Positions 1 through 64,000 of a stretch of 64,000 nucleotides of DNA are shown in pieces. Source of the stretch: an uncultured candidate division Zixibacteria bacterium. Lineage in GTDB: Bacteria > Zixibacteria > MSB-5A5 > GN15 > FEB-12. Below the pieces are notes generated by a model. That model was not told the origin of the DNA and ran no database searches. It was given only the letters and a program-made list of their open reading frames with translations. How positions within the stretch are numbered: the first letter of the stretch is position 1; every line of letters starts with the position of its first letter. Position numbers and translations under genes: made by a program. The DNA is taken from contig CAVTJJ010000002.1 in assembly GCA_963735035.1 (NCBI GenBank), positions 32,001 through 96,000 of the forward strand, read 5' to 3'.

Positions 1-328
1 AGCGCTGGGCGGTGACTTTGATTTCGAGAGCGCCGTGAGGAACGATGTAGAGCCGCATGTAAGCGCGAAATCCCCATACAAACACTATCATCATCAGGAT
101 TACCGGAATGACCGTCCAGGTTATCTCCAACCCCAGGCTGTGGTCTTTTCCCGATGTCAGCCCTGCTTTGCCCCGGCGTCGATATCGGAAGACAAAGACG
201 ATAACGCCCGTCGCTACGATCAGGAAGAACGCCAGACTGGCGTACAAGATGAAATTGAACAGAGAATCAAAATCCCCGGCCGACGTCGAAACCGCTGATG
301 GCAGCCAGGGTGCAACAGCCGTATCCAT
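1..328 (-). CDS. coxB: Cytochrome c oxidase subunit II (aa3/caa3-type), N-terminal part, runs off the window edge
   Basis: Not in the ORF track. Manual translation from ATG at 328: MDTAVAPWLPSAVSTSAGDFDSLFNFILYASLAFFLIVATGVIVFVFRYRRR...LEITWTVIPVILMMIVFVWGF...LEIKVTAQR. Two TM helices with the LEITWTVIP and VTAQ(R)W motifs; lies downstream of SCO and act genes. Confidence 0.9.
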   Translation of the reverse strand, partial: MDTAVAPWLPSAVSTSAGDFDSLFNFILYASLAFFLIVATGVIVFVFRYRRRGKAGLTSGKDHSLGLEITWTVIPVILMMIVFVWGFRAYMRLYIVPHGALEIKVTAQR

Positions 329-332
329 CGCC

Positions 333-1238
333 CTAACCTTTCGCTGCCTCTTCAGTCTTAACCGCCGACGTCGAATCCAGAGCCCGTCGGCGCTTTCTTT
401 CACCAAACCAGAGCAGGCTGACAAAAATGCCCAGCGCCAGGACGCTGGCCACTCCTCCCAGCTTCATGAGATTATTCGCCGCGACCGTATAGCCGCGAGT
501 ATCCGGATCATAATGATAGCAGTACAAGATCAGCCGCTCCATCGGGGTCCCAAGGTGTCCGTTCGATGCTTCCAAAAGACTCAGCTTGAGATCGGTCTTG
601 GAGAATTGTATACCGTAAAGATAGCGGGAGATGCGCCCGTCAGGAGTAAGCACATACGCCCCGGCCGGATGAGCATATTGTCCCTGGGCGCTGTCATAGA
701 AATACTTGAAACCGATTGCATCGGCCAAAGCGCGCGACTGCGTTGAATCTCCAACCAGGAACGCCCAGCCGGACTCGTCAATCGGGCGATTGATGGACTT
801 GAGGTAGTTCGCCTTCTTGGCGGCCGCCAACTCGTACTTCTCTTTCGGATTTATGCTGACCGTTACTATCTGAAACTGTTTGCCGGGATTCCAATCGAGC
901 TGATTGACACCATCGACCATCCCATTGAATACCAGATTGCAGAGCATCGGGCACTCGTAATAACCGAGTATGAGAACAACCGGACGTTGCCCGCTGAAAT
1001 ACTTGCCCAGTTGGACCGTGTCTCCGTGGTCGTCCACAAAGCGCAGGTTCTCAGGGATCGTATCCCCGATCTTCTCCACGATATCGACTCTACTCAATTC
1101 GGCCGAGGAGTCAAGCACCACCTGGCTGCGCACCGGTCCCGAGGCCATAAACAGTATCAGAACGAGCCATATGGCCCGTGTCCGATAACTGGCCAAGCGG
1201 ATATTGTCAGTTAGTGGAGTCATCGACCCATCCAACAA
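333..1238 (-). CDS. SCO/SenC family copper chaperone (true start probably slightly downstream)
   Basis: YECPMLC CxxxC motif, YAHP His ligand, LYCYHYDP motif and a C-terminal TM helix; position between actG and coxB is typical. Confidence 0.88.
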   Translation of the reverse strand: MLDGSMTPLTDNIRLASYRTRAIWLVLILFMASGPVRSQVVLDSSAELSRVDIVEKIGDTIPENLRFVDDHGDTVQLGKYFSGQRPVVLILGYYECPMLCNLVFNGMVDGVNQLDWNPGKQFQIVTVSINPKEKYELAAAKKANYLKSINRPIDESGWAFLVGDSTQSRALADAIGFKYFYDSAQGQYAHPAGAYVLTPDGRISRYLYGIQFSKTDLKLSLLEASNGHLGTPMERLILYCYHYDPDTRGYTVAANNLMKLGGVASVLALGIFVSLLWFGERKRRRALDSTSAVKTEEAAKG

Positions 1239-1560
1239 CTATTTGTAGGTAGTGGTTCCCGTCGAATCGGCCGCTATCAGCTCCATGGCGCGCCTGATCG
1301 GAACCCGGTAAGTACCTGCAACGGAATCGACTACGCCGTAGCTTTTTAGAATCGAATCTTCGGCGTGACGAAGCGCCGGGAGTTCCGGCGCGACCGGCTT
1401 CAAGGTCTGCTCGAAGTAGATCTCTTCCCGAGTATTGATGAAAGCGTTGTAGAGCACTAATCACTACGATGACGATGAATATCACCGCCGCCAGCGCGGT
1501 CAGGAAGATCCGGCGGATGTTCGTGTCGCGATGCTCGTATTCGGACGGGTGGTCATTCAT
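1239..1560 (-). CDS. actG: Alternative complex III small subunit (ActG-like), apparent +1 frameshift near 1459
   Basis: MNDHPSEYEHRDTNIRRIFLTALAAVIFIVIVV from ATG 1560 joins, after removing one base, to VLYNAF...SYGVVDSVAGTYRVPIRRAMELIA; the YG.VD...R.PI.RAM motif is ActG-like. Confidence 0.65.
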
Positions 1561-1568
1561 CGAAGTTC

Positions 1569-2754
1569 TCACTGATTCACGAAATTTGATCGACTTCTCC
1601 AGCCAGGGATCGCCTACCGGGACGGTCGAATGCGAGCTGAACGAGCGCCAGAACCCGGCCAGGAAGAGACCGCCCAACCCTACCACCGGAGCCAGTTCGA
1701 TCCAACCGACTGACGGCCCCGATTCAAAATAGACTGGATAGACTAACCAGTACATATCGACCCAATGCATCACGACCAGCAAGACGGCTCCCAAGCCCAG
1801 CCACGGGATTCTTCGCTTGACGCCCTGGAAAATCAGGTAAACAAATGGAATTATGAAATGACCGAACAACAAGAACAGGCTAAACCCTTTCCAACCTCCT
1901 TGCCAACGAGCCAGGAACCAGATCGTCTCTTCCGGGATGTTTCCGTACCAGATCAGGAAATACTGTGAGAATCCGATGTACGCCCAAAATATGATGAAGG
2001 CAAACATCAGTTTCCCAAGATCATGGTAATGCTCCACCGTGATGCTCTCACGCAGGATACCGTTTCGCCGCAGGAACATGCTCAAGAGTGCAATGGCCGA
2101 GACTCCAGCCAGGAACAGGCCACCGAAATAGTAGACGCCGAAAATGGTCGAGTACCAATGGGGCGCCAGTGACATCAGCCAGTCGAAAGCGGCAAACGTG
2201 ATTGTCACAGCGAATAACAGCATCCCCACGGCGGAGACTTTGCGTAGCCCGCTAATATGGTCTTGCTGCGGAGCGATGTCCTGCGCCAACGACTTCTTTC
2301 TCAAAAGATACGCCAGGAGTCCCCAGATGCCAAAATAGACCACTGCCCGAATGATAAAGAAAGGTACATTCAGGTATCCTGACTTCCATTTCAGAAGATG
2401 ATCGCTCGCCACAGTTTCAGGGTGCGACCATTCAAACAGGTCGTGCATTCCGAGAAGCACTGGGACAAACGCCAGCGCCAGCCATGGAAGCTGAAGCATC
2501 ATGGCCTCAGAGACGCGACGCAGCACTACGCTCCAGCGTGCCGCGGTCAAATAATGCAGCATCGTGAAGAACAACCCGGCCAGAGCCAGCGAAAGCCAGA
2601 ATAGAAACGCAGTCAGCCAGGCATGATAGAACCGGGGGGCATCGGTCATCCAACCCAGACCGCTCACCACAAGCCCGAGCAGTCCAACCGCCAACGCGAC
2701 CGGCATGACCCGTCCGCGTTCGAGGATTACATATTTCAGTGCGTCGTACTTCAC
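1569..2754 (-). CDS. actF: Alternative complex III membrane subunit ActF; the track ORF reads through to 1207 because of an apparent extra base near 1583-1585
   Basis: Multi-TM protein with FDWLMSLAPHWYSTIFG, DLGKLMFAF and SQYFLIWYGNIPEE. Removing one T gives a normal end ...GDPWLEKSIKFVNQ-TGA at 1569. Confidence 0.88.
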
Positions 2755-2768
2755 GATCCTATTACCGT

Positions 2769-3371
2769 CTAATGCAAGTTCTGTCGTTCTGCCTGCGGAA
2801 TGTCGTTAATCGTCGACCGGTGGCTCTTCTGCAGCGCCCTGACATACCCTACAATCGACCAGCGATCATCGATCGGGATCTGATACCTGTAGGGCGGCAT
2901 GTTGCGCAAACCGTTCGTCATGACATTGAAGATGTGACCGTCCTCAATGTTTACGAGGCGTGGATCATGGAAACTTGGCGGCGGCAGCATCCCCTTTATG
3001 ACCATAATACTCTTCGCGTTGCCCACCCTTCCGTGGCAGGGTGCACAGTATATATTGAACCGTTCCTGACCGCGCTGAAGCCTCGCCATGGTCATCATGA
3101 CCGGGGCCTTCTTCACCAGTTTACCGCCGGCGTCCATACCTTCATAGTATTCTGATGAATCCGCGCGCAGCCACCCACGGGCCACCGTGCCCTCGACCGG
3201 CTGGCGCATTGTTGAACCATCCGCAAAATAATCACTCGAAGCCTGTGGTTTGTACTTGGGTTGATCGGCCATGTTCTGTTGGACGCGCATCGGGGGCTTA
3301 TCCGAAGGTTGGTGCCGCGAACATCCTGACGCCGCCAACAAAAGGATAGCCATGACAACAAGTTTCTTCAT
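2769..3371 (-). CDS. actE: Alternative complex III monoheme cytochrome c lipoprotein ActE
   Basis: Lipobox-like AASGC, NMADQPKYKPQ, PVEGTVARG, one CAPCH, distal Met in NMPPY. Confidence 0.9.
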   Translation of the reverse strand: MKKLVVMAILLLAASGCSRHQPSDKPPMRVQQNMADQPKYKPQASSDYFADGSTMRQPVEGTVARGWLRADSSEYYEGMDAGGKLVKKAPVMMTMARLQRGQERFNIYCAPCHGRVGNAKSIMVIKGMLPPPSFHDPRLVNIEDGHIFNVMTNGLRNMPPYRYQIPIDDRWSIVGYVRALQKSHRSTINDIPQAERQNLH

Positions 3372-3916
3372 GCGCCCCTCACTACTTCGATACGGCAGCC
3401 GCCGATCGATTCGAGAAACTTACCGGTTGTCTCGGCGTCGAACTTAGGATCTTCGGCTTCGATGCTGACAAAGAAGGCGTCGTCGGAAAACCGCTTGAAG
3501 TTCTCCGAATAGAAATTGCCGTGAAACCATTGCGGCAGACGATTCAGAATTAGCATCCCGAACACGGCCCCCAGTGCTGCGCCAAGTATTGTCAAGCCAA
3601 AGGTGACGATTATGAACGCCTGCCAGGAGAAATAGGGTTTGCCGGCGATTACCATCGGATAATCCACCGCACTGGTCCACCACTGCAACCACATGGCAAA
3701 CGTTCCTCCCAGGGCGCCACATATTCCGGCAATGAAACCAACTTTCGACCGATTCAGCCCCATGGCGGCGTCCATCCCATGAATCGGGAAAGGTGAATGA
3801 CAGTCAAATTTCTTATAACCGGCATCGCGTACCTTTTCAGCCGCCTGGAGCAGCTCACCGGCAGAACCGAACTCAGCCAGCACCGAATAGATTCTCTCCT
3901 TTGCCGCCGTTGCCAT
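3368..3916 (-). CDS. actD: Alternative complex III subunit ActD (DUF3341)
   Basis: Start MATAAKE at 3916, coupled to the actC stop. Motifs HSPFPIHGMDAAMG, DYPMVIAGKP and SDDAFFVSI. Confidence 0.9.
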   Translation of the reverse strand: MATAAKERIYSVLAEFGSAGELLQAAEKVRDAGYKKFDCHSPFPIHGMDAAMGLNRSKVGFIAGICGALGGTFAMWLQWWTSAVDYPMVIAGKPYFSWQAFIIVTFGLTILGAALGAVFGMLILNRLPQWFHGNFYSENFKRFSDDAFFVSIEAEDPKFDAETTGKFLESIGGCRIEVVRGA

Positions 3917-5298
3917 CAGTGCTTCCCTCCATGATGGGGATCCGCTTCCGGCAGTACCCCTTTCACTTCTGACATAGCGATCATGGGCACGAACTTGGCA
4001 AAGAGCAGGAAGAGCGTAAAGAATAGTCCGAACGTTCCAACGAAAGTCGAAATGTCCCAAATAGACGGCTTGTAGTACTCCCAGCTCGACGGCAAGTAGT
4101 CGCGCGAAAGCGACATGACAATCACAAAGCGTTCAAACCACATGCCGATATTTATTAGAATCGAGGCTACGAACATTATCCAAATTGTACGTCGCCATTT
4201 CTTCACCCAGAATATCTGCGGTACGATCACGTTGCAGCTGATCATGATCCAATATGCCCAGGCATACGGCCCGAAGGCTCGATTGATAAACGTGAACGAC
4301 TCGTAAATATTGCCGGAGTACCAGGCAATAAAGAACTCACAGCCATAGGCGTAACCGACCATCATGCCGGTGACCATCATGATCTTGTTCATCTTCTCAA
4401 GATGGTCAAGAGTGATGAAATGCTCCAGACTGAGAATGTTTCGCGCGACAACGGCCAGGGTCATTACCATAGCAAAGCCGGAGAAGATCGCACCGGCTAC
4501 AAAATAGGGAGGGAAGATCGTTGAGTGCCACCCCGGCACAATTGACGTCGCAAAATCGGTAGACACGACCGAGTGAACTGACAGCACCAACGGAGTTGAA
4601 ATACCTGCGAGAATCAAATAAGCCAGTTCGTAATTCTTCCACTGTCGGTTGCCGCCACGCCACCCAAAGCTGAGAATGCCCAGCACAATCTTACGGACCC
4701 TTGTGACGGCGCGGTCTCTCAGTGTGGCGAGGTCCGGTATCAGACCCACAAACCAGAATAGAAGTGAACAGGTAAAATAGATCGAGACCGCAAACACGTC
4801 CCACAGCAAAGGCGAGCGGAAATTCGGCCACATGCTCATCTGATTCGGGATCGGGAAGACCCAATAGAGCAGCCAGGCGCGGCCGACATGGATCGACGGG
4901 AACACCAGCGCACAGAGAACTGCAAACAGAGTCATCGACTCGGCGAACCGGTTGATGGAAGTACGCCAGCGTTGACGAAATAGAAACAGAACGGCGGATA
5001 TCAGTGTCCCGGCGTGACCGATACCGACCCACCAGACGAAGTTGACAATCGCCCAGCCCCACGCGACCGGAACGTTGAGTCCCCAGATACCTACCCCTTC
5101 CCAGAATAAGTATCCAATCGAGCCAATCAAGAGCAACAGCCCGGAAAAGGCCGCACTGAATCCAAGCAACCAGTTAAGTGGAATCTTGCGCTCGGTGATC
5201 CCTGCGATCTTAAGACTGATCGTACCGAACGTTTGACCGCCGGTAATCAGTGGCGCGTCGGCGCCGGGTGGTAAGCCTGTCTTCTCGAGCGTGCTCAT
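3916..5298 (-). CDS. actC: Alternative complex III quinol-binding NrfD-family subunit ActC
   Basis: [40 protein letters not shown] and GMWFERFVI motifs. Confidence 0.96.
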
Positions 5299-5305
5299 TT
5301 GAGTT

Positions 5306-8269
5306 TCAACCGTTATGATCTTCTTCGCTTCTGCCCGATTCGACCAGCGTCGGATTAGGATTACGCAACTTCGCCATGTACGTTGTGCGCGGACGGGTAT
5401 TCATTTCTTCAAGTACTCGATACTTGCGATCGTTCTGCTTCAATTGTGCTACCCGGCTCTTCGGGTCCCTGATATTACCAAACACAATCGCCTGCGCCGG
5501 ACAAGCGGACTCGCAGGCCGTCTTGATCTCGCCGTCCGCGACCGTCCGTCCATGGGTCTTGGCATTGATCTTGCCCAGAGCGATGCGCTGGATGCAGTAG
5601 GTGCACTTTTCCATGACACCGCGCGAACGGACCGTCACCTCCGGATTCTGCGCCATCTTGACCAGTTCCGGGAAATCCTTGGTATAGTTGAAGAAATTGA
5701 AGCGCCGGACTTTGTACGGACAGTTGTTGGAGCAATATCTTGTCCCGATGCAGCGATTGTAGACCATCACGTTGAGGCCTTCGGGATCGTGATTCGTGGC
5801 CGCCACCGGGCAGACCTGCTCGCACGGCGCCATCTCGCAGTGCTGGCAGTTCATCGGCTGCACGACCACTTCCGGGTCGGCGACATCGCCGGAATAGTAC
5901 CGGTCGATCCGTATCCAGTGCATCTCGCGGGCACGGCGCACCTGCTCATGGCCGACAATCGGGATATTATTCTCGGACTGGCAAGCGATCACACAGGCGT
6001 TGCATCCGGTGCAGGCGTTCAGATCGATCGACATCCCCCACTGATACCCTTGGTCATACTTGTGCTCATCCCACATTGAAGTCAGGGGCGGGTGTTCGAT
6101 TTCCAGCGGAAAGAACTCCGCTTTCTGCTTGTAACCGGCGAGCGTGTTTTCGCGAACTATCGGCCGCCCTTCCATGCTGCCGTGATCCTGGGTGCAGGCG
6201 AGCTCCGCTTTCGCGCCGGTCTTGCGAATCTTGACATTAGGTACGAACCACATGTAAGCGGATATACGCAACTTGTTGGCATCAACTCCAACACCATTAC
6301 CTACCCGTCCGGCGGCGATGCGACCGTAGCCGAGCGCTAACGAGACGGTGTTGTCCGCCTGGCCGGGCGACGTCCAGATCGGGGCTTCTAGTGTTCGTCC
6401 GTTTGCCTCGACCTCGACGATATCTTCGTTTTCGAGACCGAGCTTCTCGGCCAGTATCGGACTTACTAATAGCGCGTTGCCCCATGTCAGCTTGGTAATC
6501 GGATCGGGAAGCTCCTGAAGCCAGCCGTTGTTGGCAAAGCGGCCGTCGAAAAGTGGCCCTACCATATACGTTAGTTCAATACTGTCTGGCGGATTCAGGG
6601 ATCTGCCCGTACCAACTGGCTTCACAGCAAACTGCGCATCAGCAACTTCATCGGGTCGATAGACGCCGTCATGTAACACTCGCCGCCAGGCGCTTTCGGA
6701 GCCATCCTTAAGGAATCTCTCATTCCATGTGTCACGGACCAGATCGTGCGCCGATTTCTCTTCGCCATAGGCGAGGAGCGCGAACATTTCAACGTCGTTG
6801 TGCGAGTTGTGCAGCGGGAGGATATTCGGCTGAATGACGCTGACCGTGCCGTCAACCGAAGCCGCATCACCCCAACTCTCGAGATAGTGAGAGCGGGGTA
6901 TGTGCCAGGGTGACCGAGACCCGGTCTCATCGACGTGCGAACCAAAATGCACCCTGTTGGGGACTTTCCGGAATATCGCTTCAAAGCCGCGATTCGCGGG
7001 CATACTCAGCATCGGGTTACTACCGAGTACGACCAGGGTACTGACTCTGCCCAGCTCGAGGTATCTGTTCAGCGGGTAATGCCCGGCGACAGTAGAAATG
7101 GCCGCGAATGGCATTGGCCTATAGGCGATTGGAGCCTCGCCGCCGATGTTTCCCAGCGCCTGATTCAGCAACATCACCATGTGATGCACTTCCGGAGGCT
7201 GACGCCGCCCGGCGATCACAAGCCCTTTGCCGCGATGCGACAAGAGATCATCAGCCAGTGATTTGGCAACTTGCAGGTCGAACGTTTCTCCATAGTAAGG
7301 AACAAGACCGACGTCTACATCGTGCGCAATTAAGCCTCCGGCGACGGCTCTTAGAAACAGCCCGACGTCGGAGGTGCAACTTCGCACCCGGTGGTCCGCC
7401 ATCATGCCGGTCACCGACATATTCGGCTCAACCACATAGAGCCGATTCATGTCATCTTTCTGACTCTCTACCCGCCGACCTTTGGAAAACGCGGTCGTAT
7501 GCTTGACCGACTCACTCTCACTCCCGAGAAAATCACAATCGAGTGACAGAATAACTTTGGCCCGGTCAAAATGATAGATCGGCTGCAATTTCTGGCCGGT
7601 CGCATCTTCGATTCCACGATAGATGTTCTCATCGGAGATCGGCTCCCAGGGCACCCAAAATGCTCCGGGAAACGTTTCTTCAAACTGCTTCTTGAGTCGA
7701 GCCAGAGTCGGTGAATTGAACGTCTCGGAAAGTACCGCCAGCCCTACCCCGCCGTTCGCTTTGAATTTGGCGTGCTGGGTCTTCCACCATTTGACAAAAT
7801 CTTCCCAGGTGGAATCGGCGCCCTTGTGAAGCACGGTCTTCGAGCGATCAGGATCATACAGATCGAGAATTGACGCCTGTATCTGTGCGCTTACCGCACC
7901 GCCCGACGATGGATGCAGAGGATTGCCTTCGATGAAAGTCGGGCGGCCCTCGTAATTCCTGACGATCACACCGTAGGCTGACAAACCAATCGGTACCGTC
8001 GTAGCGTAATAATTCGGCACACCGGGATCGACATTTTCCGGCCGAATTACATACGGCACGATCTTTTCTACCGGACGGCGGCATGAAGTAAGCCCGGCGA
8101 GCGCCAGCGATGCCCCCATCGTGGTGAGGAATGACCGCCGCGTCCAGGCGTTATCGGCAAGTTCAATTGTCCCCTTCGGGAATTCCCGATGCAGGAATTC
8201 CTTGAACTCGTCGGTCTGCGACAAGTGGTCAAGCGAACGCCAGTAATCTTTGCCCTTGGCTTCCATCAT
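5306..8269 (-). CDS. actB: Alternative complex III subunit ActB (molybdopterin-oxidoreductase-like domain fused to an Fe-S domain)
   Basis: YWRSL start, TAT motif [20 protein letters not shown], and Fe-S motifs [37 protein letters not shown]. Confidence 0.96.
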
Positions 8270-8275
8270 CTCGAT

Positions 8276-8923
8276 CTATCTATGACACCCCGAGCAGGCA
8301 GTCGGGGGCTTGATGTTCTTTTCCTGTTTCCACCGGACGACCCACTCGCCGAGGTCGGCCGGCTTTTCCCAATTCATATTCGTGACTTCGCTCACCGGCC
8401 GAAGGTATTGATCGGGGTTCCGATGGCATTCCAGACACCAACCCATGCTGAGCGGTTTCGAAAGCGTGATCTCCTCCATCTGGGTCACATTGCCATGACA
8501 GGAGATGCACCCTACCCCGGCGCTGAGGTGCGCAGAATGGTTGAAATAGACGAAATCGGGCAAGTGGTGGACGCGAATCCATTCGATCGGTTGCCCCGAT
8601 GCAAAACTGCTGCTCACGAGTTTCATCTTCTCAGTGTCCGGCTTGACCATTGTGTGACAATTCATACAGGTCCGGAGCGGCGGCACATTGGCGTGAGCCT
8701 GACGCTCGACCGAAGTATGGCAGTAGCGGCAGTCGACCCCCAGATCACCCGCGTGGACTTTGTGGCTGTACGCCACCGGTTGATGCGGTCGATAGCCGAC
8801 ATCGGTGTACTCCGGCGAAAAATAGTACCAGACCAATCCAACCACTCCGATCAGGGCACAAACACCGCCGATCGCGATGGCGGTCGGTATCCTATTGGAC
8901 CATTTTGGAAAGATCTGCGCCAA
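8276..8923 (-). CDS. actA: Alternative complex III pentaheme cytochrome c ActA
   Basis: MAQIFP start, one TM helix, five CxxCH motifs (CRYCH, CMNCH, CISCH, CLECH, CSGCH), LSMGWCLECH. Confidence 0.95.
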   Translation of the reverse strand: MAQIFPKWSNRIPTAIAIGGVCALIGVVGLVWYYFSPEYTDVGYRPHQPVAYSHKVHAGDLGVDCRYCHTSVERQAHANVPPLRTCMNCHTMVKPDTEKMKLVSSSFASGQPIEWIRVHHLPDFVYFNHSAHLSAGVGCISCHGNVTQMEEITLSKPLSMGWCLECHRNPDQYLRPVSEVTNMNWEKPADLGEWVVRWKQEKNIKPPTACSGCHR

Positions 8924-9125
8924 GAGTCAATTTCCGTACTGCTGAAACATCTCAATTATGTTCTGGTCGAGCCGGCGTTGCCCTCAAGGGACCAGGACCA
9001 ACCTCGCACCCGATTTCGTCCCACATTCTACTTACTGAGCGATAGAATAGTTATCGACCGTCAATGTCAACCTTTTCCTATTTCAACAACTTCATACAGC
9101 ATCGTTCCGCATTCCGTACCCGGAC

Positions 9126-9998
9126 TCACGATGCTGCCGATATAACAAAACCGGCCATTATCGCCACAAACAAACCAAAAAGGTAATAGATCGAATACCG
9201 AAAGAGTCCTTTGACCTGCTGCAACTCACCAGTCCGATAGGCCACCACATTACGCCTTAACAGTTCGAATCCCAGGACTGCTGCAGCCAGCATATAGAGC
9301 CAGCCGGCACCGAGAAATCCCAGAGACAACGTCACCGCCACTAGAATCGCCGCATAGACCAGCATTTGCCGAAGAGTCGAGTGATCTCCCTTAACCAGCG
9401 GCATCATGGGAAGGCCGGTCACCCGGTAGTCATCTTTGAAAGCGATAGCCAGCGACCAGAAATGGGGCGGAGTCCAGAGGAATATGATCGCGAACATGAT
9501 CCAGGGAATCCAACCGGTCGACCCGGTCGCCGCCGCCCAGGCTCCCACTGGAGCCATCGCTCCGGCCGCCCCGCCTATTACGATGTTCTGGGTCGTGCTT
9601 GGTTTCAGTACCAGCGTGTAAAACAAACCGTAGAAGAGTATCGTTGCGAGGGACAGAAGCGCCGCCAGCCAGTTGAAGAAGAACGCCAGGATCACCAGCC
9701 CGACCGCCCCAATCCCAATCGAGAAAGTCAGCGCCTGAGCCGGAGTGAGTTGCTTCAAAGGCAACGGTCGTCGTCCCGCTGTGCGGGTCATCTTCGCATC
9801 GAGGTCCCGTTCGAAGTACTGGTTCAATGAGTTGGCGCAGCCTCCTGTCAGAAACAAGCCGAGCATGAACAACAGGAACCGTCCCGGATGGCCCAGCATG
9901 CTTCCCTCGACCACCAACGCCGCCCCACCGGTGAACAGGACTAGCAGCATGATGGTCGGCTTAGTCAGCTTCAAATATGTCGAAATTGTAGCGCCCAT
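9126..9998 (-). CDS. ctaB: Protoheme IX farnesyltransferase (heme O synthase)
   Basis: LTKP start, NQYFERDLDAKMTRTAGRRPL, NIVIGGAAGA, FLWTPPHFWSLA. Confidence 0.96.
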   Translation of the reverse strand: MGATISTYLKLTKPTIMLLVLFTGGAALVVEGSMLGHPGRFLLFMLGLFLTGGCANSLNQYFERDLDAKMTRTAGRRPLPLKQLTPAQALTFSIGIGAVGLVILAFFFNWLAALLSLATILFYGLFYTLVLKPSTTQNIVIGGAAGAMAPVGAWAAATGSTGWIPWIMFAIIFLWTPPHFWSLAIAFKDDYRVTGLPMMPLVKGDHSTLRQMLVYAAILVAVTLSLGFLGAGWLYMLAAAVLGFELLRRNVVAYRTGELQQVKGLFRYSIYYLFGLFVAIMAGFVISAAS

Positions 9999-10104
9999 AA
10001 CACCCGCGAAATTTACAGAAACAACGGCGGATGATCCGATTGGTTCCCCAAAACGTCGGTCGAGCGCAATCTTCTTCTCTACCCGACGATTCCCGCCCAG
10101 AGCA

Positions 10105-10824
10105 TCAATGACAGGACTTGATTTCAGTCTGACCTCCAGGGTTGTGATCTATCTTTGGGCTCACGTAAGGTATTCCGAGCGACATGCCGCGCATCACGAA
10201 TAGCAAACCCAAAACCACCGCCCCCACGGGTACCAGTCGCCGCAATTTCATTCGCAGCCCACTGCCGATCAGGCGTCCGATTAAAGAGACTGCCAACATG
10301 GCCGGAAATGTCCCGGCCCCGAACACGGCCATATAAAGCGCCCCCGGCAACGGCGCCCCGGTAGTAGCCGCTCCGGCTAATGCGACATAGACCAAACCGC
10401 ACGGTAAGAATCCGTTCAGCAGCCCGATTACGAACATGGACTTCACCGAATTCTGCGCGAACAGCCGCCCCCAGAATCGACGGATCGGCTCGAACAGCCG
10501 GGCGTGCAGCCTTGAGCCGAACAGCACTGCCCCGAATCTGCCCGGCAGAAACACTGAGAGCAAGATCACAACGCCGAGGGCGATAGAAAGCACCTGCTGG
10601 TAACCGGAGACTCGGATCGTCTGCCCCACCAATCCGGCGGCAAGGCCTAGCACGCTATATGTCAGAATGCGTCCGAGATTGTAAGTAGCCCGACCTGCGA
10701 GATGCCGGGCGCGCGAGATGCCACTCACCGGCAACGCCACCGCAATCGGACCGCACATACCTATGCAGTGAAGGCTGCCTGCAAATCCAATTATGAATGC
10801 CGTCCAGATTTCCATATCTCCCAA
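10105..10824 (-). CDS. DsbD_2/TauE-like membrane protein of cbb3 maturation clusters
   Basis: GSLHCIGMCGP, YNLGRILTYS and GLLNGFLPCGLVY motifs. Confidence 0.88.
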   Translation of the reverse strand: MGDMEIWTAFIIGFAGSLHCIGMCGPIAVALPVSGISRARHLAGRATYNLGRILTYSVLGLAAGLVGQTIRVSGYQQVLSIALGVVILLSVFLPGRFGAVLFGSRLHARLFEPIRRFWGRLFAQNSVKSMFVIGLLNGFLPCGLVYVALAGAATTGAPLPGALYMAVFGAGTFPAMLAVSLIGRLIGSGLRMKLRRLVPVGAVVLGLLFVMRGMSLGIPYVSPKIDHNPGGQTEIKSCH

Positions 10825-10825
10825 C

Positions 10826-11290
10826 CTACGGAATTATCAGTTTCGACTGATATAAGTAAGTTGTCGAATCGACCGCCCAGTCAACTTCGATTCGCCAGAG
10901 CCCTCTCGCCAGACCGGCCAGCGATATTTCCTGCGATCCGGAAGAATCGAGACTCAGCGTCCAGTTCCTGTCAAACCGTTCGTTAGAAGGCCGCATCAAG
11001 CGCACTTGGCCTTCCACCAGTGCCCTGCCCCCAAATCCGGGAATTCGAATCGTCATATTCTGGGACGAAGGGTTCGGCTCGATTGTCACACCGCTGTCGA
11101 GGGCGACTGTCCGGTTGACCTGGTCGATGCGTCCCTGGTAGTTCAAACCCTTTTCATACGGATGGTCCTCTACCAATTCGACGTCTTGAATCGAAGCGTA
11201 CAGGACAAGCCCCAGCACAAACACCACAAACCCACCGTAGAAGACAAATGATCCTATCCCCCAGGCCGATTTCCAAAACGATTTGCTCAT
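10826..11290 (-). CDS. ccoH: FixH/CcoH family protein
   Basis: N-terminal TM, LVEDHPYEKGLNYQ, RPS...D and GLWRI motifs; directly follows ccoG. Confidence 0.8.
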   Translation of the reverse strand: MSKSFWKSAWGIGSFVFYGGFVVFVLGLVLYASIQDVELVEDHPYEKGLNYQGRIDQVNRTVALDSGVTIEPNPSSQNMTIRIPGFGGRALVEGQVRLMRPSNERFDRNWTLSLDSSGSQEISLAGLARGLWRIEVDWAVDSTTYLYQSKLIIP

Positions 11291-12705
11291 TTGCGGCCCC
11301 CGGGGTCCGGTCCCATAAACGACGTAGTCAGTCTTTCCAGAACATCGGTGCCACTCAGAATTTCGATTTGTACTAGGGTCGAAGCGCTGAACAGTTGGGT
11401 GCGAGGGATGTCAACAAAGAACGCCGATTCGATCACACCTTCCGGGGCGATTACCAGATCGCCGCCGACCATTGAAATAGCCCCACCTTTGGGAGCTGTC
11501 AGTTGGAGCTGCACGGGAATTTCTTTGAAGGTCTTGTTTACCAGCCTCAGCGTGTAGAGATTTCTGATCGTTCCCGGCACCGTTTCATAATAGAGCGTTC
11601 CCGGCGGACGCAGGATAGTAGCCTGAACATCGGACCGGGTCACGAGTAGAGTCGTCAGGATAGTCGCGAGCGCGACGAAAGCCAGCGAATACACGACCAC
11701 CCTGCCAGTCAGACGGAAACCGCGCTGCATTTTCAGTCGGGCTTCCGAGGTGTATCGGATCAATCCCTCGGGCAGGCCGACCCGGCGCATGATGCCGTTA
11801 CAGGCATCGATGCAGGCCGCACAATTGACACATTCGAGCTGGGTGCCGTTGCGTATATCAATACCGGTCGGGCAGACCGCCACACAGGCGCTGCAGGCCA
11901 CACAGTCGCCCAGTCCGGACCGATCTTGTCCTTTCTGGAATTTCGTCCTGGGTTCACCCCGACCGTAATCGTACGCCACCTGAATGGAATTCGTATCGAG
12001 CAGGACCCCCTGCAGCCGCCCGTAGGGACAGACCATAGTACACGCCTGTTCCCTGAACCAGGAAAACACGCCGAAGAACAGTAGCGTGAATACTACAATC
12101 GCAATAAACCCAACCACGTGTTCGGCTACCGGCTGGCTCATGATGTGGAACAGGACATCAACACCTATGATGTACGCCAGAAGAAGATTACAGATCACGA
12201 ACGAGAGGACAAAGAAGATCCCCTGTTTGAGTATCCACTTGGCCAGCTTGACTTCGGTCCAGGGGCCTTCGCGCAGTTTGCGTTGTTTCGCCGGACCTCC
12301 GTCGATCCAATACTCGATTCGACGGAAGACTATTTCCATAAACACTGTCTGAGGACAAATCCAGCCGCAGAAGAGGCGCCCGAAGATCGCCGTAAAGAGC
12401 ACTATGAAAATCAACAGCGTCAGGATCGCCAATACGAAGAGATAGAAATCCTGCGGACGAAACACGAGTCCGAAAATGATGAAGTTTCGGCTGAGTAAAT
12501 CAAGCAAGACTAACGGCTGGCCGTGGAGCTTAATGAACGGCGCAGCAAACAGAAATACGAGCAGCCCGACCGCCACCAGCGTCCGCGCGGTGTACAGACG
12601 CCCTTTCGGCTGAAGCGGATAGACCCAGAGCCGTCGACCAGTGCGGTCGGCGGTGGCGATCTTGTCTCTGAAGCTATCCGGCTCTTTCCCGGTGTCAGCG
12701 GTCAC
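11287..12705 (-). CDS. ccoG: cbb3 oxidase accessory Fe-S protein CcoG/FixG
   Basis: GRLFCGWICPQTVF, CPYGRLQ, YDYGRGEPR, DCVACSACVAVCPTGIDIRNG, ECVNCAACIDAC. Confidence 0.96.
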   Translation of the reverse strand: MTADTGKEPDSFRDKIATADRTGRRLWVYPLQPKGRLYTARTLVAVGLLVFLFAAPFIKLHGQPLVLLDLLSRNFIIFGLVFRPQDFYLFVLAILTLLIFIVLFTAIFGRLFCGWICPQTVFMEIVFRRIEYWIDGGPAKQRKLREGPWTEVKLAKWILKQGIFFVLSFVICNLLLAYIIGVDVLFHIMSQPVAEHVVGFIAIVVFTLLFFGVFSWFREQACTMVCPYGRLQGVLLDTNSIQVAYDYGRGEPRTKFQKGQDRSGLGDCVACSACVAVCPTGIDIRNGTQLECVNCAACIDACNGIMRRVGLPEGLIRYTSEARLKMQRGFRLTGRVVVYSLAFVALATILTTLLVTRSDVQATILRPPGTLYYETVPGTIRNLYTLRLVNKTFKEIPVQLQLTAPKGGAISMVGGDLVIAPEGVIESAFFVDIPRTQLFSASTLVQIEILSGTDVLERLTTSFMGPDPGGRK

Positions 12706-12714
12706 ATTCCATCC

Positions 12715-13386
12715 TCAATAAGTCACTAAATCACCCTGCGGCGCGCGCGCATTCGGTGGATTGGAGCCGCGCAGGGTCAGGATATAGCTGGCGACGTTGA
12801 TAATTTCGTTCTCCTTGAGTGTGCCCAACCAGGCAATCATCCCCTTGGCGGGCCAACCGTACTTGACGGTCCGCACGAGGTCAGAAATCTTGCCTCCGTG
12901 AATCCAGTAGTCGTCGGTCAGGTTCGGTCCTACTCCTCCCTCACCCAGCTTGCCGTGACATTGGGCGCAAATCGTAACGAAAGTCTTGTGCCCGCTCGCC
13001 AGAAGATTCGGATCGGTTACCGCCAGGTACGTGACCGTATCATTCTCGCGGGTCATGAAGACAACCGCTTTTTGCGGTCCGGCCAGAAGGTCCATGCGAG
13101 GCGTTCGGTCACCTCCCGGTTGATACAACGGTGAACGATACTCCGGCAGCACTCCCAGCACACGATTGTCGGCCGTGGACACTCTTCGATAGTTCGGATC
13201 CATCTCCTGACGGTATTGATCGTCCTGAAGATACCCAACTCGCAAGACATGGTAGTAGGCCATGTAGAGCACGGCGAATACTATCGTGGCATAGAATAGA
13301 TACAGCCACCAGCGCGGCAGGAAATTGTCCAACTCCTGGATGCCGTCGTATTCGTGATTTATCGGATCGTCTTTAGGTTCGTTCAT
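12715..13386 (-). CDS. ccoP: cbb3-type cytochrome c oxidase subunit III (single heme motif)
   Basis: HEYDGIQELDN.LPRWW, one CAQCH, GPNLTDDYWIHGG. Confidence 0.93.
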   Translation of the reverse strand: MNEPKDDPINHEYDGIQELDNFLPRWWLYLFYATIVFAVLYMAYYHVLRVGYLQDDQYRQEMDPNYRRVSTADNRVLGVLPEYRSPLYQPGGDRTPRMDLLAGPQKAVVFMTRENDTVTYLAVTDPNLLASGHKTFVTICAQCHGKLGEGGVGPNLTDDYWIHGGKISDLVRTVKYGWPAKGMIAWLGTLKENEIINVASYILTLRGSNPPNARAPQGDLVTY

Positions 13387-13607
13387 AGTTTCGTCCTTCC
13401 GATCTCACGGGCAGTGTCTACTGGAGTCGGGGCGCCGAGTTCCCCACTCGGACTATCAAGCGGTAGTCGGCTCGCGTGTTCGACCTCATCGGGTCGCATC
13501 CGCCAGGTGGTAATGAGTATCACGAGAAAACCGCCCAGGCAGAGAAAGAGACCCAGCAGCGGGAAGATCGCCACACTCTCAATCGATTTGAGTACTTCCT
13601 GAATCAT
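13383..13607 (-). CDS. ccoQ: cbb3-type oxidase subunit IV (CcoQ-like)
   Basis: Short single-TM protein with S.LPL after the helix, located between ccoO and ccoP. Confidence 0.75.
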   Translation of the reverse strand: MIQEVLKSIESVAIFPLLGLFLCLGGFLVILITTWRMRPDEVEHASRLPLDSPSGELGAPTPVDTAREIGRTKL

Positions 13608-13625
13608 CGTATCTCCAAGTGACTC

Positions 13626-15757
13626 CTATGGCACCGCCGGCGTCTGAGTCTTGATATCGATTCCTAACCGCTGCAGATATGCGATAAGCGCTATCAGTTT
13701 CGACTGCGGATCGGCCGTAATTTGGGCGGCGCTCAGACCGAGAACTATCTTGTCCGCCTGAGCTTTCATGTCGGCGACCGCGAGAGTGTCATAGCCGTCC
13801 GGGTACGGCACACCGAGCTTCCGCATCACCCTGATCTTAGTCGGTGTATCGGACGCATCTACCTTCTGCGTGGCCAGCCAGAGGAAACGAGGCATGATCG
13901 ACCCCGGCGACATCGTGGTGGGATCGATCAAATGATTCCAATGCCAGGCATCGGGGAACTTGCCCCCTTCGCGATGCAAATCCGGCCCCGTTCGCTTGGA
14001 GCCCCACTGGAACGGATGATCGTAAACATACTCACCGGCCTTCGAATACTCGCCGTAGCGCTCGGTTTCGGAACGGAACGGCCGCACCATCTGCGAATGA
14101 CAATTGTAGCACCCTTCTGATACGTAGATATCCCGTCCTTCGAGCTCAAGCGGTGTATAGGGCTGCACGGCTTTGATACTCGGTATATTCGATCGTATCA
14201 AGAAGGTGGGTATGGCCTCGACCAGACCGCCAAAGGCCACCGCCACCAGCGCCAGGACCAGGAACAGAACCGGCTTCCTTTCCAGAATGCGATGTCTGTA
14301 CGGATCGTGTCCTTCGTGCGGGGCGAGCTTCTCCAGTGCGGGGGCTTCAGCTGCTTCATCTCTAATCAGCACCCCCTGTCTCATTGTCTTTGACAAGTTG
14401 TAGACACCGATTACCGTTCCCGACAGGAAGAGAAAGCCGCCGGTGGCACGAATGACGTACATCGGGATTATCTGAAGCACCGTCTCAAGGAAGTTCGGAT
14501 ACTGCAGGAAACCTTCGGGAGAGAACTGCTTCCACATCAGACTCTGAGTAATGCCGGCAAAGTACATCGGCAGCACGTAGACCAGAATGCCGAGAAAACT
14601 GATCCAGAAATGGTACTCAGCCAGCTTCTTCGAGAACAGTTGGGTACCGAACAATCGTGGTACCATCCAATAGAGCATCCCGAACGTCAGGAATCCGTTC
14701 CATCCGAGCGCCCCGACGTGTACGTGGGCGACGGTCCAATCGGTATAATGCGATATGGCGTTGACCGACTTGATAGCCAGCATCGGTCCCTTCGAACGTA
14801 GCCATCCCGTAGGCCGTCACGGCCACTACGAAGAATTTCAGAGTGGCATCATCGCGCACTTTGTCCCACGCCCCGCGGAGCGTCATCAGGCCGTTCAGCA
14901 TGCCACCCCATGAAGGGGCAATCAGCATCAAGGAGAACACCATACCCAGCGACTGCGCCCAATCAGGCAATGCGGTGTAGAGCAAATGATGTGGCCCGGC
15001 CCAGATGTAGATGAATATCAGCGACCAGAAATGAACTATCGACAGACGATACGAAAACACCGGACGATTAGCCGCTTTCGGCAGGTAGTAGTACATCAAC
15101 CCGAGGAAACGGCGTGGTCAGGAAGAATGCCACCGCGTTGTGACCGTACCACCATTGTACAAGGGCGTCCTGCACCCCGGCGTAGATCGGGTAACTCTTG
15201 AGAAATGAGACCGGCAGTTCGAGCGAATTGACAATGTGAAGCAGCGCCACTGTCACGAAGGTCGAGATGTAGAACCAGATTGACACGTACATATGTCGTT
15301 CGCGCCGTTTGAAAATTGTCCCGAACATGTTCCACCCGAAAACGACCCAGATGACGGCTATAGCAATATCAATCGGCCACTCCAGTTCGGCATATTCTTT
15401 GCCGACCGAAATGCCGTTCACGAGTGTCAAAGCGGCGGCAACGATGATGATCTGCCAGCCCCAGAAGTTGATTTTGCTCAGGAGATCGCTGTACATGCGG
15501 GCCTTGCACAGGCGCTGCAGCGAGTAATAGACACCCGCAAAGATAGCATTGCCCACGAAAGCGAAAATGACCGCATTGGTGTGCAGCGGCCGGATACGGC
15601 TGAACGTGGTCGGCCCGAAACCGAAATTCAACTGAGGCAAAAACAACTGCGTAGCCGCGAGCAGCCCCACGGTCATACCTACCACACCCCAGACAATCGT
15701 GGCAATGCTGAAATTCCTTACGATCGTATTGTCATACTTGAACGACTCTACCGCCAT
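13626..15757 (-). CDS. ccoN: Fused cbb3-type oxidase subunits I and II (CcoN-CcoO), split by two apparent +1 homopolymer frameshifts
   Basis: Three track ORFs tile one protein: [42 protein letters not shown], then Cco[14 protein letters not shown] and [10 protein letters not shown]. Removing one base at about 15108 and at about 14789 restores PFLGLMYYY and TFEGPMLAIK. Confidence 0.93.
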
Positions 15758-15769
15758 GCGATCGCGCTC

Positions 15770-15937
15770 CTACTGATGTTCTCGTTTATGTCTCTCTGTT
15801 CCAGATCCAAATAGCATCCTGAAAGCGGGCGTGCTCAAATCGTCGAACTGGCCCTTTCGAAGCGCCCAGATAAACGCCGCCAGGAAACCGGCTGCCGCCA
15901 GAATCGAGAAACCTATCAGGACAACCATTACTTCCAT
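15770..15937 (-). CDS. ccoS: cbb3 oxidase maturation protein CcoS/FixS (55 aa)
   Basis: Not in the ORF track. Manual translation: MEVMVVLIGFSILAAAGFLAAFIWALRKGQFDDLSTPAFRMLFGSGTERHKREHQ, with the GQFDD..TPA.RML signature. Confidence 0.92.
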   Translation of the reverse strand: MEVMVVLIGFSILAAAGFLAAFIWALRKGQFDDLSTPAFRMLFGSGTERHKREHQ

Positions 15938-15939
15938 GT

Positions 15940-18386
15940 TCAGATCACCCCCCTGCGACGCGCCAGGTAACCGGTCGCGAGCGTTGAAAAAAGCACCACC
16001 GTAGCGGAACTGGCCGGCATGAGCACCGCCGCCAGCACCGGCGAAAGCCGCCCCTGAACCGCAAAGGCCAACCCGATCAAATTGTACGCCAGTGAAATCC
16101 CAAAACTGATTTTGATCACGGTCACCGTGCCCCGCGCCAGACTGATCATGTCAGGCAGACGGTGGAAACTTCGCGCGCCAAGCACGGCGTCAGAGGCCGG
16201 CGTGAAAGCAGCATCATCTTCGACCACGGTCACACCGACAGCGGCCGACCTGAGAGCGCCGGCGTCGTTCAGCCCGTCCCCCACCATAATCACCCTTTCG
16301 CCCGCCTGAACCATACGATTAACATAACGAAGCTTATCCGACGGCGACTGCTTAAAAAACAGCGCCACATCGGGCCCGACAACTTCCTGCACCCTGACCC
16401 GATCCCCCTCATGATCGCCCGAGATCAGCGAGAGCTTCAGTTTGGTAGCCAACTCTGCCACCACTTGTTTCAGCCCGGGACGGAACTGGTTAGCGAAAAG
16501 AAAGTGACCTCGTACGACACCGTCAAACGCGACAAACACGGTATTGGATTGGACTCATCGTCGGCTGGACCAAGCCCCAGATATTCAGCCGAACCGATTC
16601 GAACGCTGTGACCGTCAATCGCACCCCCAAGCCCCATTCCGGGCACTTCTTCAAAATTGTCCACCGCGCTTCCGTTGCTGTCGGTCAGCAAGGCACACAG
16701 GCGGATTGACAACGGGTGCGACGATTGACGGACCAGAGCGTGTATGGCCGCCTTCTCCTGCGCTTGCAGCGGTTGCCCGACAAACTGAGGCTCGGACGCG
16801 CCCGACTGTGTGATCGTGCCGGTCTTATCGAATACAAGCGCCGTGCATCCCGCGAGAGATTCGACGACCGAAGAATCCTTGAGAAAGAATCTCGCCCGTC
16901 CCATCAGGCGCTGAGCGGTACCGAGAGCAAATGGCGAAGCCAGCGCCAGCGCGCACGGACAAGCCACGATCAGAACTGACAACGCGGCAAACCAGGCTTT
17001 CGACGGATTAACCGCCAGCCAGAACACCGTTGTGGCCGCAGCGACGATCAATACTGCGGGGGTGAAATATCGTCCGGCCCTATTGGACAGCGTGCCGAGC
17101 CTCGGCTGCTGTGCGACCAGCGATTCGGCTTCTTCCCAGAGTTGAAGGAGATAGCTTCGCGACGGTTCCCGGGTCACTTCGACTTCAATCACCGATCCGA
17201 TCTGCCGCCCTCCCGCGTTAAGCCGATCGCCGGTACTGAGCCTGATCGCCTCGGATTCGCCCGTCACAAAACCGTAGTCAATTTCTGCCACACCGCCTCG
17301 AAGAATTCCGTCCGCCGGGACGATCTCCCCGTTTCGAATTATCAAGGTGTCGCCGATATTGATTTCCTCAAGCGGGACACTTTCCTCGCCCGACTCGACT
17401 TTGCGCATTACGGCGATGGGAAGATAGGATCGATAACCCCGGTAGAACGACAATGCGAAATACGTCTTCTTTTGATACAGCCGCCCAATCAGCAGGAGGA
17501 ATATGAGCGCACAGAGCGAGTCCATGTACCCCGCGCCATTGACAACCAGAACTTCGTAAACCGAATAGACAAACGTCACCGCAATGCCAAGCGCAATGGG
17601 CACATCCATGTTGAGCTGACGCTGCTTCAGACCGCGCAGGGCGGGCCGGAAGAATTCGAGCGCGCTGTAGAAAGTCGTTGCCGCCGCCAGAAGAATTTTC
17701 AGATAGTCCAGAACGTGACTTACCGGTATTTCAGTTGTCCCCTCCAGACCCAGATAACGCGGGAAGCTAAGAAGCATGACATTTCCGGCGGCGAATCCGG
17801 CCACGGCAAGACGACCATAGAGTTGACGATAAGAACGGTCCGGCTTGCTCTTGTCCAGATCGGACAGACTTATTTCTGGCTCATACCCGATTGATGCCAG
17901 CAACGTTACCAGTCTACTAAGCGGGAGTTTCTCAAGCTCGAACGATAGGGAAACCTGCCGCCTCCCAAAATCAACTCGCGAAGATATCACACTAGAATTC
18001 AGCCTATGCAGGTTTTCTATCAGCCAGATACACGAACTGCAGTGTATTTGTGGGACGGAAAAAGTCACCCGTGCCGTCCGGCCATCGTTGAAATCGAGCA
18101 GGCGATCCCGCACACTATCGCGGTCGAGATAGGCGAACCGCTCCGTCTTGCGAGCCAGATCAGGCTTTAGGCCGGGGCGCTCTTCGAAACTGTAATACGT
18201 CCCCAGCCCGCTCGTGTGAAGTAATCCGTATACCGTCTGACAGCCGGCACAGCAAAAATATAGTCCGTCAGATTCGAAACTCCCTTGCCCGCACGGATCA
18301 CCGCAATGGCTGCACACCGCCGCTACGCCGGATTCTTGAGTCTCAATTGTACTTGCCGTCTTGCCGGACATTTCTGCTCTCTTCAC
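15940..18386 (-). CDS. ccoI: Copper-type P1B ATPase CcoI/FixI, frameshifted near 16544-16553
   Basis: CSHCG/FCCAGC, IHCSSC, TGES, ACPCAL and FDKTGT in ORF 16470-18386; MVGDGLNDAGAL, YN and MPASS in ORF 15940-16539. Confidence 0.9.
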
Positions 18387-18418
18387 GACAATACGCGACT
18401 ACAGATTACCGTCCCAAT

Positions 18419-18483
18419 CTCGTACACGTGCCCGGCAGATGCCAACTCGTACACGTGCCCGGCAGATGCCTACATCTGCCGGG
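18419..18483. repeat. Tandem 25-nt duplication plus REP-like hairpin (family A)
   Basis: CTCGTACACGTGCCCGGCAGATGCC at 18419 and 18446. The second copy closes the stem CCCGGCAGATG-CCTA-CATCTGCCGGG; the same hairpin recurs at about 26183 and 39925. Confidence 0.85.
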
Positions 18484-18671
18484 TTCAAGTACGACACCGG
18501 GCGATCCACTTTCCTGGCTCGAAGGATCCGTCAATACTGTACTATTCCAGTCCATCATATCCAAACATACGATATTCTTGTCTGTTCGGCAACCTTTGCC
18601 GTTGATCCTTGTTCGACATCCTATTACGATAGGCTTCAGTCAGGCCCTGAGTCAACGAAAAGGAAGCTCAC

Positions 18672-19256
18672 ATGAAAGAACGAAAGCTGACGATCCCGGA
18701 AGGTTATAACCCGTCCTCACAGCGCATCATAGCCCTCTTCGCGGCGCAACTCGATGAACAGCTTCGCAAGCTGAAAGAAGCCGTAGCAGAGCTGAACACG
18801 ACCCAGCTCGAATGGCAGCCGCACCCCGGTTTCAATACGGTCGGAATGCTTCTCGCCCACCTGGCTGTGGTGGACGTCTTCTGGATTGTTGTCGCTCCCG
18901 CCGAGATACCGCTCGAATCGGACGGCGACAACCTAATCCTGAAAACCATCGGCATTCGGATGGACGACGACGGTCTCCCGCTGGCCGCCGACGGCCGTCA
19001 CCCCGCAAGCCTGTCGGGCAAGAGCCCGGGCGACTATCTGGACATGCTGGACAAAGCACGCCGCTCAGTGCATGCCACCCTGAAGGAATGGAAAGACACC
19101 GAGTTGGATTCCCCTTACAAGAACCGCGACTTTTCAATCACACGGTCATGGACACTCTATCATGTGTTGGAGCATTTCGCCGCGCACTTGGGGCAGATTC
19201 AACTGCTTAAGCACTTGATGCGAGACGCGGGGGTACTGGAGAAGAAGACGGCTTAG
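18672..19256 (+). CDS. DinB/DUF664 family protein
   Basis: NTVGMLLAHLA and WTLYHVLEHFAAHLGQI His motifs; AAGGA RBS upstream. Confidence 0.85.
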   Translation: MKERKLTIPEGYNPSSQRIIALFAAQLDEQLRKLKEAVAELNTTQLEWQPHPGFNTVGMLLAHLAVVDVFWIVVAPAEIPLESDGDNLILKTIGIRMDDDGLPLAADGRHPASLSGKSPGDYLDMLDKARRSVHATLKEWKDTELDSPYKNRDFSITRSWTLYHVLEHFAAHLGQIQLLKHLMRDAGVLEKKTA

Positions 19257-19381
19257 CGAAACTGGGTTGCTCACCCTTTGTGCGTGCTGGCAAAGCCTCT
19301 TCGCCGTCATCGCAAGTCTCGGTCCGGGTGGGATCGTACCTTAGTCTGACTCAGGCTTCCGGGACCTCACCATGAATGGCC

Positions 19382-19697
19382 TGTTGAAAAAGCCTGTCTA
19401 ATCGTCATTGCGAGCGGAGATGGCCCGCCGCTAGGCGGGACGCCGTAGCGCGGCAATCTCAAGCACGTTGTGGCATCGTCATTTGAGATCGCCACGTCTC
19501 GCCCGCGAAGCGCGGTCGAGACTCGCGATGACGGGGAAGGGACTTCTTCAAAAGGCCATGAACGGTGGCCACTATACAAGTCGCCGCCTAAATGCAATGC
19601 GGCAGGTCACACGCCGCCTTCGGCGACGCAAGACCTGCCGCAACAAAGTTCCAACCCCACCATAAATGGTGGGCCACCAGAGATAGGCTTTTCAACA
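19382..19697. mobile_element. Putative MITE-like composite element
   Basis: Imperfect terminal inverted repeats TGTTGAAAAAGCCTGTCT (19382) and AGATAGGCTTTTCAACA (19681) enclose a CGTCATTGCGAG...GGCAATCTCAA...TTGAGATCGCC...CTCGCGATGACG palindromic element and a GTGGGCCACC hairpin. No credible ORF inside. Confidence 0.55.
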
Positions 19698-19721
19698 ATC
19701 CCGCGGAGCGCCAGACCTCGC

Positions 19722-20990
19722 CTAAACCGTCCCCTCAGAAGGAACAGAGCCGCCGGCAACATCAATATCCCGCGTGCGATGACCGGTGTCGTGCGGCGAC
19801 TCCTCAGGCATCCACGGCGGCAAAAGCTTGGCCAGGCCCCAGAGGATGAACACCGGCAGCAAGAGTAGTGCGACCGCTACCAGTAATCCTTCCACTCCGA
19901 AGAAGCCCAGCTTGTAGGTCGTAAGGCCACGCAGAGATTTCGAGAAGAGCTGCCCACCGATAACCACATTCCAGCGAGTAGCGAAGATACCCACCTGCAC
20001 CAGAACGGCCGCGATCAAATAGAACATTCGGCGCATCTCGTCGGGTATCCGGCCAAAACGGGCAAAGATAAGTGTCAGCACCGGCAGGGCCGAGCCGATC
20101 AAGAGCTGCGTAACGATTAGACTGATAAACAACCGGCTGGAAATCATCTGCGACAGAATCGTTATCGATTCCTCTGATTCGTAAAGCCGGTGAATGAAAT
20201 CCAGCATTTCAAGCGAGAGATCGACAATCATCGCATAGAGCAGCAACTCCGCCAGTTTATTCAGACACGGCATGCTGATACGGCGCCACCGTACAAGCGA
20301 CGTTATCACGTAGACCAGAAGCACCAGCGCGATACCCGAAACAATCGCGGAGAACAGGAACACGATCGGCATCAACACCGAACTCCACCAGGGGTTGGCC
20401 TTCACCGAACCAAAGATAAAGCCGACATAGCCGTGCAACAGAAACGCCGACGGAATCCCCAGGATCGTAATGAACTTGCACACCTTCTGGTCCAGCGCGA
20501 CTGCCTTGTCGGAGATATCCGTAACGCCGAGGGTCAGGGCTTTATAGACATAGCGTATGAACCCCTTCTTCTCCCTCGACCAGATTACGATATCTTTCCG
20601 ATAGTCAAACCAGACTTCCAATAACAGCACTACCATCAGATACCATGCGTAGACGAATCCAAACATCGCCATGGCTGACGACGTGTGAGGCGTCAGGAAC
20701 ATCTCCGGTGAGCGTTCCGGATGGCCCAGGTGCGCCAGAAGCGGCAGCGGGGCGGCGATGAGAAAAGCCAGCGACGTAATCAACGCCAGGCGATAGATTG
20801 GCTGAAGCACCTTAACATTGAATACCTTCTCCAGCGACGCCAGGATAAACGCGCCCGCCACCAATCCGGTCAGGTACGGGTAGAGAACGATATGAATGGA
20901 CCAGTGCAATTCGTATTCGTTGGGAAACACATAACCTTCAGCGCCAGGTATGGCCTGAATGATCATTGTAAGAAGCATTGTCAGGGGCAT
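19722..20990 (-). CDS. NrfD/PsrC family membrane quinol-interacting subunit
   Basis: WSIHIVLYPYLTGLVAGAF, HLGHPER, LHGYVGFIFGSVKA, RWNVVIGGQ. Confidence 0.9.
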   Translation of the reverse strand: MPLTMLLTMIIQAIPGAEGYVFPNEYELHWSIHIVLYPYLTGLVAGAFILASLEKVFNVKVLQPIYRLALITSLAFLIAAPLPLLAHLGHPERSPEMFLTPHTSSAMAMFGFVYAWYLMVVLLLEVWFDYRKDIVIWSREKKGFIRYVYKALTLGVTDISDKAVALDQKVCKFITILGIPSAFLLHGYVGFIFGSVKANPWWSSVLMPIVFLFSAIVSGIALVLLVYVITSLVRWRRISMPCLNKLAELLLYAMIVDLSLEMLDFIHRLYESEESITILSQMISSRLFISLIVTQLLIGSALPVLTLIFARFGRIPDEMRRMFYLIAAVLVQVGIFATRWNVVIGGQLFSKSLRGLTTYKLGFFGVEGLLVAVALLLLPVFILWGLAKLLPPWMPEESPHDTGHRTRDIDVAGGSVPSEGTV

Positions 20991-20993
20991 GGC

Positions 20994-21788
20994 CTAGATT
21001 ACCTCCCCGTCAGCGCCCGCATAGAACACGTTGGGATCGGTGTTCAAGTAGGGCTTTAGACACGTAATTTCATTGAAACGCAGGAATCGATGCAACGGTG
21101 AGCTCTTGTGACCAACCTCGCCAAATACCCGCGCCTTAGTCGGACAAACTTCCACACAGGCCGGCTGCAAACCTTTCGTGATGCGGTGGTAACAGAACGT
21201 GCACTTGTCGGCTACCTGCTTCTCCGGATGCAGGTAGCGCGCTCCGTAAGGACAGGCCTGGATGCAATAGCGGCAGCCCACACAGTAGGTCTCGTCCACC
21301 AGCACCACCCCGTCCCGGCTCAGGAAAGTCGCCCCGACCGGACAGACTTGAACACAGGGGGCTTTCCGGCAATGATTGCAGAGTTTCGGCACGAAGAACG
21401 ACCGGAGCACGTCGCTGCCTTCGTTCAGCGGCGGGAAACCGTCAATGCCGCCGTTCGGGCTGTCGACTTCGGTTTCCCGGTCTGACGATATGACATAACG
21501 CTCCACCCAGGTTCGAAAGAAATGCGGTTCGCGCGGTACTTTGTTCTCGGTCTTGCAGGCGTCCGCACATCGACCGCACCCTATACACTTGTGAATGTCG
21601 ACCCCCATCGCATAGCTATGCTGAGTGGGGTCGTAACCGGAAGCTTCTTCGCCTTCTACGCCTTCAACGCTGGTCGCTTTCGAGAGCGCAATCAGTGCTA
21701 TTATACTCGGGACCTTGATCGAAACGTTCTTCAGGAAGTCCCGTCGGGCCATTCCCGGCTTGTTATCTTCAGGTTGTTCGTTCTTCAT
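20994..21788 (-). CDS. TAT-exported 4Fe-4S protein (NrfC/PsrB family)
   Basis: Start MKNEQ at 21788 overlapping the upstream stop. ARRDFLK, CIGCGRCADAC, CNHCRKAPCVQVCP, CVGCRYCIQACPY, KCTFCYHR. Confidence 0.92.
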   Translation of the reverse strand: MKNEQPEDNKPGMARRDFLKNVSIKVPSIIALIALSKATSVEGVEGEEASGYDPTQHSYAMGVDIHKCIGCGRCADACKTENKVPREPHFFRTWVERYVISSDRETEVDSPNGGIDGFPPLNEGSDVLRSFFVPKLCNHCRKAPCVQVCPVGATFLSRDGVVLVDETYCVGCRYCIQACPYGARYLHPEKQVADKCTFCYHRITKGLQPACVEVCPTKARVFGEVGHKSSPLHRFLRFNEITCLKPYLNTDPNVFYAGADGEVI

Positions 21789-22531
21789 AGATTCGCCTCC
21801 GGATGGTGCGGATAGTGGCAGTCCCAGCAAAGATATCCGACGCCGTGAGTCTGGAAATCGATCGTCGGTGCCTCAAGTTTCCGTCCACCGGTCTTACTGT
21901 GACACTGGGCGCAAGTGCTCGAATTGGTCGGCTTCTCCGCCAGCGCGGTTCGCGGTGACGTGCGGTGTTCGGTCGGTACCACGTGACATTGCGTACAGGC
22001 CAGCATCGCATGCGGGGAAACCATCTTGTCGTTGGCTATCCCGCGATGGCAGGCGTCGCACTCTTCCGGCACATTCGGCGTCGTCGGGTTGTGCGGGTCG
22101 TGGCAGGCAATACACGGACGGCCGGGATTGTGCCGATCCGGCATTATCTGCGGGAAACCCGACGGGCGCGACGGGTTATACCCGTGGCAGATGGGGCACT
22201 GCCCCCGCCCCTGCGGAATGATCGGCTTGGCTTCATCGGGACTCTCGACATGCGCCTCGGCGGGACCGTGACAGGTCTCGCACGCCACACTCTGGTGATG
22301 CCCGCCGGCTTTCAGACTGACCTTATCGTCGTGACAGTCGGCGCAGGCTTTGGCCCCGGCATATACGACCGGGCGGGCGGCGATTTCGTCAACCGCGTCC
22401 GCACGATAGAATCCGTACTTGCCGAACGATGCCGGTACCAGAAAAGCTCTGGCCAGGATCAGCGCGGCGATTGCGATGACGAATATGATCGTCAGGGGAA
22501 CGAACTGTTTAGGGAATTTGCTCCAGAACAT
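21785..22531 (-). CDS. Membrane-anchored octaheme cytochrome c
   Basis: N-terminal TM helix and eight CxxCH motifs: CADCH, CETCH, CPICH, CIACH, CDACH, CTQCH, CAQCH, CWDCH. Confidence 0.88.
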   Translation of the reverse strand: MFWSKFPKQFVPLTIIFVIAIAALILARAFLVPASFGKYGFYRADAVDEIAARPVVYAGAKACADCHDDKVSLKAGGHHQSVACETCHGPAEAHVESPDEAKPIIPQGRGQCPICHGYNPSRPSGFPQIMPDRHNPGRPCIACHDPHNPTTPNVPEECDACHRGIANDKMVSPHAMLACTQCHVVPTEHRTSPRTALAEKPTNSSTCAQCHSKTGGRKLEAPTIDFQTHGVGYLCWDCHYPHHPEANL

Positions 22532-22740
22532 ATTTCTCTTGCCAACCAGCAAAAATGATGTACCTTTAAGAAAACAACAAAGGCCGCCTTAGTCAAGGTT
22601 CAATATTGAAGAATTAGCCGTCGCCGAAAAAAATTCCAGTTGGAACACTCTGAATTCCCTCCAACCTGAATCCCGGCGCGGAAACATATAGATCGACTAA
22701 TTGAAGCATCTTTCGGACTCCTAACCGGACGGAAAGGAAA

Positions 22741-22893
22741 ATGCCGATGAGTCCCTGGCTTCTTACACTAGTCATAGTCGTGGTTGGCCTCACGCTCGTC
22801 GCAACGGTTCTGGTAGTGCCCTTTCTCATGGACCTGAACCGGCATCGCAAGAGCAAACTCGCGGACCCGCGAGATTCGGAAGGTGCCGGCTAA
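22741..22893 (+). CDS. Putative 50-aa single-pass membrane protein
   Basis: Not in the ORF track. GAAAGGA RBS, then MPMSPWLLTLVIVVVGLTLVATVLVVPFLMDLNRHRKSKLADPRDSEGAG. Confidence 0.5.
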   Translation: MPMSPWLLTLVIVVVGLTLVATVLVVPFLMDLNRHRKSKLADPRDSEGAG

Positions 22894-23045
22894 ACCAGTC
22901 CCGGGCCTCAACCTTCAAGTTCGTCACTTCTTCGACAGAATCCGACTGTCCACATCACACCCTTGAAGGGGCTAGCAGAAGATTACGCCTCCCTTCAAAC
23001 TCTTGTCAATACACAAATCGCTTGCGTCAGAGTAGGAAATTCTCG

Positions 23046-23071
23046 GGTGGCCCACCCCGCTTGCGGGTGGG
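23046..23071. repeat. REP-like hairpin, family B (GTGGGCCACC), reverse orientation
   Basis: GGTGGCCCACCCCGCTTGCGGGTGGG. Relatives at 19656, 23934, 26949, 26982, 27017, 40039, 40729 and 40785. Confidence 0.75.
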
Positions 23072-23235
23072 ATTACCAATAGCAATTTGCTGGTGATAAC
23101 GATTCTACCAGTTCAATGTAGGTCGGTGTTCCGAGGTTCGGCCGCTGGAAGCGGACGAACCGAGAAACCCGACATGGACTGGGTTGGTGAAGAAGGTACA
23201 CCACAGCTTGCTTTGTGGCACTGGGCTGCTCGATC

Positions 23236-23916
23236 TCAGTCCTCTACAACAGTGAACCGGGCAACATTTGATTCTGCCCGACCTAACCAGATATCCGAGA
23301 TACCCTTCGTGTCCTTCCAACAGTAATTCGACAAACATAACTTGATTTCATATGTGCCGGGTGTGACTTGCTGACGATGATCTGCCTCCATGGCCAGGAA
23401 TACATCTATCATTACCGGATACGTCAAGGAGCCATTTGGAGGTATACTGCGCATCTCAAGGTCGTCACAGGGAGACCACGGGCCTTCAACGAACAGTGTC
23501 TTAGGGCAATCGCTCATGTCTTTGCTATCACGCAACAGTCGCAGCAACAAATCAGGGACGTAGGTCTCCTGGCTACACCCACCGATCTTGTCTGCTGTGA
23601 AGAATGGAATAAACAGTTCCCCGTTGGTCGCGTTTCGAAAAGTCAGTCTAATCTTGGGACCTCGAAGAATACTCGACCTTGAAAGATACTCATCCATACC
23701 CCAGTACCATGTGGACTTTATGGTATCGTAGGCGTATATGTCATCGAGGCTGAACAGGCTGTCGCTGATTGTAACCTCGAGACTCAGTCCCTTGTCTGCT
23801 TTGGCAAAGAGCGGCCCGACATATTTAAGAGAATTCGTGCAACAACCGGAGAGCCACACACACGCAAGCAGCAGCGTGCTCTTGGCGACAATACCTGCAA
23901 ATCGAAGAGATCCCAT
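23236..23916 (-). CDS. Hypothetical lipoprotein
   Basis: 226-aa ORF with a GGAG RBS and a signal peptide ending in lipobox-like LSGC; no family recognised. Confidence 0.6.
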   Translation of the reverse strand: MGSLRFAGIVAKSTLLLACVWLSGCCTNSLKYVGPLFAKADKGLSLEVTISDSLFSLDDIYAYDTIKSTWYWGMDEYLSRSSILRGPKIRLTFRNATNGELFIPFFTADKIGGCSQETYVPDLLLRLLRDSKDMSDCPKTLFVEGPWSPCDDLEMRSIPPNGSLTYPVMIDVFLAMEADHRQQVTPGTYEIKLCLSNYCWKDTKGISDIWLGRAESNVARFTVVED

Positions 23917-23933
23917 CTTCAGCTCCTTACTCT

Positions 23934-23958
23934 CCCACCTGCGAGCAGGTGGGCCACC
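23934..23958. repeat. REP-like hairpin, family B
   Basis: CCCACCTGCGAGCAGGTGGGCCACC. Confidence 0.75.
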
Positions 23959-23962
23959 ACCC

Positions 23963-26107
23963 CTACTTCACCGCCGCAAGCGCCTCTTTCGCCGCCGTCA
24001 GCATCGGCTCGGCCGAGATACTCGCCCCCACCGCCCGCTGCATCCAGAGATCGGGCGTGATCGAACCCTGAACACACATCCGCTCCATCTCGGCCCCGAG
24101 ACTATGCGTCTTCAAATACTGCTCAATCTGGAACGCGATAACACAGCCGATCGTGTAGTCCGGTAGATACATCGCCGCGTCGATCATGTGCGAATAGACC
24201 GCCAGAATATCGGCGTCACGAATTCCAAACGCGGTCGCGTAGTACTGATTCCAGATTTCTTTCGCGATTCCGATCACCGCCGTTTTCAATTCGGCCGGTG
24301 TAGCATCCGGGTTATCGTACATCCAGTGCCAGACTTTCATGTCGACCAATGACACCGCCGCGATCTCGCAGGCTCCCCAGTAATCATCGAGATTGCTCAG
24401 GTACCTGGCCTGCGACGCCGTATCCGGGATGCCGAGAAGTTGCAGGTCACGTGCCTGGAAGACGAACGCCAACGCTTCGGTAAACGCCGTGTTCGGCACT
24501 CCGGCCAGCAGCGTGTAGTCGATCTTACAGCCCGAGAACACCTGCTCGACATTGTGCCCCAGCTCATGGCAGGCGATATTGTAGCCTTTGTAGTTCATGC
24601 CGTCTGATTCGACCCGCGTGCGGAGATGCGCTTTGTCTTCGGGACCCGACGGCCCCGCGGCATGTCCTGCGCCGCGCGACGGATCAACCACGATTCTCGC
24701 CGTCACGTACTGTGTCGTGGCGGAATCGAAACCGAGCTGTTTCAGAATCGACGGGATCCCCGCCCAGAACGCCTCGGCATTCGGATACTTTGCCCGCACT
24801 GCGCTATCGAGCACCGCCTGCGGAATCGTGGAGCGCGGTTTGAAACCATCGTACCAGATATCGAACGGCTGCAACAGCCGCCCCAGACGTTTCTGAATCA
24901 ACTTGGCTGTGTTGGCGAGCTCATCCGATGACAGAATGGAAACGCATAGCTTCTCGACTTCCGCCTCGGGCATCTCGCGATCGCGCTCAAAGCGGCGCTG
25001 TATCAAAGTCGGCATCGACGGATAGTACTTATCTGTCTCTAACTGAGCGCGAAATGTGCCGAGCAGCATACGATACCGCGTGTCCAGTTCAGGTGAGTTG
25101 TCTACTCGGTCGCCTTTCTTCCCGGGATTGTTCCAGTCTTTGCGGGCTGGGCCGTCCGACTCCCGCGAAATCGTAACCTCATTCGTGGACATCTTCCAGT
25201 CGACCGCCGGATTGTTGATCACCGCCGCCGGTACTTGCTGACGAATGATCCGGCACATCACGTCGTATATCATCTCCTGTTTCGGCAGGCCGTTCGGATC
25301 GGAGTACCGCGCCTTCAACTCGTCGCGCAGGTTCCAGTGGGTGATCAACCTCAACCCCGCCGGGAATAACCGCTTCCCCCTGGCGTCGAGCAGGTGGTGC
25401 ATCCAGATGTTGTAGTCGCGGATATAATCCCCCGCTGCCTGAAATGCAGCCTGATTGACCTGCGAAACTTCGGGCGGCACCCGCTCGCGATACCGCATAG
25501 CCATGCGAGCCTGCGCCCACTCGTCGCGGTTGAGCGCGGGCGCGAGCTTCAGAAGTTCATCGAGCGAATACAACGGGTAGTTGAGCAGGATGATGAACGC
25601 GATTTTCGTCTGAAACATATCGTCGCTCAGATGCGCATAGGGCGAATAGCGGCCGAGCGCATCGTCGATCGGCAGAATCGGCCCGGTCTCGACATCGAGA
25701 TTGAAACTCAGGTCACGACCCATTTCGCCGAGATGGCCGTCGATGCTCTCGAACGCCTTCTCCAGATGGTTGGCGGTCTGCTGCAACAGGACCGGGTCCG
25801 AGATGTAGTTATCGTGACAGAACGCCGCGAACTCGTCGAGGGATCCGTCGCTCTCACGCCAGCGTTGGGCGACCTGACGCACCCCGCGTTCGAACCGCTC
25901 GGCATTGGGTCTGCCGTGTTCTTCGGTGAATTGGTTGAGCAGTGACTGTATCCGTTCCTCAGGAACAAACGCGGTCTGCGCCATTACCCCGCCGACAATC
26001 GCGATCATGGCGATTGTGAGAAGCATCGCACCGCCGAACCGCCACCCTATGTTTCTATCTGTCGTGTTTAGTTCTCTTGATTTTGAAAGGGACGTCCTTT
26101 GAAGCAT
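23963..26107 (-). CDS. Secreted gluzincin-like metallopeptidase or conserved hypothetical protein
   Basis: Signal-like N-terminus, HELGH (HExxH) and a downstream NTAFTEALA Glu, as in M3/M32-like enzymes. Start codon uncertain. Confidence 0.65.
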   Translation of the reverse strand: MLQRTSLSKSRELNTTDRNIGWRFGGAMLLTIAMIAIVGGVMAQTAFVPEERIQSLLNQFTEEHGRPNAERFERGVRQVAQRWRESDGSLDEFAAFCHDNYISDPVLLQQTANHLEKAFESIDGHLGEMGRDLSFNLDVETGPILPIDDALGRYSPYAHLSDDMFQTKIAFIILLNYPLYSLDELLKLAPALNRDEWAQARMAMRYRERVPPEVSQVNQAAFQAAGDYIRDYNIWMHHLLDARGKRLFPAGLRLITHWNLRDELKARYSDPNGLPKQEMIYDVMCRIIRQQVPAAVINNPAVDWKMSTNEVTISRESDGPARKDWNNPGKKGDRVDNSPELDTRYRMLLGTFRAQLETDKYYPSMPTLIQRRFERDREMPEAEVEKLCVSILSSDELANTAKLIQKRLGRLLQPFDIWYDGFKPRSTIPQAVLDSAVRAKYPNAEAFWAGIPSILKQLGFDSATTQYVTARIVVDPSRGAGHAAGPSGPEDKAHLRTRVESDGMNYKGYNIACHELGHNVEQVFSGCKIDYTLLAGVPNTAFTEALAFVFQARDLQLLGIPDTASQARYLSNLDDYWGACEIAAVSLVDMKVWHWMYDNPDATPAELKTAVIGIAKEIWNQYYATAFGIRDADILAVYSHMIDAAMYLPDYTIGCVIAFQIEQYLKTHSLGAEMERMCVQGSITPDLWMQRAVGASISAEPMLTAAKEALAAVK

Positions 26108-26182
26108 CTATCACCACCTGGTTTCAATTTGTGGCAATCTAATGCCAAGGACTGCGCGGGAACAACCTGTTTCTGGATACTC

Positions 26183-26303
26183 CGTGCCCGGCAGATGCCC
26201 ACATCTGCCGGTTGACGCGATAGGTACCCCACAGCTTGCTGTGGGTTCGCCCGATAGTGAGAAGGTACTGTAAGTTGTAGGTCAGGCGGACTTGACGCCT
26301 GAC
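26183..26303. repeat. Cluster of REP-like hairpins
   Basis: CGTGCCCGGCAGATGCCCACATCTGCCGG (family A); GGTACCCCACAGCTTGCTGTGGG (also at 39971); GTAG-GTCAGGCG-GACTTGA-CGCCTGAC. Confidence 0.75.
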
Positions 26304-26382
26304 ATTCCTGCGTAGGTTGCTCAGGACTGAGATATAAGTGTGGGCCTCTGCCGGTCTATTAAAGAACGCCAACTCCACTCCC

Positions 26383-26832
26383 CTACTTCATATGCTTGGA
26401 AACCAACTTGGTCATTTCAAACATGCTAACCTTGCTATTGCCACCGAAGACGGCTCTGAGTCTGTCGTCTGCATTAATCATCCGACGATTGACCGGATCC
26501 TGGAGACCATTCTTCTTGATATAGTCCCACAGCTTCTTTGTAACTTCAGTGCGGGGCATCGCCATCTCGCCAACTACAGCCACAAGTTCAGGCGACAGCG
26601 TCATCGGTCTCGTGAAAGCCGGGTTTGGTGTCTTCTTGATCTTAGTCGACGAGCTTGATTCCCCCTTGACACTCTTAGATGGTTCAGCCTCTCCGAGTCC
26701 TTCGGCGCACTTGACGCAACACTTATGTTCCGAATTTCGACACTCAAGACAGTTCAGTTGTCCGCAAATGCGGCATTTGAAGTACTGCTCACCAAGTATC
26801 AGTCCACAATATCCGCAGAATTCCTTATCCAT
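26383..26832 (-). CDS. SWIB/MDM2-domain protein with an N-terminal Cys-rich zinc-finger-like region
   Basis: LSPELVAVVG...PRTEVTKKLWDYIKKNGLQDP...INADDRL...VSMFEMTKLVSKH; N-terminus has CGYC, CRIC, CLEC, HKCCVKC; AAGGAG RBS. Confidence 0.88.
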   Translation of the reverse strand: MDKEFCGYCGLILGEQYFKCRICGQLNCLECRNSEHKCCVKCAEGLGEAEPSKSVKGESSSSTKIKKTPNPAFTRPMTLSPELVAVVGEMAMPRTEVTKKLWDYIKKNGLQDPVNRRMINADDRLRAVFGGNSKVSMFEMTKLVSKHMK

Positions 26833-26948
26833 TAATTGCTCTCCTTGAATTAGTTTGGACGGATCAGTATCGTGTCGTTCTTCCTCAAACTTGTGACGTT
26901 AATGATGGAAAATATCGAAACAATCTCAACCCAACGCAAGCGTTGGGG

Positions 26949-27038
26949 CACCCGGCGGATGGGCCACCGAGCGATTATTCTCCCACCCGAGGGGTGGGCC
27001 ACCAGGTATTTATTCTCCACCATAAATGGTGGGCCGCC
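26949..27038. repeat. Three tandem REP-like family B hairpins
   Basis: ...GGATGGGCCACC, CCCACCCGAGGGGTGGGCCACC and CCACCATAAATGGTGGGCCGCC (the last nearly identical to the 19656 copy). Confidence 0.8.
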
Positions 27039-27051
27039 CCAATCATGCCAA

Positions 27052-28272
27052 TTACACCACTGCGCGTACGCGCACACGCGTACGAATGACTTTCGCCAAA
27101 CGTTCGATCCCCTCCACAATTTGCACTTCAGTCGGATACGAGAAGTTCAGCCGCATCTCGTTACGCCCCGAACCGTCAGCATAGAAACCGGCGCCGATCA
27201 CATACGCCACTTTCATCTCCACCGCCGCATGAATCATCTCCACCGCATCCATATTCTCCGGCAACGTCACCCAGAGAAACATCCCGCCATCCGGCTTGGA
27301 CCAGGTCAATCCATCGATACCCGTGAGATTTGCGTCGAGCGCCTTCAACATCACACTCACTTTACGAGCATAGAGTTCCTTGCTCACCTGAATCTGCTTC
27401 TCGACCATGCCGTCCTTTAGAAGATGCGCGCACAGGATCGACGAAAACGCCGACGTGCACAAGTCGGTCCCCTGCTTGGCCATGATAAGTTTGTCGAGAA
27501 CTTCGGGCGGAGCGACAACCCAGCCTAGTCTGAAACCGGGCGAGAAAATCTTCGAAAACGTCTTCAGTTGGATCACCCGATTGTCCGAATCGAGCGAACG
27601 CAACGACGGCAGCAATTCACCCTTGAACCGAAGTTCCCGATAGGGACTGTCCTCGATTATGGGAAGATCGAAGCGAGCCGCAAGTTGAAGCACTTTCTTC
27701 CGCCGTTCGAGCGAGAGGTTACGCCCCGACGGATTCTGAAAATCGGGAATGAGATAGATGAACTTCGGCTTGCGACCCTCCGTCGTGAGTTGATCCAAAG
27801 TCAACTCCAGCTCGTCGGGAATAATGCCATCGGCGTCCATGGACACGCCGTGGAAATCGGCCCCAAACGCACGGAACGCCTGAATCGTGCCGACATAGCT
27901 GGGCCGCTCGATTATGATCGGGTCGCCAACATCAATGAAGATCTTTGAGAGCAGATCGAGCGCCTGCTGCGACGAAGCCACCACAATAATCTCCTCGGGC
28001 GCCACTTTCTCGCCCTGCCGCGCCGTGAAAGCGGCAATCTGTTCTCTGAGAAACGGCTCGCCCTCGGTCGGGCTATATTGCAGCGCGAGCCTGCCGTTTT
28101 CGCGCACTGCCTTGACCGCGGCCGCCTCGACCGCCTCGTAGGGAAATATCGCCGGATCGGGCAGCCCACCCGCAAAAGAGATGGTCCCCGGGGTACGGGT
28201 CAGTTTGAGAAGTTCTCTGATTTCACTTCGCCTGAGCCGACTGGCCATCGTAGAAAATCGAAAATCTGTCAT
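27052..28272 (-). CDS. PLP-dependent class I/II aminotransferase (LysN/AvtA-like)
   Basis: SEIRELLK, ISFAGGLP, LQYSPTEG, IPDFQNPSG, EDSPY, TFSKIFSPGFRLGW. Confidence 0.93.
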   Translation of the reverse strand: MTDFRFSTMASRLRRSEIRELLKLTRTPGTISFAGGLPDPAIFPYEAVEAAAVKAVRENGRLALQYSPTEGEPFLREQIAAFTARQGEKVAPEEIIVVASSQQALDLLSKIFIDVGDPIIIERPSYVGTIQAFRAFGADFHGVSMDADGIIPDELELTLDQLTTEGRKPKFIYLIPDFQNPSGRNLSLERRKKVLQLAARFDLPIIEDSPYRELRFKGELLPSLRSLDSDNRVIQLKTFSKIFSPGFRLGWVVAPPEVLDKLIMAKQGTDLCTSAFSSILCAHLLKDGMVEKQIQVSKELYARKVSVMLKALDANLTGIDGLTWSKPDGGMFLWVTLPENMDAVEMIHAAVEMKVAYVIGAGFYADGSGRNEMRLNFSYPTEVQIVEGIERLAKVIRTRVRVRAVV

Positions 28273-28459
28273 TGCCGGACTCCAATTTCAATTCACAAAC
28301 CACATTTGTCTTGACTCATATGATACAGTACATTATCTATTACAATATTGTTACAGTTTTGTTGTAACTATGACAATAAACCTGTCAACGACGAAACAAA
28401 ACCAGCCATGGCGTCGTATGACAAACATAATATGCTCTACAAGAACGGATTGAATTGTC

Positions 28460-29848
28460 ATGAATACAAACTGGAAACCATCGTTCGACATCAATAGCGA
28501 ATTGCTCTATCTGGCCATCGCCAATGCCATTTCCGATGATATCGATCGCGGCGAACTGGCTATGGGCTTCAAGCTCCCTACCCAGAGAGACCTGGCCGAC
28601 CAGCTTGGCGTGGCGCTTGGGACCGTGACCCGCGCCTACTCCGAGGCCGAACGTCGCGGTCTGATTCGCGGCGATGGCCGGCGCGGTACGTTTGTCGGAG
28701 CACATCAGACCGGACGGTCATTTCTGACTGCCATGTCGGGCCAAGTTCAACCCGGTATCGACCTAAGCAAGAATCACCCGGCGTACGGTCTCGATCCCGA
28801 TTTGGGAGCCGCGTTGCGGACATTGTCGCGAAGCCCACAGGCTCAGGAACTCTTGCAGTATTCACCAGCCGCCGGGATGATGCGTCACCGCGAAGTCGGC
28901 GCTGCCTGGCTACGCTCTTTGGGCGCGCAGTCTACCGCCGATTCGGTGTTCGTGACCACCGGGGCCCAGCACGCACTGTCGGTGATCTTCGCCGCCGAAA
29001 CGCGCCGTGGTGACATTATCGCCGCCGAGCAGTACACTTATCCGGGTGTCCGCGCTTTAGCCGAACAGCTCGATCTTCAGGTTGTAGCGGTCCCCACCGA
29101 CGAGTTCGGCATCCTGCCGGACGCACTCGATTCGATTTGTCGTCAGAAAGCTGTCCGTCTGCTCTACTGCAACCCGTCACTCAACAATCCGACCAACGTG
29201 ATATATCCTCTCACGCGTCGGAAAGAGATTGCAGCTGTCGCGGCTCAGCATGACTTGATGATCATCGAAGACGAGATCATGCGACCCCTGCTGGATGACC
29301 ACCCAGGCTTCATCGCCGACATTTTGCCCGACCAGACCCATCTCGTCCTGTCGGCTTCGAAAGCGGTTGCCGCCGGGCTGCGGGTTGGGTTCATTCAGGC
29401 GCCGCTCAAATCGCACCAGCGTTTGATCGACAGTCTGAACGCTTCCTGCCTGGGAGCTCCGCCCCTCATGACTGAGCTATTTGCCCTTTGGTTCAAGGAC
29501 GGCACCCTGGAAAAGACCATTGAACGCCGTCGTCATGATTCGGCAGCACGCCAGAAAGTGGCTGAGGAGACTCTGGGCGGATTCAGGCTTCACACTCACC
29601 CCTGCAGCTATCATGTGTGGCTGGAACTGCCTGAAAAATGGAGCGGCGAACGTCTGGCCGTGGAAGCGCAGTTGCGTGGCATCGCGATTACCCCGGCTGA
29701 AGTGTTCGCGGTTGACCGAAAATCCCCGCTGGGCGCGGTTAGACTCTCACTGGTCTTGCCTCCCAATTTGGAGATTCTGAGGTCAAGCCTCAAAATAGTG
29801 GCCGATTTACTCCACGGAGCCGCCGGGCATCACATGGCAACCGTGTAA
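28460..29848 (+). CDS. MocR/GabR family PLP-dependent transcriptional regulator
   Basis: GntR wHTH (KLPTQRDLADQLGVALGTVTRAYSEA) fused to an aminotransferase domain (NNPT, EDE, SKAVAAGLRVG); divergent from the aminotransferase gene. Confidence 0.94.
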   Translation: MNTNWKPSFDINSELLYLAIANAISDDIDRGELAMGFKLPTQRDLADQLGVALGTVTRAYSEAERRGLIRGDGRRGTFVGAHQTGRSFLTAMSGQVQPGIDLSKNHPAYGLDPDLGAALRTLSRSPQAQELLQYSPAAGMMRHREVGAAWLRSLGAQSTADSVFVTTGAQHALSVIFAAETRRGDIIAAEQYTYPGVRALAEQLDLQVVAVPTDEFGILPDALDSICRQKAVRLLYCNPSLNNPTNVIYPLTRRKEIAAVAAQHDLMIIEDEIMRPLLDDHPGFIADILPDQTHLVLSASKAVAAGLRVGFIQAPLKSHQRLIDSLNASCLGAPPLMTELFALWFKDGTLEKTIERRRHDSAARQKVAEETLGGFRLHTHPCSYHVWLELPEKWSGERLAVEAQLRGIAITPAEVFAVDRKSPLGAVRLSLVLPPNLEILRSSLKIVADLLHGAAGHHMATV

Positions 29849-30035
29849 CATCCTGACTCATATTCAGTTACCGACGGTAAGTGGATTGATGGAACAGATA
29901 GATTTGTCCTGTGTAAACAAGAAACTGATACCTTACGGAGTTGCGCATTTCGTATAATGCCAATCCCGTGTCGCCATATCCGCATAGATTCGGCGGGAGA
30001 CGACCTAACAGCGATGTGTCCGCGAGATATTGAAT

Positions 30036-31235
30036 ATGAACGAACTGAACGCCAGCAATAGTGACCTGTCCGCTCTCAAGATAGACCGTTCCACACGATC
30101 CGGTCCGCCCGGACGTTGGAAGAGATGGCTCCACCTGCTATGGATTCTCGTGCCGGTGGTAGTCTATTTCGGCTATGACGTGGCCATTAAGAAAGTCACG
30201 CCTTCACTGAAAGTGAAGACCGATCAGGTGAAGTACCTGACCGGCGCCGAAGCGTCCGTTGAACTGGTAGCCACAGGTTATGTAGTCGCTCAAGTCAAAG
30301 CCGATGTTTCTGCCAAAGCCACCGGCCTGCTCAAGCGGCTGACAGTCGAAGAAGGCGACACCGTTCATGCCGGCGAAATTCTTGGCGAGTTGGACAACGA
30401 AGACTTGAAAGCCGCCCTGGATTTGGCAAAAGCTAATTTGAGGCAAGTACAGGCCGATTCGGTAGCCGCCGATTTGAATTTCAAGCGCCAGCAGAGCCTG
30501 GTCGAAAGAGGTTTCGCGTCCGAAGAGGCGCTGGAAAACGCCACCGCTACCTGGCATCGTGCTATCGCAAACATTGAGGCTATGAAAGCCGGCGTAAAGG
30601 CCGCCGAAGTTGCTTACGAAAATAGCTTCATCCGTGCTCCTTTCAGTGGGACGGTCCTGACCAAACAAGCCGATATCGGCGAGATGGTTGCCCCGTTCGC
30701 AGCGGCAACATCCTCTCGTGGAGCGGTTGTCACAATCGCCGACATGACTTCGCTTGAAGTCGAAGCCGACGTCTCGGAATCGAACATCCAGAAAGTGATC
30801 GTGGGCCAGCCTTGCGAGATCGTCCTCGACGCCTATCCGCAGGTCAAATACGACGGCTACGTGAAGAAGATCATTCCTACCGCAGATCGAACCCGAGCCA
30901 CGGTCATGACCAAGATAGGTTTCAATGCTATCGATGGTCGGGTACTGCCGGATATGTCCGCCCGTGTGAATTTCCTCCCATCAAAGAACGCGGCCGCGCC
31001 CGCCGTACAACCGGTGTTGGTTGTCAACAGCGATGCGGTTACGCAGCGACTGGGTCAGTCCGTGGTGTTCAAAGTCGAGCAAGACCTGGCGAGGCAGATT
31101 GTCATAGGGGCGGGACGCAAGCTCGGTGACGTCCGCGAAGTTCTATCCGGTCTCAAGGCCGGGGACAAAGTCATTCTCTCTCCCCCCGGCGGACTTCAGG
31201 ACGGGGATAAAGTCGAAGAGTCACAGACAATTTAG
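30036..31235 (+). CDS. Efflux periplasmic adaptor (MacA-like membrane fusion protein)
   Basis: LVATGYVVAQ, IRAPFSGTV, LEVEADVSESNI. Confidence 0.92.
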   Translation: MNELNASNSDLSALKIDRSTRSGPPGRWKRWLHLLWILVPVVVYFGYDVAIKKVTPSLKVKTDQVKYLTGAEASVELVATGYVVAQVKADVSAKATGLLKRLTVEEGDTVHAGEILGELDNEDLKAALDLAKANLRQVQADSVAADLNFKRQQSLVERGFASEEALENATATWHRAIANIEAMKAGVKAAEVAYENSFIRAPFSGTVLTKQADIGEMVAPFAAATSSRGAVVTIADMTSLEVEADVSESNIQKVIVGQPCEIVLDAYPQVKYDGYVKKIIPTADRTRATVMTKIGFNAIDGRVLPDMSARVNFLPSKNAAAPAVQPVLVVNSDAVTQRLGQSVVFKVEQDLARQIVIGAGRKLGDVREVLSGLKAGDKVILSPPGGLQDGDKVEESQTI

Positions 31236-31250
31236 TTCAGGTTGAGAAAT

Positions 31251-31925
31251 ATGAGTGATGCAATCGTTCAGGTTCGAGAGTTGTTCAAGTCGTACTACCG
31301 TGATTCATTGGAGATTCCGGTTCTACACAATATCAATCTGGAGATTCCCCAGGGTCAGTTCGTAGCGCTCATGGGGCCTTCCGGATCAGGCAAAACGACA
31401 TTGTTGAACCTGATAGCCGGCATTGACAGACCAACCTCCGGCAGTCTCTCCGTAGCCGGTGAGGAAGTTGCAAGCCTGAGTGACGGCAATCTGGCCAAAT
31501 GGCGGTCACGCCACATCGGCTTTATCTTTCAGTTCTATAATTTGCTGCCGGTTCTGACCGCATTCGAAAATGTCGAGCTGCCATTACTACTGACCAGCCT
31601 TTCGCGTAAAGAACGTCGGCAGCACGTGGAATCGGCTCTCGGGGTTGTCGGCTTGTCCGACCGGGTGAAACATTATCCCCGCCAACTCTCGGGTGGTCAG
31701 GAGCAGCGCGTAGCGATTGCCCGCGCTATCGTGTCCGATCCTACCCTCTTGCTGGCCGATGAGCCCACCGGCGACTTGGACAAGAATTCAGCGGAAGAAA
31801 TCATGACCTTGATGACCCGACTGAATAAGGAGTTCAACAAAACCATTGTAATGGTTACCCACGATCCACGGGCCGCAGAAAAGGCGTCCATCATCCGCCA
31901 TCTTGACAAAGGGGAACTTCAATAA
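31251..31925 (+). CDS. ABC transporter ATP-binding protein (MacB/LolD-like)
   Basis: GPSGSGKT, FQFYNL, LSGGQEQRVAIARA, LLADEPTGDLD. Confidence 0.95.
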   Translation: MSDAIVQVRELFKSYYRDSLEIPVLHNINLEIPQGQFVALMGPSGSGKTTLLNLIAGIDRPTSGSLSVAGEEVASLSDGNLAKWRSRHIGFIFQFYNLLPVLTAFENVELPLLLTSLSRKERRQHVESALGVVGLSDRVKHYPRQLSGGQEQRVAIARAIVSDPTLLLADEPTGDLDKNSAEEIMTLMTRLNKEFNKTIVMVTHDPRAAEKASIIRHLDKGELQ

Positions 31926-33082
31926 TGAAGCTTCTCAAGCTTATTTGGAAGAACGCCGGTCGCCACAAGCTACGGACTTTTCTTACCGTTCTTGGGTTAG
32001 GACTCGCCGTGATGGCGTTCGGTTTGATTCGATCTCTCGTCGATGCCTGGTATGCTGGCGCTCGGGCCGCATCCCCCAACCGGCTGGTCACACGGAATGC
32101 GGTCAGCGTGGTTTTTCCCCTGCCTCTGGCCTATCGGGATCAAATTCTCAAAGTGGACGGCATTGAAGACATCACTTATGGCAACTGGTTCGGCGGCATC
32201 TACGTGGATCCCAAGAATTTCTTTCAGCAGATCGGCGTGGAACCGGAGTCATTTTTCAGAATCTGGCCGGATTTCGTAATTTCCCCCGATCAAAAGGAGG
32301 CGTTTAGAAAGGATCGACGTGGCGCTGTCGTCGGCCAGGCTCTCGCGGATCGTTTTAGCTGGAAGGTCGGCGATCAAATAGCTCTAACCGGAACGATCTT
32401 TCCCGGTGACTGGACGTTCGTTATCGACGGCATCTACCACGGCGCCAATCCCGATGTTGACGAGACCACCTTCATATTCAATTTCGCCTGTGTTGACGAA
32501 CGAATGAGACAAGATTCGCCGGGGCGAGCTGGTCAGATCGGGTGGTACACACTCAAGATAAGCGATCCGACACGTGCCGCCGAAATCGGCTCTAAGGTAG
32601 ACGCCCTCTTCGAAAACTCCTGGGCCGAAACCAAGACCGAGACAGAAAAAGAATTCACTTTGAACTTCATCGAAATGAGTAGTGCCATTATAGTCAGCCT
32701 GCGCATAGTCTCTTACCTGATCGTCGGTGTTATATTTCTCGTCCTTGCCAACACGATGGCCATGACGGCGCGCGAGCGAGGCGCCGAGAACGCCTTCATG
32801 CGCACGCTCGGATTCCGAGCTCATCACCTGGTCGGCCTGATCCTGGGCGAATCAACGCTGGTGGCAGTGTTCGGGGGACTGGTCGGGACAGGACTCCTTT
32901 TGCTCGGCGGCAATTTGGTGGCGACAATGGTGAAGGACTACTTCCCGTCGTTCGCGGTCGCCCCCCCGACCTATATCGCCTGTCTTCTGATCGCGCTGGC
33001 CATCGGCGCGGCGGCGGCAATCTTCCCGGCCGTCCGAACCCTTCGGGTGAACATTGTCGACGGACTTCGAGTGGTCGACTAA
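31925..33082 (+). CDS. MacB/FtsX-like ABC permease
   Basis: RHKLRTFLT, large periplasmic loop, NTMAMTARER, C-terminal TM helices. Confidence 0.9.
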   Translation: MKLLKLIWKNAGRHKLRTFLTVLGLGLAVMAFGLIRSLVDAWYAGARAASPNRLVTRNAVSVVFPLPLAYRDQILKVDGIEDITYGNWFGGIYVDPKNFFQQIGVEPESFFRIWPDFVISPDQKEAFRKDRRGAVVGQALADRFSWKVGDQIALTGTIFPGDWTFVIDGIYHGANPDVDETTFIFNFACVDERMRQDSPGRAGQIGWYTLKISDPTRAAEIGSKVDALFENSWAETKTETEKEFTLNFIEMSSAIIVSLRIVSYLIVGVIFLVLANTMAMTARERGAENAFMRTLGFRAHHLVGLILGESTLVAVFGGLVGTGLLLLGGNLVATMVKDYFPSFAVAPPTYIACLLIALAIGAAAAIFPAVRTLRVNIVDGLRVVD

Positions 33083-33101
33083 GCGAAATCGAGGCTTGAA
33101 G

Positions 33102-34262
33102 ATGATTCCTCCGAACTATGCAGTACGAAATATCTCCAAACACAAAGTAACCTCGCTTCTCACGATGGCCGGGCTCAGTCTCGTGGTCTTTGTCTTTGCA
33201 GGGTCTCTGATGTTGTCAAACGGATTGAATGAAACCATGGTGGCAACGGGACAGCCTGACAACGTCTCGTTAATCCGCAAGTCGGCTCAGACGGAAGTCA
33301 TGTCGATCGTGTCGTACGAACAGGCTCAGATAGTCAAGGCGGATCAGGACGTAGCCCGCGACCAGGACGGCAATCCGCTCGTAGCCAGTGAAATATACGT
33401 CCTGATTAGTTTGCCCAAACGTGACACACAGGATGAAGCCAATATCGTTGTACGTGGCGTTGGCCCCACATCCTTCGCGCTTCGCCCGAATGTGAAGTTG
33501 GTCGAGGGTCGAATGTGGACAGATCCCGGCTCGGAAGTCATCGCCGGATTATCGGCTTCGAAACGCTACACCGGCTGTGCCGTGGGTGAAAAGCTGAGAT
33601 TCGGAGCCCGGAATTGGACCGTAGTGGGGATTTTCGAGGCCGGTGGCACAGGCTTTGAATCGGAAATCTGGTGCGATATCAATCAGGCCTCCGATGTCTT
33701 TCGGCGCCCGGTCTATTCATCGTTGTTGGCCCGCCTGACCGACACGACGCGGTTCGAGGCCTTCAAGGCCCGGGTAGAAGCCGACCCGCGCCTGACGCTC
33801 GACGTGAAGCGGGAGAAGGATTACTACGCGGCACAGACGCAGATGTTGGGCACCTTCATCAGTATCACTGGAACGGTCATCAGCATAGTCTTTTCTCTCG
33901 GTGCGATTGTCGGCGCCATGATCACCATGTACGCCGCTGTCGCGAACCGTACCCGGGAAATCGGAACCCTTCGGGCTCTTGGCTTTAACCGTTGGAGTAT
34001 CCTGACCGTCTTTCTCTTCGAATCGCTGTTGATAGCCCTGGCGAGTGGCCTGATTGGGATAGGCGCCGCTTACTTTCTGAATTTCCTGCAAATCTCGACG
34101 ACCAACTGGGGCACCTTCTCCGAAATTGCCTTCAACCTCCAACTTTCGACCGGAATCGTCCTGAAGACCCTGGCGTTTGCCCTGATAATGGGGCTGGTCG
34201 GAGGCTTCCTGCCATCGGTTCGTGCCTCACGGCTCCGCATTGTCGATTCTCTGCGGGGCTGA
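33102..34262 (+). CDS. MacB/FtsX-like ABC permease
   Basis: Start MIPPNY at 33102; ITMYAAVANRTREIGTLRALGF. Confidence 0.9.
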   Translation: MIPPNYAVRNISKHKVTSLLTMAGLSLVVFVFAGSLMLSNGLNETMVATGQPDNVSLIRKSAQTEVMSIVSYEQAQIVKADQDVARDQDGNPLVASEIYVLISLPKRDTQDEANIVVRGVGPTSFALRPNVKLVEGRMWTDPGSEVIAGLSASKRYTGCAVGEKLRFGARNWTVVGIFEAGGTGFESEIWCDINQASDVFRRPVYSSLLARLTDTTRFEAFKARVEADPRLTLDVKREKDYYAAQTQMLGTFISITGTVISIVFSLGAIVGAMITMYAAVANRTREIGTLRALGFNRWSILTVFLFESLLIALASGLIGIGAAYFLNFLQISTTNWGTFSEIAFNLQLSTGIVLKTLAFALIMGLVGGFLPSVRASRLRIVDSLRG

Positions 34263-34342
34263 TAGGTCTGTGCGCCGTTGACAGATAGCTGTCGTGCGAG
34301 TCGCACGTCCGGAGTGTGCGGCTCAATCAGGACGTTTTTGAT

Positions 34343-34393
34343 GTCTCATCCATGAGACTTTTCTTGACATTTTGGTCCAAATGGTTGTATAAT
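34343..34393 (+). promoter_or_regulatory. Consensus sigma70 promoter with an upstream palindromic operator candidate
   Basis: TTGACA (34364-34369), 18-nt spacer, TATAAT (34388-34393); inverted repeat GTCTCAT-CC-ATGAGAC at 34343-34358. Confidence 0.75.
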
Positions 34394-34781
34394 CACCAAA
34401 GAGTTGCGGAATTTGCGGTGGTACGACTTCTCGCCTATACACCCCGCATAGATTTACTTAATTCGTTCTGACCGTTTACGGTATCCGTCATCGGGGGTCA
34501 GACAAATGCATCCAGCGGACTGCTTCGCCCAACTCAGAACAAGAAGTGGTTGCTGGATATGTCTGACTTTATCAGAACCTGGTCAAGAGTCTCCTTCACT
34601 GCCGGAACTAATTCCATTGACGGCTTCTGCCTCCAGCAATTACCACCCTTCTGCTTCCTAACAAACAAGACAGATTATCCCGAAGCGCGGGCTAAGACTT
34701 CGCTTCCGCATGATGCGGTGTGCGAGGTATTGGCGCCGCAAACCGCCCAGTGGGCCTCACACCCTTTCACGGAGGTTCGTG

Positions 34782-34886
34782 ATGATTTTCTTGATTGAGC
34801 CGAACTCAATCCGTCCCCCCTTCTGCCACAAGTGCTCCTTGTTCTGCAGCAAGGAAATTGGACTGTACGGCATTGACCCGACCTAA
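34782..34886 (+). CDS. RiPP precursor peptide 1 (34 aa)
   Basis: GGAGG RBS at 34771. MIFLIEPNSIRPPFCHKCSLFCSKEIGLYGIDPT-TAA; paralogous to the next two ORFs. Confidence 0.88.
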   Translation: MIFLIEPNSIRPPFCHKCSLFCSKEIGLYGIDPT

Positions 34887-34934
34887 TCCGGGTAGATCGC
34901 GAATTCAACTTAATTAGAAGAGTTCGCATGACTT

Positions 34935-34963
34935 GTGAGGGAGCGGTCCTGCCGTTCCCTCAC
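34935..34963 (+). promoter_or_regulatory. Stem-loop after precursor 1
   Basis: GTGAGGGAGCGG-TCCTG-CCGTTCCCTCAC (12 bp, one G-U pair), no U-tract. Confidence 0.65.
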
Positions 34964-35092
34964 CCTGATAACTATGAGTAAGTTGCATTGATACTGTACC
35001 ATCTGGGATGGGTCACGACTGAAGAGCAATTTCAGACGTGAGCTTCCCAGCTAATCGGCCACATGGCCCGCACCCTCACATGGAGGTCCGTG

Positions 35093-35188
35093 ATGATCTT
35101 TTTGATTGAGCCGAATTCGGTTAACCCGCCGAACTGCACAACCAAGTGCAGTCCGAAGAGATACCCGTTGTATGGTATCGATGTTTGA
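35093..35188 (+). CDS. RiPP precursor peptide 2 (31 aa)
   Basis: GGAGG RBS at 35082. MIFLIEPNSVNPPNCTTKCSPKRYPLYGIDV-TGA. Confidence 0.88.
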   Translation: MIFLIEPNSVNPPNCTTKCSPKRYPLYGIDV

Positions 35189-35205
35189 TGAGTGCTTTTG
35201 AGTAC

Positions 35206-35232
35206 GCGGGGAACGGCCCAGCCGTTCCCCGC
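35206..35232 (+). promoter_or_regulatory. Stem-loop after precursor 2
   Basis: GCGGGGAACGGC-CCA-GCCGTTCCCCGC, perfect 12-bp stem. Confidence 0.7.
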
Positions 35233-35366
35233 CTCTAGAATCCGAAGACATTTGATTTAGGTAGAAGCAACTCCGGAACGAGTCACGATTGAGCCAATGG
35301 TTTCAAGATTGGCTTGGCCCGGCTAACCGGCCCAAAAGGCCTGAACCAACCATAGGAGGTTTTTCA

Positions 35367-35468
35367 ATGATCTTCTTAATCGAACCGAACACGGTCAATC
35401 CGCCTTGCGTCGTTAAAGTTTGTGCGAGAATTGTACCGCTCTACGGCATCAAGCCGATCGAGATCTGA
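35367..35468 (+). CDS. RiPP precursor peptide 3 (33 aa)
   Basis: AGGAGGT RBS. MIFLIEPNTVNPPCVVKVCARIVPLYGIKPIEI-TGA. Confidence 0.88.
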   Translation: MIFLIEPNTVNPPCVVKVCARIVPLYGIKPIEI

Positions 35469-35509
35469 TCTCGGTAGCTGATTTCTACCGATCTCGGTAG
35501 ATAAGCTGT

Positions 35510-35542
35510 CGTTAGGGAGAACGATCTTCGTTCTCCCTAACG
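35510..35542 (+). promoter_or_regulatory. Stem-loop between precursor 3 and the first radical SAM gene
   Basis: CGTTAGGGAGAACGA-TCT-TCGTTCTCCCTAACG, perfect 15-bp inverted repeat. Confidence 0.75.
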
Positions 35543-35569
35543 CTGAATACAACATTTAGTGCGACCAGT

Positions 35570-36925
35570 ATGCTGACTTTATCTTCATATAATTACTTCG
35601 CCCCCTGGCACGACGGTTATTTCCTTGCGTACAATGCCCGTTCGGGAGCAGTTGCACTGCTCAACGAAGAGAATCAACGAACCTTTCAGGTACTGCTTCA
35701 AAAGATTAGCGACCATCAGACGGAACAACTTAACCCTGAAGAGCAGGAGTTGTTGAAACAACTGCAGTATGGCAAGTTCGTTCACACGGTCGAACCGCCT
35801 GAAATCGACGTATTGAAGTTCGAAAGCCAGCGCGCCAGGTACGACATGACCTCGCTGGGGCTTGTCATCGCCCCCACCATGGCCTGCAACATGGCCTGCA
35901 CGTATTGTTATGAAAGTTCGCGCGGCGGTCGCATGACAGCGGCGACGATGGACTCGGTGGCGCAACTGATAGAAAAGCAAGCCAGGAGCCTGAAGGATTT
36001 GGCCCTGACATGGTATGGCGGCGAACCCCTCCTGGCCATGAACATCATAGAAGATTTGACTTCAAGGATCCTCCGTCTGACGGAACAATACGAAATCAAG
36101 TACACCTCGGCCATTATTACCAACGGCTATCTCCTGGATAAAGAGACCGTCGATCGTTTGCGACAGCTCCACGTGACTGCCGCCCAGGTCACTCTTGACG
36201 GCCCGGCTGCAATTCACAATCGCAAACGGCCCCTTGTGAATGGCCGACCTTCATTTGACACTATCGTTGAGAACTTGAAGTATGCGACCACGAAACTCGG
36301 GATAGGCATCCGAGTCAACGTCGACAAGGAATTCTCACTGGACACAATCGGTCAATTGCTTGATGAACTGGACGGCGCAGGGCTTCGTGATCGTCTGGGC
36401 GTACATTTCGCCCTGATGGAGCCCGCCACGACCGTGTGCTCCAATATCAGTGAAAATTGCTATGATACGGCCGGATTTTCAGCCGTCGAGACCGAATTCT
36501 ATACCCTGCTCCTGGAGCGGGGCTTCCGAATAGAGAAACTCCCGTCACCCATGATGGTGGCCTGCATGGCGCAACTGGTTAATGCCTATGTGGTGGACCC
36601 CGACGGTGACCTGTACCGGTGCTGGAATTACATCGGCGACAAGTCGCACGCCTGCGGCAACATCGCCCAGGAACTTAACCCCGTGCACCCCGAGTTCATG
36701 CGCCTGTTCTCCTTTGATCCCTTTGAAGATAACAAGTGCCGCGAATGTAACGTTTTGCCTCTTTGCCAGGGCGCGTGTCCGTCGCGACGCTTTGACCGTA
36801 ATGTCACAGCCGATCAGCAGTGTGAAAGCTGGCGGTACAACTTGGAGCCGATGCTCGACCTGATCGCCCGGTCGCGCTGGCGGCAAATGCAAAACGCCAA
36901 CCAGGAAGCGAAGAAACCAGTATGA
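35570..36925 (+). CDS. Radical SAM/SPASM peptide maturase (Cys-rich peptide/thioether-forming type) with an N-terminal RRE-like extension
   Basis: IAPTMACNMACTYCYE, WYGGEP, QVTLDG; SPASM motifs CMAQ...DGDLYRCW...GNI...CRECNVLPLCQGACP...C; about 90-aa N-terminal domain (LSSYN...LAYNARSGA...LQYGKFV). Confidence 0.9.
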   Translation: MLTLSSYNYFAPWHDGYFLAYNARSGAVALLNEENQRTFQVLLQKISDHQTEQLNPEEQELLKQLQYGKFVHTVEPPEIDVLKFESQRARYDMTSLGLVIAPTMACNMACTYCYESSRGGRMTAATMDSVAQLIEKQARSLKDLALTWYGGEPLLAMNIIEDLTSRILRLTEQYEIKYTSAIITNGYLLDKETVDRLRQLHVTAAQVTLDGPAAIHNRKRPLVNGRPSFDTIVENLKYATTKLGIGIRVNVDKEFSLDTIGQLLDELDGAGLRDRLGVHFALMEPATTVCSNISENCYDTAGFSAVETEFYTLLLERGFRIEKLPSPMMVACMAQLVNAYVVDPDGDLYRCWNYIGDKSHACGNIAQELNPVHPEFMRLFSFDPFEDNKCRECNVLPLCQGACPSRRFDRNVTADQQCESWRYNLEPMLDLIARSRWRQMQNANQEAKKPV

Positions 36926-38064
36926 GCGATTTCAAATTCTTTCCGCACTACGTAGTCTGGGAGACTACTTTTGCCTGCAACATGCGTTGTGTTCACTGCG
37001 GCACGTCCGCGGGCAAGCAACGCCCGGATGAACTTACCACCAAAGAGTCACTCGCCCTGATCGATGAACTGGCTGATCTGGGCACGGCGCACCTGGTTCT
37101 TTCCGGTGGCGAGCCGCTGCTTCGCAAAGACTGGCGCGAGTTGACCAGGAGATCCAAACAGCGTGGCATCGGCACCTACATGATCACCAATGCCTTCGCC
37201 ATTACCCCCCAGATTGTCGACGACATGCTGGCCGCCGGGATGGACAAGATCGGCATCAGTTTTGACGGCACCGAGAAGACTCATAACTATATCCGCCAGC
37301 GCGATGACAGCTATGCCAAAGTCATCAACGCGTTCAAGTGGTGCAACGAACGTAAACTGAGATTCCAGGCGGTGTCGCAGATCTCCAATATCAACATCGG
37401 CGAAATGGATCAGATGCGCCAGATTCTGATCGACAACGGCGCCGTCGATTGGCGCATCCAGATGACCACGACCACCGGTCGCATGCGCGGCCTGAGCGAC
37501 ATGGTCCTGTCTATTCCCAACTACACAAAGTTGATCGATAAGTGCATCGAATTCCGCAATCTCGACGGCGTGAAGATCGATCCGGGCGAAAACATCGGCT
37601 ACTTCGGCTGTAAGGGTACCGAACTTATCGACGGCGGCATTTATCTCGGCTGCTACGCCGGCACCAGAGTCGCCGGAGTGGAGTCCAACGGCAACATCAA
37701 GGGATGCTTGTCGATGCAGGAAGACTTTGTCGAAGGCAACATCCGCGATTCCTCGTTCACGGAGATTTGGAATCGGCCCGACGCTTTCGCCTACAATCGC
37801 CAGTTCACCCGCGAGACGGCCGGTGGACCGTGCCGTAAGTGCCATTATCTTCCGTTGTGCCGGGGCGGCTGCACCACGACTTCGTTTGCACAAACAGGTG
37901 AACGAGCCAACAACCCGTACTGCATTCATCGCATTGAGCTCGAAAAAGGTATACAGGCGCCGCCGGATGAACCATATATTGCGGAAATACTGGCGCGGTT
38001 CGAACCACCTGAGGCCGTAGTGACCGATGCTACGCCGCGCTCGACGCCTGATATACCGTCATAG
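36922..38064 (+). CDS. Radical SAM/SPASM enzyme resembling PlpX/PcpX tyramine-excising spliceases
   Basis: VWETTFACNMRCVHCGTSAGKQRPDELTT, GGEPLLRKDW, GENIGYFG, GCYAG...GVESNGNIKGCLS, CRKCHYLPLCRGGC...NNPYCIHR match the splicease-family motif pattern as I recall it. ATGA-coupled to the upstream radical SAM gene. Confidence 0.82.
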   Translation: MSDFKFFPHYVVWETTFACNMRCVHCGTSAGKQRPDELTTKESLALIDELADLGTAHLVLSGGEPLLRKDWRELTRRSKQRGIGTYMITNAFAITPQIVDDMLAAGMDKIGISFDGTEKTHNYIRQRDDSYAKVINAFKWCNERKLRFQAVSQISNINIGEMDQMRQILIDNGAVDWRIQMTTTTGRMRGLSDMVLSIPNYTKLIDKCIEFRNLDGVKIDPGENIGYFGCKGTELIDGGIYLGCYAGTRVAGVESNGNIKGCLSMQEDFVEGNIRDSSFTEIWNRPDAFAYNRQFTRETAGGPCRKCHYLPLCRGGCTTTSFAQTGERANNPYCIHRIELEKGIQAPPDEPYIAEILARFEPPEAVVTDATPRSTPDIPS

Positions 38065-38145
38065 CAGACAGACTATAATGCCACTTCGGAACTGTCACGA
38101 CGTCAGACTTCTTTGCACACCCGGTTCCGGGTCAGGTGTATCGGA

Positions 38146-39903
38146 ATGACCAGTCTGATCGCCAAGTTCGGACGATTGTGGGGTTACATTCGTCCGTATC
38201 GTTATCACCAGGCGCTGATGCTCCTGGTGATGGCTATCCTGGCCGTCCTGGTCATAGCCTTGCCGGCGGCGATCCAGTACATGATCGACACCCTGATCCC
38301 GGGGTTGATCGCATCGAGTTCCAACGGGTTCAATTTCCGGCCGCTCGTTCTCTTCTGCCTCTTCCTGGTATCGGTATATCTTGCAGACATATTCTTCGCC
38401 TGGGTGAGGGACTACCTCTCAGGCTACATCGGCGCCCGCATCATTCGCGACCTTCGCTCCCAGCTCTTCGCGCATCTCGAACGCCTGTCGCTGAAGTTCT
38501 TCCAGGAACACCGGGTGGGAGAAGTGATGTCGCGGCTGCTTTCTGATGTCGGCCGTGTGCAGGACTTGTTGTCTTCCACGCTCATGGCCTTGATCACCCA
38601 GGCCCTCATGCTGGCCGCGATCCTCGCATACCTTCTGTCGATCAACTGGATGCTCACTCTGGTCGCTGTGATACCGGTTCCGCTTTCGATCATCTTGACT
38701 AATGCGTACGGCATCCGCTTGAATTTCCTCGCCCGGCTCATTCAGGAGACCCAGGCCGCTCTCTCGGGCCGTCTTCAGGAATCCCTGATGTCGGTCAAGA
38801 CCATCAAGGCGTTCGGCCAGGAAGACCGGGAAAAGAAGAAGTTGGACGACGTCCTCGAGACGCTCACCCACGTGCTGGTCAAGAACAGTTGGATGAATTC
38901 GCTGGCCGTCAACGTGGTCAATTTCTTCAACCAGATCGGCCCGATCGTGGTCCTGGCATGGGGCGTTTATCTGGTAGTGGCGGGCGAGATGAAGATGGGC
39001 CAGTTGATGGGTTTCTACATCCTACTGACTTTCCTTTATTCCCCTATCCAGGGTTTGGCTCAGTCGTTCCTGCAAATCCAGACCGCGATGGCCTCGGTCG
39101 ATCGCGTGTTCGAATACCTGGACATTCCCCCAGCAGTGGTCGAAGACCCAAACCCCGTCACATTGTCGCAATTCAAAGGTGACATTGAGCTCTGTCAGGT
39201 CCGGTTCGTCTACGAAGATTCCCATTTTAGCGTCGATGACTTCTCCTTGTCGATTCATGCCGGTGAAAAAGTTGCGTTCGTGGGGCCTTCAGGCGCAGGC
39301 AAGACCACCATTGCCAACCTGATCCTCAGGTTCTATGACCCCGACCGCGGGCAGATAACTCTGGATGGTGTTGATCTTCGAAGGCTCCCAATCAAATTCC
39401 TTCGCGACCAGATCGCCCTCGTAGATCAGGACCCGCTGTTGTTCAAGGGAAGCATTCGAGAAAACATCGCCTACGGCCGACCTGAGGCGACTCAGGACGA
39501 AGTCGAAGCGGCCGCCCGGGTGGCAAACATCCATGAATTCATCATGTCACTTCCGCGGGGGTACGAGGCTGAAATTGGCGAGCGCGGCGTGACCGTATCG
39601 GGCGGCGAGAAACAGCGCCTCTGCCTGGCACGGGCGATTTTGACTGATCCGAAGATTCTCATTCTGGACGAAGCCACGTCGGCGCTCGACTCGATGTCGG
39701 AACGATTGATTCAGGATTCACTTGCGAAGATTCTAAAGGGCAAGACGGCGATCATTATCGCTCATCGCCTCGCGACGGTCCAGAATGCCGACCGGATCGT
39801 GGCGCTTGAGTCCGGCCGCATAGTAGATCAGGGCACGCACGACGAGCTGACCGCCCGCTGCCCGCTCTATCGTGACCTCGCCGCGAAACAGTTGTTGGTT
39901 TAA
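38146..39903 (+). CDS. ABC exporter (fused TM and ATPase domains, no C39 peptidase domain)
   Basis: Six-TM-type domain, GPSGAGKT, VSGGEKQR, ILDEATSALD. Confidence 0.93.
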   Translation: MTSLIAKFGRLWGYIRPYRYHQALMLLVMAILAVLVIALPAAIQYMIDTLIPGLIASSSNGFNFRPLVLFCLFLVSVYLADIFFAWVRDYLSGYIGARIIRDLRSQLFAHLERLSLKFFQEHRVGEVMSRLLSDVGRVQDLLSSTLMALITQALMLAAILAYLLSINWMLTLVAVIPVPLSIILTNAYGIRLNFLARLIQETQAALSGRLQESLMSVKTIKAFGQEDREKKKLDDVLETLTHVLVKNSWMNSLAVNVVNFFNQIGPIVVLAWGVYLVVAGEMKMGQLMGFYILLTFLYSPIQGLAQSFLQIQTAMASVDRVFEYLDIPPAVVEDPNPVTLSQFKGDIELCQVRFVYEDSHFSVDDFSLSIHAGEKVAFVGPSGAGKTTIANLILRFYDPDRGQITLDGVDLRRLPIKFLRDQIALVDQDPLLFKGSIRENIAYGRPEATQDEVEAAARVANIHEFIMSLPRGYEAEIGERGVTVSGGEKQRLCLARAILTDPKILILDEATSALDSMSERLIQDSLAKILKGKTAIIIAHRLATVQNADRIVALESGRIVDQGTHDELTARCPLYRDLAAKQLLV

Positions 39904-39924
39904 TCGATAGATGCCATGCGGACA

Positions 39925-40063
39925 CCGTGCCCGGCAGATGTCCACATCTGCCGCGTTAGAAGATTCATCCGGTACCCCACAGCTTGCTACGGATTGTCTT
40001 AAATTGATCGGCAGGGTTCCACCCCTGCCGTATGACTGGTTGGCCCAGCTGCTTGCAGGTGGG
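39925..40063. repeat. Cluster of REP-like hairpins (families A and B)
   Basis: CCGTGCCCGGCAGATGTCCACATCTGCCG; GGTACCCCACAGCTTGCT; GTTGGCCCAGCTGCTTGCAGGTGGG. Confidence 0.75.
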
Positions 40064-40130
40064 TTGAAGACCGGGTGGTCCATCAGTGTGACCAGATCAT
40101 GGGCACCGCACTATTCCTCCATCTACTAAT

Positions 40131-40652
40131 CTACGGACTCACGCTGGGCAATTTCTCGAACGTGTATCTTCTGCCGCTATCAGGATCATCCACGTAGAAG
40201 AACAGCCGAAGTGGACCAAAATTGAGATCCATCAACCCATACGACATGTAAATGTTGACTACGCACCGGTCCACATGGTCGTTCAACTGCTCAAAATCAA
40301 GTTCAACAGAAGACCGTTCACTGGCCTTCGTGATCAGAGACCATGTTCCAAAACCTGAGATTGATCGCGCGCTATCAAGAGTAAGTGGTAGAAGGATCGA
40401 GGGGAGATGCTCCGCTCTGAATTTTCCATCTCCCCTAATCTCGATTAGTGGCTCCTCCGTCAAGAACAAAGTATCGCCGAATGGCAGAACGACGAAATTG
40501 GACGTCTCTTTTGAGGGCATCCACATACCAATGATCTGACTCTTGTCAGGGGAGCCGCATCCTATCACCACGATTCCTGAAATCGCTATTGCGGAAAAAT
40601 GGGCGCGATACGATTGAATATCCATATGTTCTTTCCTTACCGACACTCGCAC
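40131..40652 (-). CDS. Hypothetical lipoprotein
   Basis: Hydrophobic N-terminus ending VIGC, followed by 'IIGMW'. True start probably MDIQ. Confidence 0.55.
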   Translation of the reverse strand: MRVSVRKEHMDIQSYRAHFSAIAISGIVVIGCGSPDKSQIIGMWMPSKETSNFVVLPFGDTLFLTEEPLIEIRGDGKFRAEHLPSILLPLTLDSARSISGFGTWSLITKASERSSVELDFEQLNDHVDRCVVNIYMSYGLMDLNFGPLRLFFYVDDPDSGRRYTFEKLPSVSP

Positions 40653-40728
40653 GGGTTGAACTTTACAGTTTCACTCCAGTTGAGCACTTGTCGCTTCTCC
40701 AACATGGGTCCAGATGAAAACAGTGCCG

Positions 40729-40810
40729 GGTGACCCACCTGCTTGCAGGTCGGTTATAAATCCCCTCGAACCCCGCCGATGCCCCCCACCCGACAAGCGG
40801 GTGGGCCACC
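40729..40810. repeat. Pair of REP-like family B hairpins
   Basis: GGTGACCCACCTGCTTGCAGGT and CCCACCCGACAAGCGGGTGGGCCACC. Confidence 0.75.
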
Positions 40811-41000
40811 AGCCAAGTACGGCCCTGTGTCCCGTGACATAGTCTGATTGCATGTCGCAGTATAATTCATACTGCCCGCTCCTGTCAATCACTGCCGGGG
40901 AACAACCGCCCAGGCCACTATCTGAGAATTATTGCGCACTGTCGGACGATGTCATAAATTAGCCGCCAAGAATCGCGAACTACTGAGACACGGAGAACCG

Positions 41001-41531
41001 ATGGCTGAAGAATCAAAAACCCCCTGGCTGAATTACCTCGCCCTTACCACCGTTGTCCTGGCCGTGTGCGCCACCCTCTCGACCTTCCGGGGAAGCAGCT
41101 ACTCTACCAAGTCGGTTCTCGCCCAGTCACAGGCATCGAACCAATGGTCGTATTACCAGTCCAAGAGCATCAAAGGGTATCTCTACGAAATCGGACTGGA
41201 AAAGCTTGAACTGGAACAAAAGGAAAAGGCGCCCTCCCTGTCTCCGGAGTTGGCCGCTGACTACCAGAAAATGATCGAAGAGTATCGGTCCACCATAGCC
41301 CGATACGACGGGGAAAAGAAGACCATCGACAGTACCGCCCGATCCCAGGAAGAACGCCGCGATTGGGCACAGGGTCACTCGCAGACCTTTGGCGTGGCGG
41401 TGATCTTCCTGCAAATAGCGATCCTGCTCTCATCGATCGCCGCCCTTACAAAGAAGAAGCCGCTCTGGTATCTCGGAATGGCTGTCGGCTCGGTCGGTAT
41501 GGTTTACTTCATTATGGGTGTGTTCTTCTGA
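41001..41531 (+). CDS. DUF4337-like membrane protein
   Basis: ALTTVVLAVCA, ASNQWSYYQSKSIK, LQIAILLSSIAALT; GGAG RBS before ATG 41001. Confidence 0.8.
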   Translation: MAEESKTPWLNYLALTTVVLAVCATLSTFRGSSYSTKSVLAQSQASNQWSYYQSKSIKGYLYEIGLEKLELEQKEKAPSLSPELAADYQKMIEEYRSTIARYDGEKKTIDSTARSQEERRDWAQGHSQTFGVAVIFLQIAILLSSIAALTKKKPLWYLGMAVGSVGMVYFIMGVFF

Positions 41532-41888
41532 TCAAGTGAAGCTTCACAAATTGCTTTACTTTGGCAAGTCCCGATAACCCGCCAATGGCGCGGCTGTGCG
41601 GCCCTTGACCGTCCCCTATTGCCGTACAATCTTCGCAAAGTAATTACGCCACTCAACCCCAGATCGTTGGGGGGACGCCGTCTGAATTATTGCGCGCTCC
41701 CCCCCGCACGGGAACCGCAGACGCCCGGAAATTGTTCAACCAGTCTGTGGATCAGCTAAGATCGACAAGTTGGGTCCAATATTAGGACTACTTCAAGGCG
41801 CATAGAAATTTCAAGCTATTTCAACTTTATATATAACGGAAGCATAACAACTAATCAGTACCTGCTCAAAGTCAAAGGAGATGAACTT

Positions 41889-42437
41889 ATGGTCAGGAGA
41901 ATCACACTAGTAATGGCCTTAGTTGCCATGACCGTCGCGGTGGTCGTTGCCGGCGATATGCAGAAGGCCACAACCGGGACACCGTCGATGGAGGCAATGA
42001 AGGCCGGATTGATGAAGTGCTACGTGTGTAAGAACATCGCGGCACACATGGACGAGTATGGCCCCATGGGCATGGAGGCCGTCAAGCTCAACGACGGACT
42101 TGCTATTCGTCACTGGGTCAGAAGCGGTGACCCGAAGAGCGTGGCGGCGTTACATACCGCTTGCATGGCCGCTGGCAAAGCCGGCGAGGAGGCCATGAAT
42201 TTCACGGATGAACAGGCCAAGACGCAGTTGTGCGAGCAGTGCCAGGCGATTCGGGCTGCGGCCAAAGCCGGCGCCCGTGTGAGCAATGGTGCGACGTCCG
42301 ACGGCGATATTATGGTGCTGACCTCCCCAGACCCCGGTGTTCAGATGCAATTGTCGTCGCTGGAGCAAAAGTGCGCCATGATGGCAGTTATGATGGACAT
42401 GCCGGCCAAGGGAAAGCCGACGGCCCAGAAGAACTAG
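41889..42437 (+). CDS. Secreted Met/Cys-rich hypothetical protein
   Basis: AAGGAG RBS, signal peptide, CYVC and CEQC pairs, Met-rich. Confidence 0.7.
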   Translation: MVRRITLVMALVAMTVAVVVAGDMQKATTGTPSMEAMKAGLMKCYVCKNIAAHMDEYGPMGMEAVKLNDGLAIRHWVRSGDPKSVAALHTACMAAGKAGEEAMNFTDEQAKTQLCEQCQAIRAAAKAGARVSNGATSDGDIMVLTSPDPGVQMQLSSLEQKCAMMAVMMDMPAKGKPTAQKN

Positions 42438-42459
42438 TATGCGAGAATCAGCGGCTTAG

Positions 42460-42490
42460 AGAAGCCCCCTTGACCAGGGGGCTTCTTTCT
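42460..42490. terminator. Intrinsic terminator between convergent genes
   Basis: AGAAGCCCCCT-TGACC-AGGGGGCTTCT followed by TTCTTT. Confidence 0.8.
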
Positions 42491-42508
42491 TTGCCAATTA
42501 TTCGTAGA

Positions 42509-43744
42509 TTAGAAATCGACGCCCAGCCGGGTCAGAAACGTGTCGCTGTGGTCGGAACCTGTCCGGTTGGCTCCGACCGGTGTGCGATAGGTGGTACGAT
42601 TAAGCTCCATCGCCACATACGCAACCGTTCCGGCCTTCTCCACAACCGTGTAGCGACCACCCAGCGAATATCGACCCCTGGTGACTCGTGCGGAGAAGTA
42701 CGACGCCATCCCGTCGTCCTGAAAACTCTCAAACCGAAACGCGGTCGTAAACGGATGCGACCGGGCAAACAACCTTCGAGCCCGGTACAAACCCCGTCGC
42801 GTGAATTGGCTGGGTCGATAGACGAACGAATACGCGGCCGTTAAACTTAGCACACTCTCTCGGAATTCGCGATCGGCGTCCACATACCGCTCCCGACGCA
42901 AGGCCTTGATGTACTCGGCATCGAAAGAGATGCTCTTTGCCATTGGAACAACGATGTTGGTTGCTAATTGAACCACCACGTTGCGTCGAACATGCCCCGG
43001 CTCGCTGAGAACCGCCGCCATCAGGGTTACGGACGAATCCACCGACGAAAATATTCCCGAAGCCACCCATGAGCTGATCTGAGCGGCCGTATCCGGCGCT
43101 CGCATGATTTCGGCGGTATCGAACAGCCGGGATTGGAACAGGTGGTCGCTCGACTCGGCGCCCTTGTAGACCGTCAGCGATGCGTCCAAAGTCGGACCGG
43201 CTTGAATACCGGCCGTCAACCCCACTTTGTTGACCTCATAAGCGTCCTTGGCCATCGGGTCGCTTATCAGTTGATTCTCAAAGACGCCAAAAGGCTGACT
43301 CCTTTTGCCAAATACGGCATAAGGTCCTGAGGCAAAGCCCTGAACATCGATGTGCGCTTCGTCGATAGCTACCCGCTGATCGCCTTCATTGACAAAGTCA
43401 TCCAGCCATTCCGAATTTAGCACGACGGTCGATGAAACATTCTCGGCCAGAGGCGATTCAAGAGCAATTTCGATAATACGCACGTAGAGGTCGGATGTGG
43501 CTCGCTTTCCCGAAGGCCGAATGGGAGTACCGTTGTTCCACCTCAGTTCCCCCTGAAACGTTCCGGACAATTTCAATCTGTCTGTCGGCGACGTGTTCTT
43601 AGTAGTCGTAGAGTCAGATGCGGTGGCTCCAGCCACAGGACTTGCCTTTGCCGTGTAAGCACGTGCCCCAATTAGAAACGTACACGTCGCAACTGCGACC
43701 AGTGTAGTGGACCTAAACAACAACATCTTCTCTCTCCCATCCAA
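42509..43744 (-). CDS. Outer-membrane beta-barrel, LbtU-family-like porin
   Basis: Signal peptide, LSG...SDLYV...IDEAHI...FGKRSQPFGVFENQLISDPM, terminal Phe (LGVDF). Confidence 0.7.
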   Translation of the reverse strand: MDGREKMLLFRSTTLVAVATCTFLIGARAYTAKASPVAGATASDSTTTKNTSPTDRLKLSGTFQGELRWNNGTPIRPSGKRATSDLYVRIIEIALESPLAENVSSTVVLNSEWLDDFVNEGDQRVAIDEAHIDVQGFASGPYAVFGKRSQPFGVFENQLISDPMAKDAYEVNKVGLTAGIQAGPTLDASLTVYKGAESSDHLFQSRLFDTAEIMRAPDTAAQISSWVASGIFSSVDSSVTLMAAVLSEPGHVRRNVVVQLATNIVVPMAKSISFDAEYIKALRRERYVDADREFRESVLSLTAAYSFVYRPSQFTRRGLYRARRLFARSHPFTTAFRFESFQDDGMASYFSARVTRGRYSLGGRYTVVEKAGTVAYVAMELNRTTYRTPVGANRTGSDHSDTFLTRLGVDF

Positions 43745-44183
43745 AGCGGCTGCAATGTAATGTGCAGGATACTATCCACGCAATGCTCAAACCGCCTGGC
43801 TACTCGCGATTGCAGCCCTACCTACGGGCTATCTGAAAATGCGAGATCAAGAGCCGGTAGAACAACCGTTCTTGATGAACATCGTATCCGACTTGTCGCG
43901 ATACCAGGTTCGATAATCGTTGTCGTGCATCCACGACTGGATATCCGCAAGATACGGATTGTGATAGCGCTTGCCGTGCGTTTCGAGATAGATAACTACG
44001 GACGCTCGAAAAGTCGCTCGTTCATCATATTGATGCAAATGAAGTCAATCAGATTGTCACTCTAATTTCTTGACCGACAACATATTGACTTGTGCTTGGG
44101 GACTGGCGTGATGTCCGGGTTCTTCCTAAGTCCTATAAAGTTACAGAAAGACAAACACTGATAAGACAGCCCCAAATAGGGTC

Positions 44184-44211
44184 TTGACAAATACGGGATA
44201 CTCGGTATATT
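44184..44211 (+). promoter_or_regulatory. Probable sigma70 promoter of the trp/aro operon
   Basis: TTGACA (44184-44189), 16-nt spacer, TATATT (44206-44211), ending 9 nt before the leader ATG. Confidence 0.6.
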
Positions 44212-44220
44212 GGGTCTGAC

Positions 44221-44325
44221 ATGTCCAACTTGGCTTACATAACGGTCGCCCTGATTTCCCTCAGCTCAGTTTTTACCTATTGGTGGTATCGTCATACCCT
44301 CGATAGTGGGCTTGTGCCGGTATAG
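44221..44325 (+). CDS. trpL: Attenuator leader peptide (34 aa)
   Basis: Not in the ORF track. MSNLAYITVALISLSSVFTYWWYRHTLDSGLVPV-TAG; tandem Trp codons at 44281-44286 flanked by Tyr/Phe codons. Confidence 0.85.
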   Translation: MSNLAYITVALISLSSVFTYWWYRHTLDSGLVPV

Positions 44326-44380
44326 CCGTTACAGGACAAAGAAATTTGAAGCCCGCTATCGAGAAGATAGCGGGCTTTTT
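44299..44380 (+). terminator. Transcription attenuator (antiterminator and terminator)
   Basis: Terminator AAGCCCGCTATC-GAGAA-GATAGCGGGCTT-TTT (44349-44380). CTCGATAGTGGGCTT (44299-44313) can instead pair with 44349-44363 (15 bp, one G-U). Confidence 0.9.
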
Positions 44381-44397
44381 CGTTTCCGGAGGAAAAC

Positions 44398-45867
44398 TTG
44401 GAAATATTCGAAGCTCTAAACGAAAGCCCCCGCAAAGGAAAATTGACCCTCGACCTCGAGGAACTTGATTTCCCCGGAGATCTCGAAACCCCCGTCTCAG
44501 CCTTCATGAAACTACGAGGAGCGGGCGCCCGCTTTCTTCTTGAATCAGCCGAAGACCCCAAATCATCCGGCCGCTACACATTCATAGGCATAGACCCCTT
44601 GCTCCGGATCGAGATACGCGAACAGGATACCCTGATCACGTCGGGCGACGGTAGCCTTACGGTACCACATACGTCATCCAGCGCGCCCTTCGACGGGTTG
44701 AGATTGGTCCTCGATCGATTCCAGACCTCCCCCCATGTCGAAATGCCCCTGCTCGGCGGCCTGGTCGGGTTCACGTCGTACGACATCGTCAAGTTCTTCG
44801 AGCCGAAGTTGGTAAACCTTCTTGCCCCGTCTGATTGGCCGCTCGGCCTCTTCTACTTCGTCGACAAGCTTCTCGTTTTCGACCACTACATGCGGCGCAT
44901 GAAATTGGTCCGCCTGCTTCATCAGGGCGAGACCCTTCGCTCCGGCGGCGAACCGATCGGGCTGGAACAAATCAGAGCCAACCTCGACGGCGCCCGCGTG
45001 CTCGCCTCAAATGGCAAGACTGCAGCCGACAGTGACTACATCTCCAATTTCACACAGGCCGAGTACGAAGCTATGGTTCTGAAAACTCAGGAGCATATTG
45101 TGAAGGGAGACATCTTCCAGACGGTAGTCTCGCAGTGCGAACAGCGTGAGTCAGCGGTAGATTGCTTTCAGGTCTATCGGGCGCTCCGCATGCTCAACCC
45201 TTCTCCCTATATGTACTACCTGGATTTTGGCGAGATCGAACTGATCGGGTCCTCGCCTGAGGCACTTGTCAAGCTGCGCGACGGCCTGGCTACAGCCCGA
45301 CCCATCGCCGGCACTCGAAGGCGCGGCCGCACTCCGGACGATGACCACCGCATGGCTGAAGAACTAATCCGCGATGAAAAGGAACGCGCTGAACATGTCA
45401 TGCTGGTTGATCTCGCCCGTAACGATCTCGGAAGAGTATGCGAGTTCGGCTCCATCTCAGTACCATCCATGCTTCAATTGGAATACTACTCCCACGTCAT
45501 GCACTTGACATCCACCGTTACAGGACGACTGCGAAGCGGCTGTGACCAATTTGATCTATTCCGCTCGGCCTTCCCGGCGGGGACTGTGTCAGGCGCTCCC
45601 AAGTTACGGGCAATGGAGATTATTGCCGATCTCGAGAAGTCGGCACGTGGGCCGTACGCCGGAGCAGTCGGTTACTTCTCGCTCTCGGGCGATTGCGACA
45701 TGTGTATAACGATCCGCACGATCATCAAGCGTAAGGGCAAACTCCTGCTGCAGGCCGGGGCCGGCATTGTCGCCGACTCGATTCCCTCGCAAGAATACCT
45801 CGAAACCAGAAACAAAATTGCGGTTCTCAAGAAAGCCATCAGCGACGCCGAGGAGGGACGGCTATGA
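44398..45867 (+). CDS. trpE: Anthranilate synthase component I
   Basis: ETPVSAF, LLES, NPSPYMY, GSSPE, PIAGT, EHVMLVDLARND, FPAGTVSGAPK; TTG start after GGAGG. Confidence 0.96.
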   Translation: MEIFEALNESPRKGKLTLDLEELDFPGDLETPVSAFMKLRGAGARFLLESAEDPKSSGRYTFIGIDPLLRIEIREQDTLITSGDGSLTVPHTSSSAPFDGLRLVLDRFQTSPHVEMPLLGGLVGFTSYDIVKFFEPKLVNLLAPSDWPLGLFYFVDKLLVFDHYMRRMKLVRLLHQGETLRSGGEPIGLEQIRANLDGARVLASNGKTAADSDYISNFTQAEYEAMVLKTQEHIVKGDIFQTVVSQCEQRESAVDCFQVYRALRMLNPSPYMYYLDFGEIELIGSSPEALVKLRDGLATARPIAGTRRRGRTPDDDHRMAEELIRDEKERAEHVMLVDLARNDLGRVCEFGSISVPSMLQLEYYSHVMHLTSTVTGRLRSGCDQFDLFRSAFPAGTVSGAPKLRAMEIIADLEKSARGPYAGAVGYFSLSGDCDMCITIRTIIKRKGKLLLQAGAGIVADSIPSQEYLETRNKIAVLKKAISDAEEGRL

Positions 45868-46433
45868 CGCTCTTCATCGACAACTACGATTCATTCATCT
45901 ATAACCTCGTCCAGTACTTCGGCGAGAGAGACCCCAACCTGCGCGTGTGTCGCCCGGAGCAGATCACTCTCGAGGAAGTTGTCACTTTGCACCCCGAGAG
46001 GATCATCCTCTCCCCCGGTCCCGGGCATCCCCGCGACGCCGCCCTGTGCCTTGATATCATCAAGACGCTCCACACTCAGATTCCGATTCTCGGCGTCTGC
46101 CTGGGACATCAGTGCATCGCGACGGCGTTTGGGGCCGACGTAATTCCGGCCGAACGGCTCGTGCACGGGAAGACATCGGAAATCTACCATCGCGGCCGGG
46201 GTATTCTATCCGGTCTGCCCAACCCGTTTCGCGCCACCCGCTATCATTCACTGATTGTCAGCGAAGAGACCCTGCCCCCTGAACTTAAGGTTGTCGCCTA
46301 TACCAACGACGGCGAAGTCATGGGGCTGATGCACGAATCTTCGCCCCTGTTCGGAGTTCAGTTTCATCCGGAGTCGATTCTCACCGAAGAAGGCAAGCAG
46401 ATCATCAATCACTTTATGGAATGGCGCTCATGA
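45864..46433 (+). CDS. trpG: Anthranilate synthase component II (glutamine amidotransferase)
   Basis: IDNYDSF, SPGPG, GVCLGHQ, RYHSL, QFHPES. Confidence 0.96.
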   Translation: MTLFIDNYDSFIYNLVQYFGERDPNLRVCRPEQITLEEVVTLHPERIILSPGPGHPRDAALCLDIIKTLHTQIPILGVCLGHQCIATAFGADVIPAERLVHGKTSEIYHRGRGILSGLPNPFRATRYHSLIVSEETLPPELKVVAYTNDGEVMGLMHESSPLFGVQFHPESILTEEGKQIINHFMEWRS

Positions 46434-47446
46434 CCAGAAACGTCCTTAACAAATTGACCGAAGGCCGCTCACTTGGCCTGGCCGAAACCGAAGCGTTCAT
46501 TGATGCGATCGCCGGCGGCAGCGCTACCGACGCCCAGATTGCGGCTTTCCTGACCGGCTTGCGAATCAAAGGCGAGAGCGCCGAGGAACTCGCAGGATGT
46601 GTCAGCGCCTTGCGACGGCACGCCGTTCATGTCCCCCATCATCAGAAGATCGTCTTCGATTGCTGCGGCACGGGCGGTGACGGTTCCAACACCTCGAACA
46701 TTTCGACCGCAGCGGCGTTTGTGGTGGCTTCTTGTGGCGTTCCCACAGCCAAGCACGGTAACCGCGCGGTCAGCTCGAGTTGTGGCTCAGCCGACATCCT
46801 CGAAGAAGCGGGCGCGAAAATCGACATCAGCCCCGAGCATTCCGCGCGACTTCTCGATGAGATCGGCTTCTGCTTCCTCTTTGCCCCGCATTATCATCCC
46901 GCTACCATGCGAGTTGCCAAAGTGCGTCGAGAACTCGCCTTCCGCACGATCTTCAACCTGATCGGCCCCCTCCTCAACCCGGCCCGCGCCACTCACCAGA
47001 TCATCGGAACGTCGTCCTCGAAGTACGCCGCGCTGCTGGCGACGGTAGCAGGACACTTCACCCAGCAGAGTATTGTCAGTTTTCACAATTCACTCGGCGT
47101 TGATGAAATCCTGCCACTGGGTACGAATGTCCTGTACCGCTGGTCGGACAATCACGCCCGACCGGAGATATTATCTGTCCCGGCTTTGTTCGGCGACGGC
47201 TTCACGCTTGATGCCATTCGCGGCGGCGACCGCAAGACAAACCTTGTCATTTTGAAAGAAGTTCTGGCAGGCACGATTTCGTTCCACACGAAAGTAACCG
47301 CGCTCAACGCCGCCCTGGGCCTTCTCTGTGTGGGCAAGGTGTCGGATCTCGAAGACGGCTATGATATGGCGATGGATTCTCTCCGATCAGGATTAGCCAT
47401 CCGACTGTTCGAACGGTTTGTAACAATGTCGCAAGAGGCCGACTGA
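46430..47446 (+). CDS. trpD: Anthranilate phosphoribosyltransferase
   Basis: DCCGTGGDG, NIST, AKHGNRAVSS, RTIFNLIGPLLNP. Confidence 0.95.
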   Translation: MTRNVLNKLTEGRSLGLAETEAFIDAIAGGSATDAQIAAFLTGLRIKGESAEELAGCVSALRRHAVHVPHHQKIVFDCCGTGGDGSNTSNISTAAAFVVASCGVPTAKHGNRAVSSSCGSADILEEAGAKIDISPEHSARLLDEIGFCFLFAPHYHPATMRVAKVRRELAFRTIFNLIGPLLNPARATHQIIGTSSSKYAALLATVAGHFTQQSIVSFHNSLGVDEILPLGTNVLYRWSDNHARPEILSVPALFGDGFTLDAIRGGDRKTNLVILKEVLAGTISFHTKVTALNAALGLLCVGKVSDLEDGYDMAMDSLRSGLAIRLFERFVTMSQEAD

Positions 47447-48219
47447 TGCTGTTCACCATTGCCAACCGGGTGCGAGCGCGACTCGAGGCCCAGGATCGTG
47501 CGGCATGGGAGCGCGCCATCGAGTCCAAATTACAGTTGCGGGGTCCATGTCTCGGATTTCGACAGGCGCTTGTTGGTGATGGCGAGCATTTCATATTCGA
47601 AATCAAGAGAACCTCTCCGAGGAGCCGGGGTACTACGATCTTGTTGGACGTAGCCACGACCGCCAGAAGCCTGCAGGACCATGGCACTTCAGCCATCAGC
47701 GTCCTGACAGAAAGCGACTACTTCGGCGGCAGCCTCTCCGATCTCGATACCGCCCGTCAATCCGTGTCTCTGCCATTACTGCGCAAGGATTTCATTGTCG
47801 ATAAGCTTCAGATCGCCGAAGCCAAAGCGTTTGGCGCCGACGCGGTCTTGTTGATAGCCGCGCTTCTTCCAGATGGACTGTTGAGGGAGTTCGTGGCGTG
47901 CGCGTTTTCGCTGGGTATCGACGCCCTGGTCGAGATTCATGATGAGTCCGAGCTTGGCCATGTCGTGGACTCGGGAGCAACGATTATCGGTGTCAACAAC
48001 CGCAATCTACACGCTATGACAATCGATCTTCCTGCGGGCGCGCGACTGCTGCAATTGGTTCCCGATCATTGTGTTCGGGTGGCCGAAAGCGGCCTGGCGT
48101 CCCGTGCCGACGTAATTATGATGCGCGATGCCGGCGCCAATGCCTTTCTGATTGGCTCTGCGATCATGCGCGCTCCCGATATGACCGCCGCTATCAAGGA
48201 GTTGATAGGTCATGACTAA
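47446..48219 (+). CDS. trpC: Indole-3-glycerol phosphate synthase
   Basis: EIKRTSP, ISVLTE, LRKDF, GVNNRNL, VAESG. Confidence 0.95.
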   Translation: MLFTIANRVRARLEAQDRAAWERAIESKLQLRGPCLGFRQALVGDGEHFIFEIKRTSPRSRGTTILLDVATTARSLQDHGTSAISVLTESDYFGGSLSDLDTARQSVSLPLLRKDFIVDKLQIAEAKAFGADAVLLIAALLPDGLLREFVACAFSLGIDALVEIHDESELGHVVDSGATIIGVNNRNLHAMTIDLPAGARLLQLVPDHCVRVAESGLASRADVIMMRDAGANAFLIGSAIMRAPDMTAAIKELIGHD

Positions 48220-48802
48220 GGTCAAATTCTGCGGCATTACTAACGTGCGGGACGCTATCGCCGCGGTCGACGCCGGCGCTGATTTTATCGGCCTGGTTCT
48301 GTCGCCTTCTCCCCGACGTGTCGACATTCAGACGGTTGAGAGTATCGTATCCGCCGTGGCTGACAGGGTGTGCACTGTCGGCGTGTTTGCTTCGGAAGCG
48401 GATCTCCTGTCGTTCGATCGAACCACTGATAGTCAGCTCGACTACTTTCAGGTGTACTTTGACTACCGCGGTCTACCCGTCCGACAACCACAGAGGGATT
48501 GGATCAGGTCGTTCTGGATCACTGACTCGGTCAATTGTGAACACCCGAACCACTCCGGCTTGTTTCTATATGATTTCAAGAAGCCCGGTATCGATGCTAT
48601 GCGCGATCTGTGTTCTGAACGTCAGGACGAAATCACACAACGGACATTCATAGCCGGCAATCTGACAGTCGAGAACGTTCACGACGTAGTAAGCGAGTTT
48701 CGGCCGTTCGGTGTTGATGTCGCGCGTGGCACCGAGCTGTCGCCGGGTATGAAGGATGTGGCCAAGATGGAACAGTTTATTCAGAGAGTAAAGAATGTCT
48801 AA
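48212..48802 (+). CDS. trpF: Phosphoribosylanthranilate isomerase
   Basis: KVKFCGIT, SPRRV, AGNLTVENV, GVDVARGTE...PGMKD. Confidence 0.9.
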   Translation: MTKVKFCGITNVRDAIAAVDAGADFIGLVLSPSPRRVDIQTVESIVSAVADRVCTVGVFASEADLLSFDRTTDSQLDYFQVYFDYRGLPVRQPQRDWIRSFWITDSVNCEHPNHSGLFLYDFKKPGIDAMRDLCSERQDEITQRTFIAGNLTVENVHDVVSEFRPFGVDVARGTELSPGMKDVAKMEQFIQRVKNV

Positions 48803-49985
48803 ATCACTACGAAAAGGATACTACGGCGAGTTCGGTGGTCGGTTCGTCCCCGAGACATTGGTCGCGGCTCTGGATGAACTGGAGCGCTGCTTTGTCAAAT
48901 CGCGAGGGGAGAAACAATTCAAGGCTGAGCTGCAGGGTCTGCTTCGGGATTTCGGAGGCCGTCCCACGCCACTCTACCTGGCTACCAATCTGACCCGACG
49001 CTGGAAAGGGGCGCGGATCTATCTCAAACGTGAAGACCTCAACCACACCGGCGCACATAAGATAAATAACACAATCGGCCAGGCACTGCTCGCCAGACGT
49101 CTGGGCAAGAAGCGAATTGTCGCGGAGACGGGTGCCGGACAGCACGGAACCGCCACGGCGGCTGTGTGCGCCATGATGGGGCTTCGCTGCATCATATACA
49201 TGGGCAGCCACGACATGCAACGTCAGCAGCCCAATGTTCTGCGCATGCAATACCTGGGCGCCGAAGTACGCGAGGTAAAAGCCGGTCTGGCCACGCTCAA
49301 AGAGGCAACTTCCGAAGCCATTCGCGACTGGGTCACAAATGTCAATGATACTCACTACATCATAGGCTCGGCGGTCGGCCCTCACCCCTACCCCATGATC
49401 GTGAAAGAGTTTCAGTCGGTGATAGGCCGAGAGACCCATCAACAGATCATGCGCCGTGAACACCATCTCCCAGACTACGTCGTAGCCTGCATCGGCGGCG
49501 GTTCGAACGCCATAGGCATATTCTCGTCATTTCTCAAGGACCCCAAAGTCGCGCTGATCGGTGTGGAGTCGGCCGGCGAAAGTCTGAAGCCGGGACGGCA
49601 TGCGGCTGCCCTCGGGATGGGTACGCCGGGGGTGCTTCATGGATCGCGCAGCTACATACTTCAGGACAGCGAAGGCCAAATATCGCTGACCACTACAATA
49701 AGCGCCGGTCTTGACTACCCGGGCGTGGGCCCGGAACACGCCTCGCTCAAGGATTCCGGCCGGGTGCTCTATCGCACCGCGTTGGACCGGGAGGCGGTTA
49801 CCGCGTTTCGAGAGTTGTGCTGCTACGAAGGCATCATTCCTGCACTCGAATCGAGCTTCGCCCTGGCCTATGCCCGCAAGCTGGCTCGCAAGACGAAACC
49901 GAATCAGATCATAATAGTCAACCTCTCCGGCCGGGGTGACAAAGACCTGCAAAGCGTGATCGATTATGAACGACAAGCTGAATAA
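48795..49985 (+). CDS. trpB: Tryptophan synthase beta chain
   Basis: KREDLNHTGAHKINN, AETGAGQHG, SAGLDYPGVGPEH, NLSGRGDKD. Confidence 0.98.
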   Translation: MSKSLRKGYYGEFGGRFVPETLVAALDELERCFVKSRGEKQFKAELQGLLRDFGGRPTPLYLATNLTRRWKGARIYLKREDLNHTGAHKINNTIGQALLARRLGKKRIVAETGAGQHGTATAAVCAMMGLRCIIYMGSHDMQRQQPNVLRMQYLGAEVREVKAGLATLKEATSEAIRDWVTNVNDTHYIIGSAVGPHPYPMIVKEFQSVIGRETHQQIMRREHHLPDYVVACIGGGSNAIGIFSSFLKDPKVALIGVESAGESLKPGRHAAALGMGTPGVLHGSRSYILQDSEGQISLTTTISAGLDYPGVGPEHASLKDSGRVLYRTALDREAVTAFRELCCYEGIIPALESSFALAYARKLARKTKPNQIIIVNLSGRGDKDLQSVIDYERQAE

Positions 49986-50769
49986 GACCTTGGCCGATCT
50001 GAAAAAAGCCAACCGGAAGGCCCTGATGCCGTTTATCACAGCGGGCTTTCCGAGCCAGGAGCGCTTTGCGGCAGCTGTCGATGCTATCTGCGAGTCCGGC
50101 GCCGACATCATCGAGATCGGCTTCCCTCATTCCGATCCGCTCGCCGACGGCCCCGTGATCCAGCATTCGTCGCACCGGGCCATCAACCAGGGCTTTACTG
50201 TTGCCAAGGGATTTGCAGCCATCAAATCGATTACGACACGTCACACGCTTCCTGTAGTGATAATGTGCTACAGCAACCTTATCGAAAAGGCTGGTCCCGC
50301 CCGATTCCTCAAATCGTGTCTAGATTCGGGTGTGAGCGGCTTGATCGTCCCCGACATGACTGTGGAAGAAAGCTCCCTGCTACGGAAGCTCTGCTCCGAC
50401 GCCGGTATCGCTTTCATTAATCTAATCGCACCCACTACCCCGCCAAAACGAGCCGCAACCATAGCCGCATCAGGGTCGGGGTTCCTCTATTTCGTGAGTG
50501 TGGTCGGCACCACCGGACCGAGAGCGCGCTTCGACAAGTCCATCGAGCGCCGGATACGACAACTACGAAGCCACACCGCTCTGCCGATATGTATCGGCTT
50601 TGGCATCTCATCCTCGGAAACCGCAGCCGAAGCTGCCCGATATTCCGACGGGGTCATTATCGGGAGCAAAGTCATCCAGCTCATTGACTCCGACGGCGAC
50701 AACGATCATTTCCCCCACCTCAGAACGTTCCTGCTTGAGGTGGCAACCACATTAGGAGGCAAACAATGA
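49966..50769 (+). CDS. trpA: Tryptophan synthase alpha chain
   Basis: EIGFPHSDPLADGPVIQ, APTT, GFGIS, DGVIIGS. Confidence 0.97.
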   Translation: MNDKLNKTLADLKKANRKALMPFITAGFPSQERFAAAVDAICESGADIIEIGFPHSDPLADGPVIQHSSHRAINQGFTVAKGFAAIKSITTRHTLPVVIMCYSNLIEKAGPARFLKSCLDSGVSGLIVPDMTVEESSLLRKLCSDAGIAFINLIAPTTPPKRAATIAASGSGFLYFVSVVGTTGPRARFDKSIERRIRQLRSHTALPICIGFGISSSETAAEAARYSDGVIIGSKVIQLIDSDGDNDHFPHLRTFLLEVATTLGGKQ

Positions 50770-51134
50770 TGCGAGGCATTCGCGGCGCCATTTGCGCTGA
50801 GGCCAATACGCGCGAAGCTGTCTTCGGAGCGACCAGAACACTCCTGACCACGATGATTGAGCGCAACGAGATCGACATTGAACGCATCGCCTCAATCTTT
50901 CTAACGGCGACTCCCGATCTGACAGCCGAGTTTCCCGCCTATGCGGTTCGTGATATTGGGCTGTCGATGGTACCTCTACTGTGCGCCTCAGAAATAAACG
51001 TGCCCGGAGCTATGAAGTCTGTTATTCGCATTTTGATACACGTGGACATCGACAAAAGCCAGGCCCAGATCAAACATTGCTACCTGGGCGAGGCCGCTCG
51101 TTTGCGGCCCGACCTGGCCGGAGGAGTGAAATGA
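50766..51134 (+). CDS. aroH: AroH-type chorismate mutase
   Basis: RGIRGAI, TPDLTAEFPA, EINVPG, YLGEAARLRPD. Confidence 0.93.
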   Translation: MMRGIRGAICAEANTREAVFGATRTLLTTMIERNEIDIERIASIFLTATPDLTAEFPAYAVRDIGLSMVPLLCASEINVPGAMKSVIRILIHVDIDKSQAQIKHCYLGEAARLRPDLAGGVK

Positions 51135-52147
51135 TGATTATCGTACTCAAGAAGGGTTCATCCGTCAAGGATATGGCCGGCGTTATAAGACACATCGAAA
51201 GTCTGGGACTCAAACCGCACATCTCGGAAGGCGAGGAAAAAACGATCATCGGGGCGATTGGTGACGAACGCGTAATCGACAAGGAGAAGCTCCTCGCCCT
51301 GGACGGTGTCGAAGCTCTCATCCCCATTCTCAAGCCCTACAAATTGGCATCCAGAGAATTCAAACCCGACTCGACCCTTGTCAGTGTGAATGGAACCAAA
51401 ATCGGCAACGGCTCCGTGGTTGTGATGGCCGGACCCTGCGCCGTGGAAAGTTACGACCAGGTGCTCGAAGCGGCCATACGGGCTAAAGCGGCCGGCGCGA
51501 AGATCCTGCGCGGCGGCGCGTTCAAGCCACGTACTTCCCCGTACGCTTTTCAGGGACTCGGCAAAGCCGGACTTGAGATTCTCGCTCGCGTGCGCGATAA
51601 AGTCGGACTCCCGGTCGTATCCGAATGTCTGTCCCAGGATGATGTATCGCTTCTATCCGAGTATGTGGACATCATTCAGGTCGGCGCCCGCAACATGCAG
51701 AATTTCGCCATGCTGGAACAGGTGGGCAAACAATCCCGACCAGTACTCTTGAAGCGCGGCATGATGTCAACCATCGAAGAACTACTCATGTCGGCCGAAT
51801 ATATCCTGGCCAACGGCAACTATAACGTCATTCTATGTGAGCGTGGTATCCGCACTTTCGAGAAGCTCACTCGAAATACCTGCGACATCACCGCTGTCCC
51901 TCTGCTTAAGTCACTGACTCATCTCCCGGTAATCGTAGATCCTTCTCACGCGACCGGAAGCCGATCGTTGACTACGCCGGTTTCTCTGGCCGCGGTAGCG
52001 GCCGGGGCTGACGGATTGATTATCGAGATACATCCCAATCCCGAGAAGGCGCTGTGCGACGGCCATCAATCACTCTACCTCGACCAGTTCGACGAACTCA
52101 TGAAACAAGTCCGCACTGTCGCCCAGGCGGTCGGTAAGGCGGTATGA
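51131..52147 (+). CDS. aroF: DAHP synthase (type I-beta with N-terminal regulatory domain)
   Basis: AGPCAVE, RGGAFKPRTSPY, GARNMQNF, LCERGIRTF, DPSHATG; ATG 51131 after GGAG. Confidence 0.95.
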   Translation: MMIIVLKKGSSVKDMAGVIRHIESLGLKPHISEGEEKTIIGAIGDERVIDKEKLLALDGVEALIPILKPYKLASREFKPDSTLVSVNGTKIGNGSVVVMAGPCAVESYDQVLEAAIRAKAAGAKILRGGAFKPRTSPYAFQGLGKAGLEILARVRDKVGLPVVSECLSQDDVSLLSEYVDIIQVGARNMQNFAMLEQVGKQSRPVLLKRGMMSTIEELLMSAEYILANGNYNVILCERGIRTFEKLTRNTCDITAVPLLKSLTHLPVIVDPSHATGSRSLTTPVSLAAVAAGADGLIIEIHPNPEKALCDGHQSLYLDQFDELMKQVRTVAQAVGKAV

Positions 52148-52981
52148 TGTCGTTGTCGGCCCTCAGAATCGGTATTGTCGGCCTCGGACAGATCGGCGGA
52201 TCTATTGCGACCAGGCTTAGTATGATGAAAGAGCCACCGGCAATTCTCGGCTTTGACCTGAGGCCGGACCTGCTGCATGCGGCTCAGGAACGACACATAA
52301 TCGCCCGTATCGCCAGATCAGAAGCCGAACTGGTCAGAGACAGCGATCTCATTGTGATAGCCCTGCCGATTGGGGAAATTCTCGCCTTCTTGAGAAGACA
52401 GCAGGAAGGTCTAAGACAGAAAGTCGCAGTTACCGATACCGGATCACTCAAGCTGGCAATCACACATCTCGCCGCTGAACTTGGTATGAACAACTTTGTC
52501 GGCGGCCACCCGCTCGCCGGAACAGAGAAACGCGGCATTGCCTCATGGAGCGCCACGCTCTTCGAAGATGCGAATTACTTTCTCGCATGCGGAGCCGATG
52601 CTGACAGAAATGCTCTCAGAGTGGTAACAGACCTGGTTGGTGTCCTGGGAGCCAAGGCGCTTCCAGTCGATCCGGAGCGGCACGACCGTATCTTCGCCTT
52701 TACCAGCGGTCTTCCCCATATCATGGCTTATTCTCTGATGCGTACGTTCGAGACAATCCCCGATGGTATTCCCGACAAAGCTCTCTTCAGTGCGCCCAGC
52801 TTCAACGGTGCAACTCGTGTGACCAGCTCAGACCCTGAGATGGTATTTCAAGCGCTCTGGAATAATCAGCAGCAATCTCTCCACCGGGCTGGAGTCGTTG
52901 CTTGAGTGCCTGAATGCTGCCAAGAAAGCCCTGGACGACAACGACCCGCAGAGCTTCCGGCGACTGCTCGGACTCCTATAA
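52144..52981 (+). CDS. tyrA: Prephenate dehydrogenase, apparent +1 frameshift near 52868
   Basis: GLGQIGGS, TDTGSLK, GGHPLAGTE, HD...TS. The +1 frame continues NLSTGLESLLECLNAAKKALDDNDPQSFRRLLGLL-TAA (52981), a plausible C-terminal helical region. Confidence 0.85.
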
Positions 52982-53074
52982 GAAATCGCTCGATCAGCGT
53001 CGTATCAACCGAGAGAGTGTGCCCCGCTAAATACTTGGCGGAGCCCCGGGGCGATTCCGTATATTATCAGCGTT

Positions 53075-53821
53075 ATGAATACCACGCCGGTCCTGCTAAT
53101 TGAAGGTCTCACGAAGCGGTACGGTTCTGTCCGGGCCGTCAACGGAATCTCATTTGCCATACAACCCGGCGAGATTCTGGGTCTGCTCGGTCCCAACGGA
53201 GCCGGCAAATCCACGACCATCAACATGATCCTGGGTATTCTGCGGCCGACCTCCGGAACCATTGAGGTTTTCGGGAAGGACGCCGCAATCGATCGCGCTG
53301 AAATCAGCCAGAACATCAATTTCGCTGCCGTCTATGCCCACCTTCCCCTCAATCTGACCGTTCGCCAGAATCTGCGTATATTCGGTCTGCTGTACAACGT
53401 CAAACCGCTGCAAGAGCGTATTTCGACCCTGCTGCGCGAGTTCGAACTGGAGCAATTCGCCGACACCCGAGCGGGATTGCTGTCGTCAGGAGAGTTGAGT
53501 CGACTCAGCCTGGCGAAGGCGATTGTGAACAATCCCCGTCTGCTGCTCCTCGACGAACCCACTGCGTCGCTCGACCCCAGCATTGCCGGCTTCATCCGGG
53601 AATCAATCAAGGACTACGTGGCGCGAACCAGGACAGCGGTCCTGTGGACTTCGCACAACATGCGCGAGATCGAGGCAGTCTGCGACCGCGTGCTGTTCCT
53701 TTCGCATGGAAGCATTCTTCTTTCGGGCAATCCGCAAACGCTCCCGGGCGAATACGGGAAGAGTGACCTGGAAGAGTTGTTCATCACGGTAGCCCGCGAG
53801 CCGTTGTCGCTGAGAGAATAG
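53075..53821 (+). CDS. ABC-2 type transporter ATP-binding protein
   Basis: GPNGAGKST, LSSGE, LLLDEPT. Confidence 0.93.
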   Translation: MNTTPVLLIEGLTKRYGSVRAVNGISFAIQPGEILGLLGPNGAGKSTTINMILGILRPTSGTIEVFGKDAAIDRAEISQNINFAAVYAHLPLNLTVRQNLRIFGLLYNVKPLQERISTLLREFELEQFADTRAGLLSSGELSRLSLAKAIVNNPRLLLLDEPTASLDPSIAGFIRESIKDYVARTRTAVLWTSHNMREIEAVCDRVLFLSHGSILLSGNPQTLPGEYGKSDLEELFITVAREPLSLRE

Positions 53822-53824
53822 GCT

Positions 53825-54631
53825 ATGATAGCGTCACGTACCTACGCCGTCTTTCTCCGTCAGCTCTATCTCTACCGGGGCAATCTGACTCGTCCGGCCA
53901 GTGTCTTCATCTGGCTCCTTATCGATATCATTCAGTGGGGCTTCATCAGCAAATTTCTCGGCGTAATTGGACATACGACTTTCGATTTCCTGAGCGCCAT
54001 TCTGGGAGCGATCGTCCTGTGGGGATTCTTCAACCGAATTCAACAGGGGATGATGACCAGCTTTCTCGAAGATGTCTGGAGTCTGAACTTTGTCAATTTC
54101 TTCGCCTCCCCTCTCAGAATATCCGAATACCTGAGCGGCATGGCTTTGACAAGTATTGTCACGGGCATGGCCGGTTTCATTCTGGGAGTTCTTCTCGCCG
54201 CGGTGGCTTTTGGCTTCGACATTCTCAAGATAGGCCTGCTGTTGATTCCGTTTATGGGGATACTGTTCCTTTTCGCGCTGGCGATGGGGATCTTCGTGTC
54301 CGGCGTGATCTTTCGATTCGGCCCCACCGCCGAGTGGCTCGGCTGGCCGATTCCGCTGGTTCTGTCGATCTTCTCCGGCGTCTACTACCCGATCGCCACT
54401 CTACCGCTCGCACTTCGCATGGTCGCCAAAGCTATCCCCGCCTCGTATGTCTTCGAGAGCTTGCGAAGCCTGATCCAAACGGGCAAGTTCTCGGCTGACC
54501 TCGGTGTGAATCTGCTGATCGGCGGCGGGCTCGCGTTATTGTACGTCGGCGCGGCGTATCTATTCTTCATCCGCGTCTATCGCCGCAATCTGGAAACAGG
54601 CGCGATCGCACATTACAGCGCCGAATCTTAG
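53825..54631 (+). CDS. ABC-2 type transporter permease
   Basis: Six-TM pattern, SGVYYPIATLP, PASYVFESLR. Confidence 0.9.
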   Translation: MIASRTYAVFLRQLYLYRGNLTRPASVFIWLLIDIIQWGFISKFLGVIGHTTFDFLSAILGAIVLWGFFNRIQQGMMTSFLEDVWSLNFVNFFASPLRISEYLSGMALTSIVTGMAGFILGVLLAAVAFGFDILKIGLLLIPFMGILFLFALAMGIFVSGVIFRFGPTAEWLGWPIPLVLSIFSGVYYPIATLPLALRMVAKAIPASYVFESLRSLIQTGKFSADLGVNLLIGGGLALLYVGAAYLFFIRVYRRNLETGAIAHYSAES

Positions 54632-54653
54632 TATAATTCTGAAGGTGTAGAGC

Positions 54654-55586
54654 ATGACTAACGAGAACGACGGACTATCGCACCACGGCATCGATGATTC
54701 CTCGACAAAGAGCTTTGACAATGATACTCTTCGCCTGCTGCTCAACCGGTCCAGTTGTCGGAGCTTTGAGGATCGAACGATACCCGAAGATATTCTCACG
54801 ACTGTCCTCGAAGGCGGGACCCGCGCCGCGACAGGCGGTAATCTTCAGCCATATTCCATAATTGAAATCAGGAATCCGGAGACCAGGAAGCGTCTGGCCG
54901 AGCTGAACGAGGATCAGAGCTTTATCGAGACCGCCCCGGTCGACCTGGTATTCTGCATAGATTGGCGACGACTGAGCCGGTGGGCCGCACTCGAACGCGC
55001 GCCCTTTACTGCGGACAAATCCTTCCGCCATTTCTGGATCTCGTTTCAAGATACGATTATCGCCGCGCAGAACATATGCACGGCGGCCGACGCACTCGGC
55101 CTGGGCTCCGTGTATGTTGGCACGATTATCGACCGGCTACGAGAACATCGACAAATTCTTCAACTACCCCGTGGCGTCTTCCCGGTCGTATTGCTTTCAC
55201 TTGGATATCCCAAGTTCCGACCGGCCACCAAGAGGAAACTCGGCCCGGACAGTATCGTTCATCGGGAGGTGTACCGCGATGCCTCGGATGAGGACTTGCG
55301 ACGGATGTTCGAGGAAAAGTACCCCGCGTGGCGCAAGGAGACTACTCCCGAACGCCTGGAAGAGATCGCACAAGTCTGCCGGTTGGTCGGCGGCGAACGA
55401 CTTGCGCGCGAGTGTTTGAAGCGGATCGATGAAAACGGCTACATCAACGCCGCCCAGAACTACTTTGGACTGCACTATCGCGCCGATTTGATGCCGCAGG
55501 GGAACGAAGAGTATCTCTCACTTATGAAGGAGTTCGGGTTCGCCTGGTTTGTAAAGTATACCCCACCCGGAGGTAGCGAATCATAG
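54654..55586 (+). CDS. Nitroreductase / NADPH-flavin reductase (NfsA-like)
   Basis: RSSCRSF, ATGGNLQPYSII, GLGSVYVG, LSLGYP. Confidence 0.9.
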   Translation: MTNENDGLSHHGIDDSSTKSFDNDTLRLLLNRSSCRSFEDRTIPEDILTTVLEGGTRAATGGNLQPYSIIEIRNPETRKRLAELNEDQSFIETAPVDLVFCIDWRRLSRWAALERAPFTADKSFRHFWISFQDTIIAAQNICTAADALGLGSVYVGTIIDRLREHRQILQLPRGVFPVVLLSLGYPKFRPATKRKLGPDSIVHREVYRDASDEDLRRMFEEKYPAWRKETTPERLEEIAQVCRLVGGERLARECLKRIDENGYINAAQNYFGLHYRADLMPQGNEEYLSLMKEFGFAWFVKYTPPGGSES

Positions 55587-55760
55587 CAGCGATAATGGAT
55601 TGTGTGCCTGTGTCTTGGAAAACAAACGGTAGAGAACTCTTCCATAACCAGTACGCATTGCCCTGTAATAGAAATAGCCCGGCGCTGCAGGTGCAACACC
55701 GGGCCATTGTGCCTCAGTCAGCAATAGTGCCGACTGAGCCATCCTCCCTCATCTCACAGT

Positions 55761-58187
55761 TTACTTCATCAATATCATCTTCTTCGTTTCCACGAAGTCA
55801 CCGGCGGTCAGGCGGTACATGTAGACACCGCTGGCCTGCGCGATTGCGTCCCAGGTGATACTGTGTTGACCTGCTTCGAGTCGCTGCTCGACAAGCGTAG
55901 CGACCTTCTGGCCGAGCACGTTGAATACTTCCAGACGTACATCGGCCGCCACCGGCAATGCGAACGTAATTTCCGTCACCGGGTTGAACGGGTTCGGGTA
56001 GTTCTGGGCAAGACCGAAGGTGATCGGAAGTGTCTCGGCTATCAGGTCACCGCCGAGCAGCACTACCGACTCGCTCAACTGATTGTCAACAACCACACCA
56101 GAGATGAGCGTGTACTCTCCAGCCAGTTGAACAACTTCAGTCACCCCGGCACTAACGGTCTGACCACCGTCGACATCAATCATCCCCAGGCGGACAAGAT
56201 CACCGGTCTGTCCGTAGAATTGGTTCAGCTTGTCGTTGACCAGATTGACTGGCGACGCGTTCTCAGGTCCACTTAATTCCACTTGCAGACCCCGGAGAGC
56301 TACCGGGGAGTTGACACTGATTGTAGTCACACCGTTTTCGAATGTCGACTGCAGTGAGACTCCTGCGAAAGAACTCTTGAGAGCGGGTCCGCCCTGGTTT
56401 ATGCAACCGCACTGCAGTGGCACTGCTCCACTGACAAACAGGGTATCGATCAGTAGGGCCACGTCACTGATGGTGGCATCTGCGCCACAACTACCATTCA
56501 CGTCGGTAGCGTTGAGGTTACACAACCTCACACCACTGATGAATAAGTGATCGATCAACTTCGAAATGTCACCGATAGTAACATCTCCGTCGTTGTTTGC
56601 ATCGCCGGGGCGGTAACCAAGGATCTCGGTCGAGTCACGGCCGAAATCGAAGGTCGGCACGAATCCCTGGAAATTGATATCAGCAAACTCCAGCCTGCGA
56701 CCTGCCGAAGCTGATAACGCGGTATCCCAGTGAATATAGTAGCTATCTCTGCATGAGCGCGGCGCAATGTATTCAATATTGAACAAGGTGGTTGCTCCGA
56801 CTGGAATGCGCTGCCCAAGAGTGTTCGCCAGCCCAACTGTCAGAAAACCGGAATCCGCTTTGATCGTTGTGACTTTGTAGTCCCAGCTCTCAGTGATTAG
56901 GCCCGTGAAGGATACATCGCACACCTCGACGCCGTCAGGAATCTTGAGCGATACGGTGGCGGCGACCGCTTCCTGGGCTAGATCGCAGGCGACCGGTTGA
57001 ACGGCATATCCTTGGGCGGGACCAGGTTGACCAAACTCGCATGAGTCGCAGGGCCGAGCCGCCAGTGACGGAACTGATAAAGAAGAGGGCAACACAAAAG
57101 GGGCGACGCAGATGTCGTCAACTGCAAATACTGCGTCGCTTGAAGTCGCGTATCCATGTAGCTGAACGTCGATTGACGCCGGACCACTCACGGATGCCGT
57201 GACAGTTCCCTCTACGAGGTGCCACTCAGATGAAATTGGCAAGAGGAACGGGGCTACCCGAGGGTTGGAACCTCCATCTAGTAGATTAATGTCCAAGATG
57301 GATGCGTCGGGGTCCGACGTATCATGTGTGTATTGCTCGCGGATCCAAAAGGTCACGTGATACATGACACCCGCTTCCACATTGAACTGCCCGGAAGTAC
57401 TCCGCATGGAGGCATCATAGTATCCTGCTCCTGACGGAAACGTGAAAGCGGCACAGGTTTGTCCCGAATGTGGGTTGAAGGTCATGGCCGTCCATCCGCT
57501 GGGATACTGGTAAGCGGTCCAGTTCACAAGTCCGCCTTCAAAACCGTCACAAAACTCCTCTTCTGAGCTGATAGAGATGTAGTCCATATCGCAAATGGCG
57601 TCCCAGTTCTGAACAAAGCGAAGTTTGACAAGTAGATCGGGGATTGACCAGCTCTTTGATACTATCAGTGCAAAATCGGGATCAGAATCGCTCTTAGCCC
57701 ATAGTTCACCGCCGTCGGGACGGATCACCACTCTAATTGTTGTCCACTGATTTTCTGTAGTCGGGCCATTTGTATGGACATCTGTCCACTCATTCCCGAA
57801 TCGCCAGCCGTAACCCGCGCCTGGGAGATACGTAATATAGTCGTAGTCGGCTTCGCTGTCTGTCGCACCCCAGAATACTCCGAGGGTTGGCAAAGTATAG
57901 TTCCAGCCACCGCTTATTAGTCTGGACCGGGTCTCTATAGTAATGGGGAGCCCAAGTTCAAGAAGCTTGTCAGCGCAGCCGCTGTAGGACCCATCTGATC
58001 CGATGTGGAGCCAGCCGTTTACAGTATCTACATAGATTGAATCGTCGCTGGCTATCCATCCCCCGGAGCCGATGACATCGGTACTGAAATCTTCGAAGTA
58101 GACTATATCTGCCTCAGACCGTTGTGCCATAACGGCCGTAAGGAAGAATGCGACAATGATCCAACACGCCCTTCTCAGAGTGTTCAT
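55761..58187 (-). CDS. Secreted multidomain protein: beta-sandwich/CBM-like domains, possible cohesin-like domain, dockerin-like domain and C-terminal sorting (T9SS-like) domain
   Basis: Signal peptide; GDANNDGDVTIGDISKLIDHLF and DVNG...TISDVALLIDTLF repeats; LAQNYPNPFNPVTEITFALP...ASGVYMYRL...KKMILMK. Confidence 0.85.
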   Translation of the reverse strand: MNTLRRACWIIVAFFLTAVMAQRSEADIVYFEDFSTDVIGSGGWIASDDSIYVDTVNGWLHIGSDGSYSGCADKLLELGLPITIETRSRLISGGWNYTLPTLGVFWGATDSEADYDYITYLPGAGYGWRFGNEWTDVHTNGPTTENQWTTIRVVIRPDGGELWAKSDSDPDFALIVSKSWSIPDLLVKLRFVQNWDAICDMDYISISSEEEFCDGFEGGLVNWTAYQYPSGWTAMTFNPHSGQTCAAFTFPSGAGYYDASMRSTSGQFNVEAGVMYHVTFWIREQYTHDTSDPDASILDINLLDGGSNPRVAPFLLPISSEWHLVEGTVTASVSGPASIDVQLHGYATSSDAVFAVDDICVAPFVLPSSLSVPSLAARPCDSCEFGQPGPAQGYAVQPVACDLAQEAVAATVSLKIPDGVEVCDVSFTGLITESWDYKVTTIKADSGFLTVGLANTLGQRIPVGATTLFNIEYIAPRSCRDSYYIHWDTALSASAGRRLEFADINFQGFVPTFDFGRDSTEILGYRPGDANNDGDVTIGDISKLIDHLFISGVRLCNLNATDVNGSCGADATISDVALLIDTLFVSGAVPLQCGCINQGGPALKSSFAGVSLQSTFENGVTTISVNSPVALRGLQVELSGPENASPVNLVNDKLNQFYGQTGDLVRLGMIDVDGGQTVSAGVTEVVQLAGEYTLISGVVVDNQLSESVVLLGGDLIAETLPITFGLAQNYPNPFNPVTEITFALPVAADVRLEVFNVLGQKVATLVEQRLEAGQHSITWDAIAQASGVYMYRLTAGDFVETKKMILMK

Positions 58188-58363
58188 TTGAGCCTCCATA
58201 ACACTGAATGACCTTGTATCGCCATGTCCATCCTTACGCTAATTGGAAGGCTTGGAATGACGACTCGTTCTAATTCTCTAGTAGAGTCCGAAAGGGGGAA
58301 TTGTAGAAGACAATGTGCTGGTTATCGGAATTCTATCGGGGGCAGACAATAGAGAAAGACGAC

Positions 58364-60793
58364 TTACTGTGCTGCATTATCGAATATGATTCCGGCCGCC
58401 TCGTGGTGGACTATCGAGTCGCCATGATAGACAACGACCTCACTCTTGAGTGAATCAAGCAGAGCTTCGGGCTCTTTGAGCGGCTGCATCCCAACTACGC
58501 GCATGAGATCGGTCAGTTGCGACAGTGCTCCATCAGAAGCTACGACTCGGATTGGTATAAAATGTTCATCCAAATAGTAATAGAAACTTACAAGCTCCAG
58601 TGGTTCCATAAGACGGCGGCCGTCAACGGAGAGCCCGTACCCTTCACCTACCCGAATCTCCCAGGTCATACTTACCGAGTCAAAAGAGATAAAAGTGCAC
58701 ACGCTCCTGACCTCAGGCGCGCTCGATAGGGGTGTCTCAGGAAGCAACACGTAGAATAACTGGCTGCCGCGCGGCATGCCGGACGCAAGGAAGAGTTCGT
58801 TGTCATATGGGGGACTCACCCCCTTCAAGTTGAGCGGATCCAACACGACGATGGCGACTCCGGCCTGGCGGTTATTTGTGCCAGAAAGCACAAGTTCCTT
58901 TCTTCCGTTGCCATCTATGTCCATCGAAATGCCGTCAGTTACTCCCAATGCCCCGGTATGCAAATAGGCCTGGTTATGTACGGCGCCAGCAGTATCGAAT
59001 AGCCTAATTTGTGACCGTGATGGCAACGATGCCGTGGCGGCAGTCAACACAAAACAACCCGCCATATCTGGCAGAAGACGCAACTGCGCCAGCAGATAGT
59101 GGAGGTTCTCTGCGACACCTCCATATGCAACGTCTCCAGGGTAATTCGTTCTCTGGTAAGCAGGCTCTTCCCACATTAGCTTACCTTCGTCATCATAGAA
59201 CTGCACGTTTCCGAGACTACTTTCGCTGCAGGGTGCAAAGAACAACTCATCACGCCCATTACCGTTCACATCAACAGTGACACGGTAATCGTGCCAGGCG
59301 GCCTTATCTTCCGCTAAAGGGACTGCAAATTCGGGGCTTTCCCAAAGCACCTGCCCTTCATCGTTAATTGTGGAGAACGTTCTCCCATGAACTTCAATAT
59401 TGGCAATGTGCCAGTCGAACCACCACGGTGCAAACGTCTTGGTACTAATTACCGCAAGTAGCCCCCAGATGAGCACCAGCATTATCGGCACCTGGATCTT
59501 CGTTGCCCGGCTGTATTTATACGCCTTGCGGGCCACAAACTGCCCCATGCAGACCCGCTCCGCACGTACAATGTTCAGGTTGTCAATCACTTCACGAAAC
59601 GTCGTCGCTCCCACCAGTGTCAGTTGGCGGTGCGGGAAAGCGCGGCCCATTTCTTCAATGCACCAGCGGGCGGTCTCGAGGTTCTCCTGCGGCAGCACCA
59701 GATACCGTATAGGCGAGAAGAAAGCCCGCTCGATCTTCCGTTTCAGACTCTCGGAACTGACAGGGGTCAGCCGGCCGGATTCATTCAACCCGCCTGTAAA
59801 CACGGCTTCCATCGCCACAAATCGTTCATGCTTGTGCACTTCCGGGTGAAGCAATTGGGCATACGCCACGAGCCCCGCCGCCAGGCCGACTGAATCACCC
59901 GTGAAAGTATGATCGCTGTCCACCACTCGGTAGCGAGCCCGAACAAATCGCCCCCTCGTCGGGCCCTCGCCGCTCGTGCCAAGTAGCCGCACTGTTGCAG
60001 ACAGAGACTTGTGGATACAACCCACCAGGGGGTCGTCCGGGGTCTTGATCTGGTTGTCCACCGTCAACTCGTGGTTGGTTGCCCCGGAACGACGATATTC
60101 AGCACTCCCCTGTAGCGACCGGAGCCTCCCCCGGGTGTGTTCTCCACTCGAGTTCTTTTCGACAAACAGGCAACGGACCTCGTCGAAAGACAGCGCTACG
60201 CGCTGGATTTCCCAATCGCGAAGAATTCGGCTCACTACGGGCACAAGAGGGCTGTCGGTCTCGACAAGCTTGACGTGAACAGCTCTCAACAGATCAAGTT
60301 CTGTTAGATCATCTACCGCGTTCTTGTAGGTCGAAAGGCTTGTGTCATCCTGAGCTTGTCGAAGGGCCATCCCGACATTGTCTGTGTCGGGACCGCAGTT
60401 GTACCCTCGCGCCAGGCAGTCCAACGCGTCATCGACCGCCCCTACATAGAAGAACTTGCGGGCGGCTTCTGTAGCCAGGAGTTGGACCGCGTTACGCAAA
60501 ATGCCCGCCTGTTCATTCCCCTTGTGGTAACTTCGAAGCTCAAGAGTCATTGATAAGGTCTGCCGAAGTTCGCTGGGAAGGAGGTCAGTAAGGCATTTCT
60601 CGCTAATGTCGCGTGTTAGAAGCGAAGGATATTCGTCGAAATAACTTCTGTATGATTGGTCGTCCCGGAACTCACTCAGGCTCGGCCAGAATTCGGCCAG
60701 CAGAAGCAATCTCAGATCGGCGGCAGGCTGGCTTTCCAGGCGGCTGCGTAGCTGCTCAAAACTTCGGGCGAATGTGAGCGGCGTAGGTTTCAT
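58364..60793 (-). CDS. Bitopic membrane protein with a cytoplasmic Lon-type (S16) protease domain and an extracytoplasmic FG-GAP-like repeat domain
   Basis: FTGDSVGLA...AVFTGGLNESGRLTPV...LKRKI...YLVLPQENL follows the Lon_C pattern GPSAG...TGE...G.V.P....K...LP.EN. One TM (IQVPIMLVLIWGLLAVI), then DVNGNGRDEL and DIDGNGRKEL. Confidence 0.72.
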   Translation of the reverse strand: MKPTPLTFARSFEQLRSRLESQPAADLRLLLLAEFWPSLSEFRDDQSYRSYFDEYPSLLTRDISEKCLTDLLPSELRQTLSMTLELRSYHKGNEQAGILRNAVQLLATEAARKFFYVGAVDDALDCLARGYNCGPDTDNVGMALRQAQDDTSLSTYKNAVDDLTELDLLRAVHVKLVETDSPLVPVVSRILRDWEIQRVALSFDEVRCLFVEKNSSGEHTRGRLRSLQGSAEYRRSGATNHELTVDNQIKTPDDPLVGCIHKSLSATVRLLGTSGEGPTRGRFVRARYRVVDSDHTFTGDSVGLAAGLVAYAQLLHPEVHKHERFVAMEAVFTGGLNESGRLTPVSSESLKRKIERAFFSPIRYLVLPQENLETARWCIEEMGRAFPHRQLTLVGATTFREVIDNLNIVRAERVCMGQFVARKAYKYSRATKIQVPIMLVLIWGLLAVISTKTFAPWWFDWHIANIEVHGRTFSTINDEGQVLWESPEFAVPLAEDKAAWHDYRVTVDVNGNGRDELFFAPCSESSLGNVQFYDDEGKLMWEEPAYQRTNYPGDVAYGGVAENLHYLLAQLRLLPDMAGCFVLTAATASLPSRSQIRLFDTAGAVHNQAYLHTGALGVTDGISMDIDGNGRKELVLSGTNNRQAGVAIVVLDPLNLKGVSPPYDNELFLASGMPRGSQLFYVLLPETPLSSAPEVRSVCTFISFDSVSMTWEIRVGEGYGLSVDGRRLMEPLELVSFYYYLDEHFIPIRVVASDGALSQLTDLMRVVGMQPLKEPEALLDSLKSEVVVYHGDSIVHHEAAGIIFDNAAQ
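60344..60365. repeat. Half of a GTCATCCTGAGCTTGTCGAAGG-type dispersed repeat, lying inside a CDS
   Basis: Reads as ALRQAQDD in the minus-strand protein; resembles a common bacterial intergenic palindromic repeat arm. Confidence 0.45.
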
Positions 60794-61648
60794 CTACTGA
60801 TACAGACGAATATTAATGGTTGAGTCAGGGTCGATTGGCCCTATCTGCACGGGAACACCAGCCAGCGCCGACACAAGGTCGGACCTGGTCTTCTGGGTAA
60901 CGACCACTTTCACTGAATCGAAATCAGTGCGGCCGTCGAGTTCGACCACCCGAATTGAGAGTTGCTTGCCCTCGGTGCGGCCCTCGAACCTGATCTCGAT
61001 TCGGTCGTGACGGTCAGTCTCAAGAGTGAGTTCCGTGGCGTATTGCACTTTGTCCGGGTCATACGCGAGCGGCTCCAGCGCGAAGACCGCCTCGGGCATC
61101 TTGATCTGCCATTTGAGCTTTTCGAGATTCTCCGTCGCGCCAAGGTCTATGTCCGTGCGACCGTCAGCATCGGTAATGAACTCCTTCCCCAGTTCCGGTA
61201 ACCGTACCATTACATGGGCGATATGGCGGATATCCTCGGCCTGCACTTGAAGGTAATCAGAACCCTTGCTCGTATTGCGCATGACCTGCACTACGATTTC
61301 GGGGTTCTCCGAATAGAGCGTAGCGATCCTGCAAATAGCGGGCTGCTTCTCCGGAGTCCCATCGGCAGCGAGATAGGAGACAGACGGGCGCAATGTGATG
61401 AGCGGTTTGAGGTCGACTATGCTGCCCCGCATGGCTGACTCGTAAAGTGAGTCGCGTAGGGTCAGAAAGCTCTCGGGAAGCGGTTCTGTGGCGCCTGATT
61501 CAGTCGGTATTATGGCATGTTTGTAGTTGTAACAGAATTCTACGCAGAACTCGCAAACTTCAAAGTGTCGGGAAATTTCTTCCCGGCGCGCCGAGTCTAA
61601 CACGGTGTCGTTCAGGTAGTCAATCAAGTCATCCCTTGACGGGTGCAT
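60794..61648 (-). CDS. Zinc-finger (HxxxCxxC) anti-sigma-like protein
   Basis: MHPSRDDLIDYL...RREEISRHFEVCEFC (zf-HC2 pattern), no TM helix, central YLAAD motif; GAGGAAGG RBS before ATG 61648. Confidence 0.65.
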   Translation of the reverse strand: MHPSRDDLIDYLNDTVLDSARREEISRHFEVCEFCVEFCYNYKHAIIPTESGATEPLPESFLTLRDSLYESAMRGSIVDLKPLITLRPSVSYLAADGTPEKQPAICRIATLYSENPEIVVQVMRNTSKGSDYLQVQAEDIRHIAHVMVRLPELGKEFITDADGRTDIDLGATENLEKLKWQIKMPEAVFALEPLAYDPDKVQYATELTLETDRHDRIEIRFEGRTEGKQLSIRVVELDGRTDFDSVKVVVTQKTRSDLVSALAGVPVQIGPIDPDSTINIRLYQ

Positions 61649-61661
61649 ACTACGCCCTTCC

Positions 61662-62756
61662 TCATTCATCTGGTATATAGTCTCCAAGCGACCAGATTGT
61701 AGAATCTTCTCTGAGCCTCCGACGGACTTCTTCTAAAGCCTTGCGGGTGACAGAGTCCATAATATTCTTGACCCGGAGCTGGTATTCCTTCTGGTCAACC
61801 TCCGACCGGAAGTGAAAGAAATATGACGGAATCGAGTCAGCTTCGCCGCAGAGGCAAAAGTCCCTTAGCCAGTCGTTACATGCCTTGATCATGGCTGCCG
61901 CTTCGTCCGGTGTGATCCGGCCTTTGTGGAGGTATGGGGCTATACCGCCTGTCTCTATCCATGCGGAGACATGGCGGACGGCTTCTACAATCTTCCGCAG
62001 CCGAAGTTCACCCAGGGGACCCGCGGGGCGTTCTTGCACATATTCCAGGGCGTCTACATACTCCGCATTCACGGCTATCATGGTGGAAATAAGTATTGAC
62101 CTTGGGATGGCATTTCGGAAATCGGCTTCCTGATCGAGAAGCTCGAATATCTTATTGCACCAGTCGGAGCGGTTGACCGTTTCAAGGAATGCTGTCAGGA
62201 CCAAGCGTTGCAAGCGGTCATCGGGAATGGCAGAGAGTTCATTTCGCAATTGGTATTGGTTAGCCGATAGATAAATGGATTCTCTATGATCGCCCGGCAA
62301 CAGTTTCTGTTGGTAAGTAGGCGATCGCAACACCTCTGCAATGCGCCTCTTCAATAGCGTAATTTCCGGTTCGTAATCGCCGGCGAGCTTTGTCACCTTC
62401 TTCCTGATGAACCCGCGCAACAGGATATGGAAGTGATCCGCCAGATCGCCGGCCTCTGACGCAGTGAAGTCGCTGATTCCGTGCCGTCGGTAGTATTCGA
62501 AGATAATGTCAAAAGGCCTACCCCTACGACTGCTTAGAAAAAAACCTATGACGTCGTTCGTGATGTCGATCAGCGGCTGTTCCGACTGAACTTGATCAAC
62601 AGGCAATCGCCACCCTGCAGATTTCAAGCACCGAAGGTAATGGATAGTTTCACCAACGCAGAGACCAAAGAAATCGTTGAAACAGTTCCGACTCAGCGGA
62701 GACAACAGAAATCTGCGGACAATCTCTGCCTGGTCCTTGTAATCCTGTGCAGTCAA
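61662..62756 (-). CDS. Hypothetical protein, possibly a divergent sigma-like regulator
   Basis: 364-aa, apparently helical ORF heading the operon, directly upstream of the zinc-finger gene. The sigma call rests mainly on gene context. Confidence 0.5.
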   Translation of the reverse strand: MTAQDYKDQAEIVRRFLLSPLSRNCFNDFFGLCVGETIHYLRCLKSAGWRLPVDQVQSEQPLIDITNDVIGFFLSSRRGRPFDIIFEYYRRHGISDFTASEAGDLADHFHILLRGFIRKKVTKLAGDYEPEITLLKRRIAEVLRSPTYQQKLLPGDHRESIYLSANQYQLRNELSAIPDDRLQRLVLTAFLETVNRSDWCNKIFELLDQEADFRNAIPRSILISTMIAVNAEYVDALEYVQERPAGPLGELRLRKIVEAVRHVSAWIETGGIAPYLHKGRITPDEAAAMIKACNDWLRDFCLCGEADSIPSYFFHFRSEVDQKEYQLRVKNIMDSVTRKALEEVRRRLREDSTIWSLGDYIPDE

Positions 62757-63144
62757 TCCTGTACGATACTTTCCCTACGACAGTATTTGTCATCTTAATC
62801 TTGCGCAACGGACTGTAAAGTACGGCAGCTTTGGCCTACTGGCAACGGCTTTCCCCGGACCATTACAAGCTCTTATTGCTGGAACTCTATGACCTTGCCT
62901 ATTTCAGGCTGGCCGTAGGTTGCACCATCCGTTAGAACCTCTATCACGCGTTCATACGAACTTGGAATCAGAGTTGTCACAAATTTATCACACCGGGATA
63001 GACCGGTTCATGGACTCTGATGGCCTACATAACATCAGGAGGCGTCGACACCCACTTTGCGGCGATGGTCACGAGTGGGCCGCAAAATGGAAGCGGCTAT
63101 ACCTGTCGAGGAATAACCGCCTCACACTTAGGTTCTGACCGTTT

Positions 63145-64000
63145 CTACAAACAGTCCGGGAGTCCTAACGACGGACCCGTGATGAACAAATAATCGATCA
63201 AATACGAGATGTCGCCAATCGTGATGTCATCACAAATAGGGGTGATGCCGCCGGACTGGTTTATGTCGGCCGCAAGCAGGCAGGGAATGATACCTGTGCA
63301 TGTGCCGGTGACAAACTTGGCGTCGATCAGCGAAGCAACATCTCCTATAGTGGGCTCCGGATTGCCGTCGCCGTTGACATCACCGACGCGGCCCACACAG
63401 CAACGGGTCGTAAAGCTCCAGACGGTTGAGTTCGCACTCATTCCGCCGGCGTTCGAAGCTGAGACGCGCCAGAAATAGGGTTTGTTGCCGGTGAGCCCGG
63501 TCACAGCCAGAGACGTTGCTGATATATTGCTCTGATTTACAGCCGTGGTGCCAAAGACCGCGTCAACTGACACTTGAACCCGATATGATGTTGCGCCGGG
63601 AGATGAATTCCAAGTCAGCGTCGGGCTGGTGGATACTCCACTTGCTCCACTTGCCGGGCTCGCAAGGGTTGGCGGAGCGGGTGCAAGTATCAGCGTAGCA
63701 CGGTTCACAACGTTTGAGATTGCCGCCCAGTTGGGAACTTCGTCGGCCGCCTTCACCGCAAAATAGTAGGCCGTGCCGGCGTTCAGTCCACTGATCACAA
63801 ATGATTCAGCACTACCGGCAATTTTCGGAGTTGGCGCCGAGGCCGCTTTCGTCGCCGATGCGAAGTTGACTGCTGTGATTGCAGCCAAGGAATAACGAAT
63901 GTCGTACTGGCTGGCCGTACCGACATTGCCGTCATCGCCGGAAGCAGTCCAGGCGAGCGCCACACTGGTGGAAGTTGCGGTTCCGGCTGACAGATTGGCT
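63145..64000 (-). CDS. C-terminal part of a secreted fibronectin type III repeat protein with a dockerin-like domain (partial)
   Basis: LAWTASGDDG...YDIRYS...GLNAGTAYYFAVKAADE, second FN3 TLTWNS...YFWRVSA, then CCVGRVGDVNGDG...TIGDISYLIDYLF; open to the window end. Confidence 0.88.
   Translation of the reverse strand, partial: ANLSAGTATSTSVALAWTASGDDGNVGTASQYDIRYSLAAITAVNFASATKAASAPTPKIAGSAESFVISGLNAGTAYYFAVKAADEVPNWAAISNVVNRATLILAPAPPTLASPASGASGVSTSPTLTWNSSPGATSYRVQVSVDAVFGTTAVNQSNISATSLAVTGLTGNKPYFWRVSASNAGGMSANSTVWSFTTRCCVGRVGDVNGDGNPEPTIGDVASLIDAKFVTGTCTGIIPCLLAADINQSGGITPICDDITIGDISYLIDYLFITGPSLGLPDCL

Follow-up and report, generated by a model that had tools for sequence, protein, structure and literature searches.

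What does a member of an uncultured phylum make from peptides of little more than 30 residues that are encoded directly ahead of two radical SAM genes? The question is raised by a locus of an uncultured candidate division Zixibacteria bacterium, lying within the 64,000-nucleotide stretch of DNA that was analysed here (GCA_963735035.1 CAVTJJ010000002.1:32001-96000; hereafter the window). A preliminary description had reported three short ORFs with ribosome-binding sites, 2-3 Cys residues and an LYGI motif, placed before two translationally coupled radical SAM/SPASM genes and an ABC exporter gene, and all of these elements are present, in the order three short ORFs (31-34 aa), rSAM1, rSAM2 and exporter. 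The locus is very probably a RiPP operon with the short peptides as its substrates. Our main reading, to which we assign a probability of roughly 45%, is that it produces a secreted RiPP bearing thioether cross-links and a modified Tyr-Gly site, the modification probably being tyramine excision. The features are as follows.

34343 to 34358: terminator-like hairpin after the FtsX gene, just 5' of the promoter-like site.
34364 to 34393, plus strand: promoter-like site (TTGACA-18-TATAAT), about 390 nt 5' of precursor 1; its 12/12 consensus positions are a match to the consensus only and say nothing about function.
34782 to 34886, plus strand: precursor 1, 34 aa, with the MIFLIEPN leader, 3 Cys and G-L-Y-G-I near the C-terminus; GGAGG upstream; included in the 99-sequence alignment.
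34935 to 34963, plus strand: GC-rich hairpin of 13 bp, 3' of precursor 1 (z = -4.4; 0/200 shuffles fold as well).
35093 to 35188, plus strand: precursor 2, 31 aa, with 2 Cys (Cx3C) followed by P-L-Y-G-I.
35206 to 35232, plus strand: GC-rich hairpin of 12 bp, 3' of precursor 2 (z = -5.1, folding against shuffles).
35367 to 35468, plus strand: precursor 3, 33 aa, with 2 Cys followed by P-L-Y-G-I; the partner peptide of the complex model.
35512 to 35540, plus strand: GC-rich hairpin of 13 bp, between precursor 3 and rSAM1 (z = -6.4, folding against shuffles).
35570 to 36925, plus strand: rSAM1, 451 aa, a radical SAM core and SPASM domain preceded by an RRE-like domain at the N-terminus.
36922 to 38064, plus strand: rSAM2, 380 aa, a radical SAM core joined to a complete SPASM domain, lacking an RRE.
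38113 to 39903, plus strand: ABC exporter, 596 aa when read from a TTG start, a half-transporter built of transmembrane and ATPase domains.

All three precursor ORFs have GGAGG or AGGAGG 6-8 nt 5' of their ATG, and the first 4 nt of rSAM2 are shared with the end of rSAM1. A stable hairpin lies 3' of every precursor gene (3/3), an arrangement that we count as support for our main reading. The exporter carries the Pfam domains ABC_membrane (residues 38-311) and ABC_tran (375-523), and the Pfam search found no C39 peptidase domain in it. The MacB-type efflux genes upstream were considered as members of the cluster and rejected, being absent from the first 20 related loci checked and separated from it by the terminator-like hairpin and the promoter-like site. 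An Rfam search gave a single, sub-threshold match, and a search of sequencing runs listed no RNA run and one DNA run with a 0.06 share of words.

The locus was compared with 60 Zixibacteria loci from 58 genomes, picked by rSAM2 homology. An rSAM1 homologue adjoins rSAM2 in all 60, and the expected conservation of the short ORFs beside the enzyme pair is borne out by precursors of the same design upstream in 58 of them; an intact precursor is missing from L048, where it is frameshifted, and from L053. A B12-dependent radical SAM enzyme is additionally encoded in roughly half of the related loci. Neither a protease for removal of the N-terminal handle nor, among the conserved ORFs of at least 100 aa, a Y-like gene is conserved across them. 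A search of genome contigs returned two close loci, both from Zixibacteria, and the peptide family is confined to this phylum as far as named records show. These comparisons also bear on whether the peptides could be precursors of an intracellular redox cofactor or signal, comparable to PQQ or mycofactocin, instead of a secreted product. That the closest solved relative of rSAM2 is PqqE (6c8v, E 2e-16) and that the peptide ends are very strongly conserved would fit such a role, but the loci encode several divergent precursors, one to four apiece, a dedicated ABC exporter homologue is present in 53/60 loci, and the related loci share no conserved genes for cofactor tailoring or for a dependent dehydrogenase. 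An rSAM2 homologue (E <= 1e-60) is moreover found in only 64 of the 201 sampled genomes of the phylum and in 24 of the 72 of its own family, a patchy distribution that fits an accessory trait. We consider an intracellular cofactor or signal very improbable.

The design of the precursors was defined from an alignment of 99 distinct sequences, in a family sample of about 100 distinct natural cores. Both ends are strongly conserved and the middle is variable: a seven-residue N-terminal handle with the consensus M-x-(Y/F)-L-(I/V)-(D/E)-P, which in the three window precursors opens the sequence MIFLIEPN, is followed by a segment with 1-5 Cys, mostly spaced as Cx3C (142 of 197 successive Cys pairs), and then by a near-invariant P-(L/M/C)-Y-G-(I/V)-(P/D), 3-12 residues before the end. 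The residue before Y-G is L in 74 sequences, M in 13 and C in 12; P occupies position -2 in 96/99, and I or V follows the Gly in 94/99. The GDL motif is absent from the consensus of this alignment. A six-frame search of 740,614 bp (the window plus the 60 related loci) for the leader motif found 109 ORFs, 107 of which contain YG; this count is not circular, because the search made no demand for YG. One leader-bearing ORF without YG lies in locus L082. Conversely, 99 of the 111 matches to P[LMC]YG[IVL] fall in called precursors, 11 in further precursor-like ORFs, and one is apparently a chance match. The co-occurrence of leader and YG far exceeds chance.

The first enzyme had been proposed to cross-link the Cys residues, and its affinities agree. 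The best NCBIfam models for rSAM1 are TIGR04334 (343.9 bits, cut-off 600) and TIGR04463 (301.1 bits, cut-off 525), with FlmE/OhkG, CefB and the geopeptide maturase among the further top models; rSAM1 falls below the curated cut-offs of all family models, and since neither it nor rSAM2 reaches one, these affinities mean that the enzymes would work like members of the families and not that they belong to them. rSAM1 does exceed the cut-off of the SPASM model TIGR04085 (61.6 bits; cut-off 27). In its AF2 model (pLDDT 85.3), residues 1-90 form strands and helices ahead of the core, and the best PDB match of this model is CteB (5why/5wgg, E 1e-19), over the full length (458-464 alignment columns). 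The invariant Cys residues are C106, C110, C113 and nine in the C-terminal part, so that rSAM1 has the architecture of CteB: a recognition domain at the N-terminus, a core with the CxxxCxxC motif, and a SPASM domain carrying both sets of auxiliary-cluster Cys. CrpC, a member of TIGR04463, has been shown to install ranthionine links (PMC13692751). rSAM1 seems rather likely to be a Cys thioether synthase, and the thioethers that it would make are probably of the ranthionine type.

The reaction of the second enzyme is harder to assign. The preliminary description had called rSAM2 splicease-like, and the two models that we compared for this purpose indeed lead its NCBIfam scores: TIGR04103 (nif11-class peptide radical SAM maturase 3, which we take to be the splicease PlpX/PcpX type) with 229.1 bits, or 228.2 bits in the genome search, and TIGR03913 with 228.8 bits, ahead of NirJ2 (185), TIGR04133 (185), AhbD (176), MftC (148), the StsB-type sactisynthase (121) and PqqE (105). 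Both values stay below the cut-offs (725 and 591.75, respectively), and the lead over TIGR04133 and NirJ2 is only about 45 bits. Membership of the SPASM subfamily is clear, with a CxxxCxxC motif, a seven-/eight-Cys motif and a PF13186 score of 39.8 against a cut-off of 21.5; C19, C23, C26, C244, C262, C304, C307, C313, C317 and C334 are invariant and C230 nearly so. rSAM2 forms its own 50%-identity cluster, whose representative scores 537 bits and the next 321 bits. Among the 59 nearest 50%-cluster representatives (E <= 1e-75), 27 match TIGR04103 and/or TIGR03913, 31 match no family at E <= 1e-75, AhbD and NirJ are never the best match, and none reaches a splicease cut-off; nor did 14 control genomes contain a TIGR04103 member above cut-off. 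A sequence search of the PDB with rSAM2 found no splicease structure, and a search of the ESM Atlas returned generic radical SAM/SPASM clusters only. We also count as support a natural fusion of splicease-like and Clo7bot-like domains (P0168, 938 aa, and P0390), which was not found in 285 Zixibacteria genomes or in two metagenome scans. A housekeeping role of rSAM2 (heme d1 or heme b) was rejected in view of its patchy distribution and its pairing with precursors (58/60 loci).

It is possible that rSAM2 acts on the invariant Tyr by another radical reaction that leaves no ketoamide, such as a Tyr-Cys or other cross-link, a three-residue cyclophane across Y-G-(I/V), or an oxidation. The failure of rSAM2 to reach the splicease cut-offs and its separate cluster leave room for this, as does the fact that MftC and PqqE, SPASM enzymes scoring in a similar range, perform other chemistry on Tyr. 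Three-residue cyclophanes have an aromatic-x-x layout, which Y-G-(I/V) would suit. On the other hand, the cyclophane families YhhB, AmcB, GrrM and FxsB are not among the best 25 models for rSAM2, and the target of MftC is a C-terminal Tyr, whereas the Tyr is internal in 99/99 precursors, YG being followed by a further 3-12 residues. In addition, a variable residue beside a fixed Y-G is the known site pattern of spliceases, which supports the splicease reading. We judge another Tyr reaction to be a serious alternative but an unlikely one, and put tyramine excision by rSAM2 at close to even odds.

Where rSAM2 would act was addressed with a model of its complex with precursor 3. The three runs gave ipSAE values of 0.88, 0.88 and 0.83, against 0.02 for the best of three controls, with a partner pLDDT of at least 69 and at least 80% of contacts shared between runs. 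The mark used for this score is reached by 116/157 solved complexes and 2/215 mismatched pairs, counts that are only rough here because the model was built with our own alignments and with riding ligands. In the model, precursor residues 1-7 contact rSAM2 residues 242-248, 292-297 and 310-314 in the SPASM region, and precursor residues 20-31, which include Y26, G27 and I28, contact the barrel (residues 12, 56-61, 84-88, 108-111, 147-151 and 176-180), adjoining G62-G63-E64, presumably the SAM-binding GGE motif. The predicted placement of the YG segment in the barrel is in line with the earlier proposal that rSAM2 is directed at L-Y-G. The score is the model's own confidence and indicates the site without addressing the chemistry, which leaves room for another Tyr reaction. 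Interface conservation was discarded as support for the complex, since 26 of 59 residues are conserved against 20.7 expected (p = 0.08). We are fairly confident that rSAM2 acts at the Y-G site.

The same model bears on the idea that P-x-Y-G-(I/V)-P is a docking or cleavage (follower) motif, with both enzymes modifying the Cys-rich middle, for instance by forming two kinds of thioether, and the tail being trimmed later. Thuricin CD and ruminococcin C are precedents in which two thioether-forming radical SAM enzymes act on a single product; conserved ends around a variable middle are expected of docking elements, and the StsB-type sactisynthase model does score on rSAM2. In the complex model, however, it is Y-G-I that lies over the barrel, while Cys-rich residues 13-19 are free of contact with rSAM2; moreover, the top models for rSAM2 are not thioether synthases and no protease is conserved in the related loci. 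A pure follower motif is, in our estimation, improbable.

Modification at Y-G would bring the system close to the spliceotides (PlpX/PcpX, type I with a Y protein; RhaX/RcsX/RasX, binary type II). As there, a substrate with x-Y-G is encoded beside a radical SAM/SPASM enzyme, for which TIGR04103 and TIGR03913 are the best models, and an invariant Y-G follows a residue that varies, being L, M or C here and natively Met or Leu in type I systems (PMC9811515). In RasA, LYG is spliced with a loss of 135.06 Da (PMC11626197). Cys flank the site in RasA and RcsA, as here, and binary systems lack a Y protein, as here. Likewise, XYG sits in the active centre in AlphaFold models of known spliceases, and the known binary spliceases have a long helical leader (both PMC11414181). 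The differences are nevertheless considerable. The 229 bits of rSAM2 are far under the cut-offs of 725 and 592; the spliceotides have a long Nif11/NHLP or helical leader, or a Y-protein helix, by which the splicease is activated (PMC11414181), whereas the conserved N-terminal element here is a handle of seven residues; rSAM2 is always paired and translationally coupled with another SPASM enzyme, one of the Cys-rich-peptide type; and among named records the family occurs only in Zixibacteria, its chemistry being predicted from the genes.

With the ranthipeptide-type synthases (CteB/SCIFF, PapB, CrpC, Clo7bot TIGR04334), rSAM1 shares the RRE-like/radical SAM/SPASM architecture, the fold nearest to CteB and a Cys-rich, regularly spaced substrate, but it is below all cut-offs, and the system here has in addition a conserved P-x-Y-G site, a second SPASM enzyme and, in about half of the loci, the B12-dependent enzyme. 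The GDL-motif maturase TIGR03913 and TIGR04133, the latter found with a lipoprotein, are similar-scoring relatives of rSAM2 (228.8 and 185 bits), but the precursors here lack the GDL motif. A separate paralogue elsewhere in the same genome is the one nearest TIGR04133.

From these genes we infer both chemistries and the order of the steps. rSAM1, CteB/CrpC-like and with its own recognition domain, would bind the seven-residue handle and connect the sulfur of Cys with carbon atoms of other residues; the resulting thioethers are probably of the ranthionine type. rSAM2, which has no recognition domain, is predicted to take up that handle at its SPASM region, with Y-G-(I/V) threaded over the radical SAM barrel, and the product would be exported by the ABC transporter. 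It may serve as a protease inhibitor. The ketoamide is an established pharmacophore for protease inhibition, and spliced peptides without it are inactive (PMC11626197).

The peptide-product family is apparently undescribed. Literature searches on splicease enzymes combined with thioether enzymes, on Zixibacteria RiPPs, and on the TIGR families or Clo7bot yielded no account of the family or of this combination, the main survey (Scott et al., 2022) lying outside the scope of the search and its supplements possibly listing the family; nor did a term search of the catalytic-proximity paper PMC10288494 give any match. We propose, tentatively and with the odds against it, that this is the first natural RiPP class in which two unrelated radical SAM chemistries, thioethers and a splicease ketoamide warhead, act on one 30-45-residue peptide whose seven-residue handle is read directly by a splicease-like SPASM domain, giving compact cross-linked protease inhibitors. 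[quoted passage not shown]

The system is compact, consisting of a single 33-aa peptide and a pair of enzymes. If the proposal is true, the coupling of a warhead to thioethers within one natural family would widen RiPP chemical space, and a very short recognition handle for splicing would provide a protein-engineering tool. Should the Tyr undergo something other than splicing, the invariant P-x-Y-G would mark a new kind of radical SAM reaction. For the organisms themselves, a RiPP of the kind proposed would give a first look at the secondary metabolism of the uncultured phylum Zixibacteria.

The preliminary description of this region reported three ORFs with ribosome-binding sites, a translationally coupled pair of radical SAM/SPASM genes (rSAM1 and rSAM2) and an exporter, and it proved correct in all the details that we checked. 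These genes form a compact, operon-like set on the + strand of the window between 34364 and 39903, with a MacAB-like efflux operon directly upstream on the same strand:

30030-34262, +, MacAB-like efflux operon
34364-34393, +, promoter-like site, 12/12 consensus positions matched (consensus match alone)
34782-34886, +, precursor 1, 34 aa
35093-35188, +, precursor 2, 31 aa
35367-35468, +, precursor 3, 33 aa
35570-36925, +, rSAM1, 451 aa
36922-38064, +, rSAM2, 380 aa
38113-39903, +, ABC half-transporter with no peptidase domain

The rSAM1 and rSAM2 genes overlap by 4 nt. Each precursor ORF is preceded by a GGAGG-type ribosome-binding site and followed on its 3' side by a very stable hairpin of 12-13 bp; the folding z-scores of these hairpin regions are -4.4, -5.1 and -6.4 for precursors 1, 2 and 3, and 0/200 shuffled sequences were as stable. 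All three peptides start with MIFLIEPN, contain 2-3 Cys and carry L-Y-G-I near the C-terminus. Small stem-loops around the ribosome-binding sites of precursor 1 (34767-34782, +) and precursor 2 (35079-35092, +), which stop at or immediately 5' of the ATG and have no equivalent at precursor 3, could serve to control translation. The efflux operon consists of genes for an adaptor of the HlyD type, an ABC ATPase and two permeases (FtsX/MacB). Between it and the cluster lie the promoter-like site and a hairpin resembling a terminator, and the first 20 related loci yielded no MacB-type efflux genes. Upstream of this operon lies a gene for a MocR-like regulator (28460-29848, +), in which a GntR-type DNA-binding domain is fused to an aminotransferase-like domain.

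All named homologues of rSAM1 and rSAM2 come from Zixibacteria/GN15 MAGs, except for one on a 5.8-kb contig labelled Deferrimicrobium. At E <= 1e-60, an rSAM2 homologue is present in 64 of the 201 genomes sampled across the phylum, in 60/180 high-quality genomes and in 24/72 genomes of the window's own family, with zero in twelve other families; this patchy distribution indicates an accessory trait rather than a housekeeping one. For comparison we fetched 60 matching loci from 58 genomes, excluding contigs that were short or partial (G111, G163, G171, G110 and G136), a match of 31% identity in G084 and a paralogue in the window's own genome. The rSAM1 gene lies directly upstream of rSAM2 in 60/60 loci, and an ABC gene is found in 53/60, several of those without one ending at a contig edge. 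A filter that required YG identified one or more similarly designed precursors upstream of rSAM1 in 58/60 loci, confirming that the short ORFs are conserved beside homologous rSAM pairs. Of the other two loci, L053 has no precursor and L048 only a frameshifted one (5456-5518, +), whose tail is readable in another frame. The rSAM pair is present in more than one copy in some genomes: three in G155 (among them L052 = G155:C27 and L086 = G155:C31), two of them in tandem and each with its own precursor, and two in G191 (L053 and L085). A large hybrid histidine kinase with multiple PAS domains and a receiver domain, which may be a regulator, is encoded in 10/60 related loci; in L037 (10395-14504, minus), the locus inspected for its position, it lies just upstream of the precursors. 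The window has none.

Because this precursor filter required YG, we also searched 740,614 bp in six frames for a start codon followed by the leader motif, the conserved seven-residue N-terminal handle of the precursors, independently of YG. YG was present in 107 of the 109 ORFs recovered; the two lacking it are the truncated L048 copy and an ORF in L082 (6599-6703, minus), a leader peptide with four Cys that is the sole intact exception. The tail motif P[LMC]YG[IVL] occurred 111 times in the same six-frame sequence: 99 times in called precursors, 11 times in precursor-like ORFs with variant leaders and once as an apparent chance match. The 99 distinct precursors are 28-48 aa long and begin with M-x-(Y/F)-L-(I/V)-(D/E)-P, where P7 is invariant and L4 is found in 98/99. 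Their middle part contains one Cys (2 peptides), two (32), three (45), four (17) or five (3), spaced by 3 residues in 142/197 successive pairs (Cx3C repeats). Towards the C-terminus, P stands two residues before the Tyr in 96/99, the intervening x is L (74), M (13) or C (12), the residue after the Gly is I or V in 94/99, and 3-12 residues follow Y-G. The peptides matched no Pfam or NCBIfam model. Two peptides of L043 (3600-3728 and 4122-4250, +) have an inverted layout: their leader and P-L-Y-G are as usual, but the majority of their Cys follow the YG.

The proposal that rSAM1 acts on the Cys residues agrees with its closest models, TIGR04334 (Clo7bot peptide maturase; 344 bits, below the cut-off of 600) and TIGR04463 (301 bits, below the cut-off of 525), followed by FlmE/OhkG, CefB ('Cys-every-fifth') and the geopeptide maturase, all of them enzymes of Cys-rich peptides. 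The AlphaFold2 model of rSAM1 (mean pLDDT 85.3) has its best fold match in the thioether synthase CteB (5why/5wgg, E 1e-19, 458-464 alignment columns), a match that takes in the N-terminal strand-and-helix domain, and CteB is also its best solved relative by sequence. Recent work has demonstrated the formation of ranthionine cross-links by CrpC, a member of TIGR04463 (PMC13692751). The recognition domain of rSAM1 would bind the precursor handle and Cys-to-carbon cross-links would be made; because of these relatives, they are likelier to be ranthionine than sactionine.

The rSAM2 protein has a full SPASM Cys set and begins directly with its CxxxCxxC core, and therefore has no recognition domain. 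As had been suggested, the splicease-related models TIGR04103 (229.1 bits, cut-off 725 not reached) and TIGR03913 (228.8 bits, cut-off 592 not reached) rank above NirJ2 (185 bits), AhbD (176 bits), MftC (148 bits) and PqqE (105 bits); TIGR04133 also scores 185 bits. Among 1.84 billion representatives at 50% identity, the Zixibacteria rSAM2 family amounts to one representative (537 bits) and a fragment; the next scores 321 bits, and the best full-length relatives outside the family are at most 42% identical. When 59 of the next-nearest representatives were scanned with family models (E <= 1e-75), 27 matched TIGR04103 and/or TIGR03913 at 256-318 bits, 31 matched no model and one was a fusion protein (P0168); none reached a cut-off and none had a heme-pathway model as its best match. 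These scans place rSAM2 as a discrete family at the edge of a large splicease-like group and, judged by its sequence scores, it is a member of neither curated family. The rSAM2 paralogue in the window's genome (P0124; G000:C3:943646-944752, minus; L056 7668-8867), of about 39-40% identity, has neither rSAM1 nor precursors beside it and adjoins a gene for a fibronectin-III-like lipoprotein; it scores best against TIGR04133 (193 bits, cut-off 425).

Independent support for joint work of the two enzyme types comes from natural fusions. In P0168 (938 aa), from another lineage, the N-terminal radical SAM/SPASM domain is splicease-like (TIGR04103, 250 bits) and the C-terminal one Clo7bot-like (TIGR04334, 422 bits), with a linker of about 150 residues between them; P0390 (941 aa) is of the same type and 76% identical to it. 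A search of 285 Zixibacteria genomes turned up neither protein. In about half of the related loci a third enzyme is encoded between rSAM2 and the exporter: the intervening gap exceeds 1300 nt in 29/52 measurable loci, and a family of ORFs of about 455 aa for a B12-binding radical SAM protein occurs in 33/60 (L040, L041, L047, L062, L098 and others, e.g. L041:5550-6914, minus), the window's locus having none. Pfam confirmed both domains (B12-binding and Radical_SAM) in 3/3 proteins tested. This enzyme is probably a methyltransferase, and its presence has no obvious link with precursor sequence.

We modelled rSAM2 (alignment A2) in complex with precursor 3 (alignment A1, of 99 precursors), SAM and three 4Fe-4S clusters, alongside three controls. 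The complex scored 0.88, 0.88 and 0.83 and the best control 0.02, with a partner pLDDT of at least 69 and at least 80% contact agreement between runs; the calibration mark, reached by 116/157 solved complexes and 2/215 mismatched pairs, is only a rough guide here because of our own alignments and the riding ligands. In the model, the handle (precursor residues 1-7) lies on residues 242-248, 292-297 and 310-314 of the SPASM region, and precursor residues 20-31, including Y26, G27 and I28, run across the top of the barrel. The barrel contacts (residues 12, 56-61, 84-88, 108-111, 147-151 and 176-180) adjoin G62-G63-E64, which we take to be the SAM-binding GGE motif. Residues 13-19, rich in Cys, make no confident contact, and the conserved ends and variable middle of the precursors would be explained by only the ends contacting rSAM2. 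Conserved rSAM2 residues were not significantly enriched at the interface (26/59 against 20.7 expected, p = 0.08). The arrangement mirrors published AlphaFold models of spliceases, which have XYG in the active centre (PMC11414181). A purely docking or cleavage role for P-x-Y-G appears unlikely; no conserved protease was found among the related loci.

Docked on the same handle as rSAM1, rSAM2 would modify the P-x-Y-G site, most likely by excision of tyramine to give a ketoamide, and the product would be exported by the ABC transporter. The main argument for splicing is the site pattern, in which x varies between L, M and C next to a fixed Y-G; Met and Leu are the native x residues of type I splicease systems (PMC9811515), and LYG is spliced in RasA (PMC11626197). 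The principal alternative, a different Tyr-centred reaction, is a real but less probable possibility, and a cofactor role is very unlikely. According to a review (PMC10849128), the survey that divided spliceases into types detected neighbourhoods rich in YG in 189 genera and verified 27 pairs of enzyme and substrate. We found no description of this family or enzyme pairing in the literature searched, and the supplements of that survey may list Zixibacteria. What we rate as new is the conserved combination of splicease-like and ranthipeptide-like parts with a minimal leader; the system is small, has good comparative support and can be tested directly.

Follow-up and report, generated by a model that had tools for sequence, protein, structure and literature searches.

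Short Cys-rich RiPP precursors encoded beside two radical SAM/SPASM enzymes in a Zixibacteria genome

Introduction

Cys-containing peptides modified by radical SAM (rSAM)/SPASM enzymes are a well-studied group of RiPPs. In SCIFF/thermocellin, a ranthipeptide, the leader of the precursor CteA extends the RRE sheet of the maturase CteB at strand β3 (PMC6231123). The TIGR04463 member CrpC installs thioethers in archaeal Cys-rich proteins, with use of an RRE predicted (PMC13692751). In the PapA/PapB (freyrasin) system, PapB joins Cys to Asp or Glu (PMC9413430). The Clo7bot system, which pairs a TIGR04333 peptide with a TIGR04334 maturase, is defined bioinformatically; a full-text literature search for 'Clo7bot', TIGR04333 and TIGR04334 found no paper.

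Other members of the enzyme class are directed at aromatic residues. PqqE and SuiB act on an aromatic residue within a short conserved motif of their substrates. MftA, the scaffold of mycofactocin, ends in Gly-Val-Tyr. Triceptides carry an aromatic-X-X motif that is modified by a cyclophane-forming rSAM/SPASM enzyme.

Zixibacteria, Ignavibacteria and Calditrichota have, to our knowledge, almost no known natural products. We describe here a locus in a 64,000-nucleotide stretch of DNA (the window) from an uncultured Zixibacteria bacterium, presumably of soil or sediment, in which three short Cys-rich ORFs are followed by the genes of two rSAM/SPASM enzymes, rSAM1 and rSAM2, and of an ABC exporter.

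The three precursor ORFs

All three ORFs lie on the forward strand and share the same arrangement of an N-terminal heptad (the putative leader), a linker, a Cys core and a tail. Peptide 1 (34782..34886; 34 aa; MIFLIEPNSIRPPFCHKCSLFCSKEIGLYGIDPT) is made up of MIFLIEP, NSIRPPF, CHKCSLFC and the tail SKEIGLYGIDPT; peptide 2 (35093..35188; 31 aa; MIFLIEPNSVNPPNCTTKCSPKRYPLYGIDV) of MIFLIEP, NSVNPPN, CTTKC and SPKRYPLYGIDV; and peptide 3 (35367..35468; 33 aa; MIFLIEPNTVNPPCVVKVCARIVPLYGIKPIEI) of MIFLIEP, NTVNPP, CVVKVC and ARIVPLYGIKPIEI. A ribosome-binding site is located 6-7 nt 5' of each ATG (GGAGG at 34771-34775 and at 35082-35086, AGGAGG at 35354-35359), and the in-frame extensions 5' of the three ORFs show no kinship to one another. 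The Tyr of the tail is followed by five to seven more residues in each peptide. Between the first Cys and YG, peptide 1 has one Glu, and peptides 2 and 3 have neither Asp nor Glu.

The first eight residues are the same in the three copies despite synonymous codons, with ATT/ATC, TTC/TTT, TTG/TTA and GAG/GAA all present. In pairwise comparison, codons 1-8 differ by three to five synonymous and no non-synonymous changes per pair, and the LYGI codons by two to four synonymous and none; codons 9-13 carry one to three non-synonymous differences per pair. Judged from these changes, the precursors are under protein-level selection, as a first-pass annotation of this DNA had proposed. The ORFs and translations that it gave are correct, as are the spacings CxxCxxxC, CxxxC and CxxxxC that it read in peptides 1, 2 and 3.

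When MIFLIEPN is written as a degenerate DNA pattern, it is found three times on the forward strand of the 3.6-Mb genome and not on the reverse strand, and the backwards control has no match. A six-frame search of the whole genome with a family HMM recovers the same three copies, at E values of 1e-9 to 1e-12 (2.8e-12, 1.4e-12 and 1e-9 for peptides 1, 2 and 3), with the next match at 0.62. These two results exclude chance, and the three ORFs are real RiPP precursors.

Distribution and sequence pattern of the family

The family has the pattern M-[IV]-[YF]-L-[IV]-[DE]-P, about seven variable residues, a Cys framework that is mostly CxxxCxxxC, and P-[LMC]-Y-G-[VI]. Its members accompany orthologous rSAM1/rSAM2 pairs in MAGs of Zixibacteria, Ignavibacteria and Calditrichota, with one to three divergent paralogues per genome whose Cys cores vary. 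Of 40 related genomes, 12 encode an orthologous rSAM1 (49-71% identity), as do 12 of the 79 loci that were taken from named MAGs of Zixiibacteriota, Ignavibacteria and Calditrichaeota. Family peptides are located 5' of the enzymes in 19 of the 20 distinct loci with upstream sequence, while the genome of the 20th locus has three family copies elsewhere on the chromosome. The amino-acid pattern is kept across phylum-level lineages in which the DNA has diverged. When 1355 candidates were searched with a profile, 246 protein clusters matched at E<=0.01; all of these are labelled 'hypothetical' and have no Pfam domain. Among the sequencing runs listed for this DNA none is of RNA, and four DNA runs contain small shares of it (0.06-0.15).

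The family is unnamed, with no model in Pfam or NCBIfam and no name in the literature searched. At E<=10 the peptides matched no NCBIfam family, an ESM Atlas look-up with peptide 1 gave no usable match, and a full-text literature search with the family motif strings gave no relevant match. Among the matches listed for RiPPs and Zixibacteria, neither Zixibacteria nor Ignavibacteria is mentioned, and among those listed for OhkG, FlmE, CefB and geopeptide nothing is relevant. The family motifs are absent from one supplementary file of a 2023 rSAM compendium (PMC10288494), whose Figures S25-S30 present six uncharacterised groups that might include the family.

In the entropy profile of 150 distinct members, two constant blocks flank a variable middle. 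Variation is almost nil at positions 1-7 and unrestricted at positions 8-14; the first Cys comes after 13-15 residues in 135 of the 150. YG is present in all 150 members and at least two Cys in 149, although the conservation of the ends is partly built in, the profile having been seeded with peptides picked for both end motifs. A screen without the tail requirement provides an independent figure, with [LMC]YG[IV] in 27 of 28 N-motif peptides of orthologous loci. The first-pass annotation had staked its proposal on conservation of LYG and of the Cys residues across the family, and both are conserved by these counts. Its diversifying Cys core holds in part: the middle is variable and Cys-bearing, but the family-wide CxxxC(xxxC) framework is fairly regular, with x3 spacing in 264 of 329 Cys-Cys intervals. 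Within this framework the loop residues vary, and the window copies are atypical of the family in their Cys spacing. No Asp or Glu occurs between the first Cys and YG in 105 of the 150 members.

Leader recognition

The rSAM1 gene (35570..36925, forward strand; 451 aa) encodes a radical SAM/SPASM maturase with an N-terminal RRE-like domain, in which residues 27-31 form the last strand and residues 56-67 a helix. No variation is seen at G26 and A27, and very little at V28 and A29. In the model of rSAM1 in complex with peptide 1, the heptad forms a β-strand on the RRE domain of the CteB-like enzyme. Peptide residues 1-8 contact rSAM1 residues 25-32, 61-69 and 432-440, and peptide residues 10-18 contact residues 324-333, 351-352 and 403. 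The model has a score of 0.82, against 0.02 for the best of three controls. Among solved complexes 116 of 157 attain this mark, and among mismatched pairs two of 215, counts that hold only roughly here because our own alignments were used. The runs share at least 43% of their contacts, with a partner pLDDT of 51 or more. Since the complex of CteB with its leader has already been solved, the high score may reflect likeness to that complex and not independent support.

The same kind of heptad also opens small Cys-rich ORFs in the neighbourhood of distant rSAM1 homologues: of 67 loci, 23 have such an ORF on the strand of the enzyme and five on the opposite strand. These heptad-headed ORFs include true Clo7bot peptides (TIGR04333, 39.8 and 53.9 bits), and in a profile-profile comparison with Clo7bot-type peptides only the first 11 columns align (E 1.5e-4, probability 51%).

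As leader, the N-terminal heptad has the best support, from conservation and from modelling. Residues 1-7 (M-I-F/Y-L-I-E/D-P) would be recognized by adding a β-strand to the N-terminal RRE of rSAM1, while the free linker of about seven residues would let the Cys core, with its first Cys around position 15, reach the active site of the rSAM/SPASM enzyme. The very short recognition leader of about 13 residues put forward in the first pass agrees well with the position of the first Cys, the nearly fixed positions 1-7 and the docking of residues 1-8. A leader protease was sought in the cluster and its relatives, and none is conserved; a Lon-like gene lies 5' in one locus, L021, only. Since no dedicated leader protease is encoded, the 14-residue leader may be kept or may be trimmed by a housekeeping enzyme.

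rSAM1 and the chemistry of the Cys core

The CxxxCxxC motif of rSAM1 consists of C106, C110 and C113, and nine further Cys are invariant. In NCBIfam, rSAM1 scores highest on TIGR04334, with 343.9 bits (cutoff 600), followed by TIGR04463 with 301.1 bits (cutoff 525). The SCIFF maturase model TIGR03974 gives 93.5 bits (cutoff 425) and the PapB model 132.9 bits (cutoff 340), and the triceptide enzyme models are far under cutoff (YhhB, for example, 77.7 bits versus 445), and in no named family does rSAM1 reach the curated cutoff. The SPASM model TIGR04085 scores 61.6 bits (cutoff 27). The nearest solved relative by sequence is CteB (E 1.7e-24), which is also the best solved fold (5WHY/5WGG, TM 0.61-0.68); TigE is second and anSME comes next. 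The locus has the gene arrangement of the ranthipeptide/sactipeptide class, in which an RRE-containing rSAM enzyme with a SPASM or twitch domain is encoded beside a Cys-bearing precursor.

On the ground of its kinship to CteB, to PapB and to CrpC of TIGR04463, rSAM1 most likely turns Cys into intramolecular thioether cross-links, with the Cys sulfur bonded to the β or γ carbon of an acceptor residue (ranthionine type) or to its α carbon (sactionine type). With Cys number and spacing varying among the three paralogues, one enzyme set could produce three ring topologies. The PapB-type acceptor motif Cys-x3-Asp/Glu is mostly missing from the family cores. If thioethers form, their acceptors would depart from the PapB rule, since most cores have no acidic residues.

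It is unlikely that rSAM1 does something else, such as forming C-C or C-O cross-links or carrying out an oxidation like that of the anaerobic sulfatase maturases, or that the Cys residues serve only as cluster ligands. Such a role would suit an enzyme that scores under all named-family cutoffs, has the cyclopropylglycine synthase TigE as its second-best fold with anSME ranking next, and acts on cores in which acidic acceptors are mostly absent. The nearest characterised relatives by sequence (CteB, CrpC and PapB), however, all make Cys thioethers, and the Cys framework is the only feature that is kept in the variable core.

rSAM2 and the invariant tail

The rSAM2 gene (36922..38064, forward strand) encodes a second radical SAM/SPASM enzyme, of 380 aa and without an RRE. 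Its start overlaps the stop of rSAM1 by 4 nt, and the two genes are translationally coupled, directly 3' of the precursors. The best NCBIfam matches of rSAM2 are TIGR04103 and TIGR03913 (229 bits each; cutoffs 725 and 592), and the MftC and PqqE models give 148.2 bits (cutoff 265) and 105.3 bits (cutoff 381). The YhhB, GrrM/OscB, FxsB and AmcB models are not among its 25 best. The nearest solved folds are PqqE (6C8V; E 7.6e-18, TM 0.62/0.75) and SuiB (TM 0.58-0.68).

An rSAM2 ortholog (55-73% identity) is located directly 3' of rSAM1 in 23 of 23 orthologous loci (22 of them distinct, two cut by the locus end). In the 67 loci with an rSAM1 homologue of at most 40% identity there is no rSAM2 ortholog, and the YG tail is also absent. 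The conserved tail block is about 11 residues long, C-G-I-K-P-L-Y-G-[VI]-[PD]-P, and includes the three residues after YG. Lys at position -3 from the Tyr, a possible cross-link partner, is present in 110 of 150 members and in none of the three window copies.

Taken solely from strict co-occurrence and fold likeness, the most likely role of the tail P-[L/M/C]-Y-G-[V/I] is that of the site recognized or modified by rSAM2. This link comes from one clade in which peptide, rSAM1 and rSAM2 were inherited together, so that co-occurrence cannot part function from shared descent. Since rSAM2 is without an RRE and resembles PqqE and SuiB, a Tyr-centred cross-link may be offered as a guess.

The first-pass annotation had read the tail as a C-terminal splice site. 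This reading finds no support: the cluster has neither a conserved protease nor a conserved splicing enzyme, a peptidase domain is absent from the exporter, and the length of the conserved block and its strict co-occurrence with rSAM2 make modification or recognition at this site more likely than cleavage. On the reading as a splice site, P-L-Y-G-[I/V] would be a proteolytic site at which a C-terminal follower is removed, leaving the Cys core as the only product, which is improbable. The tail block is as constant as the leader, and the short stretch after YG, mostly three (38/150) or six residues (57/150) and variable beyond +4, would fit a disposable follower; but a peptidase is conserved neither in the window nor in nine relatives or the same-genus relative, the exporter is without a C39 domain, and a block of about 11 residues exceeds a typical cleavage site. 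The pairing with rSAM2 has a simpler reading, although cleavage and modification could both hold.

Another conceivable role of the peptides is to provide the scaffold of a small redox cofactor, in the way of PqqA for PQQ and MftA for mycofactocin; Tyr-Gly would then matter and the rest be discarded. This role appears very unlikely. Although PqqE is the nearest solved fold of rSAM2, the mycofactocin maturase model gives 148 bits and the Tyr is invariant, the scores remain under both the MftC and the PqqE cutoffs and the Tyr is not C-terminal, unlike that of MftA. In addition, a genome carries one to three divergent paralogues with varying Cys cores, and it is the exporter that is conserved, not a cofactor-processing peptidase or oxidoreductase.

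Export and transcription signals

An MsbA/HlyB-type ABC exporter (38113..39903, forward strand; 596 aa) has a transmembrane domain and an ATPase and no C39 peptidase domain. Relatives keep it 3' of rSAM2, with 72% identity in the same-genus genome; the product would leave the cell through it. Directly 5' of the locus, the forward-strand genes at 30030..34262 encode, by their domains, a MacA-like adaptor, an ABC ATPase and two FtsX/MacB permeases, whose membership in the cluster is doubtful. MacAB-like genes were not found within 11.4 kb 5' of the precursors in the same-genus relative, and the genes 5' of the precursors differ among other relatives. These efflux genes were rejected as an export or immunity part of the cluster, since they are not syntenic in the same-genus or other relatives.

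A candidate sigma-70-like promoter (34364..34393, forward strand; TTGACA-18-TATAAT) is located about 390 nt 5' of precursor gene 1. It matches the consensus at 12 of 12 positions, and its assignment comes from this match only, one such site being present where shuffles have 1.1 on average, a count that is not significant. A hairpin follows each precursor gene on the forward strand. The first (34935..34963) is GC-rich, with a 13-bp stem, a 3-nt loop and no U-tract; the 92-nt stretch that contains it has a folding energy of -37.7 kcal/mol (z -5.2), and none of 200 shuffles is as stable. The second (35206..35232) is also GC-rich (z -4.6; 0/200 shuffles as stable). The third (35510..35542), just 5' of the rSAM1 gene, is a perfect 15-bp, 100% complementary inverted repeat (z -6.5). 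An Rfam scan of 34200-35650 at E<=1 gave just two sub-threshold chance matches. The hairpins might raise the level of precursor mRNA above that of enzyme mRNA.

The long untranslated stretch and hairpins around the ORFs, and the similarity of the DNA about 20-50 nt 5' of copies 1 and 2, would be expected if the ORFs were regulatory leader peptides or repeated non-coding elements before the rSAM operon and not products, but this can practically be dismissed, as changes in the two constant blocks are synonymous only, the amino-acid pattern outlives the DNA across phylum-level lineages, copy number varies, one genome encodes copies far from the enzymes, and the complex model supports binding.

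Proposed pathway

We consider it probable that these RiPP precursors are held by their seven-residue leader on the RRE of rSAM1, that the Cys core is cross-linked, that the tail serves rSAM2 and that the product is exported, a scheme of which we infer every chemical step. More tentatively, and with rather low confidence, the locus might represent a new RiPP class of uncultured FCB-group bacteria that relies on two enzymes, with a portable leader of seven conserved residues in common with the Clo7bot-type superfamily, thioethers on non-acidic acceptors and, in P-L-Y-G-[V/I], a Tyr-centred cross-link of a kind not yet described, made by the RRE-less rSAM2. The constant tail would then be the pharmacophore, around which the Cys rings vary.

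The family comprises at least 246 sequence clusters, so far seen only in Zixibacteria, Ignavibacteria and Calditrichota, and the presence of its invariant Tyr-Gly tail goes with that of a second radical SAM enzyme. The seven-residue leader, apparently common to a much wider enzyme superfamily, would lend itself as a small, transferable tag that directs enzymes to cross-link a peptide.

Comparison with known systems

The C-C cross-linking systems PqqE/PqqA and StrB-SuiB/SuiA, which are compared with rSAM2 only, provide its nearest solved folds, but rSAM2 scores far under the family cutoffs and the substrate motif differs. An RRE is absent from rSAM2, and the cluster has no PqqD partner. Mycofactocin is set apart by the score of rSAM2 on MftC (148.2 versus 265 bits) and by the five to seven residues that follow the window Tyr. 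The single Y-G-[VI] unit of each peptide would fit the aromatic-X-X motif of triceptides; the models of the triceptide enzymes are far under cutoff for rSAM1 and outside the 25 best of rSAM2.

The PapA/PapB system is similar in having an rSAM/SPASM enzyme that acts on repeated Cys-x3 units, and differs in the acceptor, 105 of 150 family members having no Asp or Glu in the core. For CrpA/CrpC, the likeness is that TIGR04463 is the second-best NCBIfam match of rSAM1, under its cutoff. The CrpC substrates are large proteins that carry C-x-x-Q/D repeats and an N-terminal domain of 47 residues (PMC13692751), whereas the window substrates have 31-34 aa and few acidic residues.

CteA-CteB (PDB 5WGG/5WHY) resembles the rSAM1 system in the order RRE, rSAM, SPASM. 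We know of no second rSAM enzyme and no YG tail in the SCIFF system. The placement of the CteA leader strand on β3 of the RRE is the mode predicted for the window heptad; that leader is 18 residues long (PMC6231123), versus about 14 in the window family, of which only seven are conserved.

Clo7bot differs from the locus in several respects. The window peptides, and those of two relatives tested, have no TIGR04333 match even at E<=10, while two C. botulinum-locus peptides used as positive controls score 39.8 and 53.9 bits (cutoff 31 bits), and rSAM1, at 343.9 bits, is far under the TIGR04334 equivalog cutoff of 600. The cores of Clo7bot-type peptides are poor in acidic residues and rich in CxC and CxxC; the P-L-Y-G-[VI] tail is absent from these peptides, as is rSAM2 from their loci. 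The likeness lies in tandem precursors of only 30-50 aa, in which M-x-aromatic-aliphatic-aliphatic-x-P at the very start leads on to a Cys-rich core, in the TIGR04334 maturase as the best NCBIfam match of rSAM1, and in the 11 N-terminal profile columns that align. With its M-x-[FYW]-[LIV]-[IVL]-x-P start, Cys-rich core and adjoining RRE-rSAM-SPASM enzyme, the locus belongs to a Clo7bot-like superfamily, a loose grouping of our own.

Precursor peptides

The precursor family is real, widespread and unnamed, with a minimal shared leader. Its window members are three tandem small ORFs on the plus strand, at 34782–34886 (34 aa), 35093–35188 (31 aa) and 35367–35468 (33 aa), whose coordinates and translations, as given by the first-pass annotation, are reproduced exactly. 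All three peptides begin with MIFLIEPN and carry LYGI close to the C-terminal end. GGAGG or AGGAGG lies 6–7 nt before each ATG, and the short reading of the ORFs is correct, since the in-frame sequence 5′ of the ATGs is unrelated between copies. A GC-rich hairpin (12–15 bp, no U-tract) lies 3′ of each gene, with z of −4.6 to −6.5 and 0/200 shuffles folding equally well. The protein-level constancy of the first eight codons that had been proposed is borne out by codon comparison, with 3–5 synonymous and no non-synonymous differences per copy pair. The LYGI codons have 2–4 synonymous and no non-synonymous differences, and codons 9–13 have 1–3 non-synonymous differences per pair. The MIFLIEPN DNA pattern has three matches in the 3.6-Mb genome and none in the control, while the family HMM, run against six frames of the whole genome, finds the three copies at E values of 1e-9 to 1e-12 and its next best match at 0.62.

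A perfect TTGACA-18-TATAAT is found at 34364–34393, about 390 nt 5′ of the first precursor gene. The intervening 34394–34781 has no convincing ORF and no Rfam match. TTGACA likewise occurs about 400 nt before the first precursor of a same-genus relative, in DNA that is not alignable.

In a search of 5.8 billion proteins with a profile built from 35 members, 1355 candidates yield 246 protein clusters at E ≤ 0.01; all of these carry the source name 'hypothetical protein', and a Pfam domain is present in none. The anatomy of the family is taken from 150 distinct sequences, the 120 matches listed plus the locus peptides. Positions 1–7, the heptad, are M, I (112), Y/F (129/21), L (145), I/V (120/29), D/E (123/26) and P (150), while positions 8–14 are free (entropy 3.0–3.75 bits). 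The first Cys follows after 13–15 residues in 135/150 members, and one to five Cys precede YG, three in 81/150. The second constant block is C-G-I-K-P-[L/M/C]-Y-G-[V/I]-[P/D]-P, with P at −2 in 148/150 and Y and G in 150/150. Since the 150-member profile contains both ends, their constancy is partly built in; the independent figure comes from the orthologous loci, where a screen requiring the N-terminal motif only gives [LMC]YG[IV] in 27 of 28 peptides, so that YG, with L, M or C before it, is kept across nearly all homologues screened. The exception (L008:979–1089, in one of these loci) has an intact heptad (MIFLIEPSRV...) but no YG tail. It extends over the start of the copy that follows and probably represents a paralogue in decay. 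The architecture of constant ends around a variable Cys core thus holds family-wide, but the Cys framework is regular, with x3 spacing in 264/329 Cys–Cys intervals and free loop residues. The window copies (CxxCxxxC, CxxxC and CxxxxC) are unusually irregular members.

Maturases, exporter and flanking genes

The radical SAM/SPASM enzyme rSAM1 (451 aa, 35570–36925) starts 101 nt after the third precursor. The start of a second such enzyme, rSAM2 (380 aa, 36922–38064), overlaps its stop, and an ABC exporter of the MsbA/HlyB type (38113–39903), which has no peptidase domain, lies 3′ of rSAM2. The models nearest to rSAM1 are the Clo7bot maturase TIGR04334 (343.9 bits, cutoff 600) and TIGR04463 (301.1 bits, cutoff 525); it is under all curated cutoffs, the generic SPASM domain being the sole exception. 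Those nearest to rSAM2, both at 229 bits, are TIGR04103 (cutoff 725) and TIGR03913 (cutoff 592). The same-genus relative keeps rSAM2 (73% identity) and the exporter (72% identity).

A MacA/MacB-type efflux module (30030–34262; a MacA-like adaptor, an ABC ATPase and, in separate genes, two permeases of the FtsX/MacB type) lies directly 5′ of the precursors. It is not regarded as belonging to the system, since the same-genus relative does not have it in the 11.4 kb 5′ of its precursors, and the genes 5′ of the precursors vary in every other annotated relative. Further upstream are a MocR-type GntR/aminotransferase-fold regulator (28460–29848; best match the ectoine-utilisation factor EhuR, 414 bits, cutoff 480) and a divergent aminotransferase gene (27052–28272, −). 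Four long ORFs have no Pfam match at E ≤ 0.001: 23963–26107 (−, 714 aa), 40131–40652 (−, 173 aa), 41889–42437 (+, 182 aa) and 42509–43744 (−, 411 aa).

Leader recognition and chemistry of rSAM1

From residue 14 onwards, rSAM1 aligns with the thioether synthase CteB (E 1.7e-24), which is also the best structural match (TM 0.61–0.68) of its AlphaFold model (pLDDT 83). Its N-terminal domain, four strands followed by three helices, is of the RRE type. The modelled complex with peptide 1 scores 0.82, against 0.02 for the best of three controls; with our own alignments used here, the mark for this score is one reached by 116/157 solved complexes and 2/215 mismatched pairs. Runs share at least 43% of contacts, with partner pLDDT of at least 51. 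In the model, peptide residues 1–8 run along rSAM1 25–32 (the last RRE strand, in which G26 and A27 are invariant and V28 and A29 nearly so), helix 61–69 and the C-terminal helix, while residues 10–18, including the first two Cys, reach 324–333, 351–352 and 403 in the SPASM region. This docking mode is that described for the CteB–CteA crystal structure (PMC6231123), and the pass may reflect likeness to that structure. The model supports, as a prediction, binding of peptide 1 by rSAM1.

The heptad can also be judged by comparison, without recourse to the model. Small, Cys-rich ORFs beginning M-x-[FYW..]-[LIV..]-[IVL]-x-P are encoded next to distant homologues of rSAM1 (≤40% identical; 67 loci from Clostridia, Aminicenantes, Ktedonobacteraceae, Collinsella and others), on the enzyme strand in 23/67 and on the opposite strand in 5/67. 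They include genuine Clo7bot peptides (TIGR04333, 39.8 and 53.9 bits). When the profiles of the two peptide families are compared with each other, alignment is confined to the first 11 columns (E 1.5e-4, probability 51%). Since the heptad accompanies this type of enzyme although the cores bear no relation to one another, it is read as the recognition leader, and the short N-terminal leader of the first-pass annotation is supported by both the modelled docking and the recurrence.

rSAM1 is related to CteB, PapB and CrpC, and by analogy we infer that it would form thioethers; CrpC, a TIGR04463 enzyme, has been shown to make them (PMC13692751). Since 105/150 cores lack Asp and Glu, the acceptor rule of the PapB type does not hold here.

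Distribution

Orthologues of rSAM1 (49–71% identical) occur in 12 of the 40 related genomes searched and in 12/79 loci from a species-representative genome collection, all of the latter MAGs labelled Zixiibacteriota, Ignavibacteria/Ignavibacteriales, Calditrichaeota or unclassified; beyond these, homologues fall to ≤40% identity. The orthologous loci number 23, or 22 distinct (L006 and L018 are identical). An rSAM2 orthologue (55–73% identical) lies directly 3′ of rSAM1 in 23/23, of which two are truncated at the end of the locus, and in 0/67 loci with distant homologues. One to three family ORFs are present in 19 of 20 distinct loci having upstream sequence. In the twentieth, the Zixibacteria chromosome of L016, no precursor adjoins the maturase pair, but three family copies (L098–L100) lie at two other sites (G041:C1:1430835–1431265 and 2498843–2498947). 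These are read as trans-encoded substrates, since they are more than 750 kb from the pair. For one of them, the genome search reported a TAG within the matched stretch.

In five relatives (L016, L018, L029, L021 and L024), the rSAM2 and exporter genes are separated by one for a B12-binding radical SAM protein, which weakly matches RiPP C-methyltransferases (L016:6463–7896, L018:6480–7910, L029:6504–7931), so some family members are probably methylated too; the protein is not present in the window's cluster.

The window's genome also has a second, paralogous cluster (L095, G000:C4:556000–565000, at about 3339–6415). Its rSAM1 paralogue, 33% identical by tblastn and 35% in another search, is Clo7bot/TIGR04463-like but under cutoff, and is accompanied by a NirJ2/MftC-like rSAM/SPASM enzyme. 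Two tandem small ORFs upstream have a differing pattern (KLIQLPG...C...YIIC...) and no NCBIfam match.

The tail and rSAM2

The C-terminal end had been taken for a splice site. This reading is not sustained: there is no conserved peptidase, the exporter has no cleavage domain, and the block is about 11 residues long and occurs solely where rSAM2 occurs. The favoured reading is that rSAM2 would recognise or modify P-L-Y-G-[V/I], as co-occurrence within one clade and fold likeness suggest; cleavage at the tail may take place as well. The nearest solved folds to rSAM2, which has no RRE domain, are PqqE and SuiB, enzymes that both act on a short motif and cross-link an aromatic residue there. Lys at −3, an obvious candidate partner, is missing in all three window copies.

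Comparison with known systems

No description of the precursor family was found in the searchable literature or in one supplementary file of the 2023 rSAM compendium. By analogy, the system would work like a CteB/PapB-type ranthipeptide or sactipeptide pathway, and its precursor architecture is that of the Clo7bot family, itself defined bioinformatically; however, the curated membership tests of both groups place it outside them. The Tyr-Gly tail of the precursor family is invariant and goes together with a second radical SAM enzyme.
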